Assembly: GCA_045596925.1 (NCBI GenBank)
Contig: JAZODH010000004.1
Location: 1 to 56,941, forward strand
Direction: 5' to 3'
Source: Eubacteriales bacterium
Lineage (GTDB): Bacteria > Bacillota > Clostridia > Oscillospirales > CAG-272
Length of the DNA stretch: 56,941 nucleotides
Shown here: piece by piece, positions 1-56,941 of the stretch
Position numbering within the stretch: the stretch's first letter is position 1
Layout: every line of letters starts with the position of its first letter
Made by a program: the position numbers and the translations under genes
Notes under the pieces: model-generated
Seen by the model: the letters and a program-made list of their open reading frames with translations, nothing else
What the model was told of the DNA's origin: nothing
Database searches by the model: none

Positions 1-653
1 AGAGTCATCGTCCAGAATATCGGGTTTGACTACCGTTAGAAATTACACTACTCTCAAACGGTGCCCGGCGTAGAGGACAACACCGTCCTGTTTGACTACC
101 GTTAGAAATTACACTACTCTCAAACCATTACACGGCAGGGAATGGAGACACAGCCGTTTGACTACCGTTAGAAATTACACTACTCTCAAACGCCCTTGAT
201 AAGCACCCAGACGTTGCCGTCGTTTGACTACCGTTAGAAATTACACTACTCTCAAACTATGTTCCCTATGTTCCCTATAAAATTTTAGTTTGACTACCGT
301 TAGAAATTACACTACTCTCAAACCGGCACATAGGCGGCAGGGATTCCGTATTTGTTTGACTACCGTTAGAAATTACACTACTCTCAAACGGACGGAGCTG
401 GACAAGATGGACAACCGGGGTTTGACTACCGTTAGAAATTACACTACTCTCAAACCTCTCATCGTCAGCCCTCCTCTACCTCCGGGTTTGACTACCGTTA
501 GAAATTACACTACTCTCAAACTTACGAGAGCCAGAATGTGCATGGTGTCTCGTTTGACTACCGTTAGAAATTACACTACTCTCAAACAAGGCAGGGCTTG
601 TCGACAATGTAAAGGTTGTTTGACTACCGTTAGAAATTACACTACTCTCAAAC
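1..653 (-). CRISPR. CRISPR array with at least 10 copies of a 36-bp repeat (minus-strand reading GTTTGAGAGTAGTGTAATTTCTAACGGTAGTCAAAC) and 30-bp spacers; continues beyond the left window edge
   Basis: Identical repeats at 24-59, 90-125, 156-191, 222-257, 288-323, 354-389, 420-455, 486-521, 552-587 and 618-653, with an exact 66-bp period. Nine complete unique 30-bp spacers plus a partial one at 1-23. Orientation is set by the cas gene direction, the GTTT...AAAC repeat polarity and tracrRNA complementarity. Confidence 0.97.
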
Positions 654-750
654 CTCAAATATGCAATTTGAGTGGAGCAGCCCGTCACTACAATGCGGTT
701 GTAACTTCCAACGGTATTGTTATTATATCACCTCCGTCAAAAAATGCAAA
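654..750 (-). promoter_or_regulatory. CRISPR leader with putative pre-crRNA promoter (TTTGCA-17-TGaTATAAT) and an ATTTGAG leader-repeat junction
   Basis: On the minus strand the -35 TTTGCA is at 750-745 and the extended -10 TGATATAAT has its hexamer at 727-722, with a 17-bp spacer. The last 7 leader nt (660-654) read ATTTGAG directly next to the first repeat. Confidence 0.5.
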
Positions 751-1066
751 GGTCTTCGTCTATTACCAGAGTATCTTCCATATGGTGTTTTTTACCTAAA
801 CGGTTTTCGGTAATCACCAGCACCTGTACAAGGCCGGCCTGCGGCTTATTCTTGCGAACGCTTTCCAGCAAACCGTTGACAACCGTCTGATTCAGAGCCA
901 GTTTGCAATAGACGGATTCCTGCATCATGAAAAATCCGTTTTTTATAAGATACTTCCGAAAACGGGTATATTCCCGCCGTTCTGCAGCGGTTTCTGTGGG
1001 AAGGTCAAACAACAGGAGCACTCTCATATATGCCGGATACCGAAACGATGCGCCATCCCACCGCAT
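737..1066 (-). CDS. cas2: CRISPR-associated endoribonuclease Cas2 (type II-like)
   Basis: 109-aa ORF. The N-terminus SFRYPAYMRVLLLFDLPTETAAERREYTRFRKYL matches the Cas2 beta1-alpha1 signature of type II-A Cas2 (SYRYMRMILMFDMPTDT...). The ATG at 1066-1064 overlaps the cas9 stop as TGATG. Confidence 0.9.
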   Translation of the reverse strand: MRWDGASFRYPAYMRVLLLFDLPTETAAERREYTRFRKYLIKNGFFMMQESVYCKLALNQTVVNGLLESVRKNKPQAGLVQVLVITENRLGKKHHMEDTLVIDEDLCIF

Positions 1067-4000
1067 CACCTCATTAAATCGGTCTTGGTTTCAAACAGGC
1101 CGGTAACAGACTGATTTATCAGAAATGCCGATTTGCGCTTTGTAATATTCATTCCTTCCAGAAGGATGGCAACCTTTCCCTTGCCGCACAGAGAAGAAAA
1201 ATCCGGGTTTTGTGCATTGCATTTAAAGGCCTTCAGAATTTCCAACAGCAGCTTTGCCTGCTCCAGAATCGACATGGCTTCAAATTTATCCCGATGCTGC
1301 ACCATATCCGCTTTCATGTTTTTGAAAAGGTCTGCATACACATTTTGGTCACATTTCTTCAGGAACCAATCATATAGATCCCGGTTGCCTTCGGCGGTCA
1401 GTCCGTCGTGCTCCGTAACAGGAAGTTCTGCTTTCCGGGCAGCGCAGCGCTCCACATATTTGGAAATGCTGCGAATGTATTTCTCACGGTTGGAATCCAT
1501 GGCGAGTTGATATGTGTGCTTACAAAGCAGTCGTTCTCCGGTTCTGCCGGAAATCAGCAGCCGCTTGCCATCCAATTCCAAAAGGGCATCCATGCGGATC
1601 TTCTTTGCTATGACTTTCGGTTCCCTCAGGCCAAGTTCTTCCGTGCAATAGCGGACAGGATCGGATTCATACAGGGATTTTTTATAGACATAGACCGGCT
1701 GCAGGGCAAGCACACGCTTTTTCTTGTCCGTATACTCCACAACACAGAAATAGGCTCCGGCTCGTTTATTGTAGCCGCCGTATTTCTCCACGGAAAGGCC
1801 CTGCTTCTTTTCCACCTGCCCCTTGCCTGCCGGCATAAGCTGCAAGTCAAACAGCTGACCCTTGACCTCCCGGGGCATTCTTGTGACCAGAACATTGTTT
1901 TTGGCCATCCATTTTTTCACGGTCTTGATCGTTTCGGTCTTATCCCATGCACCGGGCGTATCGAAGGCAAAAACCTTGTTCAGACTATAGTTTTCCCGGT
2001 GGATATTGGCAAAGAAACGGGATGTGAACTTGGTGTCATAAACATTGCCCACCACAATGTTGAGGTAAGCATCTTTTGCATGGTGCAAATCGTTGATATC
2101 CCGGCATTTGAGCATATCAAATTCATGACGGAAGTCGGACACGTTGCCTGCCTTGGAATACACAATGCGGATATCCGGGTTTATATTCTGCAGCAGGGTC
2201 GCAAGGGCCTTGGTGGACTGCTGAGTTTCCGTCAGCTGGCGGGCAACAAAATCGGACAGTTCCTTCTCTGTCAGGGGATAGGAACGGGTGAGCCGGTCGA
2301 ACTTTTTCGGACTGATGAGTCCCTGCTTTTTCATCTGCTGCCAAAGGGGCAGCATTTTTTTGCGGATATCTTCCCCAATGGGGTAGGTGTTGGTCTTTTC
2401 GCGATTGAGTTCGCTGCGAACCAGCACTCTGTTATCGAGGCTGTTGTCCTTGACTCTGGAACGGGGGAAAATATGATCGATATCATACTTTTCTCCGTGG
2501 AGAAGGGCATCCAAATCGATGGGGTCGCCGGAGTACATACATTTTCCCATCTGGAGATAATAAAGGTACAGTTTGTCGCTGCGAAGGCTGTTGTCGTCCT
2601 CTTTTTCCAGTTTTGCAAACATTGCGGCGCTTTCTTCCTTACAAGCAGCATACAAGGCCTGCAATTTGGATTTTCTGGACTCTGTACGCTTGCCCTTCAA
2701 TTCCAGCTTGTCCCCTCTGGCCATTTCGATAAAAATCTTCTCCGGCGCAGATCTTCGAATATCGACGATTTCATCTACAATGCGCAGCGCCTGCCGCAGG
2801 CTGCGGCGAACCATGGGGGAAACATACATCTCCTCCAGTTTGTCCGCAAGTGTCCTGTTGCCGCCAAGCAGCTCCGTCCTGTGGGCATCGGCCAGTTTGC
2901 CGAAACCGTATTCCGCAAGGATCTGCATCAGGTTTTTGTCGGTTTTCCGCAGATATGTAATTACATTTTTCCCCTGCTCGTCCTTCAGACCTGTGAGAAG
3001 TGTTTCGGACAGCCGTCCCCAATCCTTATACCTCAGTCGGCAGATGTGCTTATAATCCTCGTCCGTCAGGTCGTGTGTGTTTTTCTGCAGCCATCTGCGC
3101 AGCATCCGCTTATCTTCTCCAAAGACCAAAATGCTGCGGATGATCTCCTCCACCATGTCATAATCTCCGACACGGCTCAGAATGTCCCTAAAATCATGGA
3201 AAGAACGAAGGGTAGTCTTAACGGTATCGTCAATGCCGCTGAGTTCGTCGGTCTCTGCGATGAGACCTTTTCCACGCAAATAGCTCCAAATCTGTTTTTT
3301 TGTCACCTTGCGACTTGCGTCATAGAAGAAATGCTGCAGCAGCTCCTGCTTCACATTTTCCGGAAGCGGGTGTCCGTTAACACGGAGCAGGTTCATCTCA
3401 TTGCGCATGGCAAATTCGCTGTAGAGCAAAGAATCCTTCGGCAGGACCTTCTCGCCGGTATAGGTACATTTGCCGATCAAGTTTGCCATAAATGCATCGG
3501 CAGATGCTTCGGTATCCACAATGCTTTCAAAATTCCAAGGGTAAACCTTTTCGTGTTCTTTGCCGGCAAAACGCACCACCCAATGGTTGGGATGTTTACA
3601 GCTCAGCGGCCCCACATAATAGGGGATCCGGAATTCAAAAACTTTCACGATTTTTTCTTTTACCGTAAAGCCGTCGGCATCCGTTTCATTGAGGAAAGGC
3701 AGATATGTCGATGCATTCTCAAGAATTTTCAGCAGTTCCCGCTTGTGCAGTTGGTAAGGGATCACGCCGTTATCACTGCCACGAAGGCGTGGCAGGAACG
3801 AAGCATCCTGAATTTCCCGGAAGATACGGCAAAGTTCTGCATCGGATGCATCCGGTACAGGAAGTTCTTTCTTCAGGAATTTGCAGAAATCCTCCTGCGA
3901 ACAGGCATAGTCTCCACTTTTGGACTTATACTGATTGTATGCGGGAAGATTGTTGAGTTTCTCCGCCTTTTGCGCAAAAATGCGCTTGTAACTTCCCGGT

Positions 4001-5037
4001 GCGGTTTTTCGCACATATTTTTTCAGCAGTGACAAATCTTTGCGATTCTTTTCATAGAGTGCGATCTTTGCTTCGCTGATGCTCTGCTTCCCATCAAGGA
4101 TCTGGGAAAGTTTTGCGGCATCATAAACACGCTTTAACTGAAGCAGTAACTCCATACGATCCCCAAGCACAGTGCTGAGTGCATCGAAATTATCGTCCAG
4201 ACTGTTCTTTAAACTGAAACTCTTTACTTCAGCCTGCTTCAGTTCCTCGTCGCAAAACAGCGCGGCAAAAGCCACGGAAGCTCCGGCGAGCATGTCGCAA
4301 ACCGATGCAACATCGATGCTCAATTCCTTTTCAGAGGGAGCTTCAAAAAGTCCCTTCAAGGCTTTTTTCTTTGCGGTGATCCCCATGTCATTTCTGCACA
4401 GCACAGCCACAAAAGCAGCCTCGTCGGGTGCCTCGATTTTGCAGGCATATTCTTTTTCCAAATACATCTGCAGCTGCGCAAAAGCCTGCACAGGGGACGC
4501 AAAATCATCCCCGGAATCAGAAGTTTCATACAGGAAATGACCTCTGCTCTTCACGATGTGATGCAGCGCCAGATACACAAGCCGAACGTCGTGGGCATCT
4601 TTTGATGCTGCAAGTTCCCTGCGAAGGTGGTAAACCGTTGGATACTGCTTGTGGTATGTTTTGTCATTGTAGGAATCTCCGGCAAAGAGAGAAAACCTGC
4701 TGCCGGTTTTGTCTTCTTCGTGCAGGGCACTTTCCTGCATCCGCAGGAAAAATTGGGGATCGATTTCCGTTATCGCATTGGCAAATAAGCCCTGCAGCAG
4801 CAGTAAGCGCTGATTTCTGCGGTCGAGTCTCCGTCTGGCCGTTCTGCTGGATCTTCTGGCAGAAGCATCCTGCGCTTCCTCAAACAAACGCACACCCCAC
4901 ATGGCGTTGCCCTTGAACTTTAAAACATTGTAGGACTTATCGGTCACGGCCCAACCAACAGAATTTGTGCCAACATCCAGGCCAAGATAGTAACTGCCGA
5001 TATTTTTGTTGTTCCCGTTCATTTTCTCGTTTTTCAT
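1066..5037 (-). CDS. cas9: Cas9 (type II effector, about 1323 aa; the longest ORF would start at 5067)
   Basis: Motifs present: RuvC-I YYLGLDVGTNSVGWAV, Arg-rich bridge helix RRSSRTARRRLDRRNQR, HNH DIDHIFPRSRVKDNSLDNRVLV...N, RuvC-III HHAKDAYLNIVVG, and C-terminus SVTGLFETKTDL. The ATG at 5037 follows AAAGGA; the ATG at 5067 has no RBS. Confidence 0.95.
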   Translation of the reverse strand: MKNEKMNGNNKNIGSYYLGLDVGTNSVGWAVTDKSYNVLKFKGNAMWGVRLFEEAQDASARRSSRTARRRLDRRNQRLLLLQGLFANAITEIDPQFFLRMQESALHEEDKTGSRFSLFAGDSYNDKTYHKQYPTVYHLRRELAASKDAHDVRLVYLALHHIVKSRGHFLYETSDSGDDFASPVQAFAQLQMYLEKEYACKIEAPDEAAFVAVLCRNDMGITAKKKALKGLFEAPSEKELSIDVASVCDMLAGASVAFAALFCDEELKQAEVKSFSLKNSLDDNFDALSTVLGDRMELLLQLKRVYDAAKLSQILDGKQSISEAKIALYEKNRKDLSLLKKYVRKTAPGSYKRIFAQKAEKLNNLPAYNQYKSKSGDYACSQEDFCKFLKKELPVPDASDAELCRIFREIQDASFLPRLRGSDNGVIPYQLHKRELLKILENASTYLPFLNETDADGFTVKEKIVKVFEFRIPYYVGPLSCKHPNHWVVRFAGKEHEKVYPWNFESIVDTEASADAFMANLIGKCTYTGEKVLPKDSLLYSEFAMRNEMNLLRVNGHPLPENVKQELLQHFFYDASRKVTKKQIWSYLRGKGLIAETDELSGIDDTVKTTLRSFHDFRDILSRVGDYDMVEEIIRSILVFGEDKRMLRRWLQKNTHDLTDEDYKHICRLRYKDWGRLSETLLTGLKDEQGKNVITYLRKTDKNLMQILAEYGFGKLADAHRTELLGGNRTLADKLEEMYVSPMVRRSLRQALRIVDEIVDIRRSAPEKIFIEMARGDKLELKGKRTESRKSKLQALYAACKEESAAMFAKLEKEDDNSLRSDKLYLYYLQMGKCMYSGDPIDLDALLHGEKYDIDHIFPRSRVKDNSLDNRVLVRSELNREKTNTYPIGEDIRKKMLPLWQQMKKQGLISPKKFDRLTRSYPLTEKELSDFVARQLTETQQSTKALATLLQNINPDIRIVYSKAGNVSDFRHEFDMLKCRDINDLHHAKDAYLNIVVGNVYDTKFTSRFFANIHRENYSLNKVFAFDTPGAWDKTETIKTVKKWMAKNNVLVTRMPREVKGQLFDLQLMPAGKGQVEKKQGLSVEKYGGYNKRAGAYFCVVEYTDKKKRVLALQPVYVYKKSLYESDPVRYCTEELGLREPKVIAKKIRMDALLELDGKRLLISGRTGERLLCKHTYQLAMDSNREKYIRSISKYVERCAARKAELPVTEHDGLTAEGNRDLYDWFLKKCDQNVYADLFKNMKADMVQHRDKFEAMSILEQAKLLLEILKAFKCNAQNPDFSSLCGKGKVAILLEGMNITKRKSAFLINQSVTGLFETKTDLMR

Positions 5038-5054
5038 AATTGTTAAATCCTTTC

Positions 5055-5083
5055 TTGACAAAGTCATTGGGATTGTGCATAAT
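5055..5083 (+). promoter_or_regulatory. Near-consensus sigma-A promoter for tracrRNA (TTGACA-17-CATAAT)
   Basis: TTGACA at 5055-5060, a 17-nt spacer, then CATAAT at 5078-5083. It lies just upstream of the preferred cas9 start (5037) and inside the longest cas9 ORF (start 5067), on the opposite strand. Confidence 0.6.
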
Positions 5084-5089
5084 ATAGGT

Positions 5090-5203
5090 GTCTCAAAACT
5101 ACCGTTGAGATTACACTACAAGTTCAAATAAGCTTTTAGCGAAAGCATCGCTCCGGCGAACTCACAGTGTGTGAGGCAGAAGGCTCCGAAAGGAGTCTTT
5201 TTT
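5090..5203 (+). ncRNA. tracrRNA (anti-repeat, internal hairpins, intrinsic terminator)
   Basis: 5093-5129 (TCAAAACTACCGTTGAGATTACACTACAAGTTCAAAT) is complementary to nearly the whole minus-strand repeat, with the typical internal bulge. Hairpins follow at 5161-5175 and GGCTCC-GAAA-GGAGTC at 5182-5197, then TTTTTT at 5198-5203. Confidence 0.8.
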
Positions 5204-5317
5204 GTTTTTAGTATACATTGTTTTCTGTTTCAAAACAACTGGTTTCCCTTCGAAATGTTATCAAAACAGTAGTCCAATAAATGACACATTTTAAAAGCAA
5301 TTGAGTTTTTTTTCAAC

Positions 5318-5363
5318 AAAAACAGTACCGCCGCATTCTCACGAATGCGGCGGTGCTGTTTTG
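5318..5363 (-). terminator. Intrinsic terminator after the FGGY kinase gene (bidirectional hairpin)
   Basis: A 17-bp stem ACAGTACCGCCGCATTC / GAATGCGGCGGTGCTGT (5322-5359) flanked by A and T runs. Confidence 0.6.
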
Positions 5364-6842
5364 TTATTTATTCCATTCGTTATACAGGGGGGCAAGGGCT
5401 TTCTGCACCGCCTGATAGCGGGTGAAAATCTCTCCGTAGGCTTCGTGGCGGGCAGGATCCGGCTGCACCCAGCGTTTTTCCTTGATACAGATTTTGGCTG
5501 CTTCCTCGGCATCGGCAAACACGCCGCAGGCAATGCCTGCCAGCATGGCAGAGCCAAGGGAGGAATCGGAATTTTCCGTAATGCGCAGGGGGATACCCAA
5601 AACATCTGCGGTGATCTGGCTCCAGAGCGTGCCCTTGGCGCCGCCGCCGATAAGGGTGGCACCGTCGGTGCAGTAGGGGATCTGCAGGCTGTCCAGATAA
5701 TTTTTGCAATCCAGAAGGGAGAAACTGACGCCTTCCAGCACAGCACGGGTAAAGTGGGCTTTGGTATGCTGAGCGCCGATACCAATGAAGCTTCCCCGCA
5801 AACTGGGGTCTCCGAAGGGAGTCAGTTCCCCCTTGAGATAGGGGTGGAACAGAAGTCCCTCGGCACCGGGAGCGATCTGGGCTGCGCCGTCGTTCAGCCG
5901 GTCATAGGTCTCCCCGAAGGTGTCCCGATACCAGCGGTAGCTGGATGCTGCGGCTTTGGTAGCGGTGCCGGGATACCACAGACCGGGGGCAATATGGGAA
6001 TAGTTCACAAGGTGCTTATCGGGGTAAGCACGGTCGGTGATGACACAGATCCTGCCGGCGGTGGCCAGCTTCACGGTCATATCGCCCGGCTTTACGGCAC
6101 CTGCGGCAAAGACTTCCATGGCGGTATCCGTGGTGCCGCAGATGACCTTGGTGCCTTCGCACAGACCTGTCAGTTCCGCCGCGGTTTTTGTGACGGTACC
6201 CACCACATCTGTAGGCTTGACGATGGGCGGCAGGATCTCCGCAGGCAGGCCTGCCATGCGGCAGAGAGTCTCGTCCCATGCCAGTTTGTTGCAGTCGAAG
6301 AACATACTGCCTTCGGCTTCAATGTAGTCTGTGCAGTAGACTCCTGTCAGGAAATAGCGGATGTAGTCCTTTTCGAAGAACAGGAACTTTGCCTGGGAGA
6401 AGATTTCCCCATGGTGCTCCTTCAGCCAAATCAGCTGGGGCAAAGTCCAGATGGTGCTGGGCTTGTGATAGGTCTTTTCAAAAATCTCCTGCCCGTGGGC
6501 GGCAAAAAGGGCATCCGCCTGCTTGCGGCTGCGCAGATCCGTCCAGTGGATGGCATCCATGAGGGGCGTGCCGGTTTCGTCGCAAAGGAGGAATGTATGG
6601 GTGGCAGAGTCCACAGCTACGGCCAGAATGTCGGAGTTTTGGATGCCGCTTTTGGTCAGCAGGGCTTTGCAGCCTTCGCACAGGGCGGCGATCCAGTCCT
6701 GGGGCTTCTGCTCACAGGCGCCGGCTTCCGGGTAGTAGGTGGGATATTCTACGGTGTGTTCGGCAAGGATCTTGCCGGTTGTATCGATCAGTGTCGCTTT
6801 GGAGGCGCCGCCGCCAAAGTCGATGCCCAAAAGGTACTTCAT
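5364..6842 (-). CDS. FGGY-family carbohydrate kinase (xylulokinase/glycerol kinase-like)
   Basis: 492 aa. The N-terminus MKYLLGIDFGGGASKATLID is the FGGY phosphate-1 motif, and GGGAKGTLWSQITADVLGIP is the C-terminal FGGY motif. Confidence 0.9.
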   Translation of the reverse strand: MKYLLGIDFGGGASKATLIDTTGKILAEHTVEYPTYYPEAGACEQKPQDWIAALCEGCKALLTKSGIQNSDILAVAVDSATHTFLLCDETGTPLMDAIHWTDLRSRKQADALFAAHGQEIFEKTYHKPSTIWTLPQLIWLKEHHGEIFSQAKFLFFEKDYIRYFLTGVYCTDYIEAEGSMFFDCNKLAWDETLCRMAGLPAEILPPIVKPTDVVGTVTKTAAELTGLCEGTKVICGTTDTAMEVFAAGAVKPGDMTVKLATAGRICVITDRAYPDKHLVNYSHIAPGLWYPGTATKAAASSYRWYRDTFGETYDRLNDGAAQIAPGAEGLLFHPYLKGELTPFGDPSLRGSFIGIGAQHTKAHFTRAVLEGVSFSLLDCKNYLDSLQIPYCTDGATLIGGGAKGTLWSQITADVLGIPLRITENSDSSLGSAMLAGIACGVFADAEEAAKICIKEKRWVQPDPARHEAYGEIFTRYQAVQKALAPLYNEWNK

Positions 6843-6857
6843 CGTACTTCCCCTCTT

Positions 6858-7505
6858 TTAGTACTTGATCTCAAGGTTTGTGCCAGTGATGCCGGGAACC
6901 ACGCCTCTGCTGAGGAGGCCTTCATTTTCCACGTGGGCCACTACCCACTTGTTCTTCCGGAACAGGGTGGGCTCCTTTTCCGTAATGGTCAGATCCGTGT
7001 TGGTGCCGGCAGGCAGGCCCACTACGCAGCCGAAGCCGTCTTTGGTGACTTCACAGGGGCAGAAGTGCAGGGTGGTGGCGTAGATTTCCACAGCGGTGCC
7101 CTGGGGCATATAGAAGGCCGTGAACTTGGAGGAGTCGATCTTGCTGTCCTCCATGTCCCAGACGTGGGCCAGAAACAGCACCAGGGGAGTGGTGGCGACA
7201 TTGATCTCCTTGGAGGCGTGCCACTCGCAGCCGTTGAGGAAGCTGCTGTGACCCCAGCAGTGACCCATCTGGGTGGGCAGAGAGCCGTAGCACTCATTCT
7301 GGATCTGGGTTTTTACGGCCAAAGTTTCAAAGGCTTCCACGGAGGGCTGATAGGAAGAGCCGGTCTCGGGATTGGGGATCTTCTTTGCTTCTTCCATCAG
7401 TTCGGCGATGTTCAATTCGATAATTTTGCCGAAGGTTTTGAATTCTGCCGATTCCACATGGAACAGCGGCACATTGGGGTTCAGTTTCTTTAACGTTTCA
7501 AACAT
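6858..7505 (-). CDS. DUF4867-like cupin-fold protein (uncharacterised)
   Basis: About 215 aa counted from MFETLKKLNPNVP, with AAGGA upstream. Family assignment is from recalled similarity only. The longer ORF start at 7556 lacks an RBS. Confidence 0.6.
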   Translation of the reverse strand: MFETLKKLNPNVPLFHVESAEFKTFGKIIELNIAELMEEAKKIPNPETGSSYQPSVEAFETLAVKTQIQNECYGSLPTQMGHCWGHSSFLNGCEWHASKEINVATTPLVLFLAHVWDMEDSKIDSSKFTAFYMPQGTAVEIYATTLHFCPCEVTKDGFGCVVGLPAGTNTDLTITEKEPTLFRKNKWVVAHVENEGLLSRGVVPGITGTNLEIKY

Positions 7506-7535
7506 ATTTATTCCATCCTTATATGATAGCATAAT

Positions 7536-7562
7536 AGAGATATGCCAAAAAGGCATATCTCT
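7536..7562 (-). other. Perfect 11-bp hairpin between the iolB-like and DUF4867 genes
   Basis: AGAGATATGCC-AAAAA-GGCATATCTCT; no T-run follows on the minus strand. Confidence 0.4.
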
Positions 7563-7574
7563 ATTAAATTTCGA

Positions 7575-8369
7575 TTATTTCTGCTCGATCCATGCGTGGT
7601 CGGGATCGCTGCTTCTGTTGAAGCCCTGATAGTCCCCGGCCATGAGCCACAGGAAATAGGTTTCGTAACCGGGGGTGGAGACTGTGGCGTGGTAGCCCTT
7701 GGGCAGCTCCACCAGTTCGTCGTTTTTCACCCGGTAGGTCTCATCGATCTCGCCATCGGCCGTGTACAGGCACTGGATGCCGAAACCCTGCTGGGGATTA
7801 TACAGGAAGTAGTAGATCTCTTCGGCGATGCACTCGGTGGGCATATTGTCTTCGTCGTGCTTGTGGGGCGGGAAACCGGCCCAGTTGCCCTCGGTGGGGT
7901 AGGATTCGCCGATGGTCAGCACCTTGGCGTTGGAGTTGGAGTCCACAAGGAAGCTGGTCTCTCTCTCGAAGGGCACTTTGCCCAGCAGCTTCAAAACCAC
8001 ATGGTCTTCTCTCAGGACCTGAGGCTCGGTCTTTTCGCTGACGGGAGTGGCACAGACGGCGATCTTCACATTGTCCAAAGCGGTGATGGTCAGGCTCTCT
8101 TCTCTGCCGAAGTAGAAGCACTCAGCCTTGCGGTTTTCAAAAACCGTCATACGGTTGCCGATGTTTTCCCACTTGGTGGTGCCAAAGGTAACGTTGCAGT
8201 GGCCTTCCAGCATAACAAAGGCGGTTTCCTTATCCTCGGTACAGAAATCCACAGAGGTGCCGGCCTTCAGCATGATGATGCCGAATTCCAGTTTCTTCAG
8301 GCTGCATTCGCCGATTTTGCAGATGGGGGTATAGCCCTGCTGGGGCTTATAGGCTTTCTTATAATTCAT
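7575..8369 (-). CDS. iolB: 5-deoxy-glucuronate isomerase (IolB/KduI cupin family)
   Basis: 264 aa. GNWAGFPPHKHDEDNMPTECIAEEIYYF...PQQGFGIQCLYTADGEIDETYRV...LPKGYHATVSTPGYETYFLWLMAG...DPDHAWI closely parallels B. subtilis IolB. Confidence 0.8.
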   Translation of the reverse strand: MNYKKAYKPQQGYTPICKIGECSLKKLEFGIIMLKAGTSVDFCTEDKETAFVMLEGHCNVTFGTTKWENIGNRMTVFENRKAECFYFGREESLTITALDNVKIAVCATPVSEKTEPQVLREDHVVLKLLGKVPFERETSFLVDSNSNAKVLTIGESYPTEGNWAGFPPHKHDEDNMPTECIAEEIYYFLYNPQQGFGIQCLYTADGEIDETYRVKNDELVELPKGYHATVSTPGYETYFLWLMAGDYQGFNRSSDPDHAWIEQK

Positions 8370-9273
8370 AACCGTTCTCCTTCAAGAATTTTTTCACCGT
8401 TTCAAAGTTGGGAACACTTTCTCTTGCGCCGACGCCGGTGCACTTGATGGCGGACACGGCGCTGGAGAAATAGCAGCAGGTCAAAAGGTCGAAGCCCTTG
8501 CAGATGCCTGCGGCAAAGGCACCGTGGAACACATCGCCGGAGCCGTTGGTATCCACTGCTTCCACCGGGAATACGGGATAGGTTTTCAGGTCTTTGCCGT
8601 CATAGCAGACGCCGCCCTTTTTGCCTTGGGTGACCACCACCACTTGGGGATGATAGGTATCAAACAGGGTTTTTGCGGCACTTTCTGCGTCCTTGCAGCC
8701 GGTATGACCCATGGCAAATTCCTCGGAGGGGATCATGATATCTGTGAGCTTCAGAAGTCTTTCATAGCCCTCGTAGAGGCCGCCGCAGTCGTAGAGGACC
8801 TTTGTTCCGTTTGCTTTTGCAACCAGACAAGCCTCCTCTGCGCCGTCCATCTCGTTTCCGTCAATCATAAGAACTTCAGCTTCCGCAACAGCCTTCTTCT
8901 GAGCCTCGTTTAAGTGAAGCGCAGGCAGATTTCCTTTATCAAAAACGCAAGTACGTGACTTTGCCTCGGTGCTGAGCCAAATAACGGACGTAAAAGAACG
9001 ATAACCGCTCTCTGTTACTATGTTAGAGGTATCAACGCCGTACTTTTCGAAGTCTGCACGGAGGAAATTACCGCCGTTATCGTCCGAAAGAACGCCGATA
9101 AATCCGGAAGATTCACCAAGCTTGGAGGCCGCAACGATACCCGATGCGGTAGGTCCTCCGCCGGCGATCTTGGAGCCACTTGCACGAAGCTTTGTGTCCT
9201 CCGGGGGATAATAAGGAACGGTGATGAGCGTATCCATTACGCAAGCACCTATTCCAACTATTTTTACACTCAT
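8359..9273 (-). CDS. PfkB-family sugar (phosphate) kinase
   Basis: 304 aa. It has a ribokinase-like N-terminal GG motif (IAGGGPTASG) and the C-terminal DTNGSGDVFHGAFA motif. Confidence 0.85.
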   Translation of the reverse strand: MSVKIVGIGACVMDTLITVPYYPPEDTKLRASGSKIAGGGPTASGIVAASKLGESSGFIGVLSDDNGGNFLRADFEKYGVDTSNIVTESGYRSFTSVIWLSTEAKSRTCVFDKGNLPALHLNEAQKKAVAEAEVLMIDGNEMDGAEEACLVAKANGTKVLYDCGGLYEGYERLLKLTDIMIPSEEFAMGHTGCKDAESAAKTLFDTYHPQVVVVTQGKKGGVCYDGKDLKTYPVFPVEAVDTNGSGDVFHGAFAAGICKGFDLLTCCYFSSAVSAIKCTGVGARESVPNFETVKKFLKENGYEL

Positions 9274-10112
9274 TTTGCCTGTCCTCTTGCACCAAGAAGG
9301 TCGATTTTGCCCGTGCAGAAGTTCTTAACGGAGGCGATAGGATCCTTCATGAACAGGTCGATAGCATAGCTTGCCGCAGGGTTGTCGAGCTGTGCTCTGA
9401 GACCGTCAAGGAGAGAGTAGCAAACATCCGTACCGAAGTTCATCTTTCTGATACCTGCTTTTACCGCAAGCTGGATCTGATCGTCGGGAATACCCGAGCC
9501 GCCATGAAGAACAAGAGGGGTCTGATTTGTTGCCGCATAGATCTCTTTGATTCTCTCGATGTCAATCTTGGGGGGCTTCTTGTATCTGCCGTGAGCGTTG
9601 CCAACAAGAACCGCGAGAGCTGCAACGCCTGTCTGCTCAACGAATTTAGCCGCATCCTCGGGAACTGTGAACTCGTCCATTCCGTCGTCGTTTACAGAGC
9701 CGATGTGACCAAGCTCACCCTCGACCTCAACACCGATCTCAGCGCAGGTGTCAACGATATGCTTTGTGAGAGCTACGTTCTTCTCGAAGGGGTGAACGGA
9801 ACCGTCAAGCATGATACCCGTGCATCCGCGGCGAAGTGCGATGGTAACTTCCTTTTCGGAAGGTCCGTGGTCAAGGTGGAAGCAGATCGGAACTGTTGCA
9901 AGTTCGGCCGCCCTTAAAACGATGGGCGAGAGGAACTTTGCTGTGTCCTCATTGAAAAGTCTGGGGTAAACCTGGAGGATAACGGGAGCCTGAGCTTCTT
10001 CTGCAGCATACATTGCGCCCATTACCGTTTCCATATTATATACGTTGAATGCAGGGATACAGAAGTTGCCCTTCTGCGCCATGTCAAGAACGTGCTTAAG
10101 TGAAACTAACAT
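9270..10112 (-). CDS. Class II ketose-bisphosphate aldolase (FBA / tagatose-bisphosphate / IolJ family)
   Basis: 280 aa. Motifs: IPAFNVYNMET, HLDHG, LVLHGGSGIPDDQI. Confidence 0.85.
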   Translation of the reverse strand: MLVSLKHVLDMAQKGNFCIPAFNVYNMETVMGAMYAAEEAQAPVILQVYPRLFNEDTAKFLSPIVLRAAELATVPICFHLDHGPSEKEVTIALRRGCTGIMLDGSVHPFEKNVALTKHIVDTCAEIGVEVEGELGHIGSVNDDGMDEFTVPEDAAKFVEQTGVAALAVLVGNAHGRYKKPPKIDIERIKEIYAATNQTPLVLHGGSGIPDDQIQLAVKAGIRKMNFGTDVCYSLLDGLRAQLDNPAASYAIDLFMKDPIASVKNFCTGKIDLLGARGQAK

Positions 10113-10139
10113 AATAGAAAATCCTTTCTGTATTTACGC

Positions 10140-10177
10140 CGCAAAACCAAGCCTCCCATACGGAACGCTTGGTTTTG
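10140..10177 (-). other. 12-bp hairpin between the Fe-S protein gene and the aldolase gene (possible internal attenuator or processing site)
   Basis: GCAAAACCAAGC at 10140-10151 pairs with GCTTGGTTTTGC at 10166-10177; the loop is 14 nt. Confidence 0.4.
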
Positions 10178-10190
10178 CTTAATTTATCTC

Positions 10191-11270
10191 TTAGCCGAGA
10201 ATAAGCTCCTCGAGAGAAATGATGGCAACCTCGTTCTGGTCTACCGACTTGAGAGCGGCATACTCGGAAACGGAAGCTGTAACGATAGTGTCAGCCTTAA
10301 CGCCCTTTGCGTTGAAGATTCTGCCGTCTGCTACCTTCTTGATAACCTCAGGCATCCACTGAGCCATGAGAATGTTACCTGCCCACATTGTATCCTTGCC
10401 GTGGCAGAGCATTTCGTTAAGAGTTGCATAAGCGGCAACGATCTTGCGAGGCTCCTCTGTTTCCTTGAGGTCACGAGCGAGCTGGAAGGGATCCTGGAAT
10501 ACAACAGCTTTGCCTGTGTTCTTAGCTGTCAGCTTACCTGCATCAAGAAGTCCTGCTACGAATGTTGTGAACGTCACAACGTCGCAAGCCAGCTCAACGC
10601 CCCATTCCTTGTACTCACGCTTGAATACCTTTGCGTCCTGGGGATCGAAGGTAACTACTGTCTTGTATGCGCCGATAACCTTAGCGCAAGCTGTCATCTG
10701 CTCCTTGGTCTCGTTTGCAGCGCTGATGAGATACTCAAGCTGCTGACCGGAAGCGGGCTCACCCTCGAGAACTGTGAACTCTACGCCTGCCTTCTCAAGA
10801 ACCTTGATTGCATTGATAGCAGCCGCGGGAACCTTATACATAGCGTCAACGCCAAGGAACAGAAGTGTATCTGTCTTGCCAGCGTGAGCGGCGATAGCAG
10901 CCTTAAGGTCTGCATCGATCTCTGTTGCGCCGTAAGCGTTGCCTGTAGCGAGGCAGTTGTCAACGAGAACGTTTATGTATTCGGGAAGCTTGCCCTCCAT
11001 TGCAGCGTCAAGTCTTGCTTCCTTTGTGAACATTACGGGGTCCCAGCCTGTTACGCAGTCCTTTGTGCAGGCACCGCAGCAAGCGCACTCGTAAATATTG
11101 TCAACGACCTCCTCGATACCGTATGCGCCACGGTTTACAAGGGAAAGACCGAGAGCTCTTGCTCTTGACGTATTTCTCTCAAGACCTGTTGCGTTTCCGA
11201 TGGGGCAAATATGACGGCACATCCAGCAGAAACGGCAGGCATCTATATGCTTTTTGCTATTCTCTGTCAT
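10191..11270 (-). CDS. (Fe-S)-binding protein, CCG/heterodisulfide-reductase-like (GlcF/GlpC-type partner of the FAD oxidase)
   Basis: 359 aa with two Cys clusters, CRFCWMCRHICP and CACCGACTKDC. Confidence 0.8.
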   Translation of the reverse strand: MTENSKKHIDACRFCWMCRHICPIGNATGLERNTSRARALGLSLVNRGAYGIEEVVDNIYECACCGACTKDCVTGWDPVMFTKEARLDAAMEGKLPEYINVLVDNCLATGNAYGATEIDADLKAAIAAHAGKTDTLLFLGVDAMYKVPAAAINAIKVLEKAGVEFTVLEGEPASGQQLEYLISAANETKEQMTACAKVIGAYKTVVTFDPQDAKVFKREYKEWGVELACDVVTFTTFVAGLLDAGKLTAKNTGKAVVFQDPFQLARDLKETEEPRKIVAAYATLNEMLCHGKDTMWAGNILMAQWMPEVIKKVADGRIFNAKGVKADTIVTASVSEYAALKSVDQNEVAIISLEELILG

Positions 11271-11293
11271 TGTTATATCCTCCTAATTCTAAA

Positions 11294-12724
11294 TTACAGA
11301 CCGAGCTTGAAGGGGTTCATGATACCATTGGGGTCAAGAGTCTTCTTGATGCCCTCGAATACCTGCATAGCGGGACCGTACTGTTCCTTCATGAGACGGC
11401 CGAGCTTAATACCAACACCGTGGTGGTCGTTAACGACACCGCCGTGAGCGATAGCTGTACGTACACCGCAGGTCCAGATAGCCTGGTGGAGACGGAGAGC
11501 CTCAACGGGATCCTGAGGAACGTCCTTGCCGTCAACGATAAAGCGGTCGTAAACCATTGCGCCCCACTCATACCAGTGAGAGAAGTGAGCAATGAACTTC
11601 GCCTGGGGGAAGTTGCTCTCGACAGCATTCTTCATTGCCCAGTAGATTTCCTCGATCTTACCGTAAGGAGCGATAGTATCCATCGTACCGAACATCTGGG
11701 GGAGGTCCATCATGTGACCGGGATAGAAGAACGTGATCTTCTCGTTCCACCACTTTTCACCGTACTCGCTGCCCATATCCTCAGCGCCGTACTTAGCGAA
11801 CGTATCGAGAAGGATCTTCTCTTCTACGTTAACCATAGCCGTATCGCCTTCGTAAGCTACGTTCATGAATGCACCGTCGCGCTCAACGCCGACGATCTTC
11901 TTGATAAGAGAAGCAGTTTCTGCGGGGTCGTAAAGTCTCATAACGGAGGGCTTGAACTTCTGGAGAAGCTCGCGAGCCGCCTTGAACGCTACGTTCATAT
12001 CCTTGAAAAGGAAGCCGCGGAAGCGTCTTTCCTCGGGCTGATCGTAGATTCTGATCTGAGCCTTTGTGATAATACCGAGAGTACCCTCGGAGCCGATAAA
12101 GATCTGGTTAAGATCGGGACCTGCAGCGTGCTTGGGAGCGGAGCAGGTGTTAATGATATCACCGTTGGGAAGAACTACCTCCATCTGGAGTACCATGTCG
12201 TCGATCTTACCGTACTTTGTGGAAACTACGCCGATACCTCTGTGAGCAAGGAAGCCGCCGACGGTGGAGCAAGTGAGAGAAGAAGGATAGTGCATCGTTG
12301 CCTTACCAACCTCGTTTGCCGCCCACTCGATGTGCTTATAGATAGCACCCGTGCCGCACTCGATGTACATAGCGTCTGTATTTACTTCATAGATCTTGTT
12401 CATTCTCTTTGTATCGATAACGATACCGCCGGCAACGGGAATAGCACCGCCCTGGGTTCCGCCGCCGCCACCCCATGTGGTTACGGGGATCTTGTAGTAG
12501 TTTGCGATCTTGAGGACCTTGGAGGTCTCCTGTGCATCCAGAGGAGCAACAACAAAGTCAGCCTGAGGCATTCTGCAGCCTCTGTCAGACCACATACGGG
12601 ACAGCCAGTAGTAGTCAACGCTGTGAGTCAGCTTGTCGATCTCTCTTGTGGAGCAGTTTTCTTTTCCGACAGCGTCTTCAAGCTCTGTCAGAATCATTGC
12701 ATCAAGAAATGCATTGGTCATCAT
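11294..12724 (-). CDS. FAD-binding oxidoreductase (GlcD / alkyl-DHAP-synthase-like FAD_binding_4 family)
   Basis: 476 aa. PVTTWGGGGGTQGGAIP is the FAD-binding motif, followed by a C-terminal FAD-oxidase domain (HHGVGIKLG). Confidence 0.85.
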   Translation of the reverse strand: MMTNAFLDAMILTELEDAVGKENCSTREIDKLTHSVDYYWLSRMWSDRGCRMPQADFVVAPLDAQETSKVLKIANYYKIPVTTWGGGGGTQGGAIPVAGGIVIDTKRMNKIYEVNTDAMYIECGTGAIYKHIEWAANEVGKATMHYPSSLTCSTVGGFLAHRGIGVVSTKYGKIDDMVLQMEVVLPNGDIINTCSAPKHAAGPDLNQIFIGSEGTLGIITKAQIRIYDQPEERRFRGFLFKDMNVAFKAARELLQKFKPSVMRLYDPAETASLIKKIVGVERDGAFMNVAYEGDTAMVNVEEKILLDTFAKYGAEDMGSEYGEKWWNEKITFFYPGHMMDLPQMFGTMDTIAPYGKIEEIYWAMKNAVESNFPQAKFIAHFSHWYEWGAMVYDRFIVDGKDVPQDPVEALRLHQAIWTCGVRTAIAHGGVVNDHHGVGIKLGRLMKEQYGPAMQVFEGIKKTLDPNGIMNPFKLGL

Positions 12725-12748
12725 GATAGGTTTTCTCCTTTATGTAAA

Positions 12749-14155
12749 TTATTTTTTATCAAGTGTCTTATCGATTGCCAGATTGGGGAAATACTTTGTG
12801 AACTCACGGAGCTCTGCTACGTAGTTGCCCTCGATCTCAACGAAGTGGTGAATGTAAGGACCGTCAAGCAGTCTGTCTTCCCAAGCCTGGAGGTCATCGA
12901 ACTCGCCCCACAGGTAAGTACCGTGTGTCTGAGGACCCTCGGTTGTATGGCAGGTGCCTGCCAAGATCATGTACTGACCGTTGTCCTGATCGATTCTTGC
13001 AACCGTGTACTCGCCGTCCTTTGCACGGAACCATTCTCTCTGATTTACAAGGCGAGCCTTGGAATCGGGAGCCTTAACGGAGAGCGGGAACGGACCGCAG
13101 TGCCAGAGAAGCTCTGCATTCTTGTTCTCGGGGTGACGAACGGTGAACTCACCAAGGAAAGGACGCGCTTTACCGAGTGATGCGCTATCAAGAAGGTTCA
13201 TTGTAAGCGCGCAGTGCATATCGCTCTCGCATGCCACGACGTAGCCCAGGTCATTGAGAACACCGTAAACCGCACAAGGAGCAAGGCCATCGCTCATAAT
13301 AGGAGTTGCTGTCCAGCACTCTGCGGAAATGATGTCAAGGTTGAATTCCTTGAAGATTCCGATATATGTAACAACGAGAGCAGCCATGCGCTCAAAATAG
13401 TTGGGGGTGAGGTCGTCGGACTCGTACTTGGTCTTGAACACTTCAACATACTTTGCGATCTCGTCCTTCTCGTTTTCAAGCACAGCGTTGAATCTCTGCT
13501 CGAACATTGCGAAGTTTACGGGAATGATCTTGATGCCAAAGCGGTTCATCAGCTCACCTTCGTTCCAGATTACCGAGAAGAAGGGCTGAGGACGTGCGCC
13601 CACCTGACCGACTCTGAGGCCCTTGAAGTTCTTTACCATGCATGCAACGCGAACGAACTTATCGAAGTTCGTCTTGAACTCGTCTGACTCAACGCGGCAG
13701 CAAGGGATATGGGAGAAAGGAATGTTGAATCTCTGGAACTGACGTGAAACACCGAACAGACCGCACTGGGAGTCGGTAGGTCTCATGCCGTCTACGTAGT
13801 ACTCATCGTCAAGAGGAGCCCAAAGGAGACAAGGAACGCCCATTTCCTTTGCAAGATCGGCAGCAGCCTCTTCGTTACCGAAGTTTGTGTTGATGATGAA
13901 GATAGCGTCAACCTTCTCTGCCTTGAAGCGTGCAACTACGTCGTTCTTGGAATCCTCATCGAACATAAGGTCGTTGCAGCCAAGACCTTTTGTGTCAACA
14001 AATTCTACGTTCTCGCTTGCGAAGTTCTTTTCAATATAGTCTACGAATCTGTGTCCTCTTTCCTCGGCAGATACCCATGTTAAGAAAGTTTTTGCAGGAC
14101 GATTGGTGGTGTTGCGTCGCATTGGAGCAAGACCGATTTTAATTTTGTAGTCCAT
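12749..14155 (-). CDS. L-fucose/L-arabinose isomerase family protein
   Basis: 468 aa. The length and layout fit the family: an N-terminal Rossmann-like region followed by a C-terminal isomerase domain. Assignment is from recalled similarity only. Confidence 0.7.
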   Translation of the reverse strand: MDYKIKIGLAPMRRNTTNRPAKTFLTWVSAEERGHRFVDYIEKNFASENVEFVDTKGLGCNDLMFDEDSKNDVVARFKAEKVDAIFIINTNFGNEEAAADLAKEMGVPCLLWAPLDDEYYVDGMRPTDSQCGLFGVSRQFQRFNIPFSHIPCCRVESDEFKTNFDKFVRVACMVKNFKGLRVGQVGARPQPFFSVIWNEGELMNRFGIKIIPVNFAMFEQRFNAVLENEKDEIAKYVEVFKTKYESDDLTPNYFERMAALVVTYIGIFKEFNLDIISAECWTATPIMSDGLAPCAVYGVLNDLGYVVACESDMHCALTMNLLDSASLGKARPFLGEFTVRHPENKNAELLWHCGPFPLSVKAPDSKARLVNQREWFRAKDGEYTVARIDQDNGQYMILAGTCHTTEGPQTHGTYLWGEFDDLQAWEDRLLDGPYIHHFVEIEGNYVAELREFTKYFPNLAIDKTLDKK

Positions 14156-14353
14156 TTTTTCAAAACCCCTTTATTTTTTAAAAATTCTGTGTTATAATAC
14201 AGGAAAGACCTGCGAAAGCAGGACAAAATTCCCTATCATGATACATTATACTACAAAAATGAGATAAGTCAATAGGAAAGTGAAAATTTTTTTCACTTTT
14301 TTCAAAAGACACAAGATATTACGGATAAAATAAATAATTTTTGGAGCAATTTC

Positions 14354-15193
14354 ATGAAATCTATTATTTTAAAGATCAAATCCCAGTACAAGGAGTTCGG
14401 TCCCGCCGAAAAGCTTATCGCAGAAAAGCTCATCGACTCCCCTTCCTCGATCCTGTCGGACAGTATTACCGAGTTTGCAAAATCCGTGGGATGCGGTGAT
14501 GCCACTGTGGTTCGTTTTTCAAGAAAGCTCGGACTTGACGGCTACCAGGCGCTGAAGATCGCCGTTGCAAGCGAGGTCTCAACCTCATCCAGAATGCCCG
14601 AGAAGATAACCTTAAAGGATTCCTGCTTTGAGATCTTCACAAAGAGAATAAACGACATTGAATCCGCGCTGGAGCTTACTCGCTCGGTGCTCAGCGCAGA
14701 GGAGCTGGAAAAGGCGGCTCAGTCTATAATGAACGCAAAGCGCATCGTTGTTTTCGGTCTCGGAAACTCTGCCTCCGTGGCAAATGATGCTCAGCACAAG
14801 TTCCTGCGTCTTGGTCTCAACGCTACCGCCTGCTCGGACAATCATATGCAGTCAATCATCGCCAGCCACCTGGACGAGGAATGCGTTGCCATCGGAATTT
14901 CTCACTCGGGTCAGTCCGAGGATATCGTGGAATCCATGAAGCTCGCAAAGCTCAACGGAGCCACAACGATCTGTGTCACAAATCACGGCGAATCACCCCT
15001 GAAAAATATTTCCGATATCCGTCTTTTCACGAAATCCGACGAAACAAAACATACGATTCTCGCAATGAGCTCAAGAATCGCCCAGCTGACGATTTTTGAC
15101 GCAATTTATACTTATATTATAGCAAACGACTACGACAACTCGGTAAAAGCGATCAAAAATACCGAATCCGCACTCAAGGACAAAAAGCTGTAA
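14354..15193 (+). CDS. MurR/RpiR-family transcriptional regulator (HTH + SIS domain)
   Basis: 279 aa. It has an N-terminal HTH_6-like region and a SIS domain (VVFGLGNSASVANDAQHKF...GISHSGQSEDIV). It is divergent from the sugar operon. Confidence 0.9.
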   Translation: MKSIILKIKSQYKEFGPAEKLIAEKLIDSPSSILSDSITEFAKSVGCGDATVVRFSRKLGLDGYQALKIAVASEVSTSSRMPEKITLKDSCFEIFTKRINDIESALELTRSVLSAEELEKAAQSIMNAKRIVVFGLGNSASVANDAQHKFLRLGLNATACSDNHMQSIIASHLDEECVAIGISHSGQSEDIVESMKLAKLNGATTICVTNHGESPLKNISDIRLFTKSDETKHTILAMSSRIAQLTIFDAIYTYIIANDYDNSVKAIKNTESALKDKKL

Positions 15194-15195
15194 AA

Positions 15196-15228
15196 GAAAA
15201 GGAAGTGCGCATCTGCACTTCCCTTTTC
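15196..15228. terminator. Bidirectional terminator hairpin between convergent genes
   Basis: GGAAGTGC-GCATCT-GCACTTCC flanked by A and T runs. Confidence 0.6.
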
Positions 15229-15229
15229 A

Positions 15230-15805
15230 TTATTCAAGCTTGTCCTTTGTGGGTTTAAATTCAACTATTCCGTTTACAGCAAGGTAATACGTAATACCGC
15301 ATACGATGATCGACGGCAGGGTGATAACAAAGAAGCTCAAGGGCATCATGCCCAGCTTCGTGCCGTTGACGGGAATAGCGAGAATACCCAGATATTCTCC
15401 GTAGATCAGCTTCATTGTGATATTCGCAAACGCCGCAATGCCGCCCGTGGCTTCAAAAAGTCCGAAAACGGCGTACATGACGGCAAGCACAAGATTGGGT
15501 ATGTTTGCCGCAAGACCCATGAGGAATCCCGTAAAATTGTTCTTGGGGAATCTTCCCAGACTTATCTTTTCCCTGTCCTCAACACCGCAACGGAACGCGA
15601 TCTGTCCTGCCATAACCAGGAAAAATATCACGGCGCAAACGCTGACCGCCACGGTCAACGGCTGTATCTTGTTGGGATCGGCATCACTTTGAGCCTTCCC
15701 TACTGATATCGCCAACGCAAGACCGAAAACGGCAATCGCGATCTGATCCACGAAAATCTTAACGCAGTGATATGAATAATTGCTGAAAAACTTTTTAATT
15801 GACAT
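15230..15805 (-). CDS. Hypothetical integral membrane protein (about 191 aa)
   Basis: Multiple hydrophobic segments. The start at MSIKKFF (15805) is preceded by GGAGAA; the longer ORF to 15928 has no RBS and would overlap the recombinase gene. Confidence 0.5.
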   Translation of the reverse strand: MSIKKFFSNYSYHCVKIFVDQIAIAVFGLALAISVGKAQSDADPNKIQPLTVAVSVCAVIFFLVMAGQIAFRCGVEDREKISLGRFPKNNFTGFLMGLAANIPNLVLAVMYAVFGLFEATGGIAAFANITMKLIYGEYLGILAIPVNGTKLGMMPLSFFVITLPSIIVCGITYYLAVNGIVEFKPTKDKLE

Positions 15806-15904
15806 GATTTCTCCATTCTGCCCTCGGGCGAAGAACATTATATAACATTTTCCCAATTTATGCAACAGAAGAACAAAAAAGTTTACATTTGGAGGTGAAT
15901 ATGA

Positions 15905-16927
15905 TTGATAAAAGAGCTTGAAATGCAAAATCTGCCGACCCCGCTGCGGGATTTTGCCGCGTACAAGGGCGGCATTCAGGGTTGTTCTCCCAAGACCGTA
16001 TCCGAATATCTTTTTGACCTCCGAACCTTCTTCAAATACATAATCGCCACCCGAAACGGTATTTCCACCGAATCGGAAGAATTTGAAAAAATCAGTATAT
16101 CGTCCGTTGATATGGAATTGATCGCCTCGATCACCACGGCGGAGATAATGATGTTCCTTATGTATGCGGGTGACAAGCGCACAAACGCGTGGAGCGCAAA
16201 AGCACGCAAGCTCAGCGCTATTAAGGGCTTCTACAAATATTATGTAAACAAAAGTAAGATGCTCAAAGAAAATCCTGCAATAGATATCGAATCCCCCAAG
16301 CCCAAAAAGACACTTCCAAAGGTTCTTTCTCTTCAGGAAAGCATCTTATTGCTCGAAGCGGTCAAAAATGACACAAATTCAAAAAACACCGTCCGCGACT
16401 ACTGCATAATTACCCTTTTCCTGAACTGCGGAATGCGTCTCTCGGAGCTGGCAGGAATCAAACTCGGTGACATCGACTCAGAGCTTCGCTCGGTGAGGAT
16501 CACCGGCAAAGGAAGCAAACAAAGGATCGTTTATTTCAACCAAGCCTGTCAGTCGGCACTTTCGGATTACTTGAAGATCAGGCTCACAGAAGAACTTTTA
16601 AAGCTCGACATCAAGCATCTTTTCCTCAGTGGGCGGGGACGCAACGCGCCAATCAGCGTAAAGACCATTGAATGGATGGTCACAAAATACCTGGGGCTTG
16701 CAGGTCTTGAAAACCGAGGTTATTCGGTGCACAAGCTGAGGCACACCGCCGCCACCTTAATGTACCAATCGGGCAACGTGGACGTCAGAACCATAAAGGA
16801 CATTCTCGGTCACGAGCAGTTAAATACAACACAGATCTACACCCATGTCAGCAACAAAAACATGGAGGATGCAATGGCCTGCAATCCTTTGGCAAACATT
16901 AAGACCGAGCCCAAAGACGATCAATAA
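15905..16927 (+). CDS. Tyrosine site-specific recombinase, XerC/XerD family
   Basis: C-terminal catalytic motifs HKLRHTAATLMY and LGHEQLNTTQIYTHV, plus an N-terminal SAM-like domain. GGAGG lies 9 nt upstream of the TTG start; an alternative ATG is at 15923. Confidence 0.85.
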   Translation: MIKELEMQNLPTPLRDFAAYKGGIQGCSPKTVSEYLFDLRTFFKYIIATRNGISTESEEFEKISISSVDMELIASITTAEIMMFLMYAGDKRTNAWSAKARKLSAIKGFYKYYVNKSKMLKENPAIDIESPKPKKTLPKVLSLQESILLLEAVKNDTNSKNTVRDYCIITLFLNCGMRLSELAGIKLGDIDSELRSVRITGKGSKQRIVYFNQACQSALSDYLKIRLTEELLKLDIKHLFLSGRGRNAPISVKTIEWMVTKYLGLAGLENRGYSVHKLRHTAATLMYQSGNVDVRTIKDILGHEQLNTTQIYTHVSNKNMEDAMACNPLANIKTEPKDDQ

Positions 16928-16928
16928 A

Positions 16929-16958
16929 CAAAGCCGTGCGTTTTTCGCACGGCTTTGT
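16929..16958. terminator. Bidirectional terminator hairpin
   Basis: CAAAGCCGTGCG-TTTTT-CGCACGGCTTTG between the convergent recombinase and MATE genes. Confidence 0.65.
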
Positions 16959-18335
16959 TTATTGATCGCGGGGCAAATTGCGCCGCAGGAACAAAACGTT
17001 AAAAGGAATACAAACCAAAAAAGTGAGCAGGTCCGCCGCAGGTTGAGTCATCAGTATTCCGTCCAGTTCAAAGATTGCAGGCAGAATAAAGATGAGCGGG
17101 ACGAAGAATATCCCCTGCCTCAATGACGCAAGAACAGAAGCCCCCTTTACAAATCCAAGGCATTGATAGAGCTGATTTACATACGTGGAATAACCAAGGA
17201 ACGGGAGCGTTGCGCTCATGTAAAGAAGCATACGAACGCCGATATCGACCACCTCGCGGGTCTCGGGACGGAACAACTCAATGAGCTGTTCGGAGAAGAA
17301 TAAGAGGATAAGAGACGCAAGGATCGAAACGCCGGTTCCGAGAGCCGTAGCCACCCAAAAAGCTTTTTTGACGCGGTCATTTTTCTTTGCGCCGAAGTTG
17401 TATCCCGCAACGGGCTGAAAACCGTGGCCGATACCGAGAACAAAGCTCCGCAACAGCATATAAAGCTTGTTTGCGATTCCCACAGCCGCGATGGCAGCGT
17501 CTCCATAGACCTTGACCTGCACGTTCAGAAGAGTCGTCGCGAGACTTCCGAGCCCCTGTCTGAACACGGTAGGAAGACCCGTTCTTACTATTACAACGTA
17601 GTCGTGAATCTTAAAACTTATATTTTTCAGGGAGAGCTTCACTATACTCTTTCCCATAACATAAACAGACATCAGAATACAAAAACTGATCAACTGACTG
17701 AGCACGGTGGCAAGCGCCGCGCCCGCAACACCCATGTCAAGGGTAAAAATGAAAATAGGGTCGAGGAAAATATTCAGCACTCCACCTGCAGTTATGCCGA
17801 TCATCGAAAACGTCGCCTTGCCTTCCGCTCTTACTATATTATTAAGAACGAAGGATGCGCACATGATGGGAGCGCCGAGCAAAATTATAAAGGCGTAATC
17901 CACGGCATAGGGCAATATCGTCGCGGTAGAGCCGAAAACGCGGAGAAGTCCCGGCAGATTTATCATTCCGCCGCCCGTGAGAAGAAGCCCCATGAACACC
18001 GCGGCAAAAACTGCGCTGGAAGCATACTTGTTGGCACTTTTTTCGTCTTTTGCTCCCAATTTCATTGAAACAAGGCTGCCACCGCCCATGGCAATACCAA
18101 ATCCTATGGCCTGAAGTATTGATTGAAGAGCGAAAACGATAGAAACGGCACCGATGGCACTGTCCCCAAGGCTTGTTACGAAGAAGGTGTCCGCCATATT
18201 ATATATGGAAGTAATCATCTGACTCAGCACCGTGGGCAAGGACAGCTTTACTACCAGTTTCGTCACCGATTGCTCGGTCATTCGTTTATATTCCGCCTCC
18301 GAATTGACGGTTTTCTCCAATTTGATCGCCTCCAA
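16959..18335 (-). CDS. MATE-family efflux transporter
   Basis: 458 aa with about 12 predicted TM segments and a typical MATE N-terminus (LSLPTVLSQMITSIYNMADTFFV). Confidence 0.9.
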   Translation of the reverse strand: MEAIKLEKTVNSEAEYKRMTEQSVTKLVVKLSLPTVLSQMITSIYNMADTFFVTSLGDSAIGAVSIVFALQSILQAIGFGIAMGGGSLVSMKLGAKDEKSANKYASSAVFAAVFMGLLLTGGGMINLPGLLRVFGSTATILPYAVDYAFIILLGAPIMCASFVLNNIVRAEGKATFSMIGITAGGVLNIFLDPIFIFTLDMGVAGAALATVLSQLISFCILMSVYVMGKSIVKLSLKNISFKIHDYVVIVRTGLPTVFRQGLGSLATTLLNVQVKVYGDAAIAAVGIANKLYMLLRSFVLGIGHGFQPVAGYNFGAKKNDRVKKAFWVATALGTGVSILASLILLFFSEQLIELFRPETREVVDIGVRMLLYMSATLPFLGYSTYVNQLYQCLGFVKGASVLASLRQGIFFVPLIFILPAIFELDGILMTQPAADLLTFLVCIPFNVLFLRRNLPRDQ

Positions 18336-18405
18336 ACAAATGGAACTACGTTAGATTTTATCACGCGCCTCGACGTATGTCAACCCTTTTTTCGGTATTC
18401 AATAG

Positions 18406-18519
18406 GTGTTGTTCCCCGCTTTTTTCTTTGCCGAATCGTCGACGGTCGTCGCCGTCGAAGTCCTTGACGCGATCTACAAGTCCGCCGAAACAGGACACGA
18501 GGTCCAAATAAATCTTTAA
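18406..18519 (+). pseudogene. Possible 37-codon C-terminal remnant of a Gfo/Idh/MocA-type oxidoreductase
   Basis: The frame reads VLFPAFFFAESSTVVAVEVLDAIYKSAETGHEVQINL*, opens right after a TAG and is followed by a strong terminator. It resembles the ...AIYxSAxTGxxVxL C-termini of that family. There is no start codon context. Confidence 0.3.
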
Positions 18520-18523
18520 TTTT

Positions 18524-18552
18524 AAAAAAGCTCCGATCCTCGGAGCTTTTTT
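18524..18552. terminator. Hairpin with flanking A6/T6 runs
   Basis: AAAAAAGCTCCG-ATCCT-CGGAGCTTTTTT. Confidence 0.6.
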
Positions 18553-18650
18553 CTTTTTCATGTTGATTTCTTAATAAATTTGTGTTATTATGTAAAGGTA
18601 TTTATCCCGAGCCGTCCTCATATAATTGAAAAAAACACAAAGGACGGATC

Positions 18651-19304
18651 ATGACGGATAATTATCGCTCGGAGCTTCTTTCAAGAATAAGAAAACTCAA
18701 TTTCACAAACGCACGCGTATCGGGACAGGCGTTTCGCCTGTTTCTGCTTTTTGCGTTGTTCTTTGCCTTATTTTTCGGGGTCGGCTATTCGACGGATATC
18801 GGAGAGAGCACAAAAAAAGTCGTCATCGACTTTTTTTGCACGGGTTTCTCGGACGCAGGATTTTTTTCCTTCGTCAAACAAATGTTTTCCTTTTCCTCCT
18901 TCGATTTTTATGCGGCATTGATAATCCTTTTGTCGGGCTACACCATGCTTGCCGTTCCCGTGTCAGCCCTTTGCCTGGCATACACAGGCTCAAAAAGCGG
19001 ATATTGCTTTGCCTGCTTGTGGAAGACGCTTATAGCTTCGGGCAAGTTATCGGGCGGCGGCGCCACATTTGCGTATCTCGCCATATGCAAGCTCTGCGTG
19101 CTTGTGGCGGTAATATTCATTGCACTTTGCGCGCGGGATTTTTCATACAGATACTCGGATATATACAGAAGATCCTCCCGCCCGCTTTCGTCTCCCGAGT
19201 CCGCAAATTACGCAATGATCACTCTGTCAAGCGCAGGCGTTACCGTATTAATAAATCTGCTGTTTTTGACTTTTCAATTTATTTCCCCATCAAAGTACAT
19301 CTGA
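18651..19304 (+). CDS. Integral membrane protein, possibly SpoIIM-like
   Basis: 217 aa with about 5 TM segments; size and topology resemble stage II sporulation protein M. This is a weak assignment. Confidence 0.4.
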   Translation: MTDNYRSELLSRIRKLNFTNARVSGQAFRLFLLFALFFALFFGVGYSTDIGESTKKVVIDFFCTGFSDAGFFSFVKQMFSFSSFDFYAALIILLSGYTMLAVPVSALCLAYTGSKSGYCFACLWKTLIASGKLSGGGATFAYLAICKLCVLVAVIFIALCARDFSYRYSDIYRRSSRPLSSPESANYAMITLSSAGVTVLINLLFLTFQFISPSKYI

Positions 19305-19320
19305 GAAAGGAAAAAACGTT

Positions 19321-20274
19321 TTGGAAGACAACAAGAAGTTTAAACTTTTCAAAAGGAAAGAAAAAAAGGACATAACTCCCGAAGAGGTCGAGGCTGAAAG
19401 AAACGCCCCCAAGGGCATAAAAATGTTTTTCAAGCTGCTCAAAAGGAATTTCGGCTCGCTGATCTCTCTTAATCTGATGATGCTGTTTATGGTCATTCCT
19501 CTGATGGCGGCGTTTTACGTTTATCTGCAGGGCGACACCACCCCCTCGGTGACAAGCCCGCTCTTCGCCACACTTCACGGAGCAAATCTTATCATAGGCT
19601 CACCCGCCACAGAGCTGGCAAAGAATACCTTTGCCACCCGTCTTATGCTACCGGTCCACAATTCCGTGGTATATCCCATAATGATCGGCATCGGTGTACT
19701 TCTTGCCCTCACCTGGGGCTGGCAGAACGTGGGCTCCACCTACGTCTTGCGCTCAATGGTGCGCTCGGAGCCCGTTTACGTCTGGTCGGATTATTTCTAC
19801 GCAATAAAAAAGAACTTAAAGCAGGGCTTTATTTTCGGAATTATCGATTTCATCATTATTGCGGTGCTTATTTTTGATATCATGTGGTTTTCGGGCAACA
19901 CGGGTTCGTTTGGACAGGACGTTATGTACTTCTGCACCGTGGGTCTTGCACTTCTTTACGTTTTTATGCGTTTTTATCTTTACATCATGCTCATCACCTT
20001 TGATCTGAGTAATTTCAAGCTCCTTAAAAACGCGCTTATCTTCACTACGATCGGTATCAAGAGAAACATTTTGGGCGGACTGGGCATTTTGCTCATGGCG
20101 GCACTGAACATAGCTCTGATCATTCTGCTCCTCCCGATGGGAATGGTGGTCCCGCTTATACTTCCTCTTTTCTATTTCATGTCCTTTGCATCGTTTATCT
20201 CGGTTTATACAGCATATCCGAGCATTCAGAAGTACATGATAGACCCTATAATAAAGGAACAATTAGGCGAATAA
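19321..20274 (+). CDS. Integral membrane protein, DUF624/YesL-like
   Basis: 317 aa with a Lys-rich N-terminus followed by multiple TM segments. The TTG start is uncertain. Confidence 0.5.
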   Translation: MEDNKKFKLFKRKEKKDITPEEVEAERNAPKGIKMFFKLLKRNFGSLISLNLMMLFMVIPLMAAFYVYLQGDTTPSVTSPLFATLHGANLIIGSPATELAKNTFATRLMLPVHNSVVYPIMIGIGVLLALTWGWQNVGSTYVLRSMVRSEPVYVWSDYFYAIKKNLKQGFIFGIIDFIIIAVLIFDIMWFSGNTGSFGQDVMYFCTVGLALLYVFMRFYLYIMLITFDLSNFKLLKNALIFTTIGIKRNILGGLGILLMAALNIALIILLLPMGMVVPLILPLFYFMSFASFISVYTAYPSIQKYMIDPIIKEQLGE

Positions 20275-20278
20275 GTTT

Positions 20279-20308
20279 AACCGAGGCGACTTTGTCGCCT
20301 CGGTTTTC
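20279..20308. terminator. Bidirectional terminator hairpin
   Basis: AACCGAGGCGAC-TTTG-TCGCCTCGGTT followed by a T-run. Confidence 0.65.
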
Positions 20309-20981
20309 AGTTTATCAGCTCGCTTATTGTGACAAATTTATATCCTTGCCTTTGAAGCTCGGGAATTATCAGTTCAAGCGCTTGAGGCGTGGGGCTGTTG
20401 TAGCTGACGTAATCGTGCATGAGGATTATATCGCCGCTGTCGATATTTTGTGTCACGTTCTCATAAATCTCCGCAGGGCTTGAGTGTGCCCAGTCCCGTG
20501 TATCAACAGACCACAGTATCACCGAATATCCAAGTGCCGATGCACTGTTTTCCACCGCTTCGCCAAAAGCGCCCTCAGGCGGTCTGAAAAGCACCGTCTG
20601 ATACTCGCCGAGACTGTATATCACATCGTCGCAACGGGTCATTTCATTTAGCACCTCGTCTTCTGTCATTCGCTTTACTCGGTTGTGGGTGTAAGTGTGA
20701 TTCCCGATCTCATGACCTGCCTCGACTACCGCGCGGGCAGCGTCGGGATAATAATCGATGTTCTGTCCCACAAAGAAAAAGGTGGCTTTGACACCGTATT
20801 TTTCGAGAATATCAAGTATCTGTTTGGTATAACGCGGGTGCGGACCGTCGTCAAAGGTGAGAGCTATCATTTTATCATCACAGTCCTCACTGTGAAAGAT
20901 CGTCCTGCTTTGCGCCGCATAAATACGAATCGGGACAAGCAAAAGGACGAAGGTGGTAAAAAATGCAACCGTCTTTTTCAC
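20307..20981 (-). CDS. Polysaccharide deacetylase (NodB homology domain), secreted
   Basis: 224 aa with a signal peptide and the motifs LTFDDGPHPRYT and HEIGNHTYTH. Confidence 0.85.
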   Translation of the reverse strand: MKKTVAFFTTFVLLLVPIRIYAAQSRTIFHSEDCDDKMIALTFDDGPHPRYTKQILDILEKYGVKATFFFVGQNIDYYPDAARAVVEAGHEIGNHTYTHNRVKRMTEDEVLNEMTRCDDVIYSLGEYQTVLFRPPEGAFGEAVENSASALGYSVILWSVDTRDWAHSSPAEIYENVTQNIDSGDIILMHDYVSYNSPTPQALELIIPELQRQGYKFVTISELIN

Positions 20982-21766
20982 GATCTCACCAGCTCGTCAA
21001 GTGTTCCGAAACGGTATCCCATTTCTCGCAGCTCACAGATGACCGAGTCGAGGATTGACGCGTTGGTCTCGGACGTCGGGTGAAGCAGTATTACTGCACC
21101 GTTGTGAACGTTGTCGATTATCTTTTTCCTTGCGTACTCGTAAGATGGCTGACGGCTGTTGTCCCAGTCGGCGTAAGCAAAGCTCCAAAAGATGGTTTTG
21201 TAACCCATATCGTTCACCGTTTCAAGACTCTTTCGGTCAAATTTCCCCTCGGGAGGACGAAAGAATTTCGGCATTTCCTCGCCCGTAAGCTTTTCATAAG
21301 ACTCCGAAAGCGAATTTATTTCATTCTTGATCTCTTCCGCGCTCAGTCTTGTAATATCCTTGTGTTCAAAAGTGTGGTTGCAAACAAGATGTCCCTCGTC
21401 TATCATACGACGGATAAGGTCTCCGTTCTTCTCTATCAAATTACCTAAAATAAAGAACGCACCCGGAACCTCCTGCTCTTTGAGAGTATCGAGGATCCTT
21501 GATACGTTTCCGTTTTCATACCCCGCGTCAAAGGTCAGGTACACCACCTTATCGTCACTGTCGTCGGTAACTTTTTCGTCGATATAAAAGCCTCCAAGGT
21601 CTTTTATATAGGTCATCTGCGGATCAAGAGGTGGTCTGAGGTGATTTTTTTGACGTTTGCAATACCAGCTGTTAAAATTTTCCGAAGACGATGCCGCCGC
21701 AGCAACGGCAAAAAGAATTGCAATTCCAAGGATAAGTGCTGTAATTGGCAAAATTTTGTATTTCAT
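20978..21766 (-). CDS. Polysaccharide deacetylase, PdaA-like (delta-lactam-biosynthetic de-N-acetylase type)
   Basis: 262 aa with a signal/anchor and the motifs YLTFDAGYENGN and VCNHTFEHKD. It overlaps the downstream deacetylase gene by 4 nt. Confidence 0.8.
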   Translation of the reverse strand: MKYKILPITALILGIAILFAVAAAASSSENFNSWYCKRQKNHLRPPLDPQMTYIKDLGGFYIDEKVTDDSDDKVVYLTFDAGYENGNVSRILDTLKEQEVPGAFFILGNLIEKNGDLIRRMIDEGHLVCNHTFEHKDITRLSAEEIKNEINSLSESYEKLTGEEMPKFFRPPEGKFDRKSLETVNDMGYKTIFWSFAYADWDNSRQPSYEYARKKIIDNVHNGAVILLHPTSETNASILDSVICELREMGYRFGTLDELVRS

Positions 21767-21937
21767 AACTTCCCTCCTTTCGTTTATATTGTGCCGCTAA
21801 AATTGTCTTTTTCTCTGAAAATATGTGTTTGCCTTTGCAGGATTTACAAAAATCACAAATATTTTGACAAATAATGTGAGATGTTCATAATATTGTCACA
21901 AAATTAATATATAATGTGCGGGAATGGGGGTGGAAAT

Positions 21938-22684
21938 TTGAAGAAAAACACCAACACATTTGAAAGAAAAGAAAAAAAGATAATCATAAATAAATCAGAC
22001 TTCCCCGCCATCTCGGAAAAGATAATGGAGCATCTTGTTCCCGACAAGTACAACGACGGCGGCAAGCCTTACGATATATGTAACATCTATTTTGACAACG
22101 ATCGCGGCGACGTCATTCGCAATTCGGTGTCAAAGCCCCGATATAAAGCAAAGCTTCGCTTAAGAAGCTACGGCACGCCCTCTCTTGACGACAGCGTCTT
22201 CTTTGAGATAAAGAGTAAGACGAACAAGGTCGGCACGAAACGCCGCGCCATTATGCCCTTGAAAAAAATATACGATTTTATCGAAACAGGAAACATTCCC
22301 GAGGATGAAAGTTACATAAACCGCCAGGTTTTGCGCGAAATTGCATATTTTATCGAAACTTATGATGTAAAGCCGAAAACATACGTATCATACAGGCGCT
22401 ACGCCTTTTATTCAAAGGATGATCCCAACCTCAGAATAACCTTTGATACCGATATCATTTCAAGGCGGGATGATCTTCGCCTTGAACTTGGAAATCACGG
22501 AGAAGCTCTGCTTTCCGACGACAAAATGATAATCGAGATCAAGTTTTCGGGAAGCATTCCCCTTTGGTTTGCACATATATTATCCGATTTTGGACTTGCA
22601 ATCGGCAGTTTTTCCAAGATCGGTCACGAATTCAAGAAAAATCTGCTCGACAACGCAGATATGAAAGGAACGCAACATGTATAA
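21938..22684 (+). CDS. VTC-domain (polyphosphate polymerase/CYTH-like) protein
   Basis: FERKEKKIII near the N-terminus and a length of about 248 aa are typical of bacterial VTC-domain proteins. The TTG start follows GGGGGTGG; the longest ORF starts at 21914. Confidence 0.7.
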   Translation: MKKNTNTFERKEKKIIINKSDFPAISEKIMEHLVPDKYNDGGKPYDICNIYFDNDRGDVIRNSVSKPRYKAKLRLRSYGTPSLDDSVFFEIKSKTNKVGTKRRAIMPLKKIYDFIETGNIPEDESYINRQVLREIAYFIETYDVKPKTYVSYRRYAFYSKDDPNLRITFDTDIISRRDDLRLELGNHGEALLSDDKMIIEIKFSGSIPLWFAHILSDFGLAIGSFSKIGHEFKKNLLDNADMKGTQHV

Positions 22685-23351
22685 CGCAATCTGGTCAATT
22701 CCTACACTGTCTCTTCCCCTTGTGGACTTTTTGAAGATTTTCGGCGTATCCGTTGCCTGTGCTTTGATAATTTCCCTTACATACATTTTCTCACGCAGAA
22801 AAACAGGCTACCGTCCTTCCGTTGTATCGAGTATTATGTTGCTCACCCCCGCGGTCTGCCTGATTATGCTCGTTGTTGGCGACAGCGCCGCAAGAGCAAT
22901 CAGCATCGGCGGCGGCATCGCATTTATCCGTTACAGAACCACCTTTGAGGATTCCCGCGACCTCACGCATATCCTCGTGGCTCTCGCCGCAGGTATCGCC
23001 TGCGGAACGGGTCTCGTAGGGCTTGCACTCTATTCAGTTATTATCATTTGCTTCATCTCCGCCGTGATCTCTTTTGTTAATTTCGGCAAGATCAAATCAA
23101 GCGTTATGCGCCTGAAGATCACTATCCCCGAGGATATCAATTTTTACGGGATTTTCGACGAGACCCTCGCAAAATACTGCAAGAGCTATGAGCTTGATTC
23201 TATCAAGACTGCCGATTTCGGCACTCTCTGCGAGCTGACTTATACCATTAACATCAAAGATATTGAAAAGCGCAAGGAGCTTATCGACGAGATCAGAGTA
23301 AGAAACGCTAATCTTAACGTCGTTCTCACAAGAAAGAATTTTGAAAAGTAA
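22677..23351 (+). CDS. DUF4956-domain membrane protein (usual partner of bacterial VTC proteins)
   Basis: 224 aa with N-terminal TM segments and a soluble C-terminal domain. It overlaps the VTC gene by 8 nt. Confidence 0.65.
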   Translation: MYNAIWSIPTLSLPLVDFLKIFGVSVACALIISLTYIFSRRKTGYRPSVVSSIMLLTPAVCLIMLVVGDSAARAISIGGGIAFIRYRTTFEDSRDLTHILVALAAGIACGTGLVGLALYSVIIICFISAVISFVNFGKIKSSVMRLKITIPEDINFYGIFDETLAKYCKSYELDSIKTADFGTLCELTYTINIKDIEKRKELIDEIRVRNANLNVVLTRKNFEK

Positions 23352-23361
23352 TATTAAAAAC

Positions 23362-23390
23362 AAAACGGCCTCACTGCCGTTTTGTTTTAT
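23362..23390 (+). terminator. Intrinsic terminator
   Basis: AAAACGGC-CTCACT-GCCGTTTT followed by GTTTTATTTT. Confidence 0.6.
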
Positions 23391-23608
23391 TTTGCACCAA
23401 AAATTCCGACTTTTTTCTTTCCTTTTGGGCATGTGTACGAACGCGGTTCGTTAATTTGTGAACAAAGTGTAACCTTTGAAAAAAATATTCCGAAAATGTT
23501 GAAAAAATAATCGGTTTATGGTATCATTAGAATAGGAAAATTTGGGTATTGATACCCTTGACTCCACGTGTAAAACAAAAATATATATTTTATCAAGGAG
23601 AAATTATC

Positions 23609-25393
23609 ATGACAAACAACAAGCATGTACTTTCCTGGATCGACGAGATGGCTGCTATGGTTCAGCCCGACAAGATCGTATGGATCGACGGCAGCGAGGC
23701 TCAGGCTGAAGAGCTGAGAGCAGAAGCTTGCTCCACAGGCGAGATGATCAAACTCAACCAGGACGTTCTTCCCGGCTGCTACCTTCACAGAACGGCGGTA
23801 AACGACGTTGCGCGCGTTGAAGGCAGAACCTTCATCTGCACATCCAAGCAGGAGGACGCAGGTAACATCAACAACTGGATGGAAAAGAACGAGTGCTACG
23901 AAAAGCTCTCCAAGCTCTACCGCGGTTCCTACAAGGGCAGAACTATGTACGTTATTCCCTACTCCATGGGCGTTGTAGGCTCTGATTTCGCTAAGATCGG
24001 CGTTGAGCTGACAGACTCTATCTACGTCGTTCTCAACATGCTCATCATGACAAGAGTCGGCAAAAACGTTATCGACGCTCTCGGTGATAGCCCCGACTTT
24101 ATCAAGGGTCTCCATGCAAAGAAGGATATTGACGAGGACAACAGATACATCTGCCACTTCCCCGAAGATAACACTATCTGGTCCATCAACTCCGGCTACG
24201 GAGGAAACGTTCTGCTGGGCAAGAAGTGCTTCGCTCTGAGAATAGCTTCCTACCTTGGCAGAAAAGAAGGCTGGATGGCTGAGCACATGCTCATCCTCGG
24301 CGTTGAGTATCCCGACGGCGAAGTTAAGTATATCTCCGCCGCATTCCCCTCCGCTTGCGGTAAGACAAACCTCGCAATGCTCATTCCTCCCGCAATCTAC
24401 GGCAAGAAGGGCTACAAGGTATGGACTGTCGGTGACGATATCGCTTGGATCCGCGTAGGTGAGGACGGACGTCTTTACGCTATCAACCCCGAGAACGGCT
24501 TCTTCGGCGTTGCTCCCGGTACGAACGACCACTCCAATCCCAATGCTCTTGCAACAACTAAGAGCGGCTGTATCTTTACAAACGTTTGCCACGATCTTGA
24601 CACCAACACAGTTTGGTGGGAAGGTCTTGACAACAATCCTCCCAAGAACGCTCTCAACTGGAAGGGCGAGAAGTGGGATTATACAAAGTACGACAAGGCT
24701 GACAAGGTCAACACCTCCGGTGCTCACCCCAACTCCCGCTTTACAGCAATGGCAACAAACTGCCCCTGCATCTCCAGCGAGTTCAACACTCTCAAGGGTG
24801 TTCCGCTCTCCGCTATCATCTTCGGCGGCCGTCGTGCAAAGACAGCTCCCCTGGTTTACGAGTCTCGCAGCTGGCAGCACGGTACCTTCGTTGGTTCTAT
24901 CATGGCTTCCGAGACAACGGCAGCTGCTGCAGGTGCAGTAGGCGTTGTTCGCCGCGACCCCATGGCTATGCGTCCTTTCGTTGGCTACAACATGGGTGAC
25001 TACTTCCGTCACTGGCTCGACATGGGCAAGAAGATCCCCAACGCACCCAAGATCTTCCACGTTAACTGGTTCCGCACCGACGCTGAGGGCAACTTCATCT
25101 GGCCCGGCTTTGGCGACAACATGAGAGTTCTTATGTGGATCCTCGCTCGTTGCGAAGGCAAGGTTGACGCTGTTGAAACTCCTATCGGCTTTGTTCCCCG
25201 TGCTGAAGACATCAACATCGAAGAGCTTGAGGGCGTTACCGTTGACACTATCCGCGAGCTTCTTACCATCGACAACGCTTCCTGGCTTGAGGACGTTGCA
25301 AACATCAAGGAGTTCTACGCACAGGTCGGCGACAGAGTTCCCGCAGAGCTTTATGACGAGCTTGCAATTCTTGAAGCAAATCTTACAAAGTAA
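23609..25393 (+). CDS. pck: Phosphoenolpyruvate carboxykinase (GTP)
   Basis: About 594 aa. Motifs: FPSACGKTNLAM (kinase-1a/P-loop), WIRVGEDGRLYAINPENGFFGVAPGT, NWFR. AAGGAG lies 8 nt upstream of the ATG at 23609. Confidence 0.95.
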   Translation: MTNNKHVLSWIDEMAAMVQPDKIVWIDGSEAQAEELRAEACSTGEMIKLNQDVLPGCYLHRTAVNDVARVEGRTFICTSKQEDAGNINNWMEKNECYEKLSKLYRGSYKGRTMYVIPYSMGVVGSDFAKIGVELTDSIYVVLNMLIMTRVGKNVIDALGDSPDFIKGLHAKKDIDEDNRYICHFPEDNTIWSINSGYGGNVLLGKKCFALRIASYLGRKEGWMAEHMLILGVEYPDGEVKYISAAFPSACGKTNLAMLIPPAIYGKKGYKVWTVGDDIAWIRVGEDGRLYAINPENGFFGVAPGTNDHSNPNALATTKSGCIFTNVCHDLDTNTVWWEGLDNNPPKNALNWKGEKWDYTKYDKADKVNTSGAHPNSRFTAMATNCPCISSEFNTLKGVPLSAIIFGGRRAKTAPLVYESRSWQHGTFVGSIMASETTAAAAGAVGVVRRDPMAMRPFVGYNMGDYFRHWLDMGKKIPNAPKIFHVNWFRTDAEGNFIWPGFGDNMRVLMWILARCEGKVDAVETPIGFVPRAEDINIEELEGVTVDTIRELLTIDNASWLEDVANIKEFYAQVGDRVPAELYDELAILEANLTK

Positions 25394-25406
25394 TTTAAAA
25401 CACACT

Positions 25407-25441
25407 CGCGCGCAGAAAAGATTTTTCTGCGTGCGTTTTTT
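25407..25441 (+). terminator. Intrinsic terminator after pck
   Basis: CGCAGAAAA-GAT-TTTTCTGCG, extended by CGCG/TGCG and followed by TTTTT. Confidence 0.6.
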
Positions 25442-25517
25442 GTTTTGAAAAGTATTGATTTTTAGATAGAAATGTGATATAATTTATTAAATATATATCG
25501 AAAGAGGTGGAAAAACC

Positions 25518-26468
25518 GTGGCAAACGAAAAAAAGAAGATATTTGCCGTGGTTGGCCCCACCGCAAGCGGTAAAACCGCTCTTTCGATAGAGCTTGCGAA
25601 ACGGCTGAACTGCGAGATCATCTCCTGCGATTCCATGCAGATATACAAAGGCATGGATATCGGCACGGCGAAGCCCACAAAAGATGAGATGCAATGGGTC
25701 CCTCACCACATGCTGGACGTAGCAGACCCCAAGATGTCTTTCAGCTCGGAGGATTATTCCCTTTTGGCCGGAAAATGCATCGACGATATCATCTCACGAG
25801 GCAAAACACCGCTTTTTTGCGGCGGCACGGGGCTTTATCTTGACTGCGTTCTGCGCGGTGCTCGTGACGACGGAGCAGATGAAAATTCCAAATTTCGCGC
25901 CGAAATGGAAAATCTGGCGGCCGAGCACGGAAACGGTCACGTTCACGCAATGCTTGCAGAGGTCGACCCCGAATCGGCACAGTCGATTCACGAAAACAAT
26001 CTCAAAAGAGTTATCCGCGCGCTTGAGGTCTATCACATGACCGGCAAAACAAAAACCGAGCTTGACAGACTTTCAAAAGCGGTAGAATCAAAATATGACG
26101 CCAAGGTTATCTATCTCTGCTTTAATTCCCGAGAACTTCTGTACGACAGAATAAATCGACGGGTGGATATAATGCTTGAGAACGGGCTGGAAGACGAAGT
26201 CCGCAGACTTGCTGAAGTCGGTGCGCTTCTGCCCGACACCACGGCGGGACAGGCTATCGGATACAAGGAAATGTTGAAATATATTGACGGACATATCACC
26301 TTATCCGAGGCGGCTGACGAAATAAAGCAAAATTCAAGAAGATATGCAAAGCGCCAGTTGACTTGGTTTGGCGCAAGAGAAAATTATTACAGGTTATACG
26401 TTGACGACGAGAACGGAATAAGAGATCTTTCACGTCTCGTTCATGAAGCTGACAATTATTTGGTTTAA
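25518..26468 (+). CDS. miaA: tRNA dimethylallyltransferase
   Basis: 316 aa. P-loop VVGPTASGKTALS, then SCDSMQIYKGMDIGTAKP. GTG start. Confidence 0.95.
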   Translation: MANEKKKIFAVVGPTASGKTALSIELAKRLNCEIISCDSMQIYKGMDIGTAKPTKDEMQWVPHHMLDVADPKMSFSSEDYSLLAGKCIDDIISRGKTPLFCGGTGLYLDCVLRGARDDGADENSKFRAEMENLAAEHGNGHVHAMLAEVDPESAQSIHENNLKRVIRALEVYHMTGKTKTELDRLSKAVESKYDAKVIYLCFNSRELLYDRINRRVDIMLENGLEDEVRRLAEVGALLPDTTAGQAIGYKEMLKYIDGHITLSEAADEIKQNSRRYAKRQLTWFGARENYYRLYVDDENGIRDLSRLVHEADNYLV

Positions 26469-26480
26469 AGGGGTGATTCA

Positions 26481-27740
26481 ATGGACACGGCTTATCTGAA
26501 AAAAGTTGCTGTAACCCTGGTGTTCGTTGCCATTTCCCTGTTCTTCATCTTCTACATCGGATACCATATCTACAACGGTTTTTCCACCGACATAACCACA
26601 GTTATCGCCGAGAAAAATACCTATCGCACCTCACTCACCGCCGACGGCTTCATTTTCAGAGATGAGACCTGTCTGACCTCACAGTATTCGGGAACAGTCA
26701 ATTACACCGTCAAGGACGGAGAAAAGGTAGCAGTCGGAACTCCCGTGGTTCAGTCTTTTGCGGACGGCTCGGGATATTCTGCGGGGATCGAGATATCCGA
26801 GATCGAAAAAACCATATCGCTCCTTGAATCCTGTATCCGCGAAACGGGCACGGACGGAGACATTTCCGCCATAAGTCGGAAAATATCCGATTCCTATCTG
26901 CTGATTTTATCAAGGCTTGAGGAAGGAAAAGTGGATTTTGCACTCAGCTCCACCGACGACCTTCTGTCCGGTCTTACGAAAAAGGACATAATAACGGGTG
27001 ACGCCGTCGGGCTGGAAAAGACCATGCAAAATCTGCAGGCGAGAAAAAGCTCGCTTACAAGCAGTATTTCGGGCAGATACGAGACCGTTATATCAGAAAA
27101 CAGCGGGTACTTCTTCTGCGACACGGACGGTTTCGAGGATCAATTCACGCCCGACAAGATCCTGAACGCCTCTGTCTCCGAAATATTCGATCTCATTGAA
27201 AACAACAAAAAGCCCGCAGACAGCAAAAACTCTGTGGGAAAGATAGTTTCGGGATACAGATGGAATATTGCGATCCCTCTGGAAAGCAAGCCGGAACAGG
27301 ATTTTGCGTTGGGGCTGACCTATGAGGTGGTCATGCCCGGCAACTTCAACATGGTGCTGAAAATGCGCCTTGACAAGATCGTGACCGAACGATCCTCCGA
27401 AAGAACGGTGCTCATATTCTCCTGCGGAGAGCTTCCCGAAAACTTCAATTACAAGCGCTCACAGGTAGTGACAGTCCGCACGGGTGAGACCGAAGGATTC
27501 AGGATCCCCTCCACCGCTCTGCGCGTTCTTGACGGAATCAAAGGCGTTTACACGCTTGACGGAAGTACGGTGAGATTCAAGCGCATACACATCATTCAAG
27601 ACGACACGGACGGTTATTACGTGGCATCTTGCGAGGACGTGACGGACGCGCCCGGCGCCGACAAATACGGATATCTGAAGCTTTACGATTCGATCATCGT
27701 TTCGGGCAAGGATATGGAACACGGAATGGTATTTTACTGA
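26481..27740 (+). CDS. Membrane-anchored HlyD/biotinyl-lipoyl-like protein of the ylm division cluster
   Basis: 419 aa with a single N-terminal TM segment and the conserved position upstream of ylmE in Firmicutes. Function unknown. Confidence 0.5.
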   Translation: MDTAYLKKVAVTLVFVAISLFFIFYIGYHIYNGFSTDITTVIAEKNTYRTSLTADGFIFRDETCLTSQYSGTVNYTVKDGEKVAVGTPVVQSFADGSGYSAGIEISEIEKTISLLESCIRETGTDGDISAISRKISDSYLLILSRLEEGKVDFALSSTDDLLSGLTKKDIITGDAVGLEKTMQNLQARKSSLTSSISGRYETVISENSGYFFCDTDGFEDQFTPDKILNASVSEIFDLIENNKKPADSKNSVGKIVSGYRWNIAIPLESKPEQDFALGLTYEVVMPGNFNMVLKMRLDKIVTERSSERTVLIFSCGELPENFNYKRSQVVTVRTGETEGFRIPSTALRVLDGIKGVYTLDGSTVRFKRIHIIQDDTDGYYVASCEDVTDAPGADKYGYLKLYDSIIVSGKDMEHGMVFY

Positions 27741-28441
27741 TGGACGAGAGAAATTTTGATTACATAGAAAAAAATCTTGCACAGATCCGCGAAAAAATTA
27801 AAAAGGCAGCGTCTGATTCGAAATTTGACGTGTCACCCATTATGATCGCGGCGGTAAAATATGCCGACGGCGAGGAGATTCGTTATCTGACCGAAAAAGC
27901 CGGAGTTACCGATATCGGCGAAAACCGAGTGCAGCAGCTTCTGGAGCACCTGGAATTTATCGACACAGAAAAGGTCAATATCCATTTCATCGGCTCACTT
28001 CAGACAAACAAGGTCAAATATATAATCGACAAGGTCTGTCTTATTCACTCTGTGGATTCGATCAAGCTCGCCGCCGAGATCGACCGTCAAGCAAAAAAGC
28101 ACGGCACAGTCATGGACGTTTTAGTGGAGATAAACAGCGGTCGGGAAGAAAACAAGAGCGGAATACTACCCGAGGACGCAGAGAGATTTTGCCTCGAACT
28201 GAAGCAATTTGACTCGATAAATCTCCGCGGATTTATGACAATGGCCCCGAAATGTGAAAATAAATCAAATTATTTTAAATATTTTGAAGAAACTTGCAAA
28301 CTTGTTCTTGACATTTGGACAATTTTAAGTCATAATAATAGTGAGATGATTTTATCTATGGGTATGAGCGAAAGTTTTGAGGAGGCGATCCTCTCCGGAG
28401 CCACCCATGTAAGAATCGGTCGCTCAATTTTCAAAAAATAA
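27740..28441 (+). CDS. YggS/YlmE-family pyridoxal-phosphate homeostasis protein
   Basis: About 233 aa counted from MDERNFDYIEKNL. Motifs: AVKYA (PLP Lys), HFIGSLQTNKVKY, RIGRSIF. The start overlaps the upstream stop as TGATG. Confidence 0.85.
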   Translation: MDERNFDYIEKNLAQIREKIKKAASDSKFDVSPIMIAAVKYADGEEIRYLTEKAGVTDIGENRVQQLLEHLEFIDTEKVNIHFIGSLQTNKVKYIIDKVCLIHSVDSIKLAAEIDRQAKKHGTVMDVLVEINSGREENKSGILPEDAERFCLELKQFDSINLRGFMTMAPKCENKSNYFKYFEETCKLVLDIWTILSHNNSEMILSMGMSESFEEAILSGATHVRIGRSIFKK

Positions 28442-28470
28442 AATTACATATAATCTTGGAGGATTAAAAA

Positions 28471-28992
28471 ATGGGAATGCTTGATAAGTTCAGAAAGAAC
28501 AACGCAAACAACTACAACGACGGTTACGACGACTACTACGCTCCCGAAGGTGAAGAAAGCTACGACGATTACGCCGCTCCCGTTCAGGAGGACGTACAGG
28601 CAGATACTGCACAGGCGTACAATCCCGCACCCGCTTTCGGTTACACAGCGGCTCCCGCTGCTGCAGGCGTTTCTCTCAACGGCGCTGCTATCGAGCTGAA
28701 GGTCGTTAAACCCACAGAGTTTAAGGATGGTACTGCTATCGCTGAGCATCTGCTCTGCAAGCGTACAGTAGTACTTAACCTCGAAGAGGCTGATAAGGAT
28801 ACTCAGAGAAGACTTATCGACTTCCTCTTTGGTGTTGCTTACTCTATCGGCGGAGAGATCAAGAAGGTCGCAAACAACGCTTACGTTATCACTCCTCAGA
28901 ACGTTGCGATCTCCAACGATACCGCAAATACTGAAGCAGCAGAAGCAAACGAGCCTGCTCCCGCACCCCAGACAGGCTATTTCGCTTACTGA
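28471..28992 (+). CDS. sepF: Cell division protein SepF
   Basis: 173 aa. The C-terminal core is VVKPTEFKDGTAIAEHLLCKRTVVLNLEEADKDTQRRLIDFLFGVAYSIGGEIKKV. Confidence 0.9.
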   Translation: MGMLDKFRKNNANNYNDGYDDYYAPEGEESYDDYAAPVQEDVQADTAQAYNPAPAFGYTAAPAAAGVSLNGAAIELKVVKPTEFKDGTAIAEHLLCKRTVVLNLEEADKDTQRRLIDFLFGVAYSIGGEIKKVANNAYVITPQNVAISNDTANTEAAEANEPAPAPQTGYFAY

Positions 28993-29028
28993 TACCTGAA
29001 CCATAACCTCATTTTTTGAGGGGTAAAT

Positions 29029-29072
29029 AAAACGACAGCTGCAACGGTAATTCTTTGTTGCTGTCGTTTTTA
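29029..29072 (+). terminator. Hairpin plus T-run after sepF
   Basis: AAAACGACAGC...GCTGTCGTTTT with an inner GCAAC/GTTGC pairing. Confidence 0.5.
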
Positions 29073-29107
29073 CTTTTGAAAAACAACCGAGAAAGGAAAG
29101 TCCCTTG

Positions 29108-29389
29108 ATGGAAGAATTCGTATATGTATTTACGAGCCTCGTATGTTATTTTCTTCAGGCTCTGCAATTTTGTATGCTTATTCGCGCCGTCCTTTCCTGG
29201 TTTCCTCTTGACGACGACAACAAGTTCCTGATCTTCATCGAATCGATCACCGAGCCTGTTATCTTCCCTATCAGGGCGCTCCTTGACCGAGTGCCGTTCT
29301 TTGCAAACTTTCCGATCGATATGTCGTTTCTCATATCGTATATTCTGCTTAGTATAGTGTCAGGACTTCTGGGCGGTGGAATCGCATGA
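29108..29389 (+). CDS. YggT/YlmG-family membrane protein
   Basis: About 93 aa with the LIRAVLSWFP motif. Confidence 0.8.
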   Translation: MEEFVYVFTSLVCYFLQALQFCMLIRAVLSWFPLDDDNKFLIFIESITEPVIFPIRALLDRVPFFANFPIDMSFLISYILLSIVSGLLGGGIA

Positions 29390-30186
29390 CGGATTTTTCG
29401 TGCTTGTTTTCCCGCGCCGACGATCTTCTCTTGCAGAGCAATAAGGGTTACGTTACAAGCACACCATTTCTGACTCCCGGTGAGCATAGGGTTCTCAGCG
29501 AAAAGCTGACCCGCGAGGGATTCGGCACACGTTTTTTCAGCTTTGGGGGATATAACGATGCCGAAAGAAAATGCGTTTTCTTTGTCCCCGACTTCTACGA
29601 TTCTTTCGTTGACAACACGGACGAAAAGGACACCTTGGCGCAATATTGCAACGAAGACGTAAAAGAAAAGATCAGTGCGGCTAAAATTTGCGGAAGCGGG
29701 TACAGAAAGCTTACGCATAGAGATTATCTGGGAACTCTGCTCAATATGGGCATCGACCGAGACGCTCTGGGTGACATTTGCCCACTCGACGACTATTCAT
29801 GCGTGATCTTTTTGCAAAGAAGCGTTCTTGATTTTCTCCTGACGAGTCTGGAGAAGATCGGAGCAGACAAGGTAAAAATAACCGACTACAGCGATCTTTC
29901 GGATTTCACCTACCAAAAGAAGACCGTTCCCGTGTCGGACACGGTTGCGTCTCCCCGACTTGACAGCGTGGTTTCCGCATTGACTCGGGAGAGCCGTGAA
30001 AAAGCAAAAAATCTTATACTTTCCGAGCTGGTGGAGCTTAATTATCTTCCCTGTTCTAAAACCGACATGAAGGTAGAAGCGGGCGACACCATCTCGGTAA
30101 GGGGCTACGGAAAGTTTTCCGTAAAAGATATAAGCGATCAAACAAAAAAAGGCAGGCTTTGGCTGAGAGCCGAAAAATACGTTTAA
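29386..30186 (+). CDS. YlmH-like S4-domain RNA-binding protein
   Basis: 266 aa, in the conserved position between yggT and divIVA, with a C-terminal S4-like segment. Confidence 0.75.
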   Translation: MTDFSCLFSRADDLLLQSNKGYVTSTPFLTPGEHRVLSEKLTREGFGTRFFSFGGYNDAERKCVFFVPDFYDSFVDNTDEKDTLAQYCNEDVKEKISAAKICGSGYRKLTHRDYLGTLLNMGIDRDALGDICPLDDYSCVIFLQRSVLDFLLTSLEKIGADKVKITDYSDLSDFTYQKKTVPVSDTVASPRLDSVVSALTRESREKAKNLILSELVELNYLPCSKTDMKVEAGDTISVRGYGKFSVKDISDQTKKGRLWLRAEKYV

Positions 30187-30198
30187 ATAGGAGGCAGT

Positions 30199-31044
30199 AT
30201 GGGAATTTATTTTGAGAGAAATTTCAACAAAGTGCTTCGTGGCTACAACACCGAAGAGGTCGATGCTGCCCTTGATGCCATCGTTATCCACTGCGACGAG
30301 CTTGAGAGTGCAAACAGAGAATTTGCCGAGGAAAATAATCGTTTGATTGACGACAATTCCTATCTCAAAGATGAAAACGAGCATCTTAAACAAAGGCTGA
30401 CGGAATGTATCGAAAAACTCAAAAAGATCGAGGATACGTACAATTCTTACCGTCAGAAGTACGGCGAGGCAAAGGATATGATCGAGCGTGCAAAGAAAAG
30501 CTCCCTTGATATCGTAACCGATGCCAATGAACAGGCTCGGCAGATAACCGAGGAGGCGCAAAAGCAAGGCGAGGACATGATCGCGCAAGCAAAAGCCGAA
30601 AAGAGTGCTGTCATTGCCGAGTTTGACACGAAGATCTTTGAGAAAAATGCTCTCCTGGCCCGCCTTGACGAGGATTTTTTCGCATTCAAGAGTGCAATTC
30701 GTGAAGATATCGCGGTGATCCTGGCAAAACTTGAAATGAAGGACGTAAGACCTGCGGAATTTGTGCCGGCACAAGAAGAACCCACAAAAAAGGAGGAACC
30801 CAAAACAGCTCCTCCGACAGAGGAGCTTGTCGTGCAGGAAGATATACCGCTTATCGAAAAGATAGAAGAAATAAGCCCCGATTCGGACGAGCCACCCGCA
30901 ATATCGGAAATTCCGATCATGCCCTTCCCGTCTGCAATAAAAGAAGTCAGAAGACCCGATACCGAATTTTCCAAGATAAAAAATACCCTCGAGGGTATAA
31001 ATGATAAAGTAAAAAACAACAAATCTACACCACATATAAATTAA
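30199..31044 (+). CDS. divIVA: DivIVA-domain protein
   Basis: The N-terminus FERNFNKVLRGYNTEEVDAALD is the DivIVA lipid-binding-domain signature, followed by a long coiled coil. Confidence 0.8.
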   Translation: MGIYFERNFNKVLRGYNTEEVDAALDAIVIHCDELESANREFAEENNRLIDDNSYLKDENEHLKQRLTECIEKLKKIEDTYNSYRQKYGEAKDMIERAKKSSLDIVTDANEQARQITEEAQKQGEDMIAQAKAEKSAVIAEFDTKIFEKNALLARLDEDFFAFKSAIREDIAVILAKLEMKDVRPAEFVPAQEEPTKKEEPKTAPPTEELVVQEDIPLIEKIEEISPDSDEPPAISEIPIMPFPSAIKEVRRPDTEFSKIKNTLEGINDKVKNNKSTPHIN

Positions 31045-31057
31045 GGAGACAACTACC

Positions 31058-33853
31058 ATGCCAAAGGACTATACAAGTACCTTGAACCTGCCCCAAACAG
31101 GCTTTTCAATGAGAGCAAATCTGCCTCAGAGAGAACCCGATACCATCAAATATTGGCAGGACATCAAACTTTACGAAAAGATGCTTGAGCAGAATAAGGA
31201 CAAGAAGCCCTTCATTCTTCACGACGGGCCTCCCTTCTCTAACAACAACATTCACATGGGAACCGCCATGAACAAGATCTTAAAGGACTTTATAAACAAG
31301 TCTAAGCACATGATGGGTTACCACGTTCCCTTTACCCCCGGTTGGGATAACCACGGTATGCCTATCGAGAGTGCGATCATAAAGAAGAACAAGCTCGACC
31401 GCAAGAAGATGTCTATCCCCGAATTCAGAACCGCTTGCCACGAGTTCGCTCAGCACTTCGTTGAGGTTCAGCGCGATCAGTTCGTTCGTCTCGGCGTTAA
31501 CGCAGACTGGGAGAACCCCTATCTGACAATGAAGCCCGAGTTCGAGGCACTTGAGGTCAAGGTATTCGGTGAGATGTACAAAAAGGGCTACATCTACAAG
31601 GGTCTCAAGCCCGTTTACTGGTGCCCTCACGACGAAACAGCCCTGGCAGAGGCCGAGATCGAGTACAAGGATATCGACTGCAAGTCTATCTACGTTAAGT
31701 TCAACGTAACAGACGACGCAGGCAAGCTGTCCGACGTTTGCGACCTTGCAAAGACATATTTCATCATTTGGACAACCACAACATGGACACTGCCCGGCAA
31801 CCTTGCTATCGCAATTCACCCCTACGAGCAGTATGCCGTAATCAAGGCTTCCGACGGAAATTATTACATCACAGCCGAGGCTCTTGCAAACAAGACCATG
31901 GCCGCAGGCGGTGTTGAAAGCTTTGAGATCGTAAAGACGATGCGTGGCTCCGAGTTTGAGTACATGAGAACTCAGCACCCCTTCCTTGACCGCGAATCCC
32001 TCGTTGTAAACGCTGATTACGTCACAATGGAAAGCGGTACGGGTTGCGTACACACAGCTCCCGGCTTCGGTGCCGACGACTACGTAACAGGCCGCCGTTA
32101 CAATATGAACATTATCGTTCCCGTTGACGACAGAGGATACCAGACAGAGGACGCAGGCAAGTACGCAGGGCTCTTCTACGAGGAATCCAACGACATCATC
32201 TTCAACGATATGAAGGAAAGCGGCGCACTCTTTGCTTCCGAGGACATTACCCACCAGTATCCTCACTGCTGGAGATGCAAGAAGCCCATTATCTTCCGCG
32301 CAACGCCTCAGTGGTTCTGCTCGGTTGACGCATTCAAGGATGAGGCCGCTGCGGCTTGCGAGAAGGTTGACTGGCTCCCCGCTTGGGGTGGCGACAGAAT
32401 CATCTCCATGGTTCGCGAAAGAGCTGACTGGTGTATTTCCAGACAGAGACATTGGGGTCTTCCCATTCCCGTATTCTACTGCGAGGACTGCAAGAAGCCC
32501 GTTTGTACTCCCGAAACTATCGAAAAGGTTTCCGATATATTCGACGCTGAAGGCTCAAACGCTTGGTATCTCAAGAGCGCGGCAGAGCTTCTCCCCGAGG
32601 GCTTCAAGTGTCCTCATTGCGGAGGTGTTCATTTCACCACCGAAACTGACACTCTTGACGGATGGTTTGACTCGGGATCTACTCACTTCAGCGTTCTCGA
32701 TGATAAAACTTGGCCCGCTGATCTGTACCTTGAGGGTGCAGACCAGTACAGAGGTTGGTTCCAGTCTTCCCTGCTCACCGCTGTTGGCGCAAAGGGCGCA
32801 GGTGCTCCTTACAAGCAAGTCCTCACACACGGCTGGGTAGTTGACGGCGAAGGCAAGGCGATGCACAAGTCTCTCGGTAACTCCATTGCTCCCGAAGAGG
32901 TTATCGTTAAGTACGGTGCCGATCTTGTTCGTCTCTGGGTTGCTTCCAGCGATTATCAGGTTGACGTTCGTGTTTCGGACAACATCTTCAAACAGCTCTC
33001 CGAGACATACAGAAAGATCAGAAATACCTCCAGAATCATCATGGCTAACCTTGGTGATCCCGCTACCGATTTCAATCCCGATCGAGACATGGTAAGCGTT
33101 GACAAGCTTTATGAGATCGACCGTTGGGCACTTGCAAATCTCAACGGTCTCGTTGAAACCTGCAGAAAGGCATACGACGAGTATTCCTTCCACACAGTTT
33201 ACCACGAGGTCAACAAGTTCTGCACCATCACTCTCTCCAAGCTCTACATCGACATCACAAAGGACAGGGTTTACGTAGACAAGAAGGATTCCGAGGGCAG
33301 ACGTGCGGCTCAGACCACCATGTATATTATTCTGTCTTCTCTGACAAGACTCATCGCTCCCATGCTCTCCTTTACAGCAGAGGAGATATGGAAGGCAATG
33401 CCTCACGTGTCAAGCGATAAGAAGGAAAGCATCTTCCTCAATCCCATGCCTGTGGTAAATGCAGAGTATAATTTCGACGGCGAGGATCGTTGGAACGAGC
33501 TGTTCAACCTTCGCGACGACGTTATGAAGGCGCTTGAGCTTGCAAGAGCTGACAAGCTTATCGGTAAGTCTCTTGATGCAAAGCTCACCGTTTACGCAGA
33601 GGATGAGGCGTTCAAGACACTCTCCGACTTTGCTGAGGAGCTTAAGACAGTATTCATCGTTTCGGGCGTTACGGTTCTTGACACAGACGCTCCCGCCGAC
33701 GCATTTACCGAGACCGAATCCGGCATTGCAGTCAAGGTTGAAGCGGCTGACGGCGTCAAGTGCGACCGTTGCTGGGCTTACTTCACCGATTGCGAGACAA
33801 CAGAGGACGGACACATCTGTCCCCGTTGCAAGAAGATCGTTGAATCTCTCTAA
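31058..33853 (+). CDS. ileS: Isoleucine--tRNA ligase
   Basis: 931 aa. It has a HIGH-type motif (PFSNNNIHMGT), KMSKS (KMHKSLGN) and C-terminal Zn-binding Cys pairs. Confidence 0.97.
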   Translation: MPKDYTSTLNLPQTGFSMRANLPQREPDTIKYWQDIKLYEKMLEQNKDKKPFILHDGPPFSNNNIHMGTAMNKILKDFINKSKHMMGYHVPFTPGWDNHGMPIESAIIKKNKLDRKKMSIPEFRTACHEFAQHFVEVQRDQFVRLGVNADWENPYLTMKPEFEALEVKVFGEMYKKGYIYKGLKPVYWCPHDETALAEAEIEYKDIDCKSIYVKFNVTDDAGKLSDVCDLAKTYFIIWTTTTWTLPGNLAIAIHPYEQYAVIKASDGNYYITAEALANKTMAAGGVESFEIVKTMRGSEFEYMRTQHPFLDRESLVVNADYVTMESGTGCVHTAPGFGADDYVTGRRYNMNIIVPVDDRGYQTEDAGKYAGLFYEESNDIIFNDMKESGALFASEDITHQYPHCWRCKKPIIFRATPQWFCSVDAFKDEAAAACEKVDWLPAWGGDRIISMVRERADWCISRQRHWGLPIPVFYCEDCKKPVCTPETIEKVSDIFDAEGSNAWYLKSAAELLPEGFKCPHCGGVHFTTETDTLDGWFDSGSTHFSVLDDKTWPADLYLEGADQYRGWFQSSLLTAVGAKGAGAPYKQVLTHGWVVDGEGKAMHKSLGNSIAPEEVIVKYGADLVRLWVASSDYQVDVRVSDNIFKQLSETYRKIRNTSRIIMANLGDPATDFNPDRDMVSVDKLYEIDRWALANLNGLVETCRKAYDEYSFHTVYHEVNKFCTITLSKLYIDITKDRVYVDKKDSEGRRAAQTTMYIILSSLTRLIAPMLSFTAEEIWKAMPHVSSDKKESIFLNPMPVVNAEYNFDGEDRWNELFNLRDDVMKALELARADKLIGKSLDAKLTVYAEDEAFKTLSDFAEELKTVFIVSGVTVLDTDAPADAFTETESGIAVKVEAADGVKCDRCWAYFTDCETTEDGHICPRCKKIVESL

Positions 33854-33857
33854 ATAA

Positions 33858-33898
33858 AAAAATGCGGGGTTTCCGTCGCGTCGGAAACCCCGCATTTT
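33858..33898 (+). terminator. Intrinsic terminator after ileS
   Basis: AATGCGGGGTTTCCG-TCGCGT-CGGAAACCCCGCATT followed by TTT. Confidence 0.75.
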
Positions 33899-33959
33899 GA
33901 AAACGAAGTTAGCGTGAAACAAAGCAACGATAAATCGCTCTATCAGCCATTTCACGCAT

Positions 33960-34019
33960 GAAACACTTGCAAAATGGGACCCAAACCCATTTTGCCGCCA
34001 AGGCGGTGCCAAGTGTTTC
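33960..34019 (+). other. 60-nt three-way-junction RNA-like structure in the lspA leader
   Basis: A 10-bp closing stem (33960-33969 with 34010-34019) encloses a 9-bp hairpin (33970-33994) and a 5-bp hairpin (33995-34006). All pairs are Watson-Crick. Confidence 0.35.
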
Positions 34020-34062
34020 TCCGAATTTTTGTGCCACCGCATGGCGGCGGAATGGAGTTAAT

Positions 34063-34542
34063 ATGTTGTTTTGGATTTTAATTACCGTCGTTGTGGTGAT
34101 TTTTGACCAAGTCACAAAATGGCTGGCGGTCAAATATCTGATACCTGTCGGGACGTTCCCCATAATCGAGGACGCATTGCATCTCACCTATCTGGAAAAT
34201 CCCGGTGCGGCCTTCGGAATGATGAAAAATAACCGCTGGGTATTTCTTATTATTTCCACGCTCGCGATTATCGGAATCATAGTTTACCTTATAAGATTCG
34301 CCCCCAAGAACAAGCTTTGTCAACTTTCCTTGGCGTTTATCTTGGGCGGCGGGATCGGAAACATGATAGACCGCTTGGCTCTCGGTTACGTGGTAGACTT
34401 CATTGATTTCAGACTGATAAATTTTGCTGTTTTCAACGTTGCCGATTCCTTTGTTTGTATCGGCGCGGCACTGTTGATCATTTACGTTCTTTTTATCGAT
34501 GGCAAGGAAAATAAAAATTCCGAGGTCGAAGAAAATGGATGA
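34063..34542 (+). CDS. lspA: Lipoprotein signal peptidase II
   Basis: About 159 aa counted from MLFWILITVVVVIFDQVTKW. Motifs: NPGAAFG and NMIDRL...VVDFI...FNVAD. GGAG lies upstream of the ATG at 34063. Confidence 0.9.
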   Translation: MLFWILITVVVVIFDQVTKWLAVKYLIPVGTFPIIEDALHLTYLENPGAAFGMMKNNRWVFLIISTLAIIGIIVYLIRFAPKNKLCQLSLAFILGGGIGNMIDRLALGYVVDFIDFRLINFAVFNVADSFVCIGAALLIIYVLFIDGKENKNSEVEENG

Positions 34543-35479
34543 TTTTGTAACCTTGACCGCTCAATCAGAGGACAACGGTAAAAGAATCGACGTTTTTTTG
34601 TCCGAAAGGCTTGAAATATCCCGTTCAGGTGCCGCAAAACTCATTGAGAGCGGAAATGTCGAAGCAAACGGGAAAGCGGTTGCCAAAAACCTCAAGATCA
34701 AAGAGAACGCGATTTTTGAAGTCGCATTGCCCGAGCCTGTTCCCTCGGAAGCAATTCCGCAAAATATTCCTCTTGAAATTATTTTTGAGGATGATGACTT
34801 ACTTGTGGTAAACAAGCCCAAGGGTATGGTCGTCCACCCCGCGGCAGGCAATCCCGACGGCACGCTGGTAAACGCCCTGCTCTATCATTGCGGTGACAGT
34901 CTTTCGGGCATCGGCGGGGTTATCCGCCCCGGAATCGTCCATAGAATCGACAAGGACACAAGCGGGTTGCTTGTGGTTGCAAAAAACGATGAAACACACC
35001 TTGCCCTGTCCGAACAAATGAAAACTCACGCGGTCAGCCGCGTATATCATGCTGTTGTTTGCGGAAATCTGAAAGAGGATACGGGGACAATAAACGCGCC
35101 TATTGGCAGAAGTCCCTCCGACCGCAAAAAAATGGCTGTTTTGCGCGATCCAAACGCCCACGCCCGTGAAGCAATTACCCATTACGAGGTTATTTCTCGA
35201 TTTGACGGCTTTACTTACGTCAAATGCATTCTTGAAACAGGCAGGACACACCAGATAAGAGTTCATATGGCAAGCACGGGGCATCCTTTAGCAGGAGATA
35301 CGGTCTACGGCGGCGGTCACACAAAATTTGAGGAACAAAATTCAAAAATTCTCTGCGGTCAATGTCTGCACGCAAAGGAGCTTTCATTTATTCACCCCAA
35401 ATTCGGAGTGCCCGTTAAATTCGAAAGCCCTCTTCCCTCGTACTTTGAAACTTTTCTTGATAAATTATCAAAAAAATAA
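34535..35479 (+). CDS. rluD: 23S rRNA pseudouridine synthase, RluD subfamily
   Basis: It has an S4 domain, the catalytic HRIDKDTSGLLVVAK motif and a C-terminal GRTHQIRVHM motif. Confidence 0.9.
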   Translation: MDDFVTLTAQSEDNGKRIDVFLSERLEISRSGAAKLIESGNVEANGKAVAKNLKIKENAIFEVALPEPVPSEAIPQNIPLEIIFEDDDLLVVNKPKGMVVHPAAGNPDGTLVNALLYHCGDSLSGIGGVIRPGIVHRIDKDTSGLLVVAKNDETHLALSEQMKTHAVSRVYHAVVCGNLKEDTGTINAPIGRSPSDRKKMAVLRDPNAHAREAITHYEVISRFDGFTYVKCILETGRTHQIRVHMASTGHPLAGDTVYGGGHTKFEEQNSKILCGQCLHAKELSFIHPKFGVPVKFESPLPSYFETFLDKLSKK

Positions 35480-35505
35480 CAGGCATTTCTGCCTGTTATT
35501 TTTTT
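35476..35505. terminator. Bidirectional terminator hairpin
   Basis: AACAGGCA-TTTC-TGCCTGTT followed by a T-run, between convergent rluD and nahK. Confidence 0.6.
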
Positions 35506-36589
35506 AAAAAGCGTAATATTTTCTGACGATGTCATTTGCCTGTTCCATCTTAGCGTCCATATCGGAAACAAGCTTGAACTGGTTTCTGGCACGGTCGAGG
35601 TTGTGATTTTCATAGTGGATCTTGAAATAATTATCTCCGTCAAGGTAGTCGGTAAAGAATCTCATACCGCACTCAAGAGTAAGCAACTTTACGGAAAAAG
35701 CAAGAAGCTCGACCTCGCTCTTTGTGATGCACTCGCTCATTTCTTCAAGGAATCCCTTGGCGAATGCCTCGAACATCTCAAGACGGAAATATACCTTGTC
35801 AAGATCTGTTTCGTCTTCGGCGGCAGAGGACGCGCCGAATCGGAGAGAATCGCCGAAATCGTACAGAAGCGAGCCGGGCATAACGGTGTCAAGATCAATA
35901 ACGCACAGACCCTCGCCACTGTCGGCATCCATAAGAATATTATTTACCTTTGTGTCGTTGTGCGTAACTCTCAGCGGAAGCTCTCCGCTCTGAAGCTTGC
36001 TCACAACAAGCTCTGTGTCGGTCTTTCTCGCCTTTACAAACTCTACCTCGGGCAAAACAGTGGCAAGTCTGCCTACCTTGTCGGCTTCAACAGCTTTCAT
36101 AAAATTGTTGTATCTGTCGGCGGTGTTATGGAAATTGGCAATGGTCTCATGAAGCTGTGACGCATCAAAATCTGCAACGTTCTTCATGAATTTTGCAAAG
36201 GCCTTTGCCGCCTTATACAGAACGTCGGAATTTTCGATAAGCTGATAGCATTTCGTGTCACTAATAAAGATGTACACACGGTAAAGCTCGCCGTCGTCCG
36301 AAATTATGTATTTTTCGCCGTTTTTGGCAGGAACAAGAGTAAGAGTCTCTCTTTCGGGGTTTCCGCCCTCAGCAAGAATTTTTTCACGCAGAAACGACGT
36401 TACTCGGTCGATGTTTTCTATCACCTCTACGGGATTTTTGAAAACAACGCTGTTTACCTTCTGAAGTATATATTTCTTTTCGGTGGTTTCGACCAAAAAC
36501 GTGGAATTGATATGTCCCTCGCCATAGGGCGCAACGGAAACAACGTCTCCCTCAAGTGCAAATTGGTCGCAGATTTTTCCGATTTCCAT
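35504..36589 (-). CDS. nahK: N-acetylhexosamine 1-kinase-like APH-family kinase
   Basis: About 361 aa counted from MEIGKICDQFALEGDV. APYGEGHINSTFLV, LRVTHNDTKVNNILMD, IDLDTVMPGSLLYDFGDSLRFGAS and LECGMRFFTDYLDGDNYF closely parallel Bifidobacterium NahK. Confidence 0.8.
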   Translation of the reverse strand: MEIGKICDQFALEGDVVSVAPYGEGHINSTFLVETTEKKYILQKVNSVVFKNPVEVIENIDRVTSFLREKILAEGGNPERETLTLVPAKNGEKYIISDDGELYRVYIFISDTKCYQLIENSDVLYKAAKAFAKFMKNVADFDASQLHETIANFHNTADRYNNFMKAVEADKVGRLATVLPEVEFVKARKTDTELVVSKLQSGELPLRVTHNDTKVNNILMDADSGEGLCVIDLDTVMPGSLLYDFGDSLRFGASSAAEDETDLDKVYFRLEMFEAFAKGFLEEMSECITKSEVELLAFSVKLLTLECGMRFFTDYLDGDNYFKIHYENHNLDRARNQFKLVSDMDAKMEQANDIVRKYYAF

Positions 36590-36688
36590 TTTTATCTCCG
36601 TTCTGCCGCTCGGCGGCACACATATTTTTCGAGAAATCAATAACATTGAAAATCCCGACAACTAAACGCCATCGGGAACTTCAACATC

Positions 36689-36766
36689 TGGCCCGCCCGG
36701 GGGGATTCGAACCCTCGACCCACAGAATCGGAATCTGGCACTCTATCCAGGCTGAGCTACGGGCGG
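36689..36766 (-). tRNA. tRNA-Arg (anticodon CCG), CCA encoded
   Basis: It folds as a cloverleaf: acceptor CCGCCCG/CGGGCGG, D-arm GCTC..GAGT, anticodon loop TTCCGAT, T-loop TTCGAAT, discriminator G, then CCA. It has a C1-G72 pair and single mismatches at 27-43 and 50-64. Confidence 0.75.
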
Positions 36767-36774
36767 ATATTGGT

Positions 36775-36803
36775 ATTTTACCACAAAGCGCACACTTTGT
36801 AAA
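36775..36803 (-). promoter_or_regulatory. Promoter for tRNA-Arg (TTTACA-17-TAAAAT)
   Basis: -35 at 36803-36798 and -10 at 36780-36775 on the minus strand; the -10 ends 8 nt before the tRNA 5' end. Confidence 0.6.
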
Positions 36804-36885
36804 GCACTTTTGGGAATATTTTTAATTCTTTAGAATTAAACCCTAAATATTTGCAAAAATTTCCTCGTTTTTTTCGCAAAAACTA

Positions 36886-36914
36886 TTGACATTTGGGGAA
36901 TAATCTGTTATAAT
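36886..36914 (+). promoter_or_regulatory. Consensus sigma-A promoter for tRNA-Gln (TTGACA-17-TATAAT)
   Basis: TTGACA at 36886-36891, a 17-nt spacer, TATAAT at 36909-36914; the tRNA starts 15 nt downstream. Confidence 0.7.
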
Positions 36915-36928
36915 AGCTTTCGTTGCGA

Positions 36929-37004
36929 TGGGGCATCGCCAAGCGGTAAGGCAACGGACTCTGACTCCGTCATTACCTAGGTTCGAATCCTAGTGCCCCA
37001 GCCA
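36929..37004 (+). tRNA. tRNA-Gln (anticodon CTG), CCA encoded
   Basis: TGGGGCATCGCCAAGCGGTAAGGCA...CTCTGAC...GGTTCGAATCC...TGCCCCAGCCA is near-identical in layout to bacterial tRNA-Gln. Confidence 0.9.
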
Positions 37005-37041
37005 AAAAAGAACGAGAGGATTTTTCCTCTCGTTCTTTTTT
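37005..37041 (+). terminator. Intrinsic terminator after tRNA-Gln
   Basis: AGAACGAGAGGA-TTTT-TCCTCTCGTTCT followed by TTTTT. Confidence 0.75.
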
Positions 37042-37207
37042 CGTTGAGTTTCCGCCATTCGAGCCTACTCAAATTCCGCGAGGAATTTGAATAATTTGCG
37101 CTGTGATGACTTTAAGTTATGCTGAACTTTGGCGCAAATGTAGGTTCAGAATCCTAAAGCTATATAAACCTCACCCCAAACGCTCTCGCGTTTGGGGTGG
37201 GGTTATT

Positions 37208-39634
37208 TTATTCAGCTTTCACCAAACTAAAATTCTTCAACGCAAAATACGGAAGCTTTGACGCCGCGTCTCCTCTTACAATAAAGATCGCGCCCTCACA
37301 TTCGGTCATGTCGTCGGGAACGTAAATATCAAAGGTTACGTTTTGCCACTCGTTTTTGTAGTTGACGGGTTTGTCAAGCACTGTGGAAATTCTACGGAAA
37401 TCATCGTATTTTACAGTGACGTAAGCCATTCCGCCGGCGTACCCGCAAATGTCAAAGGACACTCTGTACTTGCCTTCGCCGTACATCTGCACTTCCTCGG
37501 TGATCATACGGGAAACTCCGCCCGTAAAGTAATTGTTGTGGTCGTACATTACGTATACGGTCTCTCCGTCCCAAGTCTCAACCTCCATATCGACCTGGTA
37601 CGAGCCGTGCTCAGAGAAACGGCTGATCTCGCCCTCGTCTGCAAGGAAAAGCTCTTCTCCATCATAACAAGGGACAAAACGGTAATTTCCGTCTACCGTC
37701 TCAAAGCTCTCTGCCGCCTTTGCCTTGACCAGCGCGTCGCCCGTGGAATACTCGATACCCTTTATTTCAACAGTCTCGGGTTTTGTCTGTGTCCGACGAA
37801 GCGCCGCAAGCATATCAGTAGTCGAAAAATAGACCACGCCATCCTTTACGATCGGCTCATGCTCGGGCGAGAACTTATAGTTTCCTACGTAGGTTACTCC
37901 ACTCGCCTTATAGTCTACCACGTTCCACTGGCGGTATATCTGACGGTACCCGAGATCCTCGTTCTCGGAAATATTTATCTCGTTTTCCTTACCGTGGTCG
38001 GTATAGGCAATATCATCGATATCCTCCAGAAGCTCACCGTCAATATAAAAATTGATGAAATTCAAAGTATAGTTATCGGTATAGATCATGCCGTCCCCAT
38101 TATCAAGAATGAAGAGCTTCCCTGTTTTATCCGCAACAAGTCCTGCGTGGGGATCGGTAACGCCTGTAAGCCCCGGAATTGAAATGTTTTCAAAGGTGAA
38201 GGTCTTTTCAAGCACACCCATCTTTCTACCCCTGAAAAAGTGAGGAATGTTGATGCAGTCCATACAGTCCAGATTCCTTATAATGTTTGAGTGTGCTCTC
38301 TCCTTTGATTGGTCACCGTTATACTGGTTGTTTATTACACCGTCATTTGTGCGGAAGATATAAATTCCATCCAGCACGTTATCGGTGGTAGAGCTTTGAG
38401 GGAAAAGTGCCGCGCAGGTGGTGCCGATAGTTATATCGGTGAAAAGCGTATTCTTCGTGCTGTAAACAAGAGCGTTGTCACCTACGTAAAGCAAACAATG
38501 GTCAATTACGGCATCCGTTCCGCTGTATACGGAGATACCGTCGGTGGTCATCAGAGTTGAAAAGCACTTGACGTTTTCAACCTTGATCTTATCTGCGTTT
38601 ACTGCAATGTTATACGCACGGGTGTCCAAAAAGAACAGGCCTTCAAGATAGCCGTCCGCACAGGACATCGAGGTCAATTTATAAGAGCTTCCCTCGGTTC
38701 CGCCGTCGCGGATCTTATAGTTGTAAATATCGCTGAACGGGTCAAGCACGGCACCGCGCCCAAACATTTTTGATCCCACAGCATCCGCGGTGAATTTCAC
38801 TCTGCAATTCAAAACGGCCTGAGGCTCAACGTAAATTATTGTGTTTGGCTCGGTAATATCCATCAGCCCCGTCTCGGTCTCGTACCAACCGTCAACATAA
38901 AGCACGTTAGGATCATCCTTTGAAGGAATATCTCCGGGATATTCGGGATAATCCGCACAAACGGAAATGAGAGAATTGTCGTCATTATCAAGTCGGATAA
39001 GGAAATAATCGGGCTTATCAAGGAAAACAGAGATAACGCCGTCCTTGAACTCACTTTTGAAATTTTTCGCTGAGGGAATAACGGAATACGCCTCAAAGTC
39101 CTGCGAGACCTTGATATCCACGCGCACCTGTCCGCCCGAAAAAGCAAATCTTGTAAAACGGCGAACCACGTCGCTTCCGATAGAACGCCCGAAAATGTTA
39201 TACTCCATGGTGTGGTTATAAACAGTCAAGGGTCGAGTCTTGCTTCCCATGGTTACCGAAACCCTGTAATCATAGTTACGGTTAATATCCTCATGAAAGT
39301 CGGGATAGATCACAAGTCTCTTCTGCTCCAAAAACTCTTCCTTTGAAATAAGAATGCCGTTTTCGTCATAAATCTCCGGTTCGGGTTCAACGGGTTCTGT
39401 CTCGGGAGGCTCGGTTTCTGCCGGCTCTGTTTCGATAGGTTCGGTCTCGCCGTCCGTATCATCGGGTGTCTTTTCATCTCCCGACTGATTCCCAACGTCA
39501 TCCCCCTGCTCTGTTCCGTTGTCGCCCTTATTGGCGGGAAGATCATCGTTTTCCTTGTCCGAGCAAGAAGCCAGGCTCAGCAGAAGAACGAGAGAAAGTG
39601 CGAGCAATGCAAGTTTAAAAAATACTTTTTTCAT
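37208..39634 (-). CDS. Paralog P1 (808 aa): lipoprotein with acidic TEP linker, GH49-like beta-sandwich and beta-helix core, and C-terminal CBM-like domain
   Basis: Signal peptide with lipobox LASC. Blocks shared with P2-P5: NYDYRVSV, RRFTRFAFSGGQVRVDIKV, PSAKNFKSEFKDGVISVFLDKPDYF, ADYPEYPGDIPSKD, MTTDGIS, YVGDNALVYS, ITIGTTCAALFPQ. Confidence 0.85.
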   Translation of the reverse strand: MKKVFFKLALLALSLVLLLSLASCSDKENDDLPANKGDNGTEQGDDVGNQSGDEKTPDDTDGETEPIETEPAETEPPETEPVEPEPEIYDENGILISKEEFLEQKRLVIYPDFHEDINRNYDYRVSVTMGSKTRPLTVYNHTMEYNIFGRSIGSDVVRRFTRFAFSGGQVRVDIKVSQDFEAYSVIPSAKNFKSEFKDGVISVFLDKPDYFLIRLDNDDNSLISVCADYPEYPGDIPSKDDPNVLYVDGWYETETGLMDITEPNTIIYVEPQAVLNCRVKFTADAVGSKMFGRGAVLDPFSDIYNYKIRDGGTEGSSYKLTSMSCADGYLEGLFFLDTRAYNIAVNADKIKVENVKCFSTLMTTDGISVYSGTDAVIDHCLLYVGDNALVYSTKNTLFTDITIGTTCAALFPQSSTTDNVLDGIYIFRTNDGVINNQYNGDQSKERAHSNIIRNLDCMDCINIPHFFRGRKMGVLEKTFTFENISIPGLTGVTDPHAGLVADKTGKLFILDNGDGMIYTDNYTLNFINFYIDGELLEDIDDIAYTDHGKENEINISENEDLGYRQIYRQWNVVDYKASGVTYVGNYKFSPEHEPIVKDGVVYFSTTDMLAALRRTQTKPETVEIKGIEYSTGDALVKAKAAESFETVDGNYRFVPCYDGEELFLADEGEISRFSEHGSYQVDMEVETWDGETVYVMYDHNNYFTGGVSRMITEEVQMYGEGKYRVSFDICGYAGGMAYVTVKYDDFRRISTVLDKPVNYKNEWQNVTFDIYVPDDMTECEGAIFIVRGDAASKLPYFALKNFSLVKAE

Positions 39635-39664
39635 AAAAACCCTTTCAAAAAAGCATTATTCAAC

Positions 39665-39688
39665 AATAGCCCTCTTATGAGGGCTATT
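39665..39688 (-). other. 10-bp hairpin in the 67-bp P2-P1 spacer (weak terminator, no T-run)
   Basis: AATAGCCCTC-TTAT-GAGGGCTATT. Confidence 0.4.
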
Positions 39689-39701
39689 GCGATATATTGA
39701 A

Positions 39702-42701
39702 TTATTTTTCGAGAGACACGTTCTTGATGATGAAGCAAGAGGTGGGATCCGAGGCTCTTCCCGAAATACAGAATCCATACCAACATGATTTTTCAAGAAT
39801 ATCTTCTGTAACCTCAAAGGTAGCAGTTACCTGCAGCCAGTCACGGTCAATTCTGATAACCTCAGTGCCATACAGATTGCCGAGCTTTTCAACGGTATCG
39901 TTGTTTATGACAAAGTTTACAGCCGAATCGCTCTCGGCTCTTATCATAAAGCTGAGAGTGTACGTACCCTCGCCGTAGGTCTGGATATCCTCGGTGATGT
40001 CTCTGGAAAGACCGCCGCCATACTGGTTGTTACGAGCATACATATAGAAGGTTTCTTCACCGTCCTCAACAGCATAAAGAAGGTCGACCATGTATGCACC
40101 GCTGTCACCGTATTCGCTGATCTCTCCCTCATCGGGAAGAAGAATACTTCCTCTGGGAACGGTGGCCGTGAAATAGATCTTTCCGCCGTCTATCTCAACG
40201 TCATCCGCCGCCTTTCCGGATACAAACTTACTTGCCTCGGCGTATTCGATGCCGCCGATATCCTTGGATTCGATCTTTGCATCGGTAACTCTGAGAGCTT
40301 TGAGCATCTCTGCCACGGGCAGGTAATACTTGCCGCCCTCAACGACCACGTCATTTTCAAATGTGATCAAACGATAGCCTACGTATACCTGCTGTTCCGC
40401 CTTGTAGTTTACTCTGTGTACGTTAGGACGAACGGGAGTGTACTCTCCGTCAGCCGAGAAGGACAAGTAATAATGATATCCCTCATCTCCTTGATTGTTC
40501 AAAATAATGGAACTTTCTATAAGCTCGCCTTCAATATAAAGGTTATTGAAATCAAGGAAGTAGTTAGCCGTTTCGATATATTCTGCGCTGTTTATAATCT
40601 CAACAAGTCTGTAAGCGTTACCCTTGAGGCTGGAAAGATGGGGATTGCTTACGTTTGAAAGGGCGGGAAGCGAAATACCGTCAAATTTGAAAGGCTTTTC
40701 GAGCATACCCATGCCTCTTCCCTGGAAGAAGTGAGGCAGATTTACGCAGTCCATAGCATCGCAATTAATAAGAGTTGCGCTGTGATTATTTTCCGATCCA
40801 CCGGGATTATAGCGGTTGTTGATAAAGCCGTCGTCTGCACGGATGACGTAGATATTTTCAAACGTCACGTCCTTGGTATTGCCCTGGGGGAACAGGATGG
40901 CACAAGTGGTACCTGTAATACAATCCTTGATATAGGAGCCTTCTACGCTGTATACGAAAGAGTTATCTCCCGTATAGTTGATGCAATGCTCGATGTAATG
41001 GTCCTTGCCGCCGAACAGAGAAATTCCGTCGGTGGTCATCATCGTTGAAAGTGCCTTATAGTTATAAACCTCGATATTGGAGGCACCAAGCGTAAGGTTG
41101 AAGCAACGCGCGTCAAGGAGGAAGGGACCGTCAAACTTAGAGTTTACACCCGTCATTGAAAGCATACTCCAACCGCTTCCCTCGGAGCCTGCAACACGTC
41201 CGTCGTACTCGTGAATATTCTCGTAGGGGTCGACGATGGCGCCGCGTCCGAGAACCTGAGAGAATGCGCCCTTTACCTTGCATCGAGCATTCAGCACAGA
41301 ACCGGGAGCGATGTAGACAGTCGTTCCGGGTTCCGTAAGCTCAAGGAGGCCCTGCTCCGGCTCTACCCAGCCTTCAACGTAATATACGTTTGCGCCGTCC
41401 TTTGAGGGAATATCACCGGGATACTCGGGATAGTCAGCCGCAACTGCCAAAAGGGAGTTTACGTCGTCGTCAAGGCGGATCATAAAGTAGTCGGGCTTGT
41501 CAAGATAAACGGAAATTACGCCGTCCTTGAACTCAGTTTTGAAATTCTTGGCCGACGGAATTACCGTGTAGGAGCCGAAATCTCTTGTGACCTTGATATC
41601 AACTCTGGTCTGAGCACCGGAGAACGCAAAGGTCGCAAATCTGCGGTAGTTATCGCCGCCGATAGCACGGTCGGTAATGCGATACTCCATGGTGTGGTTA
41701 TAAACGGGTATTTGACCCGACTTGTCACCCTGGTGAACGGTAACCTTATAATCGTAGTTACGTCTGATTCCTTCGGGGAACTCAGGATAAATAACCAGCT
41801 GAGTGTCCTTGTAAAATTCTTCCTTTGTAATCAGCTTTTCGCTGTGGACCGTGCCGTCGTTAAAGGCAAGGACTCCCTTTGTATTATTCATAAGGTCAAC
41901 GAGGTAATTGAAAGCAGCCTTCTGCTCGTAGTCGGTAGTACCCACAACGTAGAGCTTGCCGTCTTTTACAACGAGACCCCAGTTGCCCTCTGCGATTCCC
42001 AGGCTCGAATCGTCGGTAACCACGACGTTCACCTTTTCGTTGTTGTTGGTCCTCTCGGCCGTGATACCTACCCTGTCAGCAACTGTGCTGACTATACTGT
42101 CGGCATACACATCGGCGTCAAGCTCGTTCTTAACGTAAACTGCGGTAATGTCTTTTCCCGCGATCGTGAGACCTGTTATGGAGTACTTGGTTTCGGATGT
42201 AAAATCGTATCCGTCCGTCAAAAGAAGTCCCTTGTCGCAAATAAGGTTTTCAATAAAATATTTTACACCGTTCACGACAGCCTCGTTGCTTCCGCCCAGG
42301 ATAGCGATCCTCTCACCCGAGCGTACTATCTGATACTGGTCAATCTTAAGACCGACCGCAGACATACGCTTGGTATCACCGATAATGATCTCCTTACTCT
42401 GTCTGCCGCTGAAATCGGTGGTCTTTTTCAGATCAAGTCCGCAAGTGGCCTTAACAGCGTCATACAGGTCAATTACCGCATCCTTTATCTCCTGCTTGGT
42501 TTTGTCTGCTCTCAGGATAGCATAGCCGTCAAGTGACAGTGCGTTATCTGGGCTGAGCAGTTCAACGTTGTTTTTGTGATTTGTTTCCGCATTGTCGGGC
42601 TTATCCGCATCATCTTTGCCGCAGGAAACAAGTCCGACAGACAAAATAAGACACAAAATAAGCGTCAAAAAAGCGAGTTTTCTAAACACATTATTCTTCA
42701 T
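39702..42701 (-). CDS. Paralog P2 (999 aa): lipoprotein with duplicated N-terminal alpha/beta module, GH49-like core and CBM-like C-terminus
   Basis: Lipobox LVSC and the same conserved blocks as P1 (MTTDGISLF, YTGDNSFVYS, TGTTCAILFPQ). Confidence 0.85.
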   Translation of the reverse strand: MKNNVFRKLAFLTLILCLILSVGLVSCGKDDADKPDNAETNHKNNVELLSPDNALSLDGYAILRADKTKQEIKDAVIDLYDAVKATCGLDLKKTTDFSGRQSKEIIIGDTKRMSAVGLKIDQYQIVRSGERIAILGGSNEAVVNGVKYFIENLICDKGLLLTDGYDFTSETKYSITGLTIAGKDITAVYVKNELDADVYADSIVSTVADRVGITAERTNNNEKVNVVVTDDSSLGIAEGNWGLVVKDGKLYVVGTTDYEQKAAFNYLVDLMNNTKGVLAFNDGTVHSEKLITKEEFYKDTQLVIYPEFPEGIRRNYDYKVTVHQGDKSGQIPVYNHTMEYRITDRAIGGDNYRRFATFAFSGAQTRVDIKVTRDFGSYTVIPSAKNFKTEFKDGVISVYLDKPDYFMIRLDDDVNSLLAVAADYPEYPGDIPSKDGANVYYVEGWVEPEQGLLELTEPGTTVYIAPGSVLNARCKVKGAFSQVLGRGAIVDPYENIHEYDGRVAGSEGSGWSMLSMTGVNSKFDGPFLLDARCFNLTLGASNIEVYNYKALSTMMTTDGISLFGGKDHYIEHCINYTGDNSFVYSVEGSYIKDCITGTTCAILFPQGNTKDVTFENIYVIRADDGFINNRYNPGGSENNHSATLINCDAMDCVNLPHFFQGRGMGMLEKPFKFDGISLPALSNVSNPHLSSLKGNAYRLVEIINSAEYIETANYFLDFNNLYIEGELIESSIILNNQGDEGYHYYLSFSADGEYTPVRPNVHRVNYKAEQQVYVGYRLITFENDVVVEGGKYYLPVAEMLKALRVTDAKIESKDIGGIEYAEASKFVSGKAADDVEIDGGKIYFTATVPRGSILLPDEGEISEYGDSGAYMVDLLYAVEDGEETFYMYARNNQYGGGLSRDITEDIQTYGEGTYTLSFMIRAESDSAVNFVINNDTVEKLGNLYGTEVIRIDRDWLQVTATFEVTEDILEKSCWYGFCISGRASDPTSCFIIKNVSLEK

Positions 42702-42773
42702 GGGGGTAGTTTTGGCAGCCGATCTGCCTTCCTTTCGTTTTTTGGCACGGACACATGGTCATGCCTATGTAAT

Positions 42774-42802
42774 ATTATACATTTCAGTCGTCCCAATGTC
42801 AA
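42774..42802 (-). promoter_or_regulatory. Consensus promoter for P2 (TTGACA-17-TATAAT)
   Basis: -35 at 42802-42797 and -10 at 42779-42774 on the minus strand. Confidence 0.65.
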
Positions 42803-42841
42803 TAAATTGTATTGCAAATGAAAAATTTCTCCATAATGCAC

Positions 42842-42876
42842 AAAAACGGCACCGTATTTTCTACGATGCCGTTTTT
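42842..42876 (-). terminator. Intrinsic terminator after P3 (bidirectional)
   Basis: AAAAACGGCA.CGTA-TTTTC-TACG.TGCCGTTTTT. Confidence 0.7.
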
Positions 42877-42933
42877 GCGGTTATTTCGGAGTCTTTTCTC
42901 TTTAGAAATTTTCCGTATCTGTCATTGCTCCGA

Positions 42934-45900
42934 TCAATTTTCTTTTACAAGTTCAAGATATCTGATCGAGAAATATTCCATCTGTCCCGCAGCAGAGCCT
43001 GCGACCTTTACAGTAACCAGCTCCGCATTTTGAAGCATTTCGGGAGTAACGTTGATAGTTATCTCATAATCCTCCCAAGCTGTTCCCACGTTTTCCGTCG
43101 TATAGAACGTCTTGGTGCTTACGGCGTCATCCATGGTCCAACCGGACTTGATAGCACAGTTGTTAGAGCCTCTCATCTGGAATGCGAAGGTATACGTGCC
43201 TGAGCCGTACATTCTGATCTCTTCGGTTATCTTTATGGAAAGACCGCCGTTTACGTCTTCGTCGTGTGCATAGCAGGTGTAGATATAATCACCGTCGTTA
43301 TCCTCGGTTACCATGTCAACGGTCCATGCTGTCTGCTCAGCGATCTGGCTGACCTGGCTTTCGTCGGGCAGAAGCAAATTACCCTTGGGAGCCTTGAGCG
43401 TTACATAAAGGCTTCCGTTGGTCACCTTGGCAGATGCAACGGTATCAAGTGCGGTCAGATCGCCGGACTTGATATACTTGACTCCGTTCTTCTCTGTTGT
43501 AGGTGCCTCGTTCTTTGCACGAGCCGCTTTAATGAACTCGTCTGCGGGAACGAGGATGTCACTGCCTTCAGCGATAACGTCGGCTGCAAACATCACCTGG
43601 TATTCACCCAGGAATACCTTACCGGGAGCACTGTAATTGGCTCTGTTTACGTCGCGGGATATGGGAGTAAACGTACCGTCGTTGTCAAAGTTGATGTCAT
43701 TTTTCCATTCGTTTACGACCAAAACCTGATCCTCGCGTGTAATAGCCTCTCCGTCAACGTAGAGGTTGATGAAATTAAGAGTATAGTTTTCGGTATACAT
43801 CTCAACGGGGTTTTCCATGTGAACGATTCTGTTGACGTTGTTTCTACTCTTTGAGGTGTGCAAGCTCGACGTTCCGGTGATCTCGGGGAGGTTGACGTTT
43901 ATAAACGTGAACGTCTTATCGTCGATCGTACCCATGTTACGTCCGCCGAAGAAGCGGGTGCACGCCAAAGTGTCGATACAGTCGACGTTACGCATGGTAA
44001 CGGAAGACGTTACTTCCTTGGTGTATGGGCTGTTGTACCAGTTATTTACGATGCCGTCGTCGGCACGGAAAACGTAGAGACCGTCGATCTCGATATTGTT
44101 GGTGTTACCCTGGGGAAATACCGCCGCACAGGTAGTACCGATAGTAATGTCCTTATACTTCTGATCCTTTGTCCAGCTGATAACAAGACCGTTATCTCCG
44201 CAGTAGATCCAGCAATGCTCGTAGGTGGAGTTGGATCCGCCTGCAGTGATACCGTCGGTGGTCATCATAGAGGACATTGCCTTATAGTTTCTTACCGTTA
44301 CACCTGTAGAACCGGTTGTAAGGTTAAAGCAACGGGCATCCATGAGAATGGGGCCGTCAAATACAGTTCCCTCAGCGCTGAGCATACAAAGCTTCCATCC
44401 GGTTCCCTCAGTACCGCCGTTGCGGATATCAAGCTTGTAGATATCAGAGAATGCGTCAAGAATAACACCGCGACCCAGGACCTTTGAATAGCTTGCCGAG
44501 CTTGCGATATTAACTCTTGCGTTGACTACTGCACCGGGAGCTATGTAAAGCACGGAGTTAGGCTCCTTAATTTCCAGAAGTCCGTTTTCAACGTCCATCC
44601 AACCTTCAACGTAGGTCACGTTCTTGTCGCCCTTGACGGGAACGTCAAGAGGATATTCGGGAAGGTCGGCGAATACGGAAATGATCGTGTTATTATCGTC
44701 ATCGATACGAACGCCGAAATAATCCGGCTCATCAAGGTATACGGAGATGATGCCGTCGTGGAATTCGCTCTCAAACTGCTTTGCGGAGGGGAATACGGTG
44801 TAAGTACCAAAGTCAAAGCCGACCTTGATATCAACTCTTACCGGCTTGCCTGAGAAAGCAAACTGTGAGAAGCGTCTGTAATAGTCGCCGCCGATACCGC
44901 GTCCCGAAGAATCGTATTCCATGGTATGGCTGTAAACGGGGATATTGTGAGTCTGATCGCCCTGGATTACGCTTACCTTATAGTCGTAATTGCGGTTGAT
45001 CTGAGCAGGAAGCTCCTTGTAGATAACAAGCTGTTCCTTTTTGTAAAACTCGTCTTTTGTCTCGAACTTCTCGCGCTTGTTTTCACCGTCAGTAAATTTC
45101 AAGGCGCCCTCGGTGGTGCTGACAAGGTCTGCAAGATAGTTGTAAGCGGCCTTCTGAGCATAATCGTCTGCCGCAACGATGTAAAGAATACCGTCCTTTA
45201 CGTTAAGGGACCATTCGCCGTCACCGAGGCCGTACGCCTTGGTATCACCCGAGAAGATGATGTTTGCCTTTTTGTCATCTTTAGTCGTATCCGACTTGAT
45301 ACCGGTCTTATCGGCAAGTATCTCTGCAAGATTCACGCCGTAATTCTGGTTATCGATCTCGGACTTGATGTAAACTTCCGTGAACGCCTTGCCTGCAACT
45401 TCAAGCTTGGTAACACCATAAGAAGCGCCGCCGAGATAGGAATATCCCTCTCCGCAGAGATAACCCTTGTCGGACATGCAATTTTCAATGAAATAATTTA
45501 CGCCTTCAGCAATAGCATCATCGCTGCCGCCGAGAATAGCGATCTTGTTGCCCTCTCTTACGATCTTGAATTGACCGAGAAGAAGGGTGTTATCGGAAAG
45601 TCTCTTGGTATTTCCGACAAGGATCTCCTTATCGGTGGCACCGTCAAAGTCTGTTCCAAGCTTTGGAGCAGTGCCCGTAAGTTCTTTTACCTTGTCGCGG
45701 AGTGCTGTCGCCGCGCTCTTTACATCCTTGCCCGCCTTGTCGGCACGAACGATCTTATAATCGGCAAAAGGAAGCGCGGAAGCAGGATCCAGGATAACCA
45801 CGTTATTAGTTTCCACGGGATCTTTTGTCTCCGTTCCGTCGCCGTTATCCTTCTTATCGGGAGCACAACTGCCAAGGGCAAGCACAATACCCAGAACAAG

Positions 45901-45936
45901 AAGAACTGTCAACAGTCTGAAAAAATTCTTATTCAT
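42934..45936 (-). CDS. Paralog P3 (1000 aa): same architecture as P2
   Basis: Lipobox LGSC and the blocks MMTTDGITAGG, YCGDNGLVIS, ITIGTTCAAVFPQ. Confidence 0.85.
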   Translation of the reverse strand: MNKNFFRLLTVLLVLGIVLALGSCAPDKKDNGDGTETKDPVETNNVVILDPASALPFADYKIVRADKAGKDVKSAATALRDKVKELTGTAPKLGTDFDGATDKEILVGNTKRLSDNTLLLGQFKIVREGNKIAILGGSDDAIAEGVNYFIENCMSDKGYLCGEGYSYLGGASYGVTKLEVAGKAFTEVYIKSEIDNQNYGVNLAEILADKTGIKSDTTKDDKKANIIFSGDTKAYGLGDGEWSLNVKDGILYIVAADDYAQKAAYNYLADLVSTTEGALKFTDGENKREKFETKDEFYKKEQLVIYKELPAQINRNYDYKVSVIQGDQTHNIPVYSHTMEYDSSGRGIGGDYYRRFSQFAFSGKPVRVDIKVGFDFGTYTVFPSAKQFESEFHDGIISVYLDEPDYFGVRIDDDNNTIISVFADLPEYPLDVPVKGDKNVTYVEGWMDVENGLLEIKEPNSVLYIAPGAVVNARVNIASSASYSKVLGRGVILDAFSDIYKLDIRNGGTEGTGWKLCMLSAEGTVFDGPILMDARCFNLTTGSTGVTVRNYKAMSSMMTTDGITAGGSNSTYEHCWIYCGDNGLVISWTKDQKYKDITIGTTCAAVFPQGNTNNIEIDGLYVFRADDGIVNNWYNSPYTKEVTSSVTMRNVDCIDTLACTRFFGGRNMGTIDDKTFTFINVNLPEITGTSSLHTSKSRNNVNRIVHMENPVEMYTENYTLNFINLYVDGEAITREDQVLVVNEWKNDINFDNDGTFTPISRDVNRANYSAPGKVFLGEYQVMFAADVIAEGSDILVPADEFIKAARAKNEAPTTEKNGVKYIKSGDLTALDTVASAKVTNGSLYVTLKAPKGNLLLPDESQVSQIAEQTAWTVDMVTEDNDGDYIYTCYAHDEDVNGGLSIKITEEIRMYGSGTYTFAFQMRGSNNCAIKSGWTMDDAVSTKTFYTTENVGTAWEDYEITINVTPEMLQNAELVTVKVAGSAAGQMEYFSIRYLELVKEN

Positions 45937-45984
45937 TTTTTGTCCCTCTTTCGGTTGAATTTGAATGCTTCCACATTCCTCAAA

Positions 45985-46013
45985 ATTATACCATATTTGC
46001 TGAATTTAGTCAA
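45985..46013 (-). promoter_or_regulatory. Promoter for P3 (TTGACT-17-TGgTATAAT)
   Basis: -35 at 46013-46008 and -10 at 45990-45985 on the minus strand. RBS GAGGG lies 7 nt before the ATG. Confidence 0.65.
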
Positions 46014-46044
46014 CACAAAAAGCTCCGAAAAAGCGTTTTGAAGA

Positions 46045-46082
46045 AAAATGCACAAAAGTCCCGAGGGACTTTTGTGCATTTT
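46045..46082 (-). terminator. Intrinsic terminator after P4 (bidirectional)
   Basis: AAAATGCACAAAAGTCC-CGAG-GGACTTTTGTGCATTTT. Confidence 0.7.
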
Positions 46083-46096
46083 ATTTTTACAAACAA

Positions 46097-47918
46097 TTAA
46101 GAAATTTTTACAAGTGAGAAATCCTTTATTGCAAAGTAATCTAGAGGAGCTTTGATCGTTCCCTGAATAGATATAAAATAAGACTGGCACATAACAATAT
46201 CGGCTGTTATATCAAGCTTTACCTTGTACGTCATCCACTCGTCGTCGACGTTAAATTCCTTGTTGGTTCTGGTGGACTGCATGGTAGTGTCGTGCATGAT
46301 GAGCATATTGACAGTTCCCTCGCCCGAGCCTTTTATCTTAAAGGAAAACTCGTAGGTTCCCTGACCGTAGGTCTTTATTTCGTTGTGAATAAATCTGGAG
46401 ATACCGCCCGTGTTGCGGTCTCTGTAATTGTGCATATAATAAACCGGATTTCCGTCCTCCGTTTCCACGACCATATCAACCTGATAGCAGTTGATCTCGG
46501 AATAACGGCTGACCTCGCCCTCTTCGGGGAACAGAAGATTCTGTCCCTTCTGGATCGGTATCAGATAGATGCCCGTCTGCGTTTCGTTAAAGTCTTCAAT
46601 GATGTTCGCCGTTTTCAGAGCCTCAAGGGTAACGTATGAAATATTATTCATTTTGACAGTAGTTGGCTTTACGGAGCTGAAAAGTGCGTGAAGGATCTCG
46701 TCGGCCGGCAGATATAATGTGTCCTCAACACGAATTATATCAGCATCAAAATGCACCTGATATCCGCCGATATACACCTTGTCCTGAGTATGATGATTTG
46801 CCTCGTAGCTCTTGCAAAGTCCTGCCTTGAACTTGCCGTCATTGGCAAACGTATACGTGTTCTTCCACTTGTCCTCCATGTAGATGTCGGCTCTTGCCTT
46901 TATTGCAGTGCCGTTTATATACAGATTGGTGAAGTTCAGGGTGTAATTTTCTGTAAACAGCTTGGTGTCACTGTTTTTCATCTGCACAAGACGGTTTATG
47001 TTGGGTTTCCAGGAATCGTGCGCATCGGAGGTTCCGCAGATAGACGGCAGGGATACGTTGATAAAGTTGTATACCTTATCGAGAGTTCCGATATTTTCTC
47101 CGCGGAAAAATTGAGGAAGGTTTACGCAGTCCTCGCAGTACAGGTTTTTGACCGTGATATCTGCCCTTCTCGCCTTTGTTCCGTCGCCGTTGTAGGTGTT
47201 GTTCAGAACGCCGTCGTTTGTTCGGAACACGTATATATCCTCAAGCAGAATACCCAGGTTATCATGCTGCGGGAAAAGTGCCGCACAGGTAGTTCCGATG
47301 GTGATATCGCGGAAGACCGTATCACTTGCACCGCTGATGACCAGCCCGTTATCGCCGACGTACATAAAGCAACGCTCCACCACATGATTTTTACCGCCGA
47401 TGGTAATACCGTCGGTATTCATCATGGAAGCCACCGCCTTATAGTTCCGAACAACCCCGTTATTTCCGCTCATTGTAATATTAAAGCATCGTGCGTCGAT
47501 ACACACAGGGCCGTCGTAGACCCAGTTGTCGCCCGCAAAGGATACCATCTTCGTTCCCGCGCCTTCGGTACCGCCTTGTCGTATATCCGTTTTATTCAGA
47601 TTTCCAAAAGGATCGATTATGGCGCCGCGACCGATAACTCTCGAATTTTTGAAATTACTGCCGTCAAATTTAATGCGTGCATTGACCACCGCACCGGGGG
47701 CGATATATACAGTAGTATCAGACTTTGTTATCTCCCATATTCCGTTTTCCGTCTCGTACCAATCCTCAATGTAATGCTCGCTTCACAGTGTCACTTTCCA
47801 CACCGTTTTCGGTCGCGTCCGGCATCTGCATGTCTTGGTCCTTGTCCGAGGCGCCCCCGCAGGATACTGCCGCCAGCAAAATTGCCAGAACGATCAACAT
47901 CAAAAGTATCTTTTTCAT
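46097..47918 (-). pseudogene. Paralog P4: N-terminally deleted, frameshifted copy (50-codon signal-peptide ORF 47918-47766 plus beta-helix/C-terminal ORF open from 47782 to 46097)
   Basis: MKKILLMLIVLAILLAAVSCGG... ends at a TGA (47768-47766). Homology to P1-P5 (HYIEDWYETENGIWEITKSDTTVYIAPGAVVNARIKF) resumes in the +1 frame, which opens at 47782. The first in-frame start is the GTG at 47689. Confidence 0.7.
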
Positions 47919-47948
47919 GGTTTTCTTCCTCCCTGTTTTTTTGGGATA

Positions 47949-47977
47949 ATTTTACCATTCATATCATTTTCTGTCAA
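47949..47977 (-). promoter_or_regulatory. Promoter for P4 (TTGACA-17-TGgTAAAAT)
   Basis: -35 at 47977-47972 and -10 at 47954-47949 on the minus strand. A strong RBS GGGAGGAAG precedes the ATG at 47918. Confidence 0.6.
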
Positions 47978-48007
47978 TGAAACAATAAAAATTTCTCTGT
48001 TTTCAAC

Positions 48008-48038
48008 AAAAAAACGGGAGGCGAACAACCGCCTCCCG
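48008..48038 (-). terminator. Intrinsic terminator after P5
   Basis: CGGGAGGCG-AACAAC-CGCCTCCCG followed by T7 on the minus strand. Confidence 0.75.
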
Positions 48039-48047
48039 AAGATTTTT

Positions 48048-51000
48048 TCATTCTGCTTTTACAAGCTTGATATCTCTGATCTCAAAATAGTCAAGAGAAG
48101 TGTCGCCGTCCATTCTGACGTAGAACGTAACGCTGTCTGCCTGAACCTCAGCATCCGTTACAAAAATGTCGATCTCGATCTCGTTCCAACGAGTGTCTAT
48201 CACAACGTCGGACAGCTTTGTCTTGAGAGCTGTGTCAGCATCATCGCTGGAATAACCAAATTTAAGGATGCTCGAAACACAGCCTCTTACCTCGAAGCTG
48301 ACCGTATACTTTCCTTCACCGTACATCTTGACTTCGTTTGTTATCTTACGGGAAATTCCGCCCTTGTACTGTTGCTTGAAGGACTTGAGCGTATAAATTA
48401 TTTCGCCGTCATCATCTGTTGCGAGAAGGTCGACGTTAAAGCAGGTCTCCTCGGAGAAATAGCTGATCTCGCCTTCGTCGGGAAGAAGCAGGTTTTCACC
48501 GTTGTATACGGGAGTGATATAAAGATCGTTATCCTTTGTTTCAACCGAAACAGCCGCGCCCGCAGACACGAGATCGGAAGCCTTTACGTATTTTGCGCCG
48601 TTCTTGTCAGAGGTGGTCAGATTCGCATCGGTGCGCAGGTACTCTGCGATCTCGTCGGCGGAAAGATAGAAATCATTGCCCTCAACGATAGTATCGTTCT
48701 TAAAGGAAAGAAGTCTCTGTCCTATATATACGTTGCCCTTGAAATCATAATTGACCTCGTGACGGTTTACGGGAGCAGGGGTATAGGTACCGTCGTTATC
48801 AAGGGTGATGACGTTCTCCTCGCCCTGGTCTATCACGGTAACGTCGTCCAGGTCCTCAACCTCTCTGCCTGCAATATAGATGTTTTTAAGAGTGACCTTA
48901 TAGTTATCAGCATATGCGTTTCCACTACTGTTGCTAAGGCTCACAAGCTTGTTTGTTACGTCTTGGCCGGCTATATTATGTCCGTCCTTTACACCAAGGA
49001 AATACGGCAGTGAGATATTCTCAAAGGTGAAGATCTTTTCTTCGGTGCCCAGCTTATTGCTGCTGAAGAAGTGCTGCGTATATGTGCAGTCGATAGCATC
49101 AAGGTTCTTCACCGTAAGCTCGTGAGTTGCCTTCGTTCCGCCGAGAGTGCAATTTATGATCGCCGCATCCGCACGGAATACGTAGATGTTCGTCAGAACA
49201 CCGTCGTTTGTATGTCCCTGGGGGAAAATAGCTGCGCAGGTGGTACCGATAGTGATATCGTTATAGTTTACAGAGCCCTTGCCGGGACCGTCGTTGGTAG
49301 AATAAACGATCGCGTTATCTCCGCAATAGACATAGCAGTGGTCAACGTCGTAGTTTTCTCCGTTGAACAGAGAAATACCGTCGGTGGTCATCATTGTAGA
49401 AAGGATCTTTGCGTTACGGACAGTGATATTATTACCGCAACCCGTAATATTGAAGGTACGGGCGTCAAGGATCACGGGACCGTCATAGAGATGGTCGTAA
49501 CCGTAAAGGTGGACCATTGTATGTCCGCCCTCGGAGCCGCCGTAGGTAATATCGTACTCGTATATGTTCTCAAAGGGGTCAACGATAGCACCAAGACCAA
49601 GCACCTTACAGTTTTTAGCTCCGAATGCAAAGTCAATTCTTGCATTAAGAACGGATCCGGGAGCTATGTAAATGATCTGATCCTTTGTCTTACCGTTAAA
49701 TTCCAGAACTCCCTTGTCTACTTCATACCATCCCTCGACCCAGAGAACGTTGGGATCTTCTTTTGAAGGAAGCTCACGATAAAACTCGGGATAGTCGGCA
49801 AGGATCGAGATGATGCTGTTGTCATCGTTGTCAAGTCTGACTGCAAAATAGTCGGGCTTGTCAAGGAATACGGAGATCACGCCATCCTTATACTCGGTCT
49901 TGAACTGCTTTGCGGAGGGCATGACAGTATAGGAGGAGAAATCGCGGCCAACCTTGATGTCAACTCTTACCTGCTTGCCCGAGAAGGCAAACTGTGAGAA
50001 ACGGCGGTACATATCGCCGCCTGCACCTCTGTCGCGCAGGTCGTATTCCATGGTATGGTTGTATACGGGGATCTGAGAGCTTTTGTTGCCCTGAGATACC
50101 GTTACCTTATAATCGTAATTACGTCTGAGCTGTTCGGGATATTCAGGGAAAATCACAAGCTGATCCCGGCTAAGGAATTCTTTCTTTGTCATAACCTTTG
50201 CGGTCTTGTCAGCAAAGGCAAAATCACCGGAAGCGTCTGCCATAAGAGACTGAATGTAAGCTACTGCGTCCTGCTTACCGTATTCGGTGGAGGCAACTAT
50301 ATAGAGCTTGCCGTCCTTTGTTTTAACCGCCCAATCGTCCTCGGTCAGGCCGTGGCTTTTTGCATCCGTGGTGAAAACAAGAATTGCCTTTTCGGCTGAA
50401 TCAACAAGCTCGCAGGGGATTCCTGCAGCGGTCTCAATAGAATCGAGAGCATTTCCAAGCAAGGACTTGCTCTCAAAAGCATCATACACGGGTAGACTTC
50501 CCTGCTTCTTGCCGCCGATTGTAATTGAGGACACTTTATAGTTGTCTCCCTTGGGAGAGGTATATACGTATCCGTCGGCACAGAGAACGCCCTTCTTGCA
50601 GGTAAGATTCTCAAGGAAATACGCAACGCCCTCAGAGATAGCCTTGTCGCTTCCGCCCAGAATAGCCAGCTTTCCGTCTTTGTACGAGATCTGGAACTGA
50701 GTTCTCAAAATTCCGGAAGAGGTCTTGCGGTTGGTGTTTCCTATAAGTATCTCTTTCGCGCTCTCGCTTTTTTTATCAGTATTTACGTTAGGGGCCTTTC
50801 CGCCAACGAGGATCATGAGCTTCTTTCTGAAGTCGCTGACAACGTCGAGCATATCCTGGTCGGCGTCCTTGCCGTGGATAATAACGAAGTCACCGAAAGG
50901 AACGGCGTCAGCCTCATCAACCAATGTCTGGTTATCGGGAGGCGTGGTTTCGGGCGAGTTGCCGTCATCCTTCTTTTCAGGCATTCCGCAGCCCGCTATG

Positions 51001-51056
51001 AGAAGAAGCAACGCCGAAAGTGCGACTAAAAGAGCTAAAATTCTTTTTATTCTCAT
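48048..51056 (-). CDS. Paralog P5 (1002 aa): same architecture as P2/P3
   Basis: Lipobox IAGC and the blocks MMTTDGISLFNG, YCGDNAIVYS, ITIGTTCAAIFPQ. Confidence 0.85.
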   Translation of the reverse strand: MRIKRILALLVALSALLLLIAGCGMPEKKDDGNSPETTPPDNQTLVDEADAVPFGDFVIIHGKDADQDMLDVVSDFRKKLMILVGGKAPNVNTDKKSESAKEILIGNTNRKTSSGILRTQFQISYKDGKLAILGGSDKAISEGVAYFLENLTCKKGVLCADGYVYTSPKGDNYKVSSITIGGKKQGSLPVYDAFESKSLLGNALDSIETAAGIPCELVDSAEKAILVFTTDAKSHGLTEDDWAVKTKDGKLYIVASTEYGKQDAVAYIQSLMADASGDFAFADKTAKVMTKKEFLSRDQLVIFPEYPEQLRRNYDYKVTVSQGNKSSQIPVYNHTMEYDLRDRGAGGDMYRRFSQFAFSGKQVRVDIKVGRDFSSYTVMPSAKQFKTEYKDGVISVFLDKPDYFAVRLDNDDNSIISILADYPEFYRELPSKEDPNVLWVEGWYEVDKGVLEFNGKTKDQIIYIAPGSVLNARIDFAFGAKNCKVLGLGAIVDPFENIYEYDITYGGSEGGHTMVHLYGYDHLYDGPVILDARTFNITGCGNNITVRNAKILSTMMTTDGISLFNGENYDVDHCYVYCGDNAIVYSTNDGPGKGSVNYNDITIGTTCAAIFPQGHTNDGVLTNIYVFRADAAIINCTLGGTKATHELTVKNLDAIDCTYTQHFFSSNKLGTEEKIFTFENISLPYFLGVKDGHNIAGQDVTNKLVSLSNSSGNAYADNYKVTLKNIYIAGREVEDLDDVTVIDQGEENVITLDNDGTYTPAPVNRHEVNYDFKGNVYIGQRLLSFKNDTIVEGNDFYLSADEIAEYLRTDANLTTSDKNGAKYVKASDLVSAGAAVSVETKDNDLYITPVYNGENLLLPDEGEISYFSEETCFNVDLLATDDDGEIIYTLKSFKQQYKGGISRKITNEVKMYGEGKYTVSFEVRGCVSSILKFGYSSDDADTALKTKLSDVVIDTRWNEIEIDIFVTDAEVQADSVTFYVRMDGDTSLDYFEIRDIKLVKAE

Positions 51057-51087
51057 GTTTCATTTCTCCTTGGTTCAGAATAAGTAT

Positions 51088-51117
51088 ATTTTACATTATT
51101 TTCTCCGACCTTGTCAA
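51088..51117 (-). promoter_or_regulatory. Promoter for P5 (TTGACA-18-TAAAAT)
   Basis: -35 at 51117-51112 and -10 at 51093-51088 on the minus strand. RBS AAGGAG lies 9 nt before the ATG. Confidence 0.55.
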
Positions 51118-51254
51118 GCCGGTGAGACATAATTTTACATTTATATTTTACATTCCCTTCCATGTTGTTTCAACCGATTATTCACGCTTGGAGGTTGAAT
51201 AATTACGCTTTTGACGCTTTGTAGGAAAAATTATAATAAATCCGGCGCTTTTTT

Positions 51255-51383
51255 GCCTCCTTTGTGTAAAGGGAGGTGGCATTTTCGTCAGAAAATGACG
51301 GAGGGATTGTGAAATTATATTTGTTTGCGACAAATCAATCCCCCAGTCACCTGCGGTGACAGCCCCCTTTACACAAAGGGGCC
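51255..51383. repeat. Nested palindromic REP/MITE-like element: two inverted copies of an about 55-nt unit, each carrying hairpins
   Basis: The left end GCCTCCTTTGTGTAAAGGGAGG and right end CCCCCTTTACACAAAGGGGCC share a 15-nt inverted core. Internal hairpins lie at 51286-51300, 51320-51334 and 51346-51360. GAGGGATTG (51301-51309) pairs imperfectly with CAATCCCCC (51337-51345). Confidence 0.6.
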
Positions 51384-51532
51384 TTACAATCAGCACTTTT
51401 AATTTTCACACCCCAATTTCCACCTCTCAAAGCTCCAAATCCACCTGTGGGCAAAAGCATATTTACAAATCGGAAAACACATGATAAAATCGCCGCAAGA
51501 TCATTTATCAGACAGATCTTGGGAGGTTTAAA

Positions 51533-51970
51533 ATGAAAAACAAGGTTATATTCAGCACATCGGGACTTTATCCCATAATAAACACAGTCATTACATTTTC
51601 TCTTTGGGCGGCGTGTGAAATCCTGCTCTTCTTTCTCTTTTCACCAAAATCTGTTTTCATTTGGCTTTTTACCGCCGCAGCACTGTTTCCGATATGGAAA
51701 ACGCTTTATATGAGAAGGTCGTACATAATTTTACAGGATGATTTCGTCTCAGGCATTTCAATTCCACAAAACTTCCTGTCCGCTCCAAAAAAATTCAGAT
51801 TTGCTTACGATGAAATATTATTTTGGGAAATACGCGGAAACACGGTCACGCTGTACCATGAGGGCGGATGCTGTACGGTTCAGACATGGAAAACCTCTCC
51901 GTGGGTGGCGCAGATCGTAAAGGACAAGGCAACCGTGCCTGATAATAAGCAAAAGACCACGAACACTTAA
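51533..51970 (+). CDS. Hypothetical small membrane protein (2 TM segments plus a PH-like soluble domain)
   Basis: 145 aa; GGGAGG lies 7 nt upstream of the ATG. No recognisable family. Confidence 0.5.
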   Translation: MKNKVIFSTSGLYPIINTVITFSLWAACEILLFFLFSPKSVFIWLFTAAALFPIWKTLYMRRSYIILQDDFVSGISIPQNFLSAPKKFRFAYDEILFWEIRGNTVTLYHEGGCCTVQTWKTSPWVAQIVKDKATVPDNKQKTTNT

Positions 51971-52060
51971 TGGAATATATTAAATTTGCACTTGACCTCG
52001 CGCGAATTTTGTTGTATAATATATGATGTATAATGTTATTCCCAAAAGGAGATTGTGCAA

Positions 52061-53698
52061 ATGAAGAAGACGATCATAGCTATTATCGCAGTTCTTTTGA
52101 TTTTCATTCCCACGTATATCGCCATCGCCAACTACATTGCCACCAACAATGCGCCGATTACAGCGAAGTACGTTGAGAAGGTGAAGATCAGCTACGACGA
52201 GGAAAATGTTTTTGAGATAATCAAAAAGGACAGTCCCGACGATGTTGCGGCGGTCATTGCTTTAAGTGAAAACGCTACCCCCATATCCGAGCTTCCCGAG
52301 CCCCTCAAGGATGAAAAATTCTTCATGGTAACATTCTACAGCGGAAGCGTAACCGAGGAATGTAAGTATTATCTCAAACTGAACGGCGACCAGAGCTACT
52401 ACGTGAGCGCAAAGGGTGAGGGCTACAAGCTCAGAAACGAGGATGTTCTGAAGTTCCTCGCTACCCCTTACGCCAACTTCCTCTACGTCACAAGTGAGGA
52501 CGTTACCCTGCCTCTTCTCTACACGGCGGCGGGAACCGAACAGATCATTCCCGCATCGGTTGAATGGACGTACAATGCAGACGGTGAAAATCCCGTTGCA
52601 ATAAAGGGATTCAAGACTACCAATGAGATCATCTCCTACGATATGGAGGGTGGAATCTCACTTGATTTTGCAGCCCCCGCAGACGATTACGACGTTATCG
52701 TCCTGGACAAGGATTCAAACGAGATCTTTAAACAGCAGGGTGTCACCGATCTTTCCGAAATCGCGCTGGGCGATAACGGCACTGTTACGCTCATGATCAC
52801 CGCCCACTGGTACGAGGACGAATCAAGAGCTTACCACGGAAACGCTACCTACAATTTCAAGGCCGCGCTTCTGGCAGGTGCCGAGTTCTATCTGGGTGAG
52901 ACAACGATAGACCGCGGTGATTTCGTTACAATCACAGGCTACAACGTATCCGATCCCTCCCGCGTGACCTTCACAAGCGAACCTGACATCGGATTTACCC
53001 CCACCTTCTACCGCGACGGTGACAAGGTAGTGGCTCTCGTTCCGATCAAGGCCGAGCTTGAACACAAGTCATATCAGTTTACCCTGTCCTACGGTTCTGT
53101 CTCTCAGCCCATCACCCTTGAGATCGGCACGAAGAAATTCGGCAACAAGACACACACCATGAGCGAGCTGGTAGCTACGAACAGACGCTCCGAAGAGGCA
53201 ATGGCAGAGTTTGACAAGATCTATGCCGAGCTGTGTGCCGAAAGCTCTGAAACAAAGTATTTCGACGGCATTTTCATCGACTACGAGCCCAAGCCCGACG
53301 GTATCGGTCTTGCGACCATCGTTTGCGGTTTCGGTCATATGCGTACAATTTCTTCCACAAAGGAAAGCTACAGAAACATCGGCGTTGACTTCAAGTGCAA
53401 CGCAGGAATCGATCTTCCCGCCTGCAATAACGGAAAGGTCGTTTACGCGGACCAGACGGTCTTTGGCGGAAAGATGGTAGTCATCGACCACGGATTTGGT
53501 CTTAAGACCTGGTATCTGCACCTTGATTCTATCAACGTAAAGGTCGGAGACGAGGTCAAGACAAACGACATCATCGGAAAATCCGGAAAGACGGGCTTTA
53601 CCGAGACCAACGGCGTTTACACAATTATGACGGTCGGAGACGTTCCCGTTTGTCCCTACGGTCCTTGGGAAAGCGGAGTTATTATCCACAGCAAATAA
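52061..53698 (+). CDS. M23-family metallopeptidase (peptidoglycan endopeptidase) with a large N-terminal domain
   Basis: An N-terminal TM anchor. The C-terminal VVIDHGFGLKTWYLHLDSINVKVGDEVKTNDIIGKSGKTG is the LytM/M23 signature. The ATG at 52061 follows AGGAG. Confidence 0.85.
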   Translation: MKKTIIAIIAVLLIFIPTYIAIANYIATNNAPITAKYVEKVKISYDEENVFEIIKKDSPDDVAAVIALSENATPISELPEPLKDEKFFMVTFYSGSVTEECKYYLKLNGDQSYYVSAKGEGYKLRNEDVLKFLATPYANFLYVTSEDVTLPLLYTAAGTEQIIPASVEWTYNADGENPVAIKGFKTTNEIISYDMEGGISLDFAAPADDYDVIVLDKDSNEIFKQQGVTDLSEIALGDNGTVTLMITAHWYEDESRAYHGNATYNFKAALLAGAEFYLGETTIDRGDFVTITGYNVSDPSRVTFTSEPDIGFTPTFYRDGDKVVALVPIKAELEHKSYQFTLSYGSVSQPITLEIGTKKFGNKTHTMSELVATNRRSEEAMAEFDKIYAELCAESSETKYFDGIFIDYEPKPDGIGLATIVCGFGHMRTISSTKESYRNIGVDFKCNAGIDLPACNNGKVVYADQTVFGGKMVVIDHGFGLKTWYLHLDSINVKVGDEVKTNDIIGKSGKTGFTETNGVYTIMTVGDVPVCPYGPWESGVIIHSK

Positions 53699-53705
53699 TC
53701 AGACA

Positions 53706-53742
53706 TAAAAAAAGCCGATGCGGATTTCCGCATCGGCTTTTC
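53706..53742. terminator. Bidirectional terminator hairpin
   Basis: AAAAAAAGCCGATGCGGA-TT-TCCGCATCGGCTTTT between convergent genes. Confidence 0.7.
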
Positions 53743-53757
53743 TTATGTAGTCTTTTA

Positions 53758-55110
53758 TTAAACGTGGCCCTGCCACTTCATTGCGTTGTAGACCTTTTCA
53801 AAGCCTGCAATGTTAGCACCTGAAACCAGGTCGCCGTCCATGCCGTACTTCTTAGCAGCCTCAAAGGAGTTCTTGAAGATGTTCGCCATGATCTGCTTGA
53901 GCTTGGCGTCGATCTCTTCCTCTGTCCAGCTGTAACGCATGGAGTTCTGGCTCATCTCAAGACCGGAAACGGATACGCCGCCTGCGTTAACTGCCTTGGA
54001 GGGAGCAATGATAACACCGTTCTCACGGAGATATGCAACTGCATCTGCAGTTGTGGGCATATTGGAAACCTCAGCATAGTACTTAACACCGTTTGCAACG
54101 ATCTTCTTTGCGTCCTCGAGCTTGACCTCGTTCTGAGTTGCGCAAGGCATTGCGATGTCAACCTTCTGTCCCCAGGGCTTCTCGCCTGCAAAGAAAGGAA
54201 CGCCGAACTTATCTGCGTAATCCTGAACCTTGTCGCGTCCGGACGCGCGCATTTCAAGCATATAGTTGATCTTTTCCTCGGTGTTGATACCGTCAGCATC
54301 GTAAACATAGCCGTCAGGACCGGAGATAGCAACTACCTTACCGCCAAGCTCTGTAACCTTCTTAACGGTACCCCATGCAACGTTACCAAAGCCGGAAACA
54401 GCAAAGGTCTTGCCCTTGATGTCGTCGCCAAAGGACTTGAGCATCTCAACAACGTAGTAAACCGCGCCGTAGCCTGTTGCCTCGGGACGGATAAGAGAAC
54501 CGCCCGATGCCAGTGCCTTACCTGTAAGAACGCCTGTGAACTCGTTGCGAAGTCTCTTGTACTGACCGAACATATAACCGATCTCGCGTGCGCCGACACC
54601 CAGGTCGCCTGCGGGAACGTCGGTGTCAGCACCGATGTGCTTTGAAAGCTCTGTCATGAAGCTCTGGCAGAAGCGCATTACCTCGGCATCACTTTTGCCA
54701 CGGGGGTCGAAATCGGCACCACCCTTACCGCCGCCCATGGGGAGGCCTGTAAGGCTGTTCTTAAAGGTCTGCTCAAAGCCCAGGAACTTCATAATGGAAG
54801 CATTAACTGTGGGATGGAAACGAAGTCCTCCCTTGTAAGGACCGATAGCAGAGTTGAACTGAACTCTGTAACCGCGGTTGACCTGGGGCTTGCCGTTATC
54901 GTCTACCCACGGAACTCTGAACATGATCAGGCGCTCAGGCTCGACCATTCTTTCGATCACGCCGGACTTTTCGATCTCGGGATCCTTCTCGAGCACAGGC
55001 TCAAGGGATTCAAGAACCTCCGCAACAGCCTGGAGAAATTCGGGCTGATCGGGGTCTCTCTTTTCTACGCTTGCATAAACTTCTGCAAGGTACTTGTTCT
55101 TAAAATTCAT
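53758..55110 (-). CDS. gdhA: NADP-specific glutamate dehydrogenase
   Basis: 450 aa. Motifs: KGGLRFHP, LPMGGGKGG, the GFGNVAWG Rossmann motif, and the C-terminus GANIAGFEKVYNAMKWQG. Confidence 0.95.
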   Translation of the reverse strand: MNFKNKYLAEVYASVEKRDPDQPEFLQAVAEVLESLEPVLEKDPEIEKSGVIERMVEPERLIMFRVPWVDDNGKPQVNRGYRVQFNSAIGPYKGGLRFHPTVNASIMKFLGFEQTFKNSLTGLPMGGGKGGADFDPRGKSDAEVMRFCQSFMTELSKHIGADTDVPAGDLGVGAREIGYMFGQYKRLRNEFTGVLTGKALASGGSLIRPEATGYGAVYYVVEMLKSFGDDIKGKTFAVSGFGNVAWGTVKKVTELGGKVVAISGPDGYVYDADGINTEEKINYMLEMRASGRDKVQDYADKFGVPFFAGEKPWGQKVDIAMPCATQNEVKLEDAKKIVANGVKYYAEVSNMPTTADAVAYLRENGVIIAPSKAVNAGGVSVSGLEMSQNSMRYSWTEEEIDAKLKQIMANIFKNSFEAAKKYGMDGDLVSGANIAGFEKVYNAMKWQGHV

Positions 55111-55193
55111 ATTTTCATTCCCCTTTCCGGAATTTTAGATAAAATTAACCTTTTTTGAAAGAAATATTTTTTCTATTGCAATTTTATACAGAT

Positions 55194-55222
55194 ATTTTAA
55201 TACAAGAATCGACAAATGTCAA
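55194..55222 (-). promoter_or_regulatory. Promoter for gdhA (TTGACA-17-TAAAAT)
   Basis: -35 at 55222-55217 and -10 at 55199-55194 on the minus strand; about 80-nt leader. Confidence 0.55.
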
Positions 55223-55331
55223 GGATTTTCTGTATAAAAATACAGATTTTCTAAAATATTGTAACAATTTACAAATACTCGCCCTCTGAAGACGGATTTT
55301 TGTTTTTTCTAATTACTCCTTGGCGACGGCA

Positions 55332-56941
55332 TCAAAGCTTTTTAAGCTTTGCGTAGGTCGCCATAAGCTTTTTGGTGCCGACGCGGTCGAAGATGATCTC
55401 GTAAAGGGTGTCCGCTCCCATGGGAGTCACTTTCATGATCTCGCCCTCGCCGAAGGTCATGTGCATTACCCTGTCACCCTCTGTAAATGTCTGCACCGAG
55501 CCTGTGGCAGCAGGTCTTGTAAATATCTGCTTGCCGACGGTAATACTTCCGCCCGTGCTCGGTGTAACCGCGCGTCTCTGTGCGTATCCCACCGTGTTCG
55601 AGGGGATCTGATACTGAACGGGCTTTTCCTTTTCAGTCAGCTTCTCGGGTATCTCCTCGAGGAAGCGTGAGCAGGGGTTGTACTGGGTTCTGCCGTAAAG
55701 CAAACGGCTTCTTGCGTGTGTTATGTAAAGCTTTTCACGGGCACGGGTAATGGCAACGTACGCCAGACGACGTTCCTCCTCCAGCTCACTCGTATCAAGT
55801 ATCGACTGCATTCCCGGGAAGATGCCGTCCTCCATTCCGGGCAGGAAAACAACGGGAAATTCAAGTCCCTTTGCGGAGTGAATGGTCATAAGCACCACCG
55901 CGTCCGCCGTGTCGTCGTAACGGTCAACGTCGGCAACGAGGGCGTTTTCCTCAAGGAAGCCCGTCAGCGTCGGCTCCTCGTTTGCCTGGGAATATTCGAT
56001 GACGCCCGAAATAAATTCCTCAAGGTTTTCAAGGCGCTCCGCCTCCTCCTCGCCCGCATCGATGAGCATTTGACGGTAGCCCGTTCTGTCCAGGGTCTGA
56101 TTTACGAGCACCTCCAAGGAGACCTCGCCAACAAGGCTTGACAGGTGGTTTATAACGTCGGTAAATTCCCGAAGTCTGGACACGTAATTGCCAAGTGCCG
56201 TGTAGTTTGCCGACTTTTCGCAGACCTCAAACAGGCTCATACCCTCGGCGTCCGCGATCTCAATGATAGCCTCGATAGCCTTGGGACCGATCTTGCGTTT
56301 TGGCTCGTTGATGATTCGCAAAAAACGCTCTCTGTCCGCGTGATTGTTTATGAGCTGGAGATATGCCACGATGTCGCGGATCTCTTTTCTGTCCGCGAAT
56401 CTCGTTCCCCCCAGCACTCTATAAGGCACGCCGCTTTTCGCAAGTCCGCGTTCAATGGTGTTGGATTGGGCGTTCACGCGGTAAAGCACCGCAAAGTCCT
56501 TATAAGAATGCTCGTGCTTTGCAACGGCGGAGTTTACCGTGTCGATGATAAATCGAGCCTCAGCGTTCTGGTCGTCAAGCTGTCTTACGTGGATAAGATC
56601 ACCCTCGCCCTTTGAAGTCCACAGGGTCTTACCCTTGCGCCCCGAATTGTTCTTTATGACGTGGTTTGCCGCGTCCAGAATGTTCTGAGTGGATCGGTAA
56701 TTCTGCTCCAGGCGAATGACCCTTGCATCGCGGTAAGTACGGTCGAAATCAAGGATATTTTCAATAGTTGCGCCACGGAATTTATAGATACTCTGGTCGT
56801 CATCACCTACTACCATAAGGTTGCGCCGTCCGTCGGAGAGGAGAGACGTCAGCACAAACTGAGCCTTGTTCGTGTCTTGGTACTCGTCCACGCAAACGTA
56901 TTTGAATTTGCTCTGATAATACTGCCGAACGTCCTCAAAAT
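55332..56941 (-). CDS. pcrA: ATP-dependent DNA helicase PcrA/UvrD (3' portion; the 5' end lies beyond the right window edge)
   Basis: The frame is open to the window edge. It has DEYQDTN (motif II), VGDDDQSIYKFRGA, TIHSAKGLEFPVVFL, YVAITRAREKLY and a C-terminal Tudor-like tail. Confidence 0.9.
   Translation of the reverse strand, partial: FEDVRQYYQSKFKYVCVDEYQDTNKAQFVLTSLLSDGRRNLMVVGDDDQSIYKFRGATIENILDFDRTYRDARVIRLEQNYRSTQNILDAANHVIKNNSGRKGKTLWTSKGEGDLIHVRQLDDQNAEARFIIDTVNSAVAKHEHSYKDFAVLYRVNAQSNTIERGLAKSGVPYRVLGGTRFADRKEIRDIVAYLQLINNHADRERFLRIINEPKRKIGPKAIEAIIEIADAEGMSLFEVCEKSANYTALGNYVSRLREFTDVINHLSSLVGEVSLEVLVNQTLDRTGYRQMLIDAGEEEAERLENLEEFISGVIEYSQANEEPTLTGFLEENALVADVDRYDDTADAVVLMTIHSAKGLEFPVVFLPGMEDGIFPGMQSILDTSELEEERRLAYVAITRAREKLYITHARSRLLYGRTQYNPCSRFLEEIPEKLTEKEKPVQYQIPSNTVGYAQRRAVTPSTGGSITVGKQIFTRPAATGSVQTFTEGDRVMHMTFGEGEIMKVTPMGADTLYEIIFDRVGTKKLMATYAKLKKL

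What the first reader, a model, noticed from the sequence alone, without database searches (positions are those of the whole stretch)
1..5203. Type II CRISPR-Cas9 locus with cas9 translationally coupled to cas2 and no cas1, csn2 or cas4
Seen in sequence:
- The cas9 stop TGA (1068-1066) overlaps the cas2 ATG (1066-1064) as TGATG.
- cas2 ends at 737 and the array starts at 653.
- Upstream of cas9 there is only the tracrRNA, a terminator and a sugar kinase gene.
- No frame on either strand in 1-5363 has room for, or any resemblance to, Cas1, Csn2 or Cas4.

Established knowledge: canonical type II loci are cas9-cas1-cas2 (plus csn2 in II-A or cas4 in II-B). Cas2 is only known to act as the structural core of the Cas1-Cas2 integrase.

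Inference: the Cas9 size, the GTTTGAGAG...CAAAC repeat and the divergent upstream tracrRNA all look II-A-like. That suggests a precise loss of cas1 (and csn2) that kept operon coupling. Alternatively, the locus borrows an integrase in trans. An intact, retained cas2 without cas1 is unusual and raises the question of what Cas2 does here.
Basis: partly seen in the sequence, partly recalled or inferred. Interest (0 to 1): 0.65.

Follow-up and report, generated by a model that had tools for sequence, protein, structure and literature searches.

The report
Cas9 locus with gutted adaptation genes
This is an ordinary type II-A CRISPR-Cas9 system in which two deletions removed the spacer-acquisition genes, and the "cas2" beside cas9 is a stitched leftover (Cas1 start, Cas2 core, Csn2 tail), not an intact stand-alone gene.

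Summary
The layout is real: array (24-653), leader, a 110-codon Cas2-like ORF (737-1069), cas9 (1066-5037/5067) and a divergent tracrRNA (~5090-5205). There is no full cas1 or csn2.

The ORF is not an intact cas2. Two deletions, about 843 and 672 nt relative to a canonical relative, removed cas1 from codon 12 onward. They also removed the cas2 3' end and csn2 codons 1 to about 198. What remains:
- 11 Cas1 codons, read out of frame
- a Cas2 core (residues 15-87)
- the last 23 codons of Csn2

The TGATG overlap uses an ATG in the old cas9-cas1 spacer.

Both junctions appear in independent metagenome runs, and one contig spans both. Strains 95-98% identical still carry cas1-cas2-csn2.

Among 76 related species-level loci, 13 (17%) have other, independent deletions of the same module. 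All 13 keep cas9, the csn2 3' end that overlaps the array promoter, the leader and an array. Their arrays are shorter (median 6 vs 16 repeats).

Best reading: an interference-only, frozen-memory Cas9 system with a decaying relic. Cas9-only type II loci are already described. Interest is low to moderate.

The parts
1..653 (-). CRISPR array: 10 identical 36-nt repeats (GTTTGAGAGTAGTGTAATTTCTAACGGTAGTCAAAC, at 24-59 ... 618-653), nine 30-nt spacers and a partial spacer at 1-23. The array runs off the contig end.
   Evidence: 10 matches with 0 mismatches; 0 expected in shuffles
654..736 (-). Leader. About 74% identical to the leader of canonical relative L001. Holds the -10 box TATAAT (727-722) of the predicted pre-crRNA promoter.
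745..750 (-). Predicted -35 box (TTTGCA) of the array promoter. It lies inside the last csn2 codons (..L C I F *). An equivalent stretch is kept in all 13 deletion loci of relatives.
   Evidence: consensus match plus conservation; function inferred
737..808 (-). csn2 remnant: the last 23 codons (ENRLGKKHHMEDTLVIDEDLCIF) plus the TGA stop (739-737). These are now residues 88-110 of the chimeric ORF.
   Evidence: Contigs of runs X4 and X5 match 740/696-808 and then continue into the csn2 body (..CYEKLN(V/I)(M/L)LI).
804..808 (-). Junction 2 (cas2 | csn2) with 5-nt microhomology GAAAA. The deletion is about 672 nt in L001 coordinates.
   Evidence: In run X5 the intact cas2 contig matches down to 804 and the intact csn2 contig up to 808. 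The deleted form is crossed by contigs in X9, X10, X16 and X19.
809..1027 (-). Cas2 core: residues 15-87 of the ORF, from the native-type start MRVLLLFDLP (ATG 1027-1025) to ..VLVIT. Secondary structure is b1-a1-b2-b3-a2-b4. The native last ~28 residues (b5 and C-terminal tail) are missing.
   Evidence: HMMs align from residue 15; AlphaFold2 pLDDT 90 or more for about residues 21-80
1030..1031 (-). Junction 1 (cas1 codon 11 | cas2 codon ~4) with 2-nt microhomology. The deletion is about 843 nt in L001 coordinates.
   Evidence: X4 and X5 contigs match 1030-1104/1504 and then continue into cas1 (..SKLDYKMDYL). The X5 cas2 contig matches up to 1031 and then continues into the cas1 3' end (FLKFPAYEL*). 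The deleted form is crossed in X1, X2/X3, X6 and X10.
1029..1061 (-). cas1 remnant: GTG start (1061-1059) plus 10 codons (VGWRIVSVSGI). In its own frame it opens an 18-codon ORF that ends at TGA 1007-1005. In the cas2 frame it reads as residues ~4-14 (WDGASFRYPAY).
   Evidence: (7 of 11 identical to Cas1 MGWRVVSVSSL), and direct reading
737..1069 (-). Chimeric relic ORF of 110 codons from GTG 1069, 109 from ATG 1066, or 96 from ATG 1027. The ATG at 1066-1064 overlaps the cas9 TGA (1068-1066).
   Evidence: singleton cluster
1069..1072 (-). Shine-Dalgarno-like GAGG. It lies 7 nt before the old cas1 GTG (1061) but only 2 nt before the ATG at 1066.
   Evidence: Read directly. Use of the site is inferred.
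1066..5037 (-). cas9, 1323 aa from ATG 5037 (an in-frame ATG at 5067 would give 1333 aa). All domains are present, and RuvC/HNH motifs are intact (GLDVGTNS, IEMAR, DIDHIFP, LNREK, HHAKDAY).
   Evidence: Catalytic-motif assignment is by comparison with SpCas9 from established knowledge.
5090..5205 (+). tracrRNA, divergent from cas9. Anti-repeat at about 5092-5127, then three hairpins and a terminator (5178-5201 plus a T run). Predicted promoter: TTGACA 5055-5060, 17 nt, CATAAT ending at 5083.
   Evidence: repeat:anti-repeat duplex -36.2 kcal/mol against -16.6 +/- 3.0 for shuffles
5319..5362 (.). Bidirectional terminator hairpin between the CRISPR locus and the FGGY sugar kinase gene (5364-6842, - strand). 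It marks the locus boundary.

Best explanation
This is a type II-A CRISPR-Cas9 locus whose adaptation module (cas1-cas2-csn2) has been destroyed by two microhomology-mediated deletions.

Deletion 1 (about 843 nt) joins cas1 codon 11 to cas2 codon ~4. Deletion 2 (about 672 nt) joins cas2 codon ~78 in frame to the last 23 codons of csn2.

The resulting 96-110-codon ORF is a relic. It is a Cas2 ferredoxin core with no Cas1 partner and no C-terminal strand or tail. A frame-shifted Cas1 N-terminus precedes it and a Csn2 tail follows it.

The interference half is intact: cas9, tracrRNA, leader promoter and array. The locus most likely still makes crRNA:tracrRNA:Cas9 complexes and cleaves DNA matching its existing spacers. 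It probably cannot add spacers by itself, so the memory is frozen.

Shown: the anatomy, the breakpoints, the reality of the deletions, intact near-identical alleles, and recurrent independent loss in relatives.

Inferred: that interference still works, that acquisition has stopped, and that the relic has no function.
For: 1. Canonical relatives. L001, L004 and L005 (Cas9 69-70% identical) carry cas9-cas1(291 aa)-cas2(101/106)-csn2(221)-array.

2. Homology blocks. Window DNA matches L001 in three blocks only: the cas9 3' end, the cas2 body, and the csn2 last codons plus leader plus first repeat. tblastn gives Cas2 residues 5-88 at 69% identity. It also finds a Csn2 C-terminal match and a Cas1 N-terminal match in another frame.

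3. Intact alleles in close strains. Contigs 95-98% identical in runs X4, X5, X7 and X11 continue from window positions 1030, 1031, 804 and 808 into cas1, the cas1 3' end, the cas2 3' end and the csn2 body. This fixes both breakpoints and their 2-nt and 5-nt microhomologies.

4. The deleted form is real. Junction 1 is crossed in X1, X2/X3, X6 and X10. Junction 2 is crossed in X9, X10, X16 and X19. One 334-nt X10 contig crosses both.

5. HMM and structure. Cas2 HMMs align only from residue 15. AlphaFold2 gives a confident core for residues 15-87. Residues 1-11 and 91-108 have pLDDT below 50.

6. Uniqueness. The chimera is a singleton cluster. The next hits are normal 101/106-aa Cas2 proteins at 70% identity or less.

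7. Survey of relatives.
- Of 76 evaluable species-representative loci, 13 have other large deletions of the same module, with different breakpoints. L002/L003 do too.
- All keep an intact cas9 ORF, the csn2 3' end, the leader and an array.
- Fusions are in frame in 4 of 9, against 3 expected.
- Arrays are shorter (median 6 vs 16 repeats; one-sided Mann-Whitney p=0.0003).
- L081, the nearest analogue (cas1 lost, cas2 and csn2 left), is visibly broken.

8. Relaxed constraint. Variants seen only on deletion-carrying contigs include T87I and N60S at Cas2-invariant residues. Variants shared with intact strains are 7 synonymous to 2 nonsynonymous.

9. Interference parts look functional. These are the intact cas9, a strong anti-repeat duplex with promoter and terminator, and a conserved leader with predicted promoter.
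Against: - The ORF is still open, its Cas2 core folds confidently, and the TGATG overlap could allow termination-reinitiation from cas9. Expression is therefore not excluded.
- Junction 2 is in frame.
- The rest of the genome is unavailable, so a second cas1-cas2 acting in trans cannot be ruled out.
- There are no expression data.
- No protospacer was found for any spacer, so current interference activity is unproven.
- The relaxed-constraint signal rests on very few substitutions from low-coverage contigs.
- The array-length comparison is not corrected for phylogeny.
Confidence: 0.85

Rival explanations
1. Assembly artefact: the cas9-cas2-array arrangement arose from a collapse or mis-join in a metagenome assembly, and the real genome has the full module.
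For: The window is a single metagenomic contig that ends in the array. Intact alleles at 95-98% identity co-exist in public data and could in principle cause chimeric assembly.
Against: Independent runs from different studies and hosts contain contigs that cross junction 1 (X1, X2/X3, X6, X10) and junction 2 (X9, X10, X16, X19) with 0-6 mismatches and no gaps. One contig crosses both. Both junctions show the microhomology typical of real deletions.
Confidence: 0.02
2. The Cas2-core chimera is a functional protein kept for a Cas1-independent role (nuclease, regulator or toxin-like) and is translated by coupling to cas9.
For: - The ORF is open, its ferredoxin core is predicted with high confidence, and the TGATG overlap is present.
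- Junction 2 is in frame.
- The deletion lineage is found in several hosts and years.
- Cas1-independent nuclease activities of Cas2 have been reported (my own knowledge, not checked here).
Against: - It is a singleton among 5.8 billion clustered proteins.
- It has lost the C-terminal strand and tail.
- The N-terminal 14 residues are frame-shifted cas1 and spacer sequence.
- The Shine-Dalgarno sequence is positioned for the dead cas1 start, not for this ATG.
- Relatives with analogous scars mostly lack any Cas2 part, and their fusions are out of frame in 5 of 9.
- L081's cas2 remnant is 5'-truncated.
- T87I and N60S occur at invariant positions in deletion-carrying variants.
Confidence: 0.08
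3. Split system: the array is still fed with new spacers by a cas1-cas2(-csn2) module elsewhere in the same genome, or by recombination with arrays of co-resident intact strains. This would add to the relic explanation rather than replace it.
For: - Trans-use of adaptation modules is documented for other systems (PMC8092290; bioRxiv 10.1101/2024.10.25.620265).
- Spacer exchange by recombination was proposed for Cas9-only Campylobacter coli (PMC4607530).
- All 10 repeats are identical and the array has at least 10 units.
- Strains with an intact module share the habitats.
- L035 has a gutted module but 37 repeats.
Against: - There is no Cas1, Csn2 or Cas4 in the 56.9-kb window.
- The exact repeat is absent from the GTDB representative genomes and from JGI metagenome contigs, so no second locus with this repeat is known.
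- II-A acquisition needs a cognate Csn2 and Cas9 as well (Heler 2015, as cited in PMC4607530).
- Across relatives, gutted loci have shorter arrays.
Confidence: 0.15

Closest known systems
Canonical type II-A CRISPR-Cas (Streptococcus pyogenes, S. thermophilus CRISPR3 and Enterococcus faecalis type: tracrRNA, cas9-cas1-cas2-csn2, array)
   Same: - A Cas9 of about 1320 aa with REC, HNH, RuvC and PI domains.
- An upstream divergent tracrRNA with an SpCas9-like anti-repeat, nexus and hairpins.
- 36-nt repeats and 30-nt spacers.
- A leader directly after csn2.
- Relatives at 69-70% Cas9 identity have the full four-gene operon.
   Different: cas1 is reduced to 11 codons and csn2 to 23 codons. cas2 is truncated at its 3' end and fused to the csn2 tail. 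No self-contained adaptation is possible.
'CRISPR-Cas9-only' type II-C loci of Campylobacter coli clade 3 (PMC4607530), and the 'incomplete' type II loci noted by Chylinski et al. 2013 (PMC3737331)
   Same: cas9 plus repeats without a working cas1-cas2. They are presumed able to interfere but not to acquire spacers.
   Different: - Those are II-C loci (no csn2) in Campylobacterota.
- Here the subtype is II-A in an uncultured gut Clostridia bacterium.
- Here the deletion scars are still readable to the base.
- Here a Cas2 core survives as an ORF.
Adaptation-less CRISPR loci served in trans (for example type VI-B with II-C in Flavobacterium, PMC8092290; VI-A in Listeria seeligeri, bioRxiv 10.1101/2024.10.25.620265)
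   Same: An effector plus an array without its own integrase.
   Different: In those systems a donor module is present in the same genome and cross-use was shown experimentally. Here no donor is known and the genome is incomplete.

Membership tests
Type II-A CRISPR-Cas | Cas9 signature effector with RuvC and HNH nuclease domains | tested here: met
   TIGR01865 scores 892 bits. Pfam finds Cas9_REC, Cas9_PI, HNH_4, Cas9_RuvC and Cas9-BH. Family-invariant catalytic motifs are present.
Type II-A CRISPR-Cas | tracrRNA with an anti-repeat complementary to the CRISPR repeat | tested here: met
   At 5090-5205(+). The duplex is -36.2 kcal/mol against -16.6 +/- 3.0 for shuffles. Promoter and terminator are predicted. 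Rfam gave no hit at gathering threshold.
Type II-A CRISPR-Cas | csn2 as the subtype-specific fourth gene | tested here: not met
   Only the last 23 codons remain (740-808). The remnant and the canonical relatives show II-A ancestry. The locus is therefore a degraded II-A, not a complete member.
Type II-A CRISPR-Cas | cas1-cas2 integrase genes next to cas9 | tested here: not met
   cas1 is reduced to 11 codons and cas2 lacks its 3' end. No Cas1 is found elsewhere in the window.
Type II-A CRISPR-Cas | CRISPR array with 36-nt repeats and ~30-nt spacers, preceded by a leader | tested here: met
Cas2 (PF09827 / TIGR01573) | Ferredoxin-like b1-a1-b2-b3-a2-b4 core matching the family HMM | tested here: met
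   PF09827 52 bits and TIGR01573 63 bits, aligning from residue 15. PDB Cas2 hits reach E 2e-22. AlphaFold2 predicts the core at residues 15-87.
Cas2 (PF09827 / TIGR01573) | Native C-terminal segment (..KQFSKMEYIVGxxxGDIINSDERFVEL in close relatives) | tested here: not met
   It is replaced after ..VLVIT(E) by the Csn2 tail. The tail has pLDDT below 50.
Cas2 (PF09827 / TIGR01573) | A Cas1 partner encoded in the same genome | not testable with these tools
   None is present in the 56.9-kb window. The rest of the genome is not available: the species is not among the GTDB representatives (best IleRS match 92% partial, otherwise 80%).
Adaptation-less 'Cas9-only' type II loci | Intact cas9 and array with no functional cas1-cas2 in the locus | tested here: met
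Adaptation-less 'Cas9-only' type II loci | No ongoing spacer acquisition | tested here: inconclusive
   Coverage of the array in public runs is too thin. Only spacer S7 was seen again, in X25. Indirect support comes from the shorter arrays of gutted loci in relatives.

The most novel reading that the evidence does not exclude
The Cas2-core/Csn2-tail chimera is not junk. On this reading it is made by termination-reinitiation at the cas9 TGATG overlap and was kept for a Cas1-independent job, for example as a small nuclease or a Cas9-associated factor. It would then be a naturally evolved solo Cas2.

A broader variant is that shedding of the adaptation module is positively selected in gut Clostridia II-A systems, for instance to stop self-targeting acquisition. 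This would explain why 17% of species-level loci carry independent deletions bounded exactly by the cas9 stop and the array promoter.
Probability: 0.08. Interest if true: 0.6.

Novelty: new member of a known kind. Interest (0 to 1): 0.3.

Why it matters
- For annotation: a Cas2 HMM hit next to cas9 can be a deletion scar. Automated pipelines would call this locus 'cas9-cas2', and could take it for a new type II variant, when it is a degraded II-A.
- For biology: the locus is a clean, base-resolved example of how adaptive immunity becomes fixed immunity. The integrase module erodes between two protected boundaries, the cas9 stop and the array promoter inside the csn2 3' end.
- The side survey suggests this is common. 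About one in six species-level loci of this Cas9 clade is affected, and those loci have shorter arrays. That bears on how much of gut-bacterial CRISPR is still adaptive.
- Cas9 orthologues from such loci remain usable as tools.

Tried and rejected
- Exact look-ups of the window's Cas9 (1333-aa and 1323-aa forms) in the contig index found nothing. The source sample and the flanking genome could not be retrieved.
- The exact 36-nt repeat is absent from the GTDB representative genomes and from JGI metagenome contigs. No close Cas9 relative was found in JGI contigs.
- The IleRS gene placed the organism only as an uncultured Eubacteriales/Oscillospiraceae-like gut bacterium (best match 92% partial, otherwise 80% or less). 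A whole-genome Cas1 search was therefore impossible.
- Spacer targets were not found:
  - no hit for the array in GenBank phages;
  - no exact 26-nt hit for six spacers in IMG/VR;
  - no self-target in the window.
  So there is no PAM and no target information.
- Rfam gave only two tRNAs and no tracrRNA or CRISPR family hit.
- I tested whether in-frame fusion is favoured, which would hint at function. It is 4 of 9 against 3 expected, so the idea was rejected.
- I tested whether the Cas2 and Csn2 C-termini, which look alike (..SDERFVEL vs ..DEDLCIF), mean the tail substitutes for the Cas2 tail. The stretch is too short to be significant and AlphaFold2 gives it low confidence, so I did not pursue it.
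- A 151-nt X20 contig suggests a third deletion allele. The contig sequence could not be obtained, so this stays open.

Full report
**1. What is in the sequence**

The first 5.4 kb of the window hold one CRISPR-Cas locus on the minus strand.
- Ten perfect 36-nt repeats (GTTTGAGAGTAGTGTAATTTCTAACGGTAGTCAAAC) lie at 24-653 with 30-nt spacers. The array runs off the contig end.
- An 83-nt leader follows.
- A 110-codon ORF lies at 737-1069.
- A 1323/1333-codon cas9 lies at 1066-5037/5067.
- On the plus strand there is a tracrRNA at about 5090-5205.
- A bidirectional terminator and an FGGY sugar kinase gene close the locus.

Cas9 is complete: TIGR01865 scores 892 bits, and the REC, BH, HNH, RuvC and PI domains are all found. 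It keeps the motifs that are invariant in its clade.

The tracrRNA anti-repeat pairs with the repeat at -36.2 kcal/mol, against -16.6 +/- 3.0 for shuffled repeats. It has an 11-of-12 sigma-70 promoter match and an intrinsic terminator.

No full-length Cas1, Csn2 or Cas4 is present anywhere in the 56.9-kb window.
- tblastn with II-A Cas1, Cas2 and Csn2 finds only fragments.
- Pfam scans of 33 ORFs, covering all the large genes, show housekeeping and sugar-metabolism genes only.

**2. The 'cas2' is a deletion scar**

Both Cas2 HMMs align only from residue 15 (MRVLLLFDLP...), which is where close Cas2 proteins of 101 aa begin.

A relative with 70% identical Cas9 (L001, an Oscillospiraceae MAG) has the canonical II-A operon: cas9, cas1 (291 aa), cas2 (106 aa), csn2 (221 aa), then the array. 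Window DNA matches it in only three blocks:
- 1296-1087 matches the cas9 3' end.
- 1031-804 matches the cas2 body.
- 756-618 matches the last csn2 codons, the leader and the first repeat.

The C-terminus of the ORF (TLVIDEDLCIF*) is the Csn2 C-terminus (TVIIDKDLCIF* in L001). In another reading frame, 1061-1029 encodes VGWRIVSVSGI, the Cas1 N-terminus (MGWRVVSVSSL in L001).

**3. Breakpoints to the base, and proof that the deletions are real**

Assembled contigs of public runs were laid on the region.

Runs X4 and X5, with X7 and X11 in part, hold strains 95-98% identical that are not deleted.
- Their contigs match the window up to position 1030 and then continue into cas1 (...SKLDYKMDYL).
- They match the cas2 body from 1031 and then continue upstream into the cas1 3' end (FLKFPAYEL*).
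- They match down to 804 and then continue into the cas2 3' end (QYAKMEFIVG).
- They match 696/740-808 and then continue into the csn2 body (CYEKLN(V/I)(M/L)LI).

This gives two deletions:
- Deletion 1 joins cas1 codon 11 to cas2 codon ~4, with 2-nt microhomology at 1030-1031. It is about 843 nt in L001 coordinates.
- Deletion 2 joins cas2 codon ~78 to csn2 codon ~199, with 5-nt microhomology (GAAAA, 804-808). It is about 672 nt.

The distance from the cas9 stop to the first repeat is 413 nt here, against about 1,940-2,000 nt in intact relatives.

The deleted form is seen independently.
- Junction 1 is crossed by contigs in X1, X2/X3, X6 and X10.
- Junction 2 is crossed in X9, X10, X16 and X19.
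- A single 334-nt X10 contig (748-1081) spans both.

These runs come from several studies, years and sources (pig gut, manure, gut, air). An assembly artefact is therefore excluded, and the deletion lineage circulates.

**4. Anatomy of the relic ORF**

- Residues 1-14 are the former cas9-cas1 spacer plus Cas1 codons read out of frame.
- Residues 15-87 are the Cas2 core.
- Residues 88-110 are the Csn2 tail.

AlphaFold2 with 33 Cas2 homologues predicts b1-a1-b2-b3-a2-b4 for residues 15-87. pLDDT is 90 or more for about residues 21-80. It is below 50 for residues 1-11 and 91-108.

The native C-terminal ~28 residues are missing. From my knowledge of Cas1-Cas2 structures, that segment contributes to dimer packing and Cas1 contact. 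I did not test this here.

The Shine-Dalgarno-like GAGG (1072-1069) sits 7 nt before the dead cas1 GTG (1061). That start now opens an 18-codon ORF ending at 1005. The GAGG sits only 2 nt before the ATG at 1066. The 'translational coupling' is thus a by-product of the old cas9-cas1 junction. Reinitiation at the TGATG overlap cannot be excluded.

**5. Is the relic conserved or used?**

The chimera is a singleton in a 5.8-billion-protein collection. The next hits are ordinary 101/106-aa Cas2 proteins at 70% identity or less.

On deletion-carrying contigs, the variants not shared with intact strains include T87I and N60S, both at residues invariant in the Cas2 alignment, plus L20F and one synonymous change. 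Variants shared with intact strains are 7 synonymous to 2 nonsynonymous. The numbers are small, but the direction fits relaxed constraint.

**6. The same decay recurs in relatives**

The closest Cas9 (73% identity; L002/L003) is followed by a 118-aa ORF that is Cas1 2-124 fused to the last 13 residues of Csn2, with no cas2. L006 (69%) has Cas1 1-63 fused to Csn2 123-221.

A scan of species-representative genomes with a Cas9 profile gave 80 loci, of which 76 could be evaluated.
- Thirteen have large deletions inside cas1-cas2-csn2, mostly with different breakpoints. L071 and L079 look like one event.
- One more, L011, has a cas1 frameshift.
- All 13 keep a full-length cas9 ORF (1302-1350 aa), the last csn2 codons (D-L/F-C-...), the leader and an array.

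In the window, the predicted array promoter has its -35 box (TTTGCA, 750-745) inside the csn2 LCIF* codons and its -10 box (TATAAT) at 727-722. This offers a simple reason why every scar stops short of the csn2 end.

Left breakpoints cluster early in cas1 and right breakpoints late in csn2. This is what I would expect for pseudogene erosion bounded by two elements under selection.

Fusions are in frame in 4 of 9 cases against 3 expected, so nothing points to selection for fusion proteins. L081, the only other locus that lost cas1 but kept cas2 and csn2, has a 5'-truncated cas2 and a frame-shifted csn2.

Complete arrays are shorter in gutted loci: median 6 repeats (n=12) against 16 (n=34), one-sided Mann-Whitney p=0.0003. 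This is not corrected for phylogeny.

**7. Mechanism proposed**

Shown:
- The locus has an intact effector, tracrRNA, leader and array.
- It has no integrase.
- The loss was by two microhomology deletions.
- The loss is recent, because intact alleles exist within about 2-5% divergence.

Inferred:
- Pre-crRNA is transcribed from the leader promoter.
- It is processed with the tracrRNA and loaded on Cas9.
- Cas9 cleaves DNA matching the existing spacers.
- No new spacers are added unless an integrase acts in trans or arrays are exchanged by recombination.
- The Cas2-core ORF is a non-functional remnant.

**8. Comparison with what is known**

By ancestry and by mechanism this is a type II-A system. 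By content it fails two defining features, csn2 and cas1-cas2, so it is a degraded II-A.

Type II loci without an adaptation module are already described:
- 'CRISPR-Cas9-only' loci in Campylobacter coli clade 3 (PMC4607530).
- 'Incomplete' type II loci (PMC3737331).

Trans-use of adaptation modules is documented for other types (PMC8092290; bioRxiv 10.1101/2024.10.25.620265). The 2025 classification update describes adaptation-less subtypes of other types. In the passages I read, it does not name this arrangement as a type II variant (PMC12669027).

**9. Verdict**

- The finding is a new member of a known kind.
- The side result on recurrent, bounded loss of the adaptation module in about 17% of related species-level loci, with shorter arrays, is the more interesting lead. 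It needs a phylogeny-aware census.

Noticed in passing
L007-L086 (GTDB species-representative loci); deleted: L007, L010, L029, L035, L038, L051, L053, L059, L062, L071, L074, L079, L081; also L002/L003: About 17% (13 of 76) of related II-A loci have independently gutted cas1-cas2-csn2 modules. All keep cas9, the csn2 3' end, the leader and an array. Their arrays are shorter (median 6 vs 16 repeats).
   Followed up: partly
L035 (Eubacterium sp. OM08-24, NZ_QSTA01000002), cas9 5001-8957, array from ~9587: A cultured isolate has a gutted module (Cas1 1-42 plus Csn2 96-219, out of frame) yet 37 repeats. It is an outlier among the deleted loci and a possible experimental model.
   Followed up: no
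window 39702-42701(-), 42934-45936(-), 48048-51056(-); also 37208-39634(-) and 46097-47689(-): Three paralogous ~1000-aa proteins, 43% identical to each other in the two pairs compared. They have a lipoprotein-like N-terminus and no Pfam match. Two further large ORFs beside them also have no Pfam match.
   Followed up: partly
window 737-775 versus the native Cas2 C-terminus (alignment A2, columns 101-115): The Csn2 C-terminus (..TLVIDEDLCIF*) resembles the native Cas2 C-terminus of this clade (..GDIINSDERFVEL*), and MAFFT aligns them. This may be chance, or both tails may bind a similar surface.
   Followed up: no
window 790-867, run X20: One 151-nt contig joins cas2 (867->804) to the csn2 tail (808->790) with 68 extra nt between. 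This hints at a third, different deletion allele in a sheep-gut strain.
   Followed up: no
L011 8946-9820: cas1 is split between frames at residues ~123/131 in an otherwise canonical locus with more than 38 repeats. This is either a frameshift or a sequencing error.
   Followed up: no
window 258-287: Spacer S6 (TATGTTCCCTATGTTCCCTATAAAATTTTA) contains a 9-nt tandem duplication, which is unusual for a spacer.
   Followed up: no
window 156-251 (run X25) and repeat 618-653 (run X13): Spacer S7 with its flanking repeats is present exactly in another gut metagenome (X25). X13 holds the same repeat flanking a spacer (TTTAGGGGTTACAATAGGGAACAGGGGAAC) that is not in the visible part of this array.
   Followed up: partly
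window 15905-16927(+), 36692-36766(-), 36929-37001(+): A tyrosine recombinase (Phage_integrase family) gene lies about 11 kb from the CRISPR locus. Two tRNA genes are also present. No link to the locus was seen.
   Followed up: no
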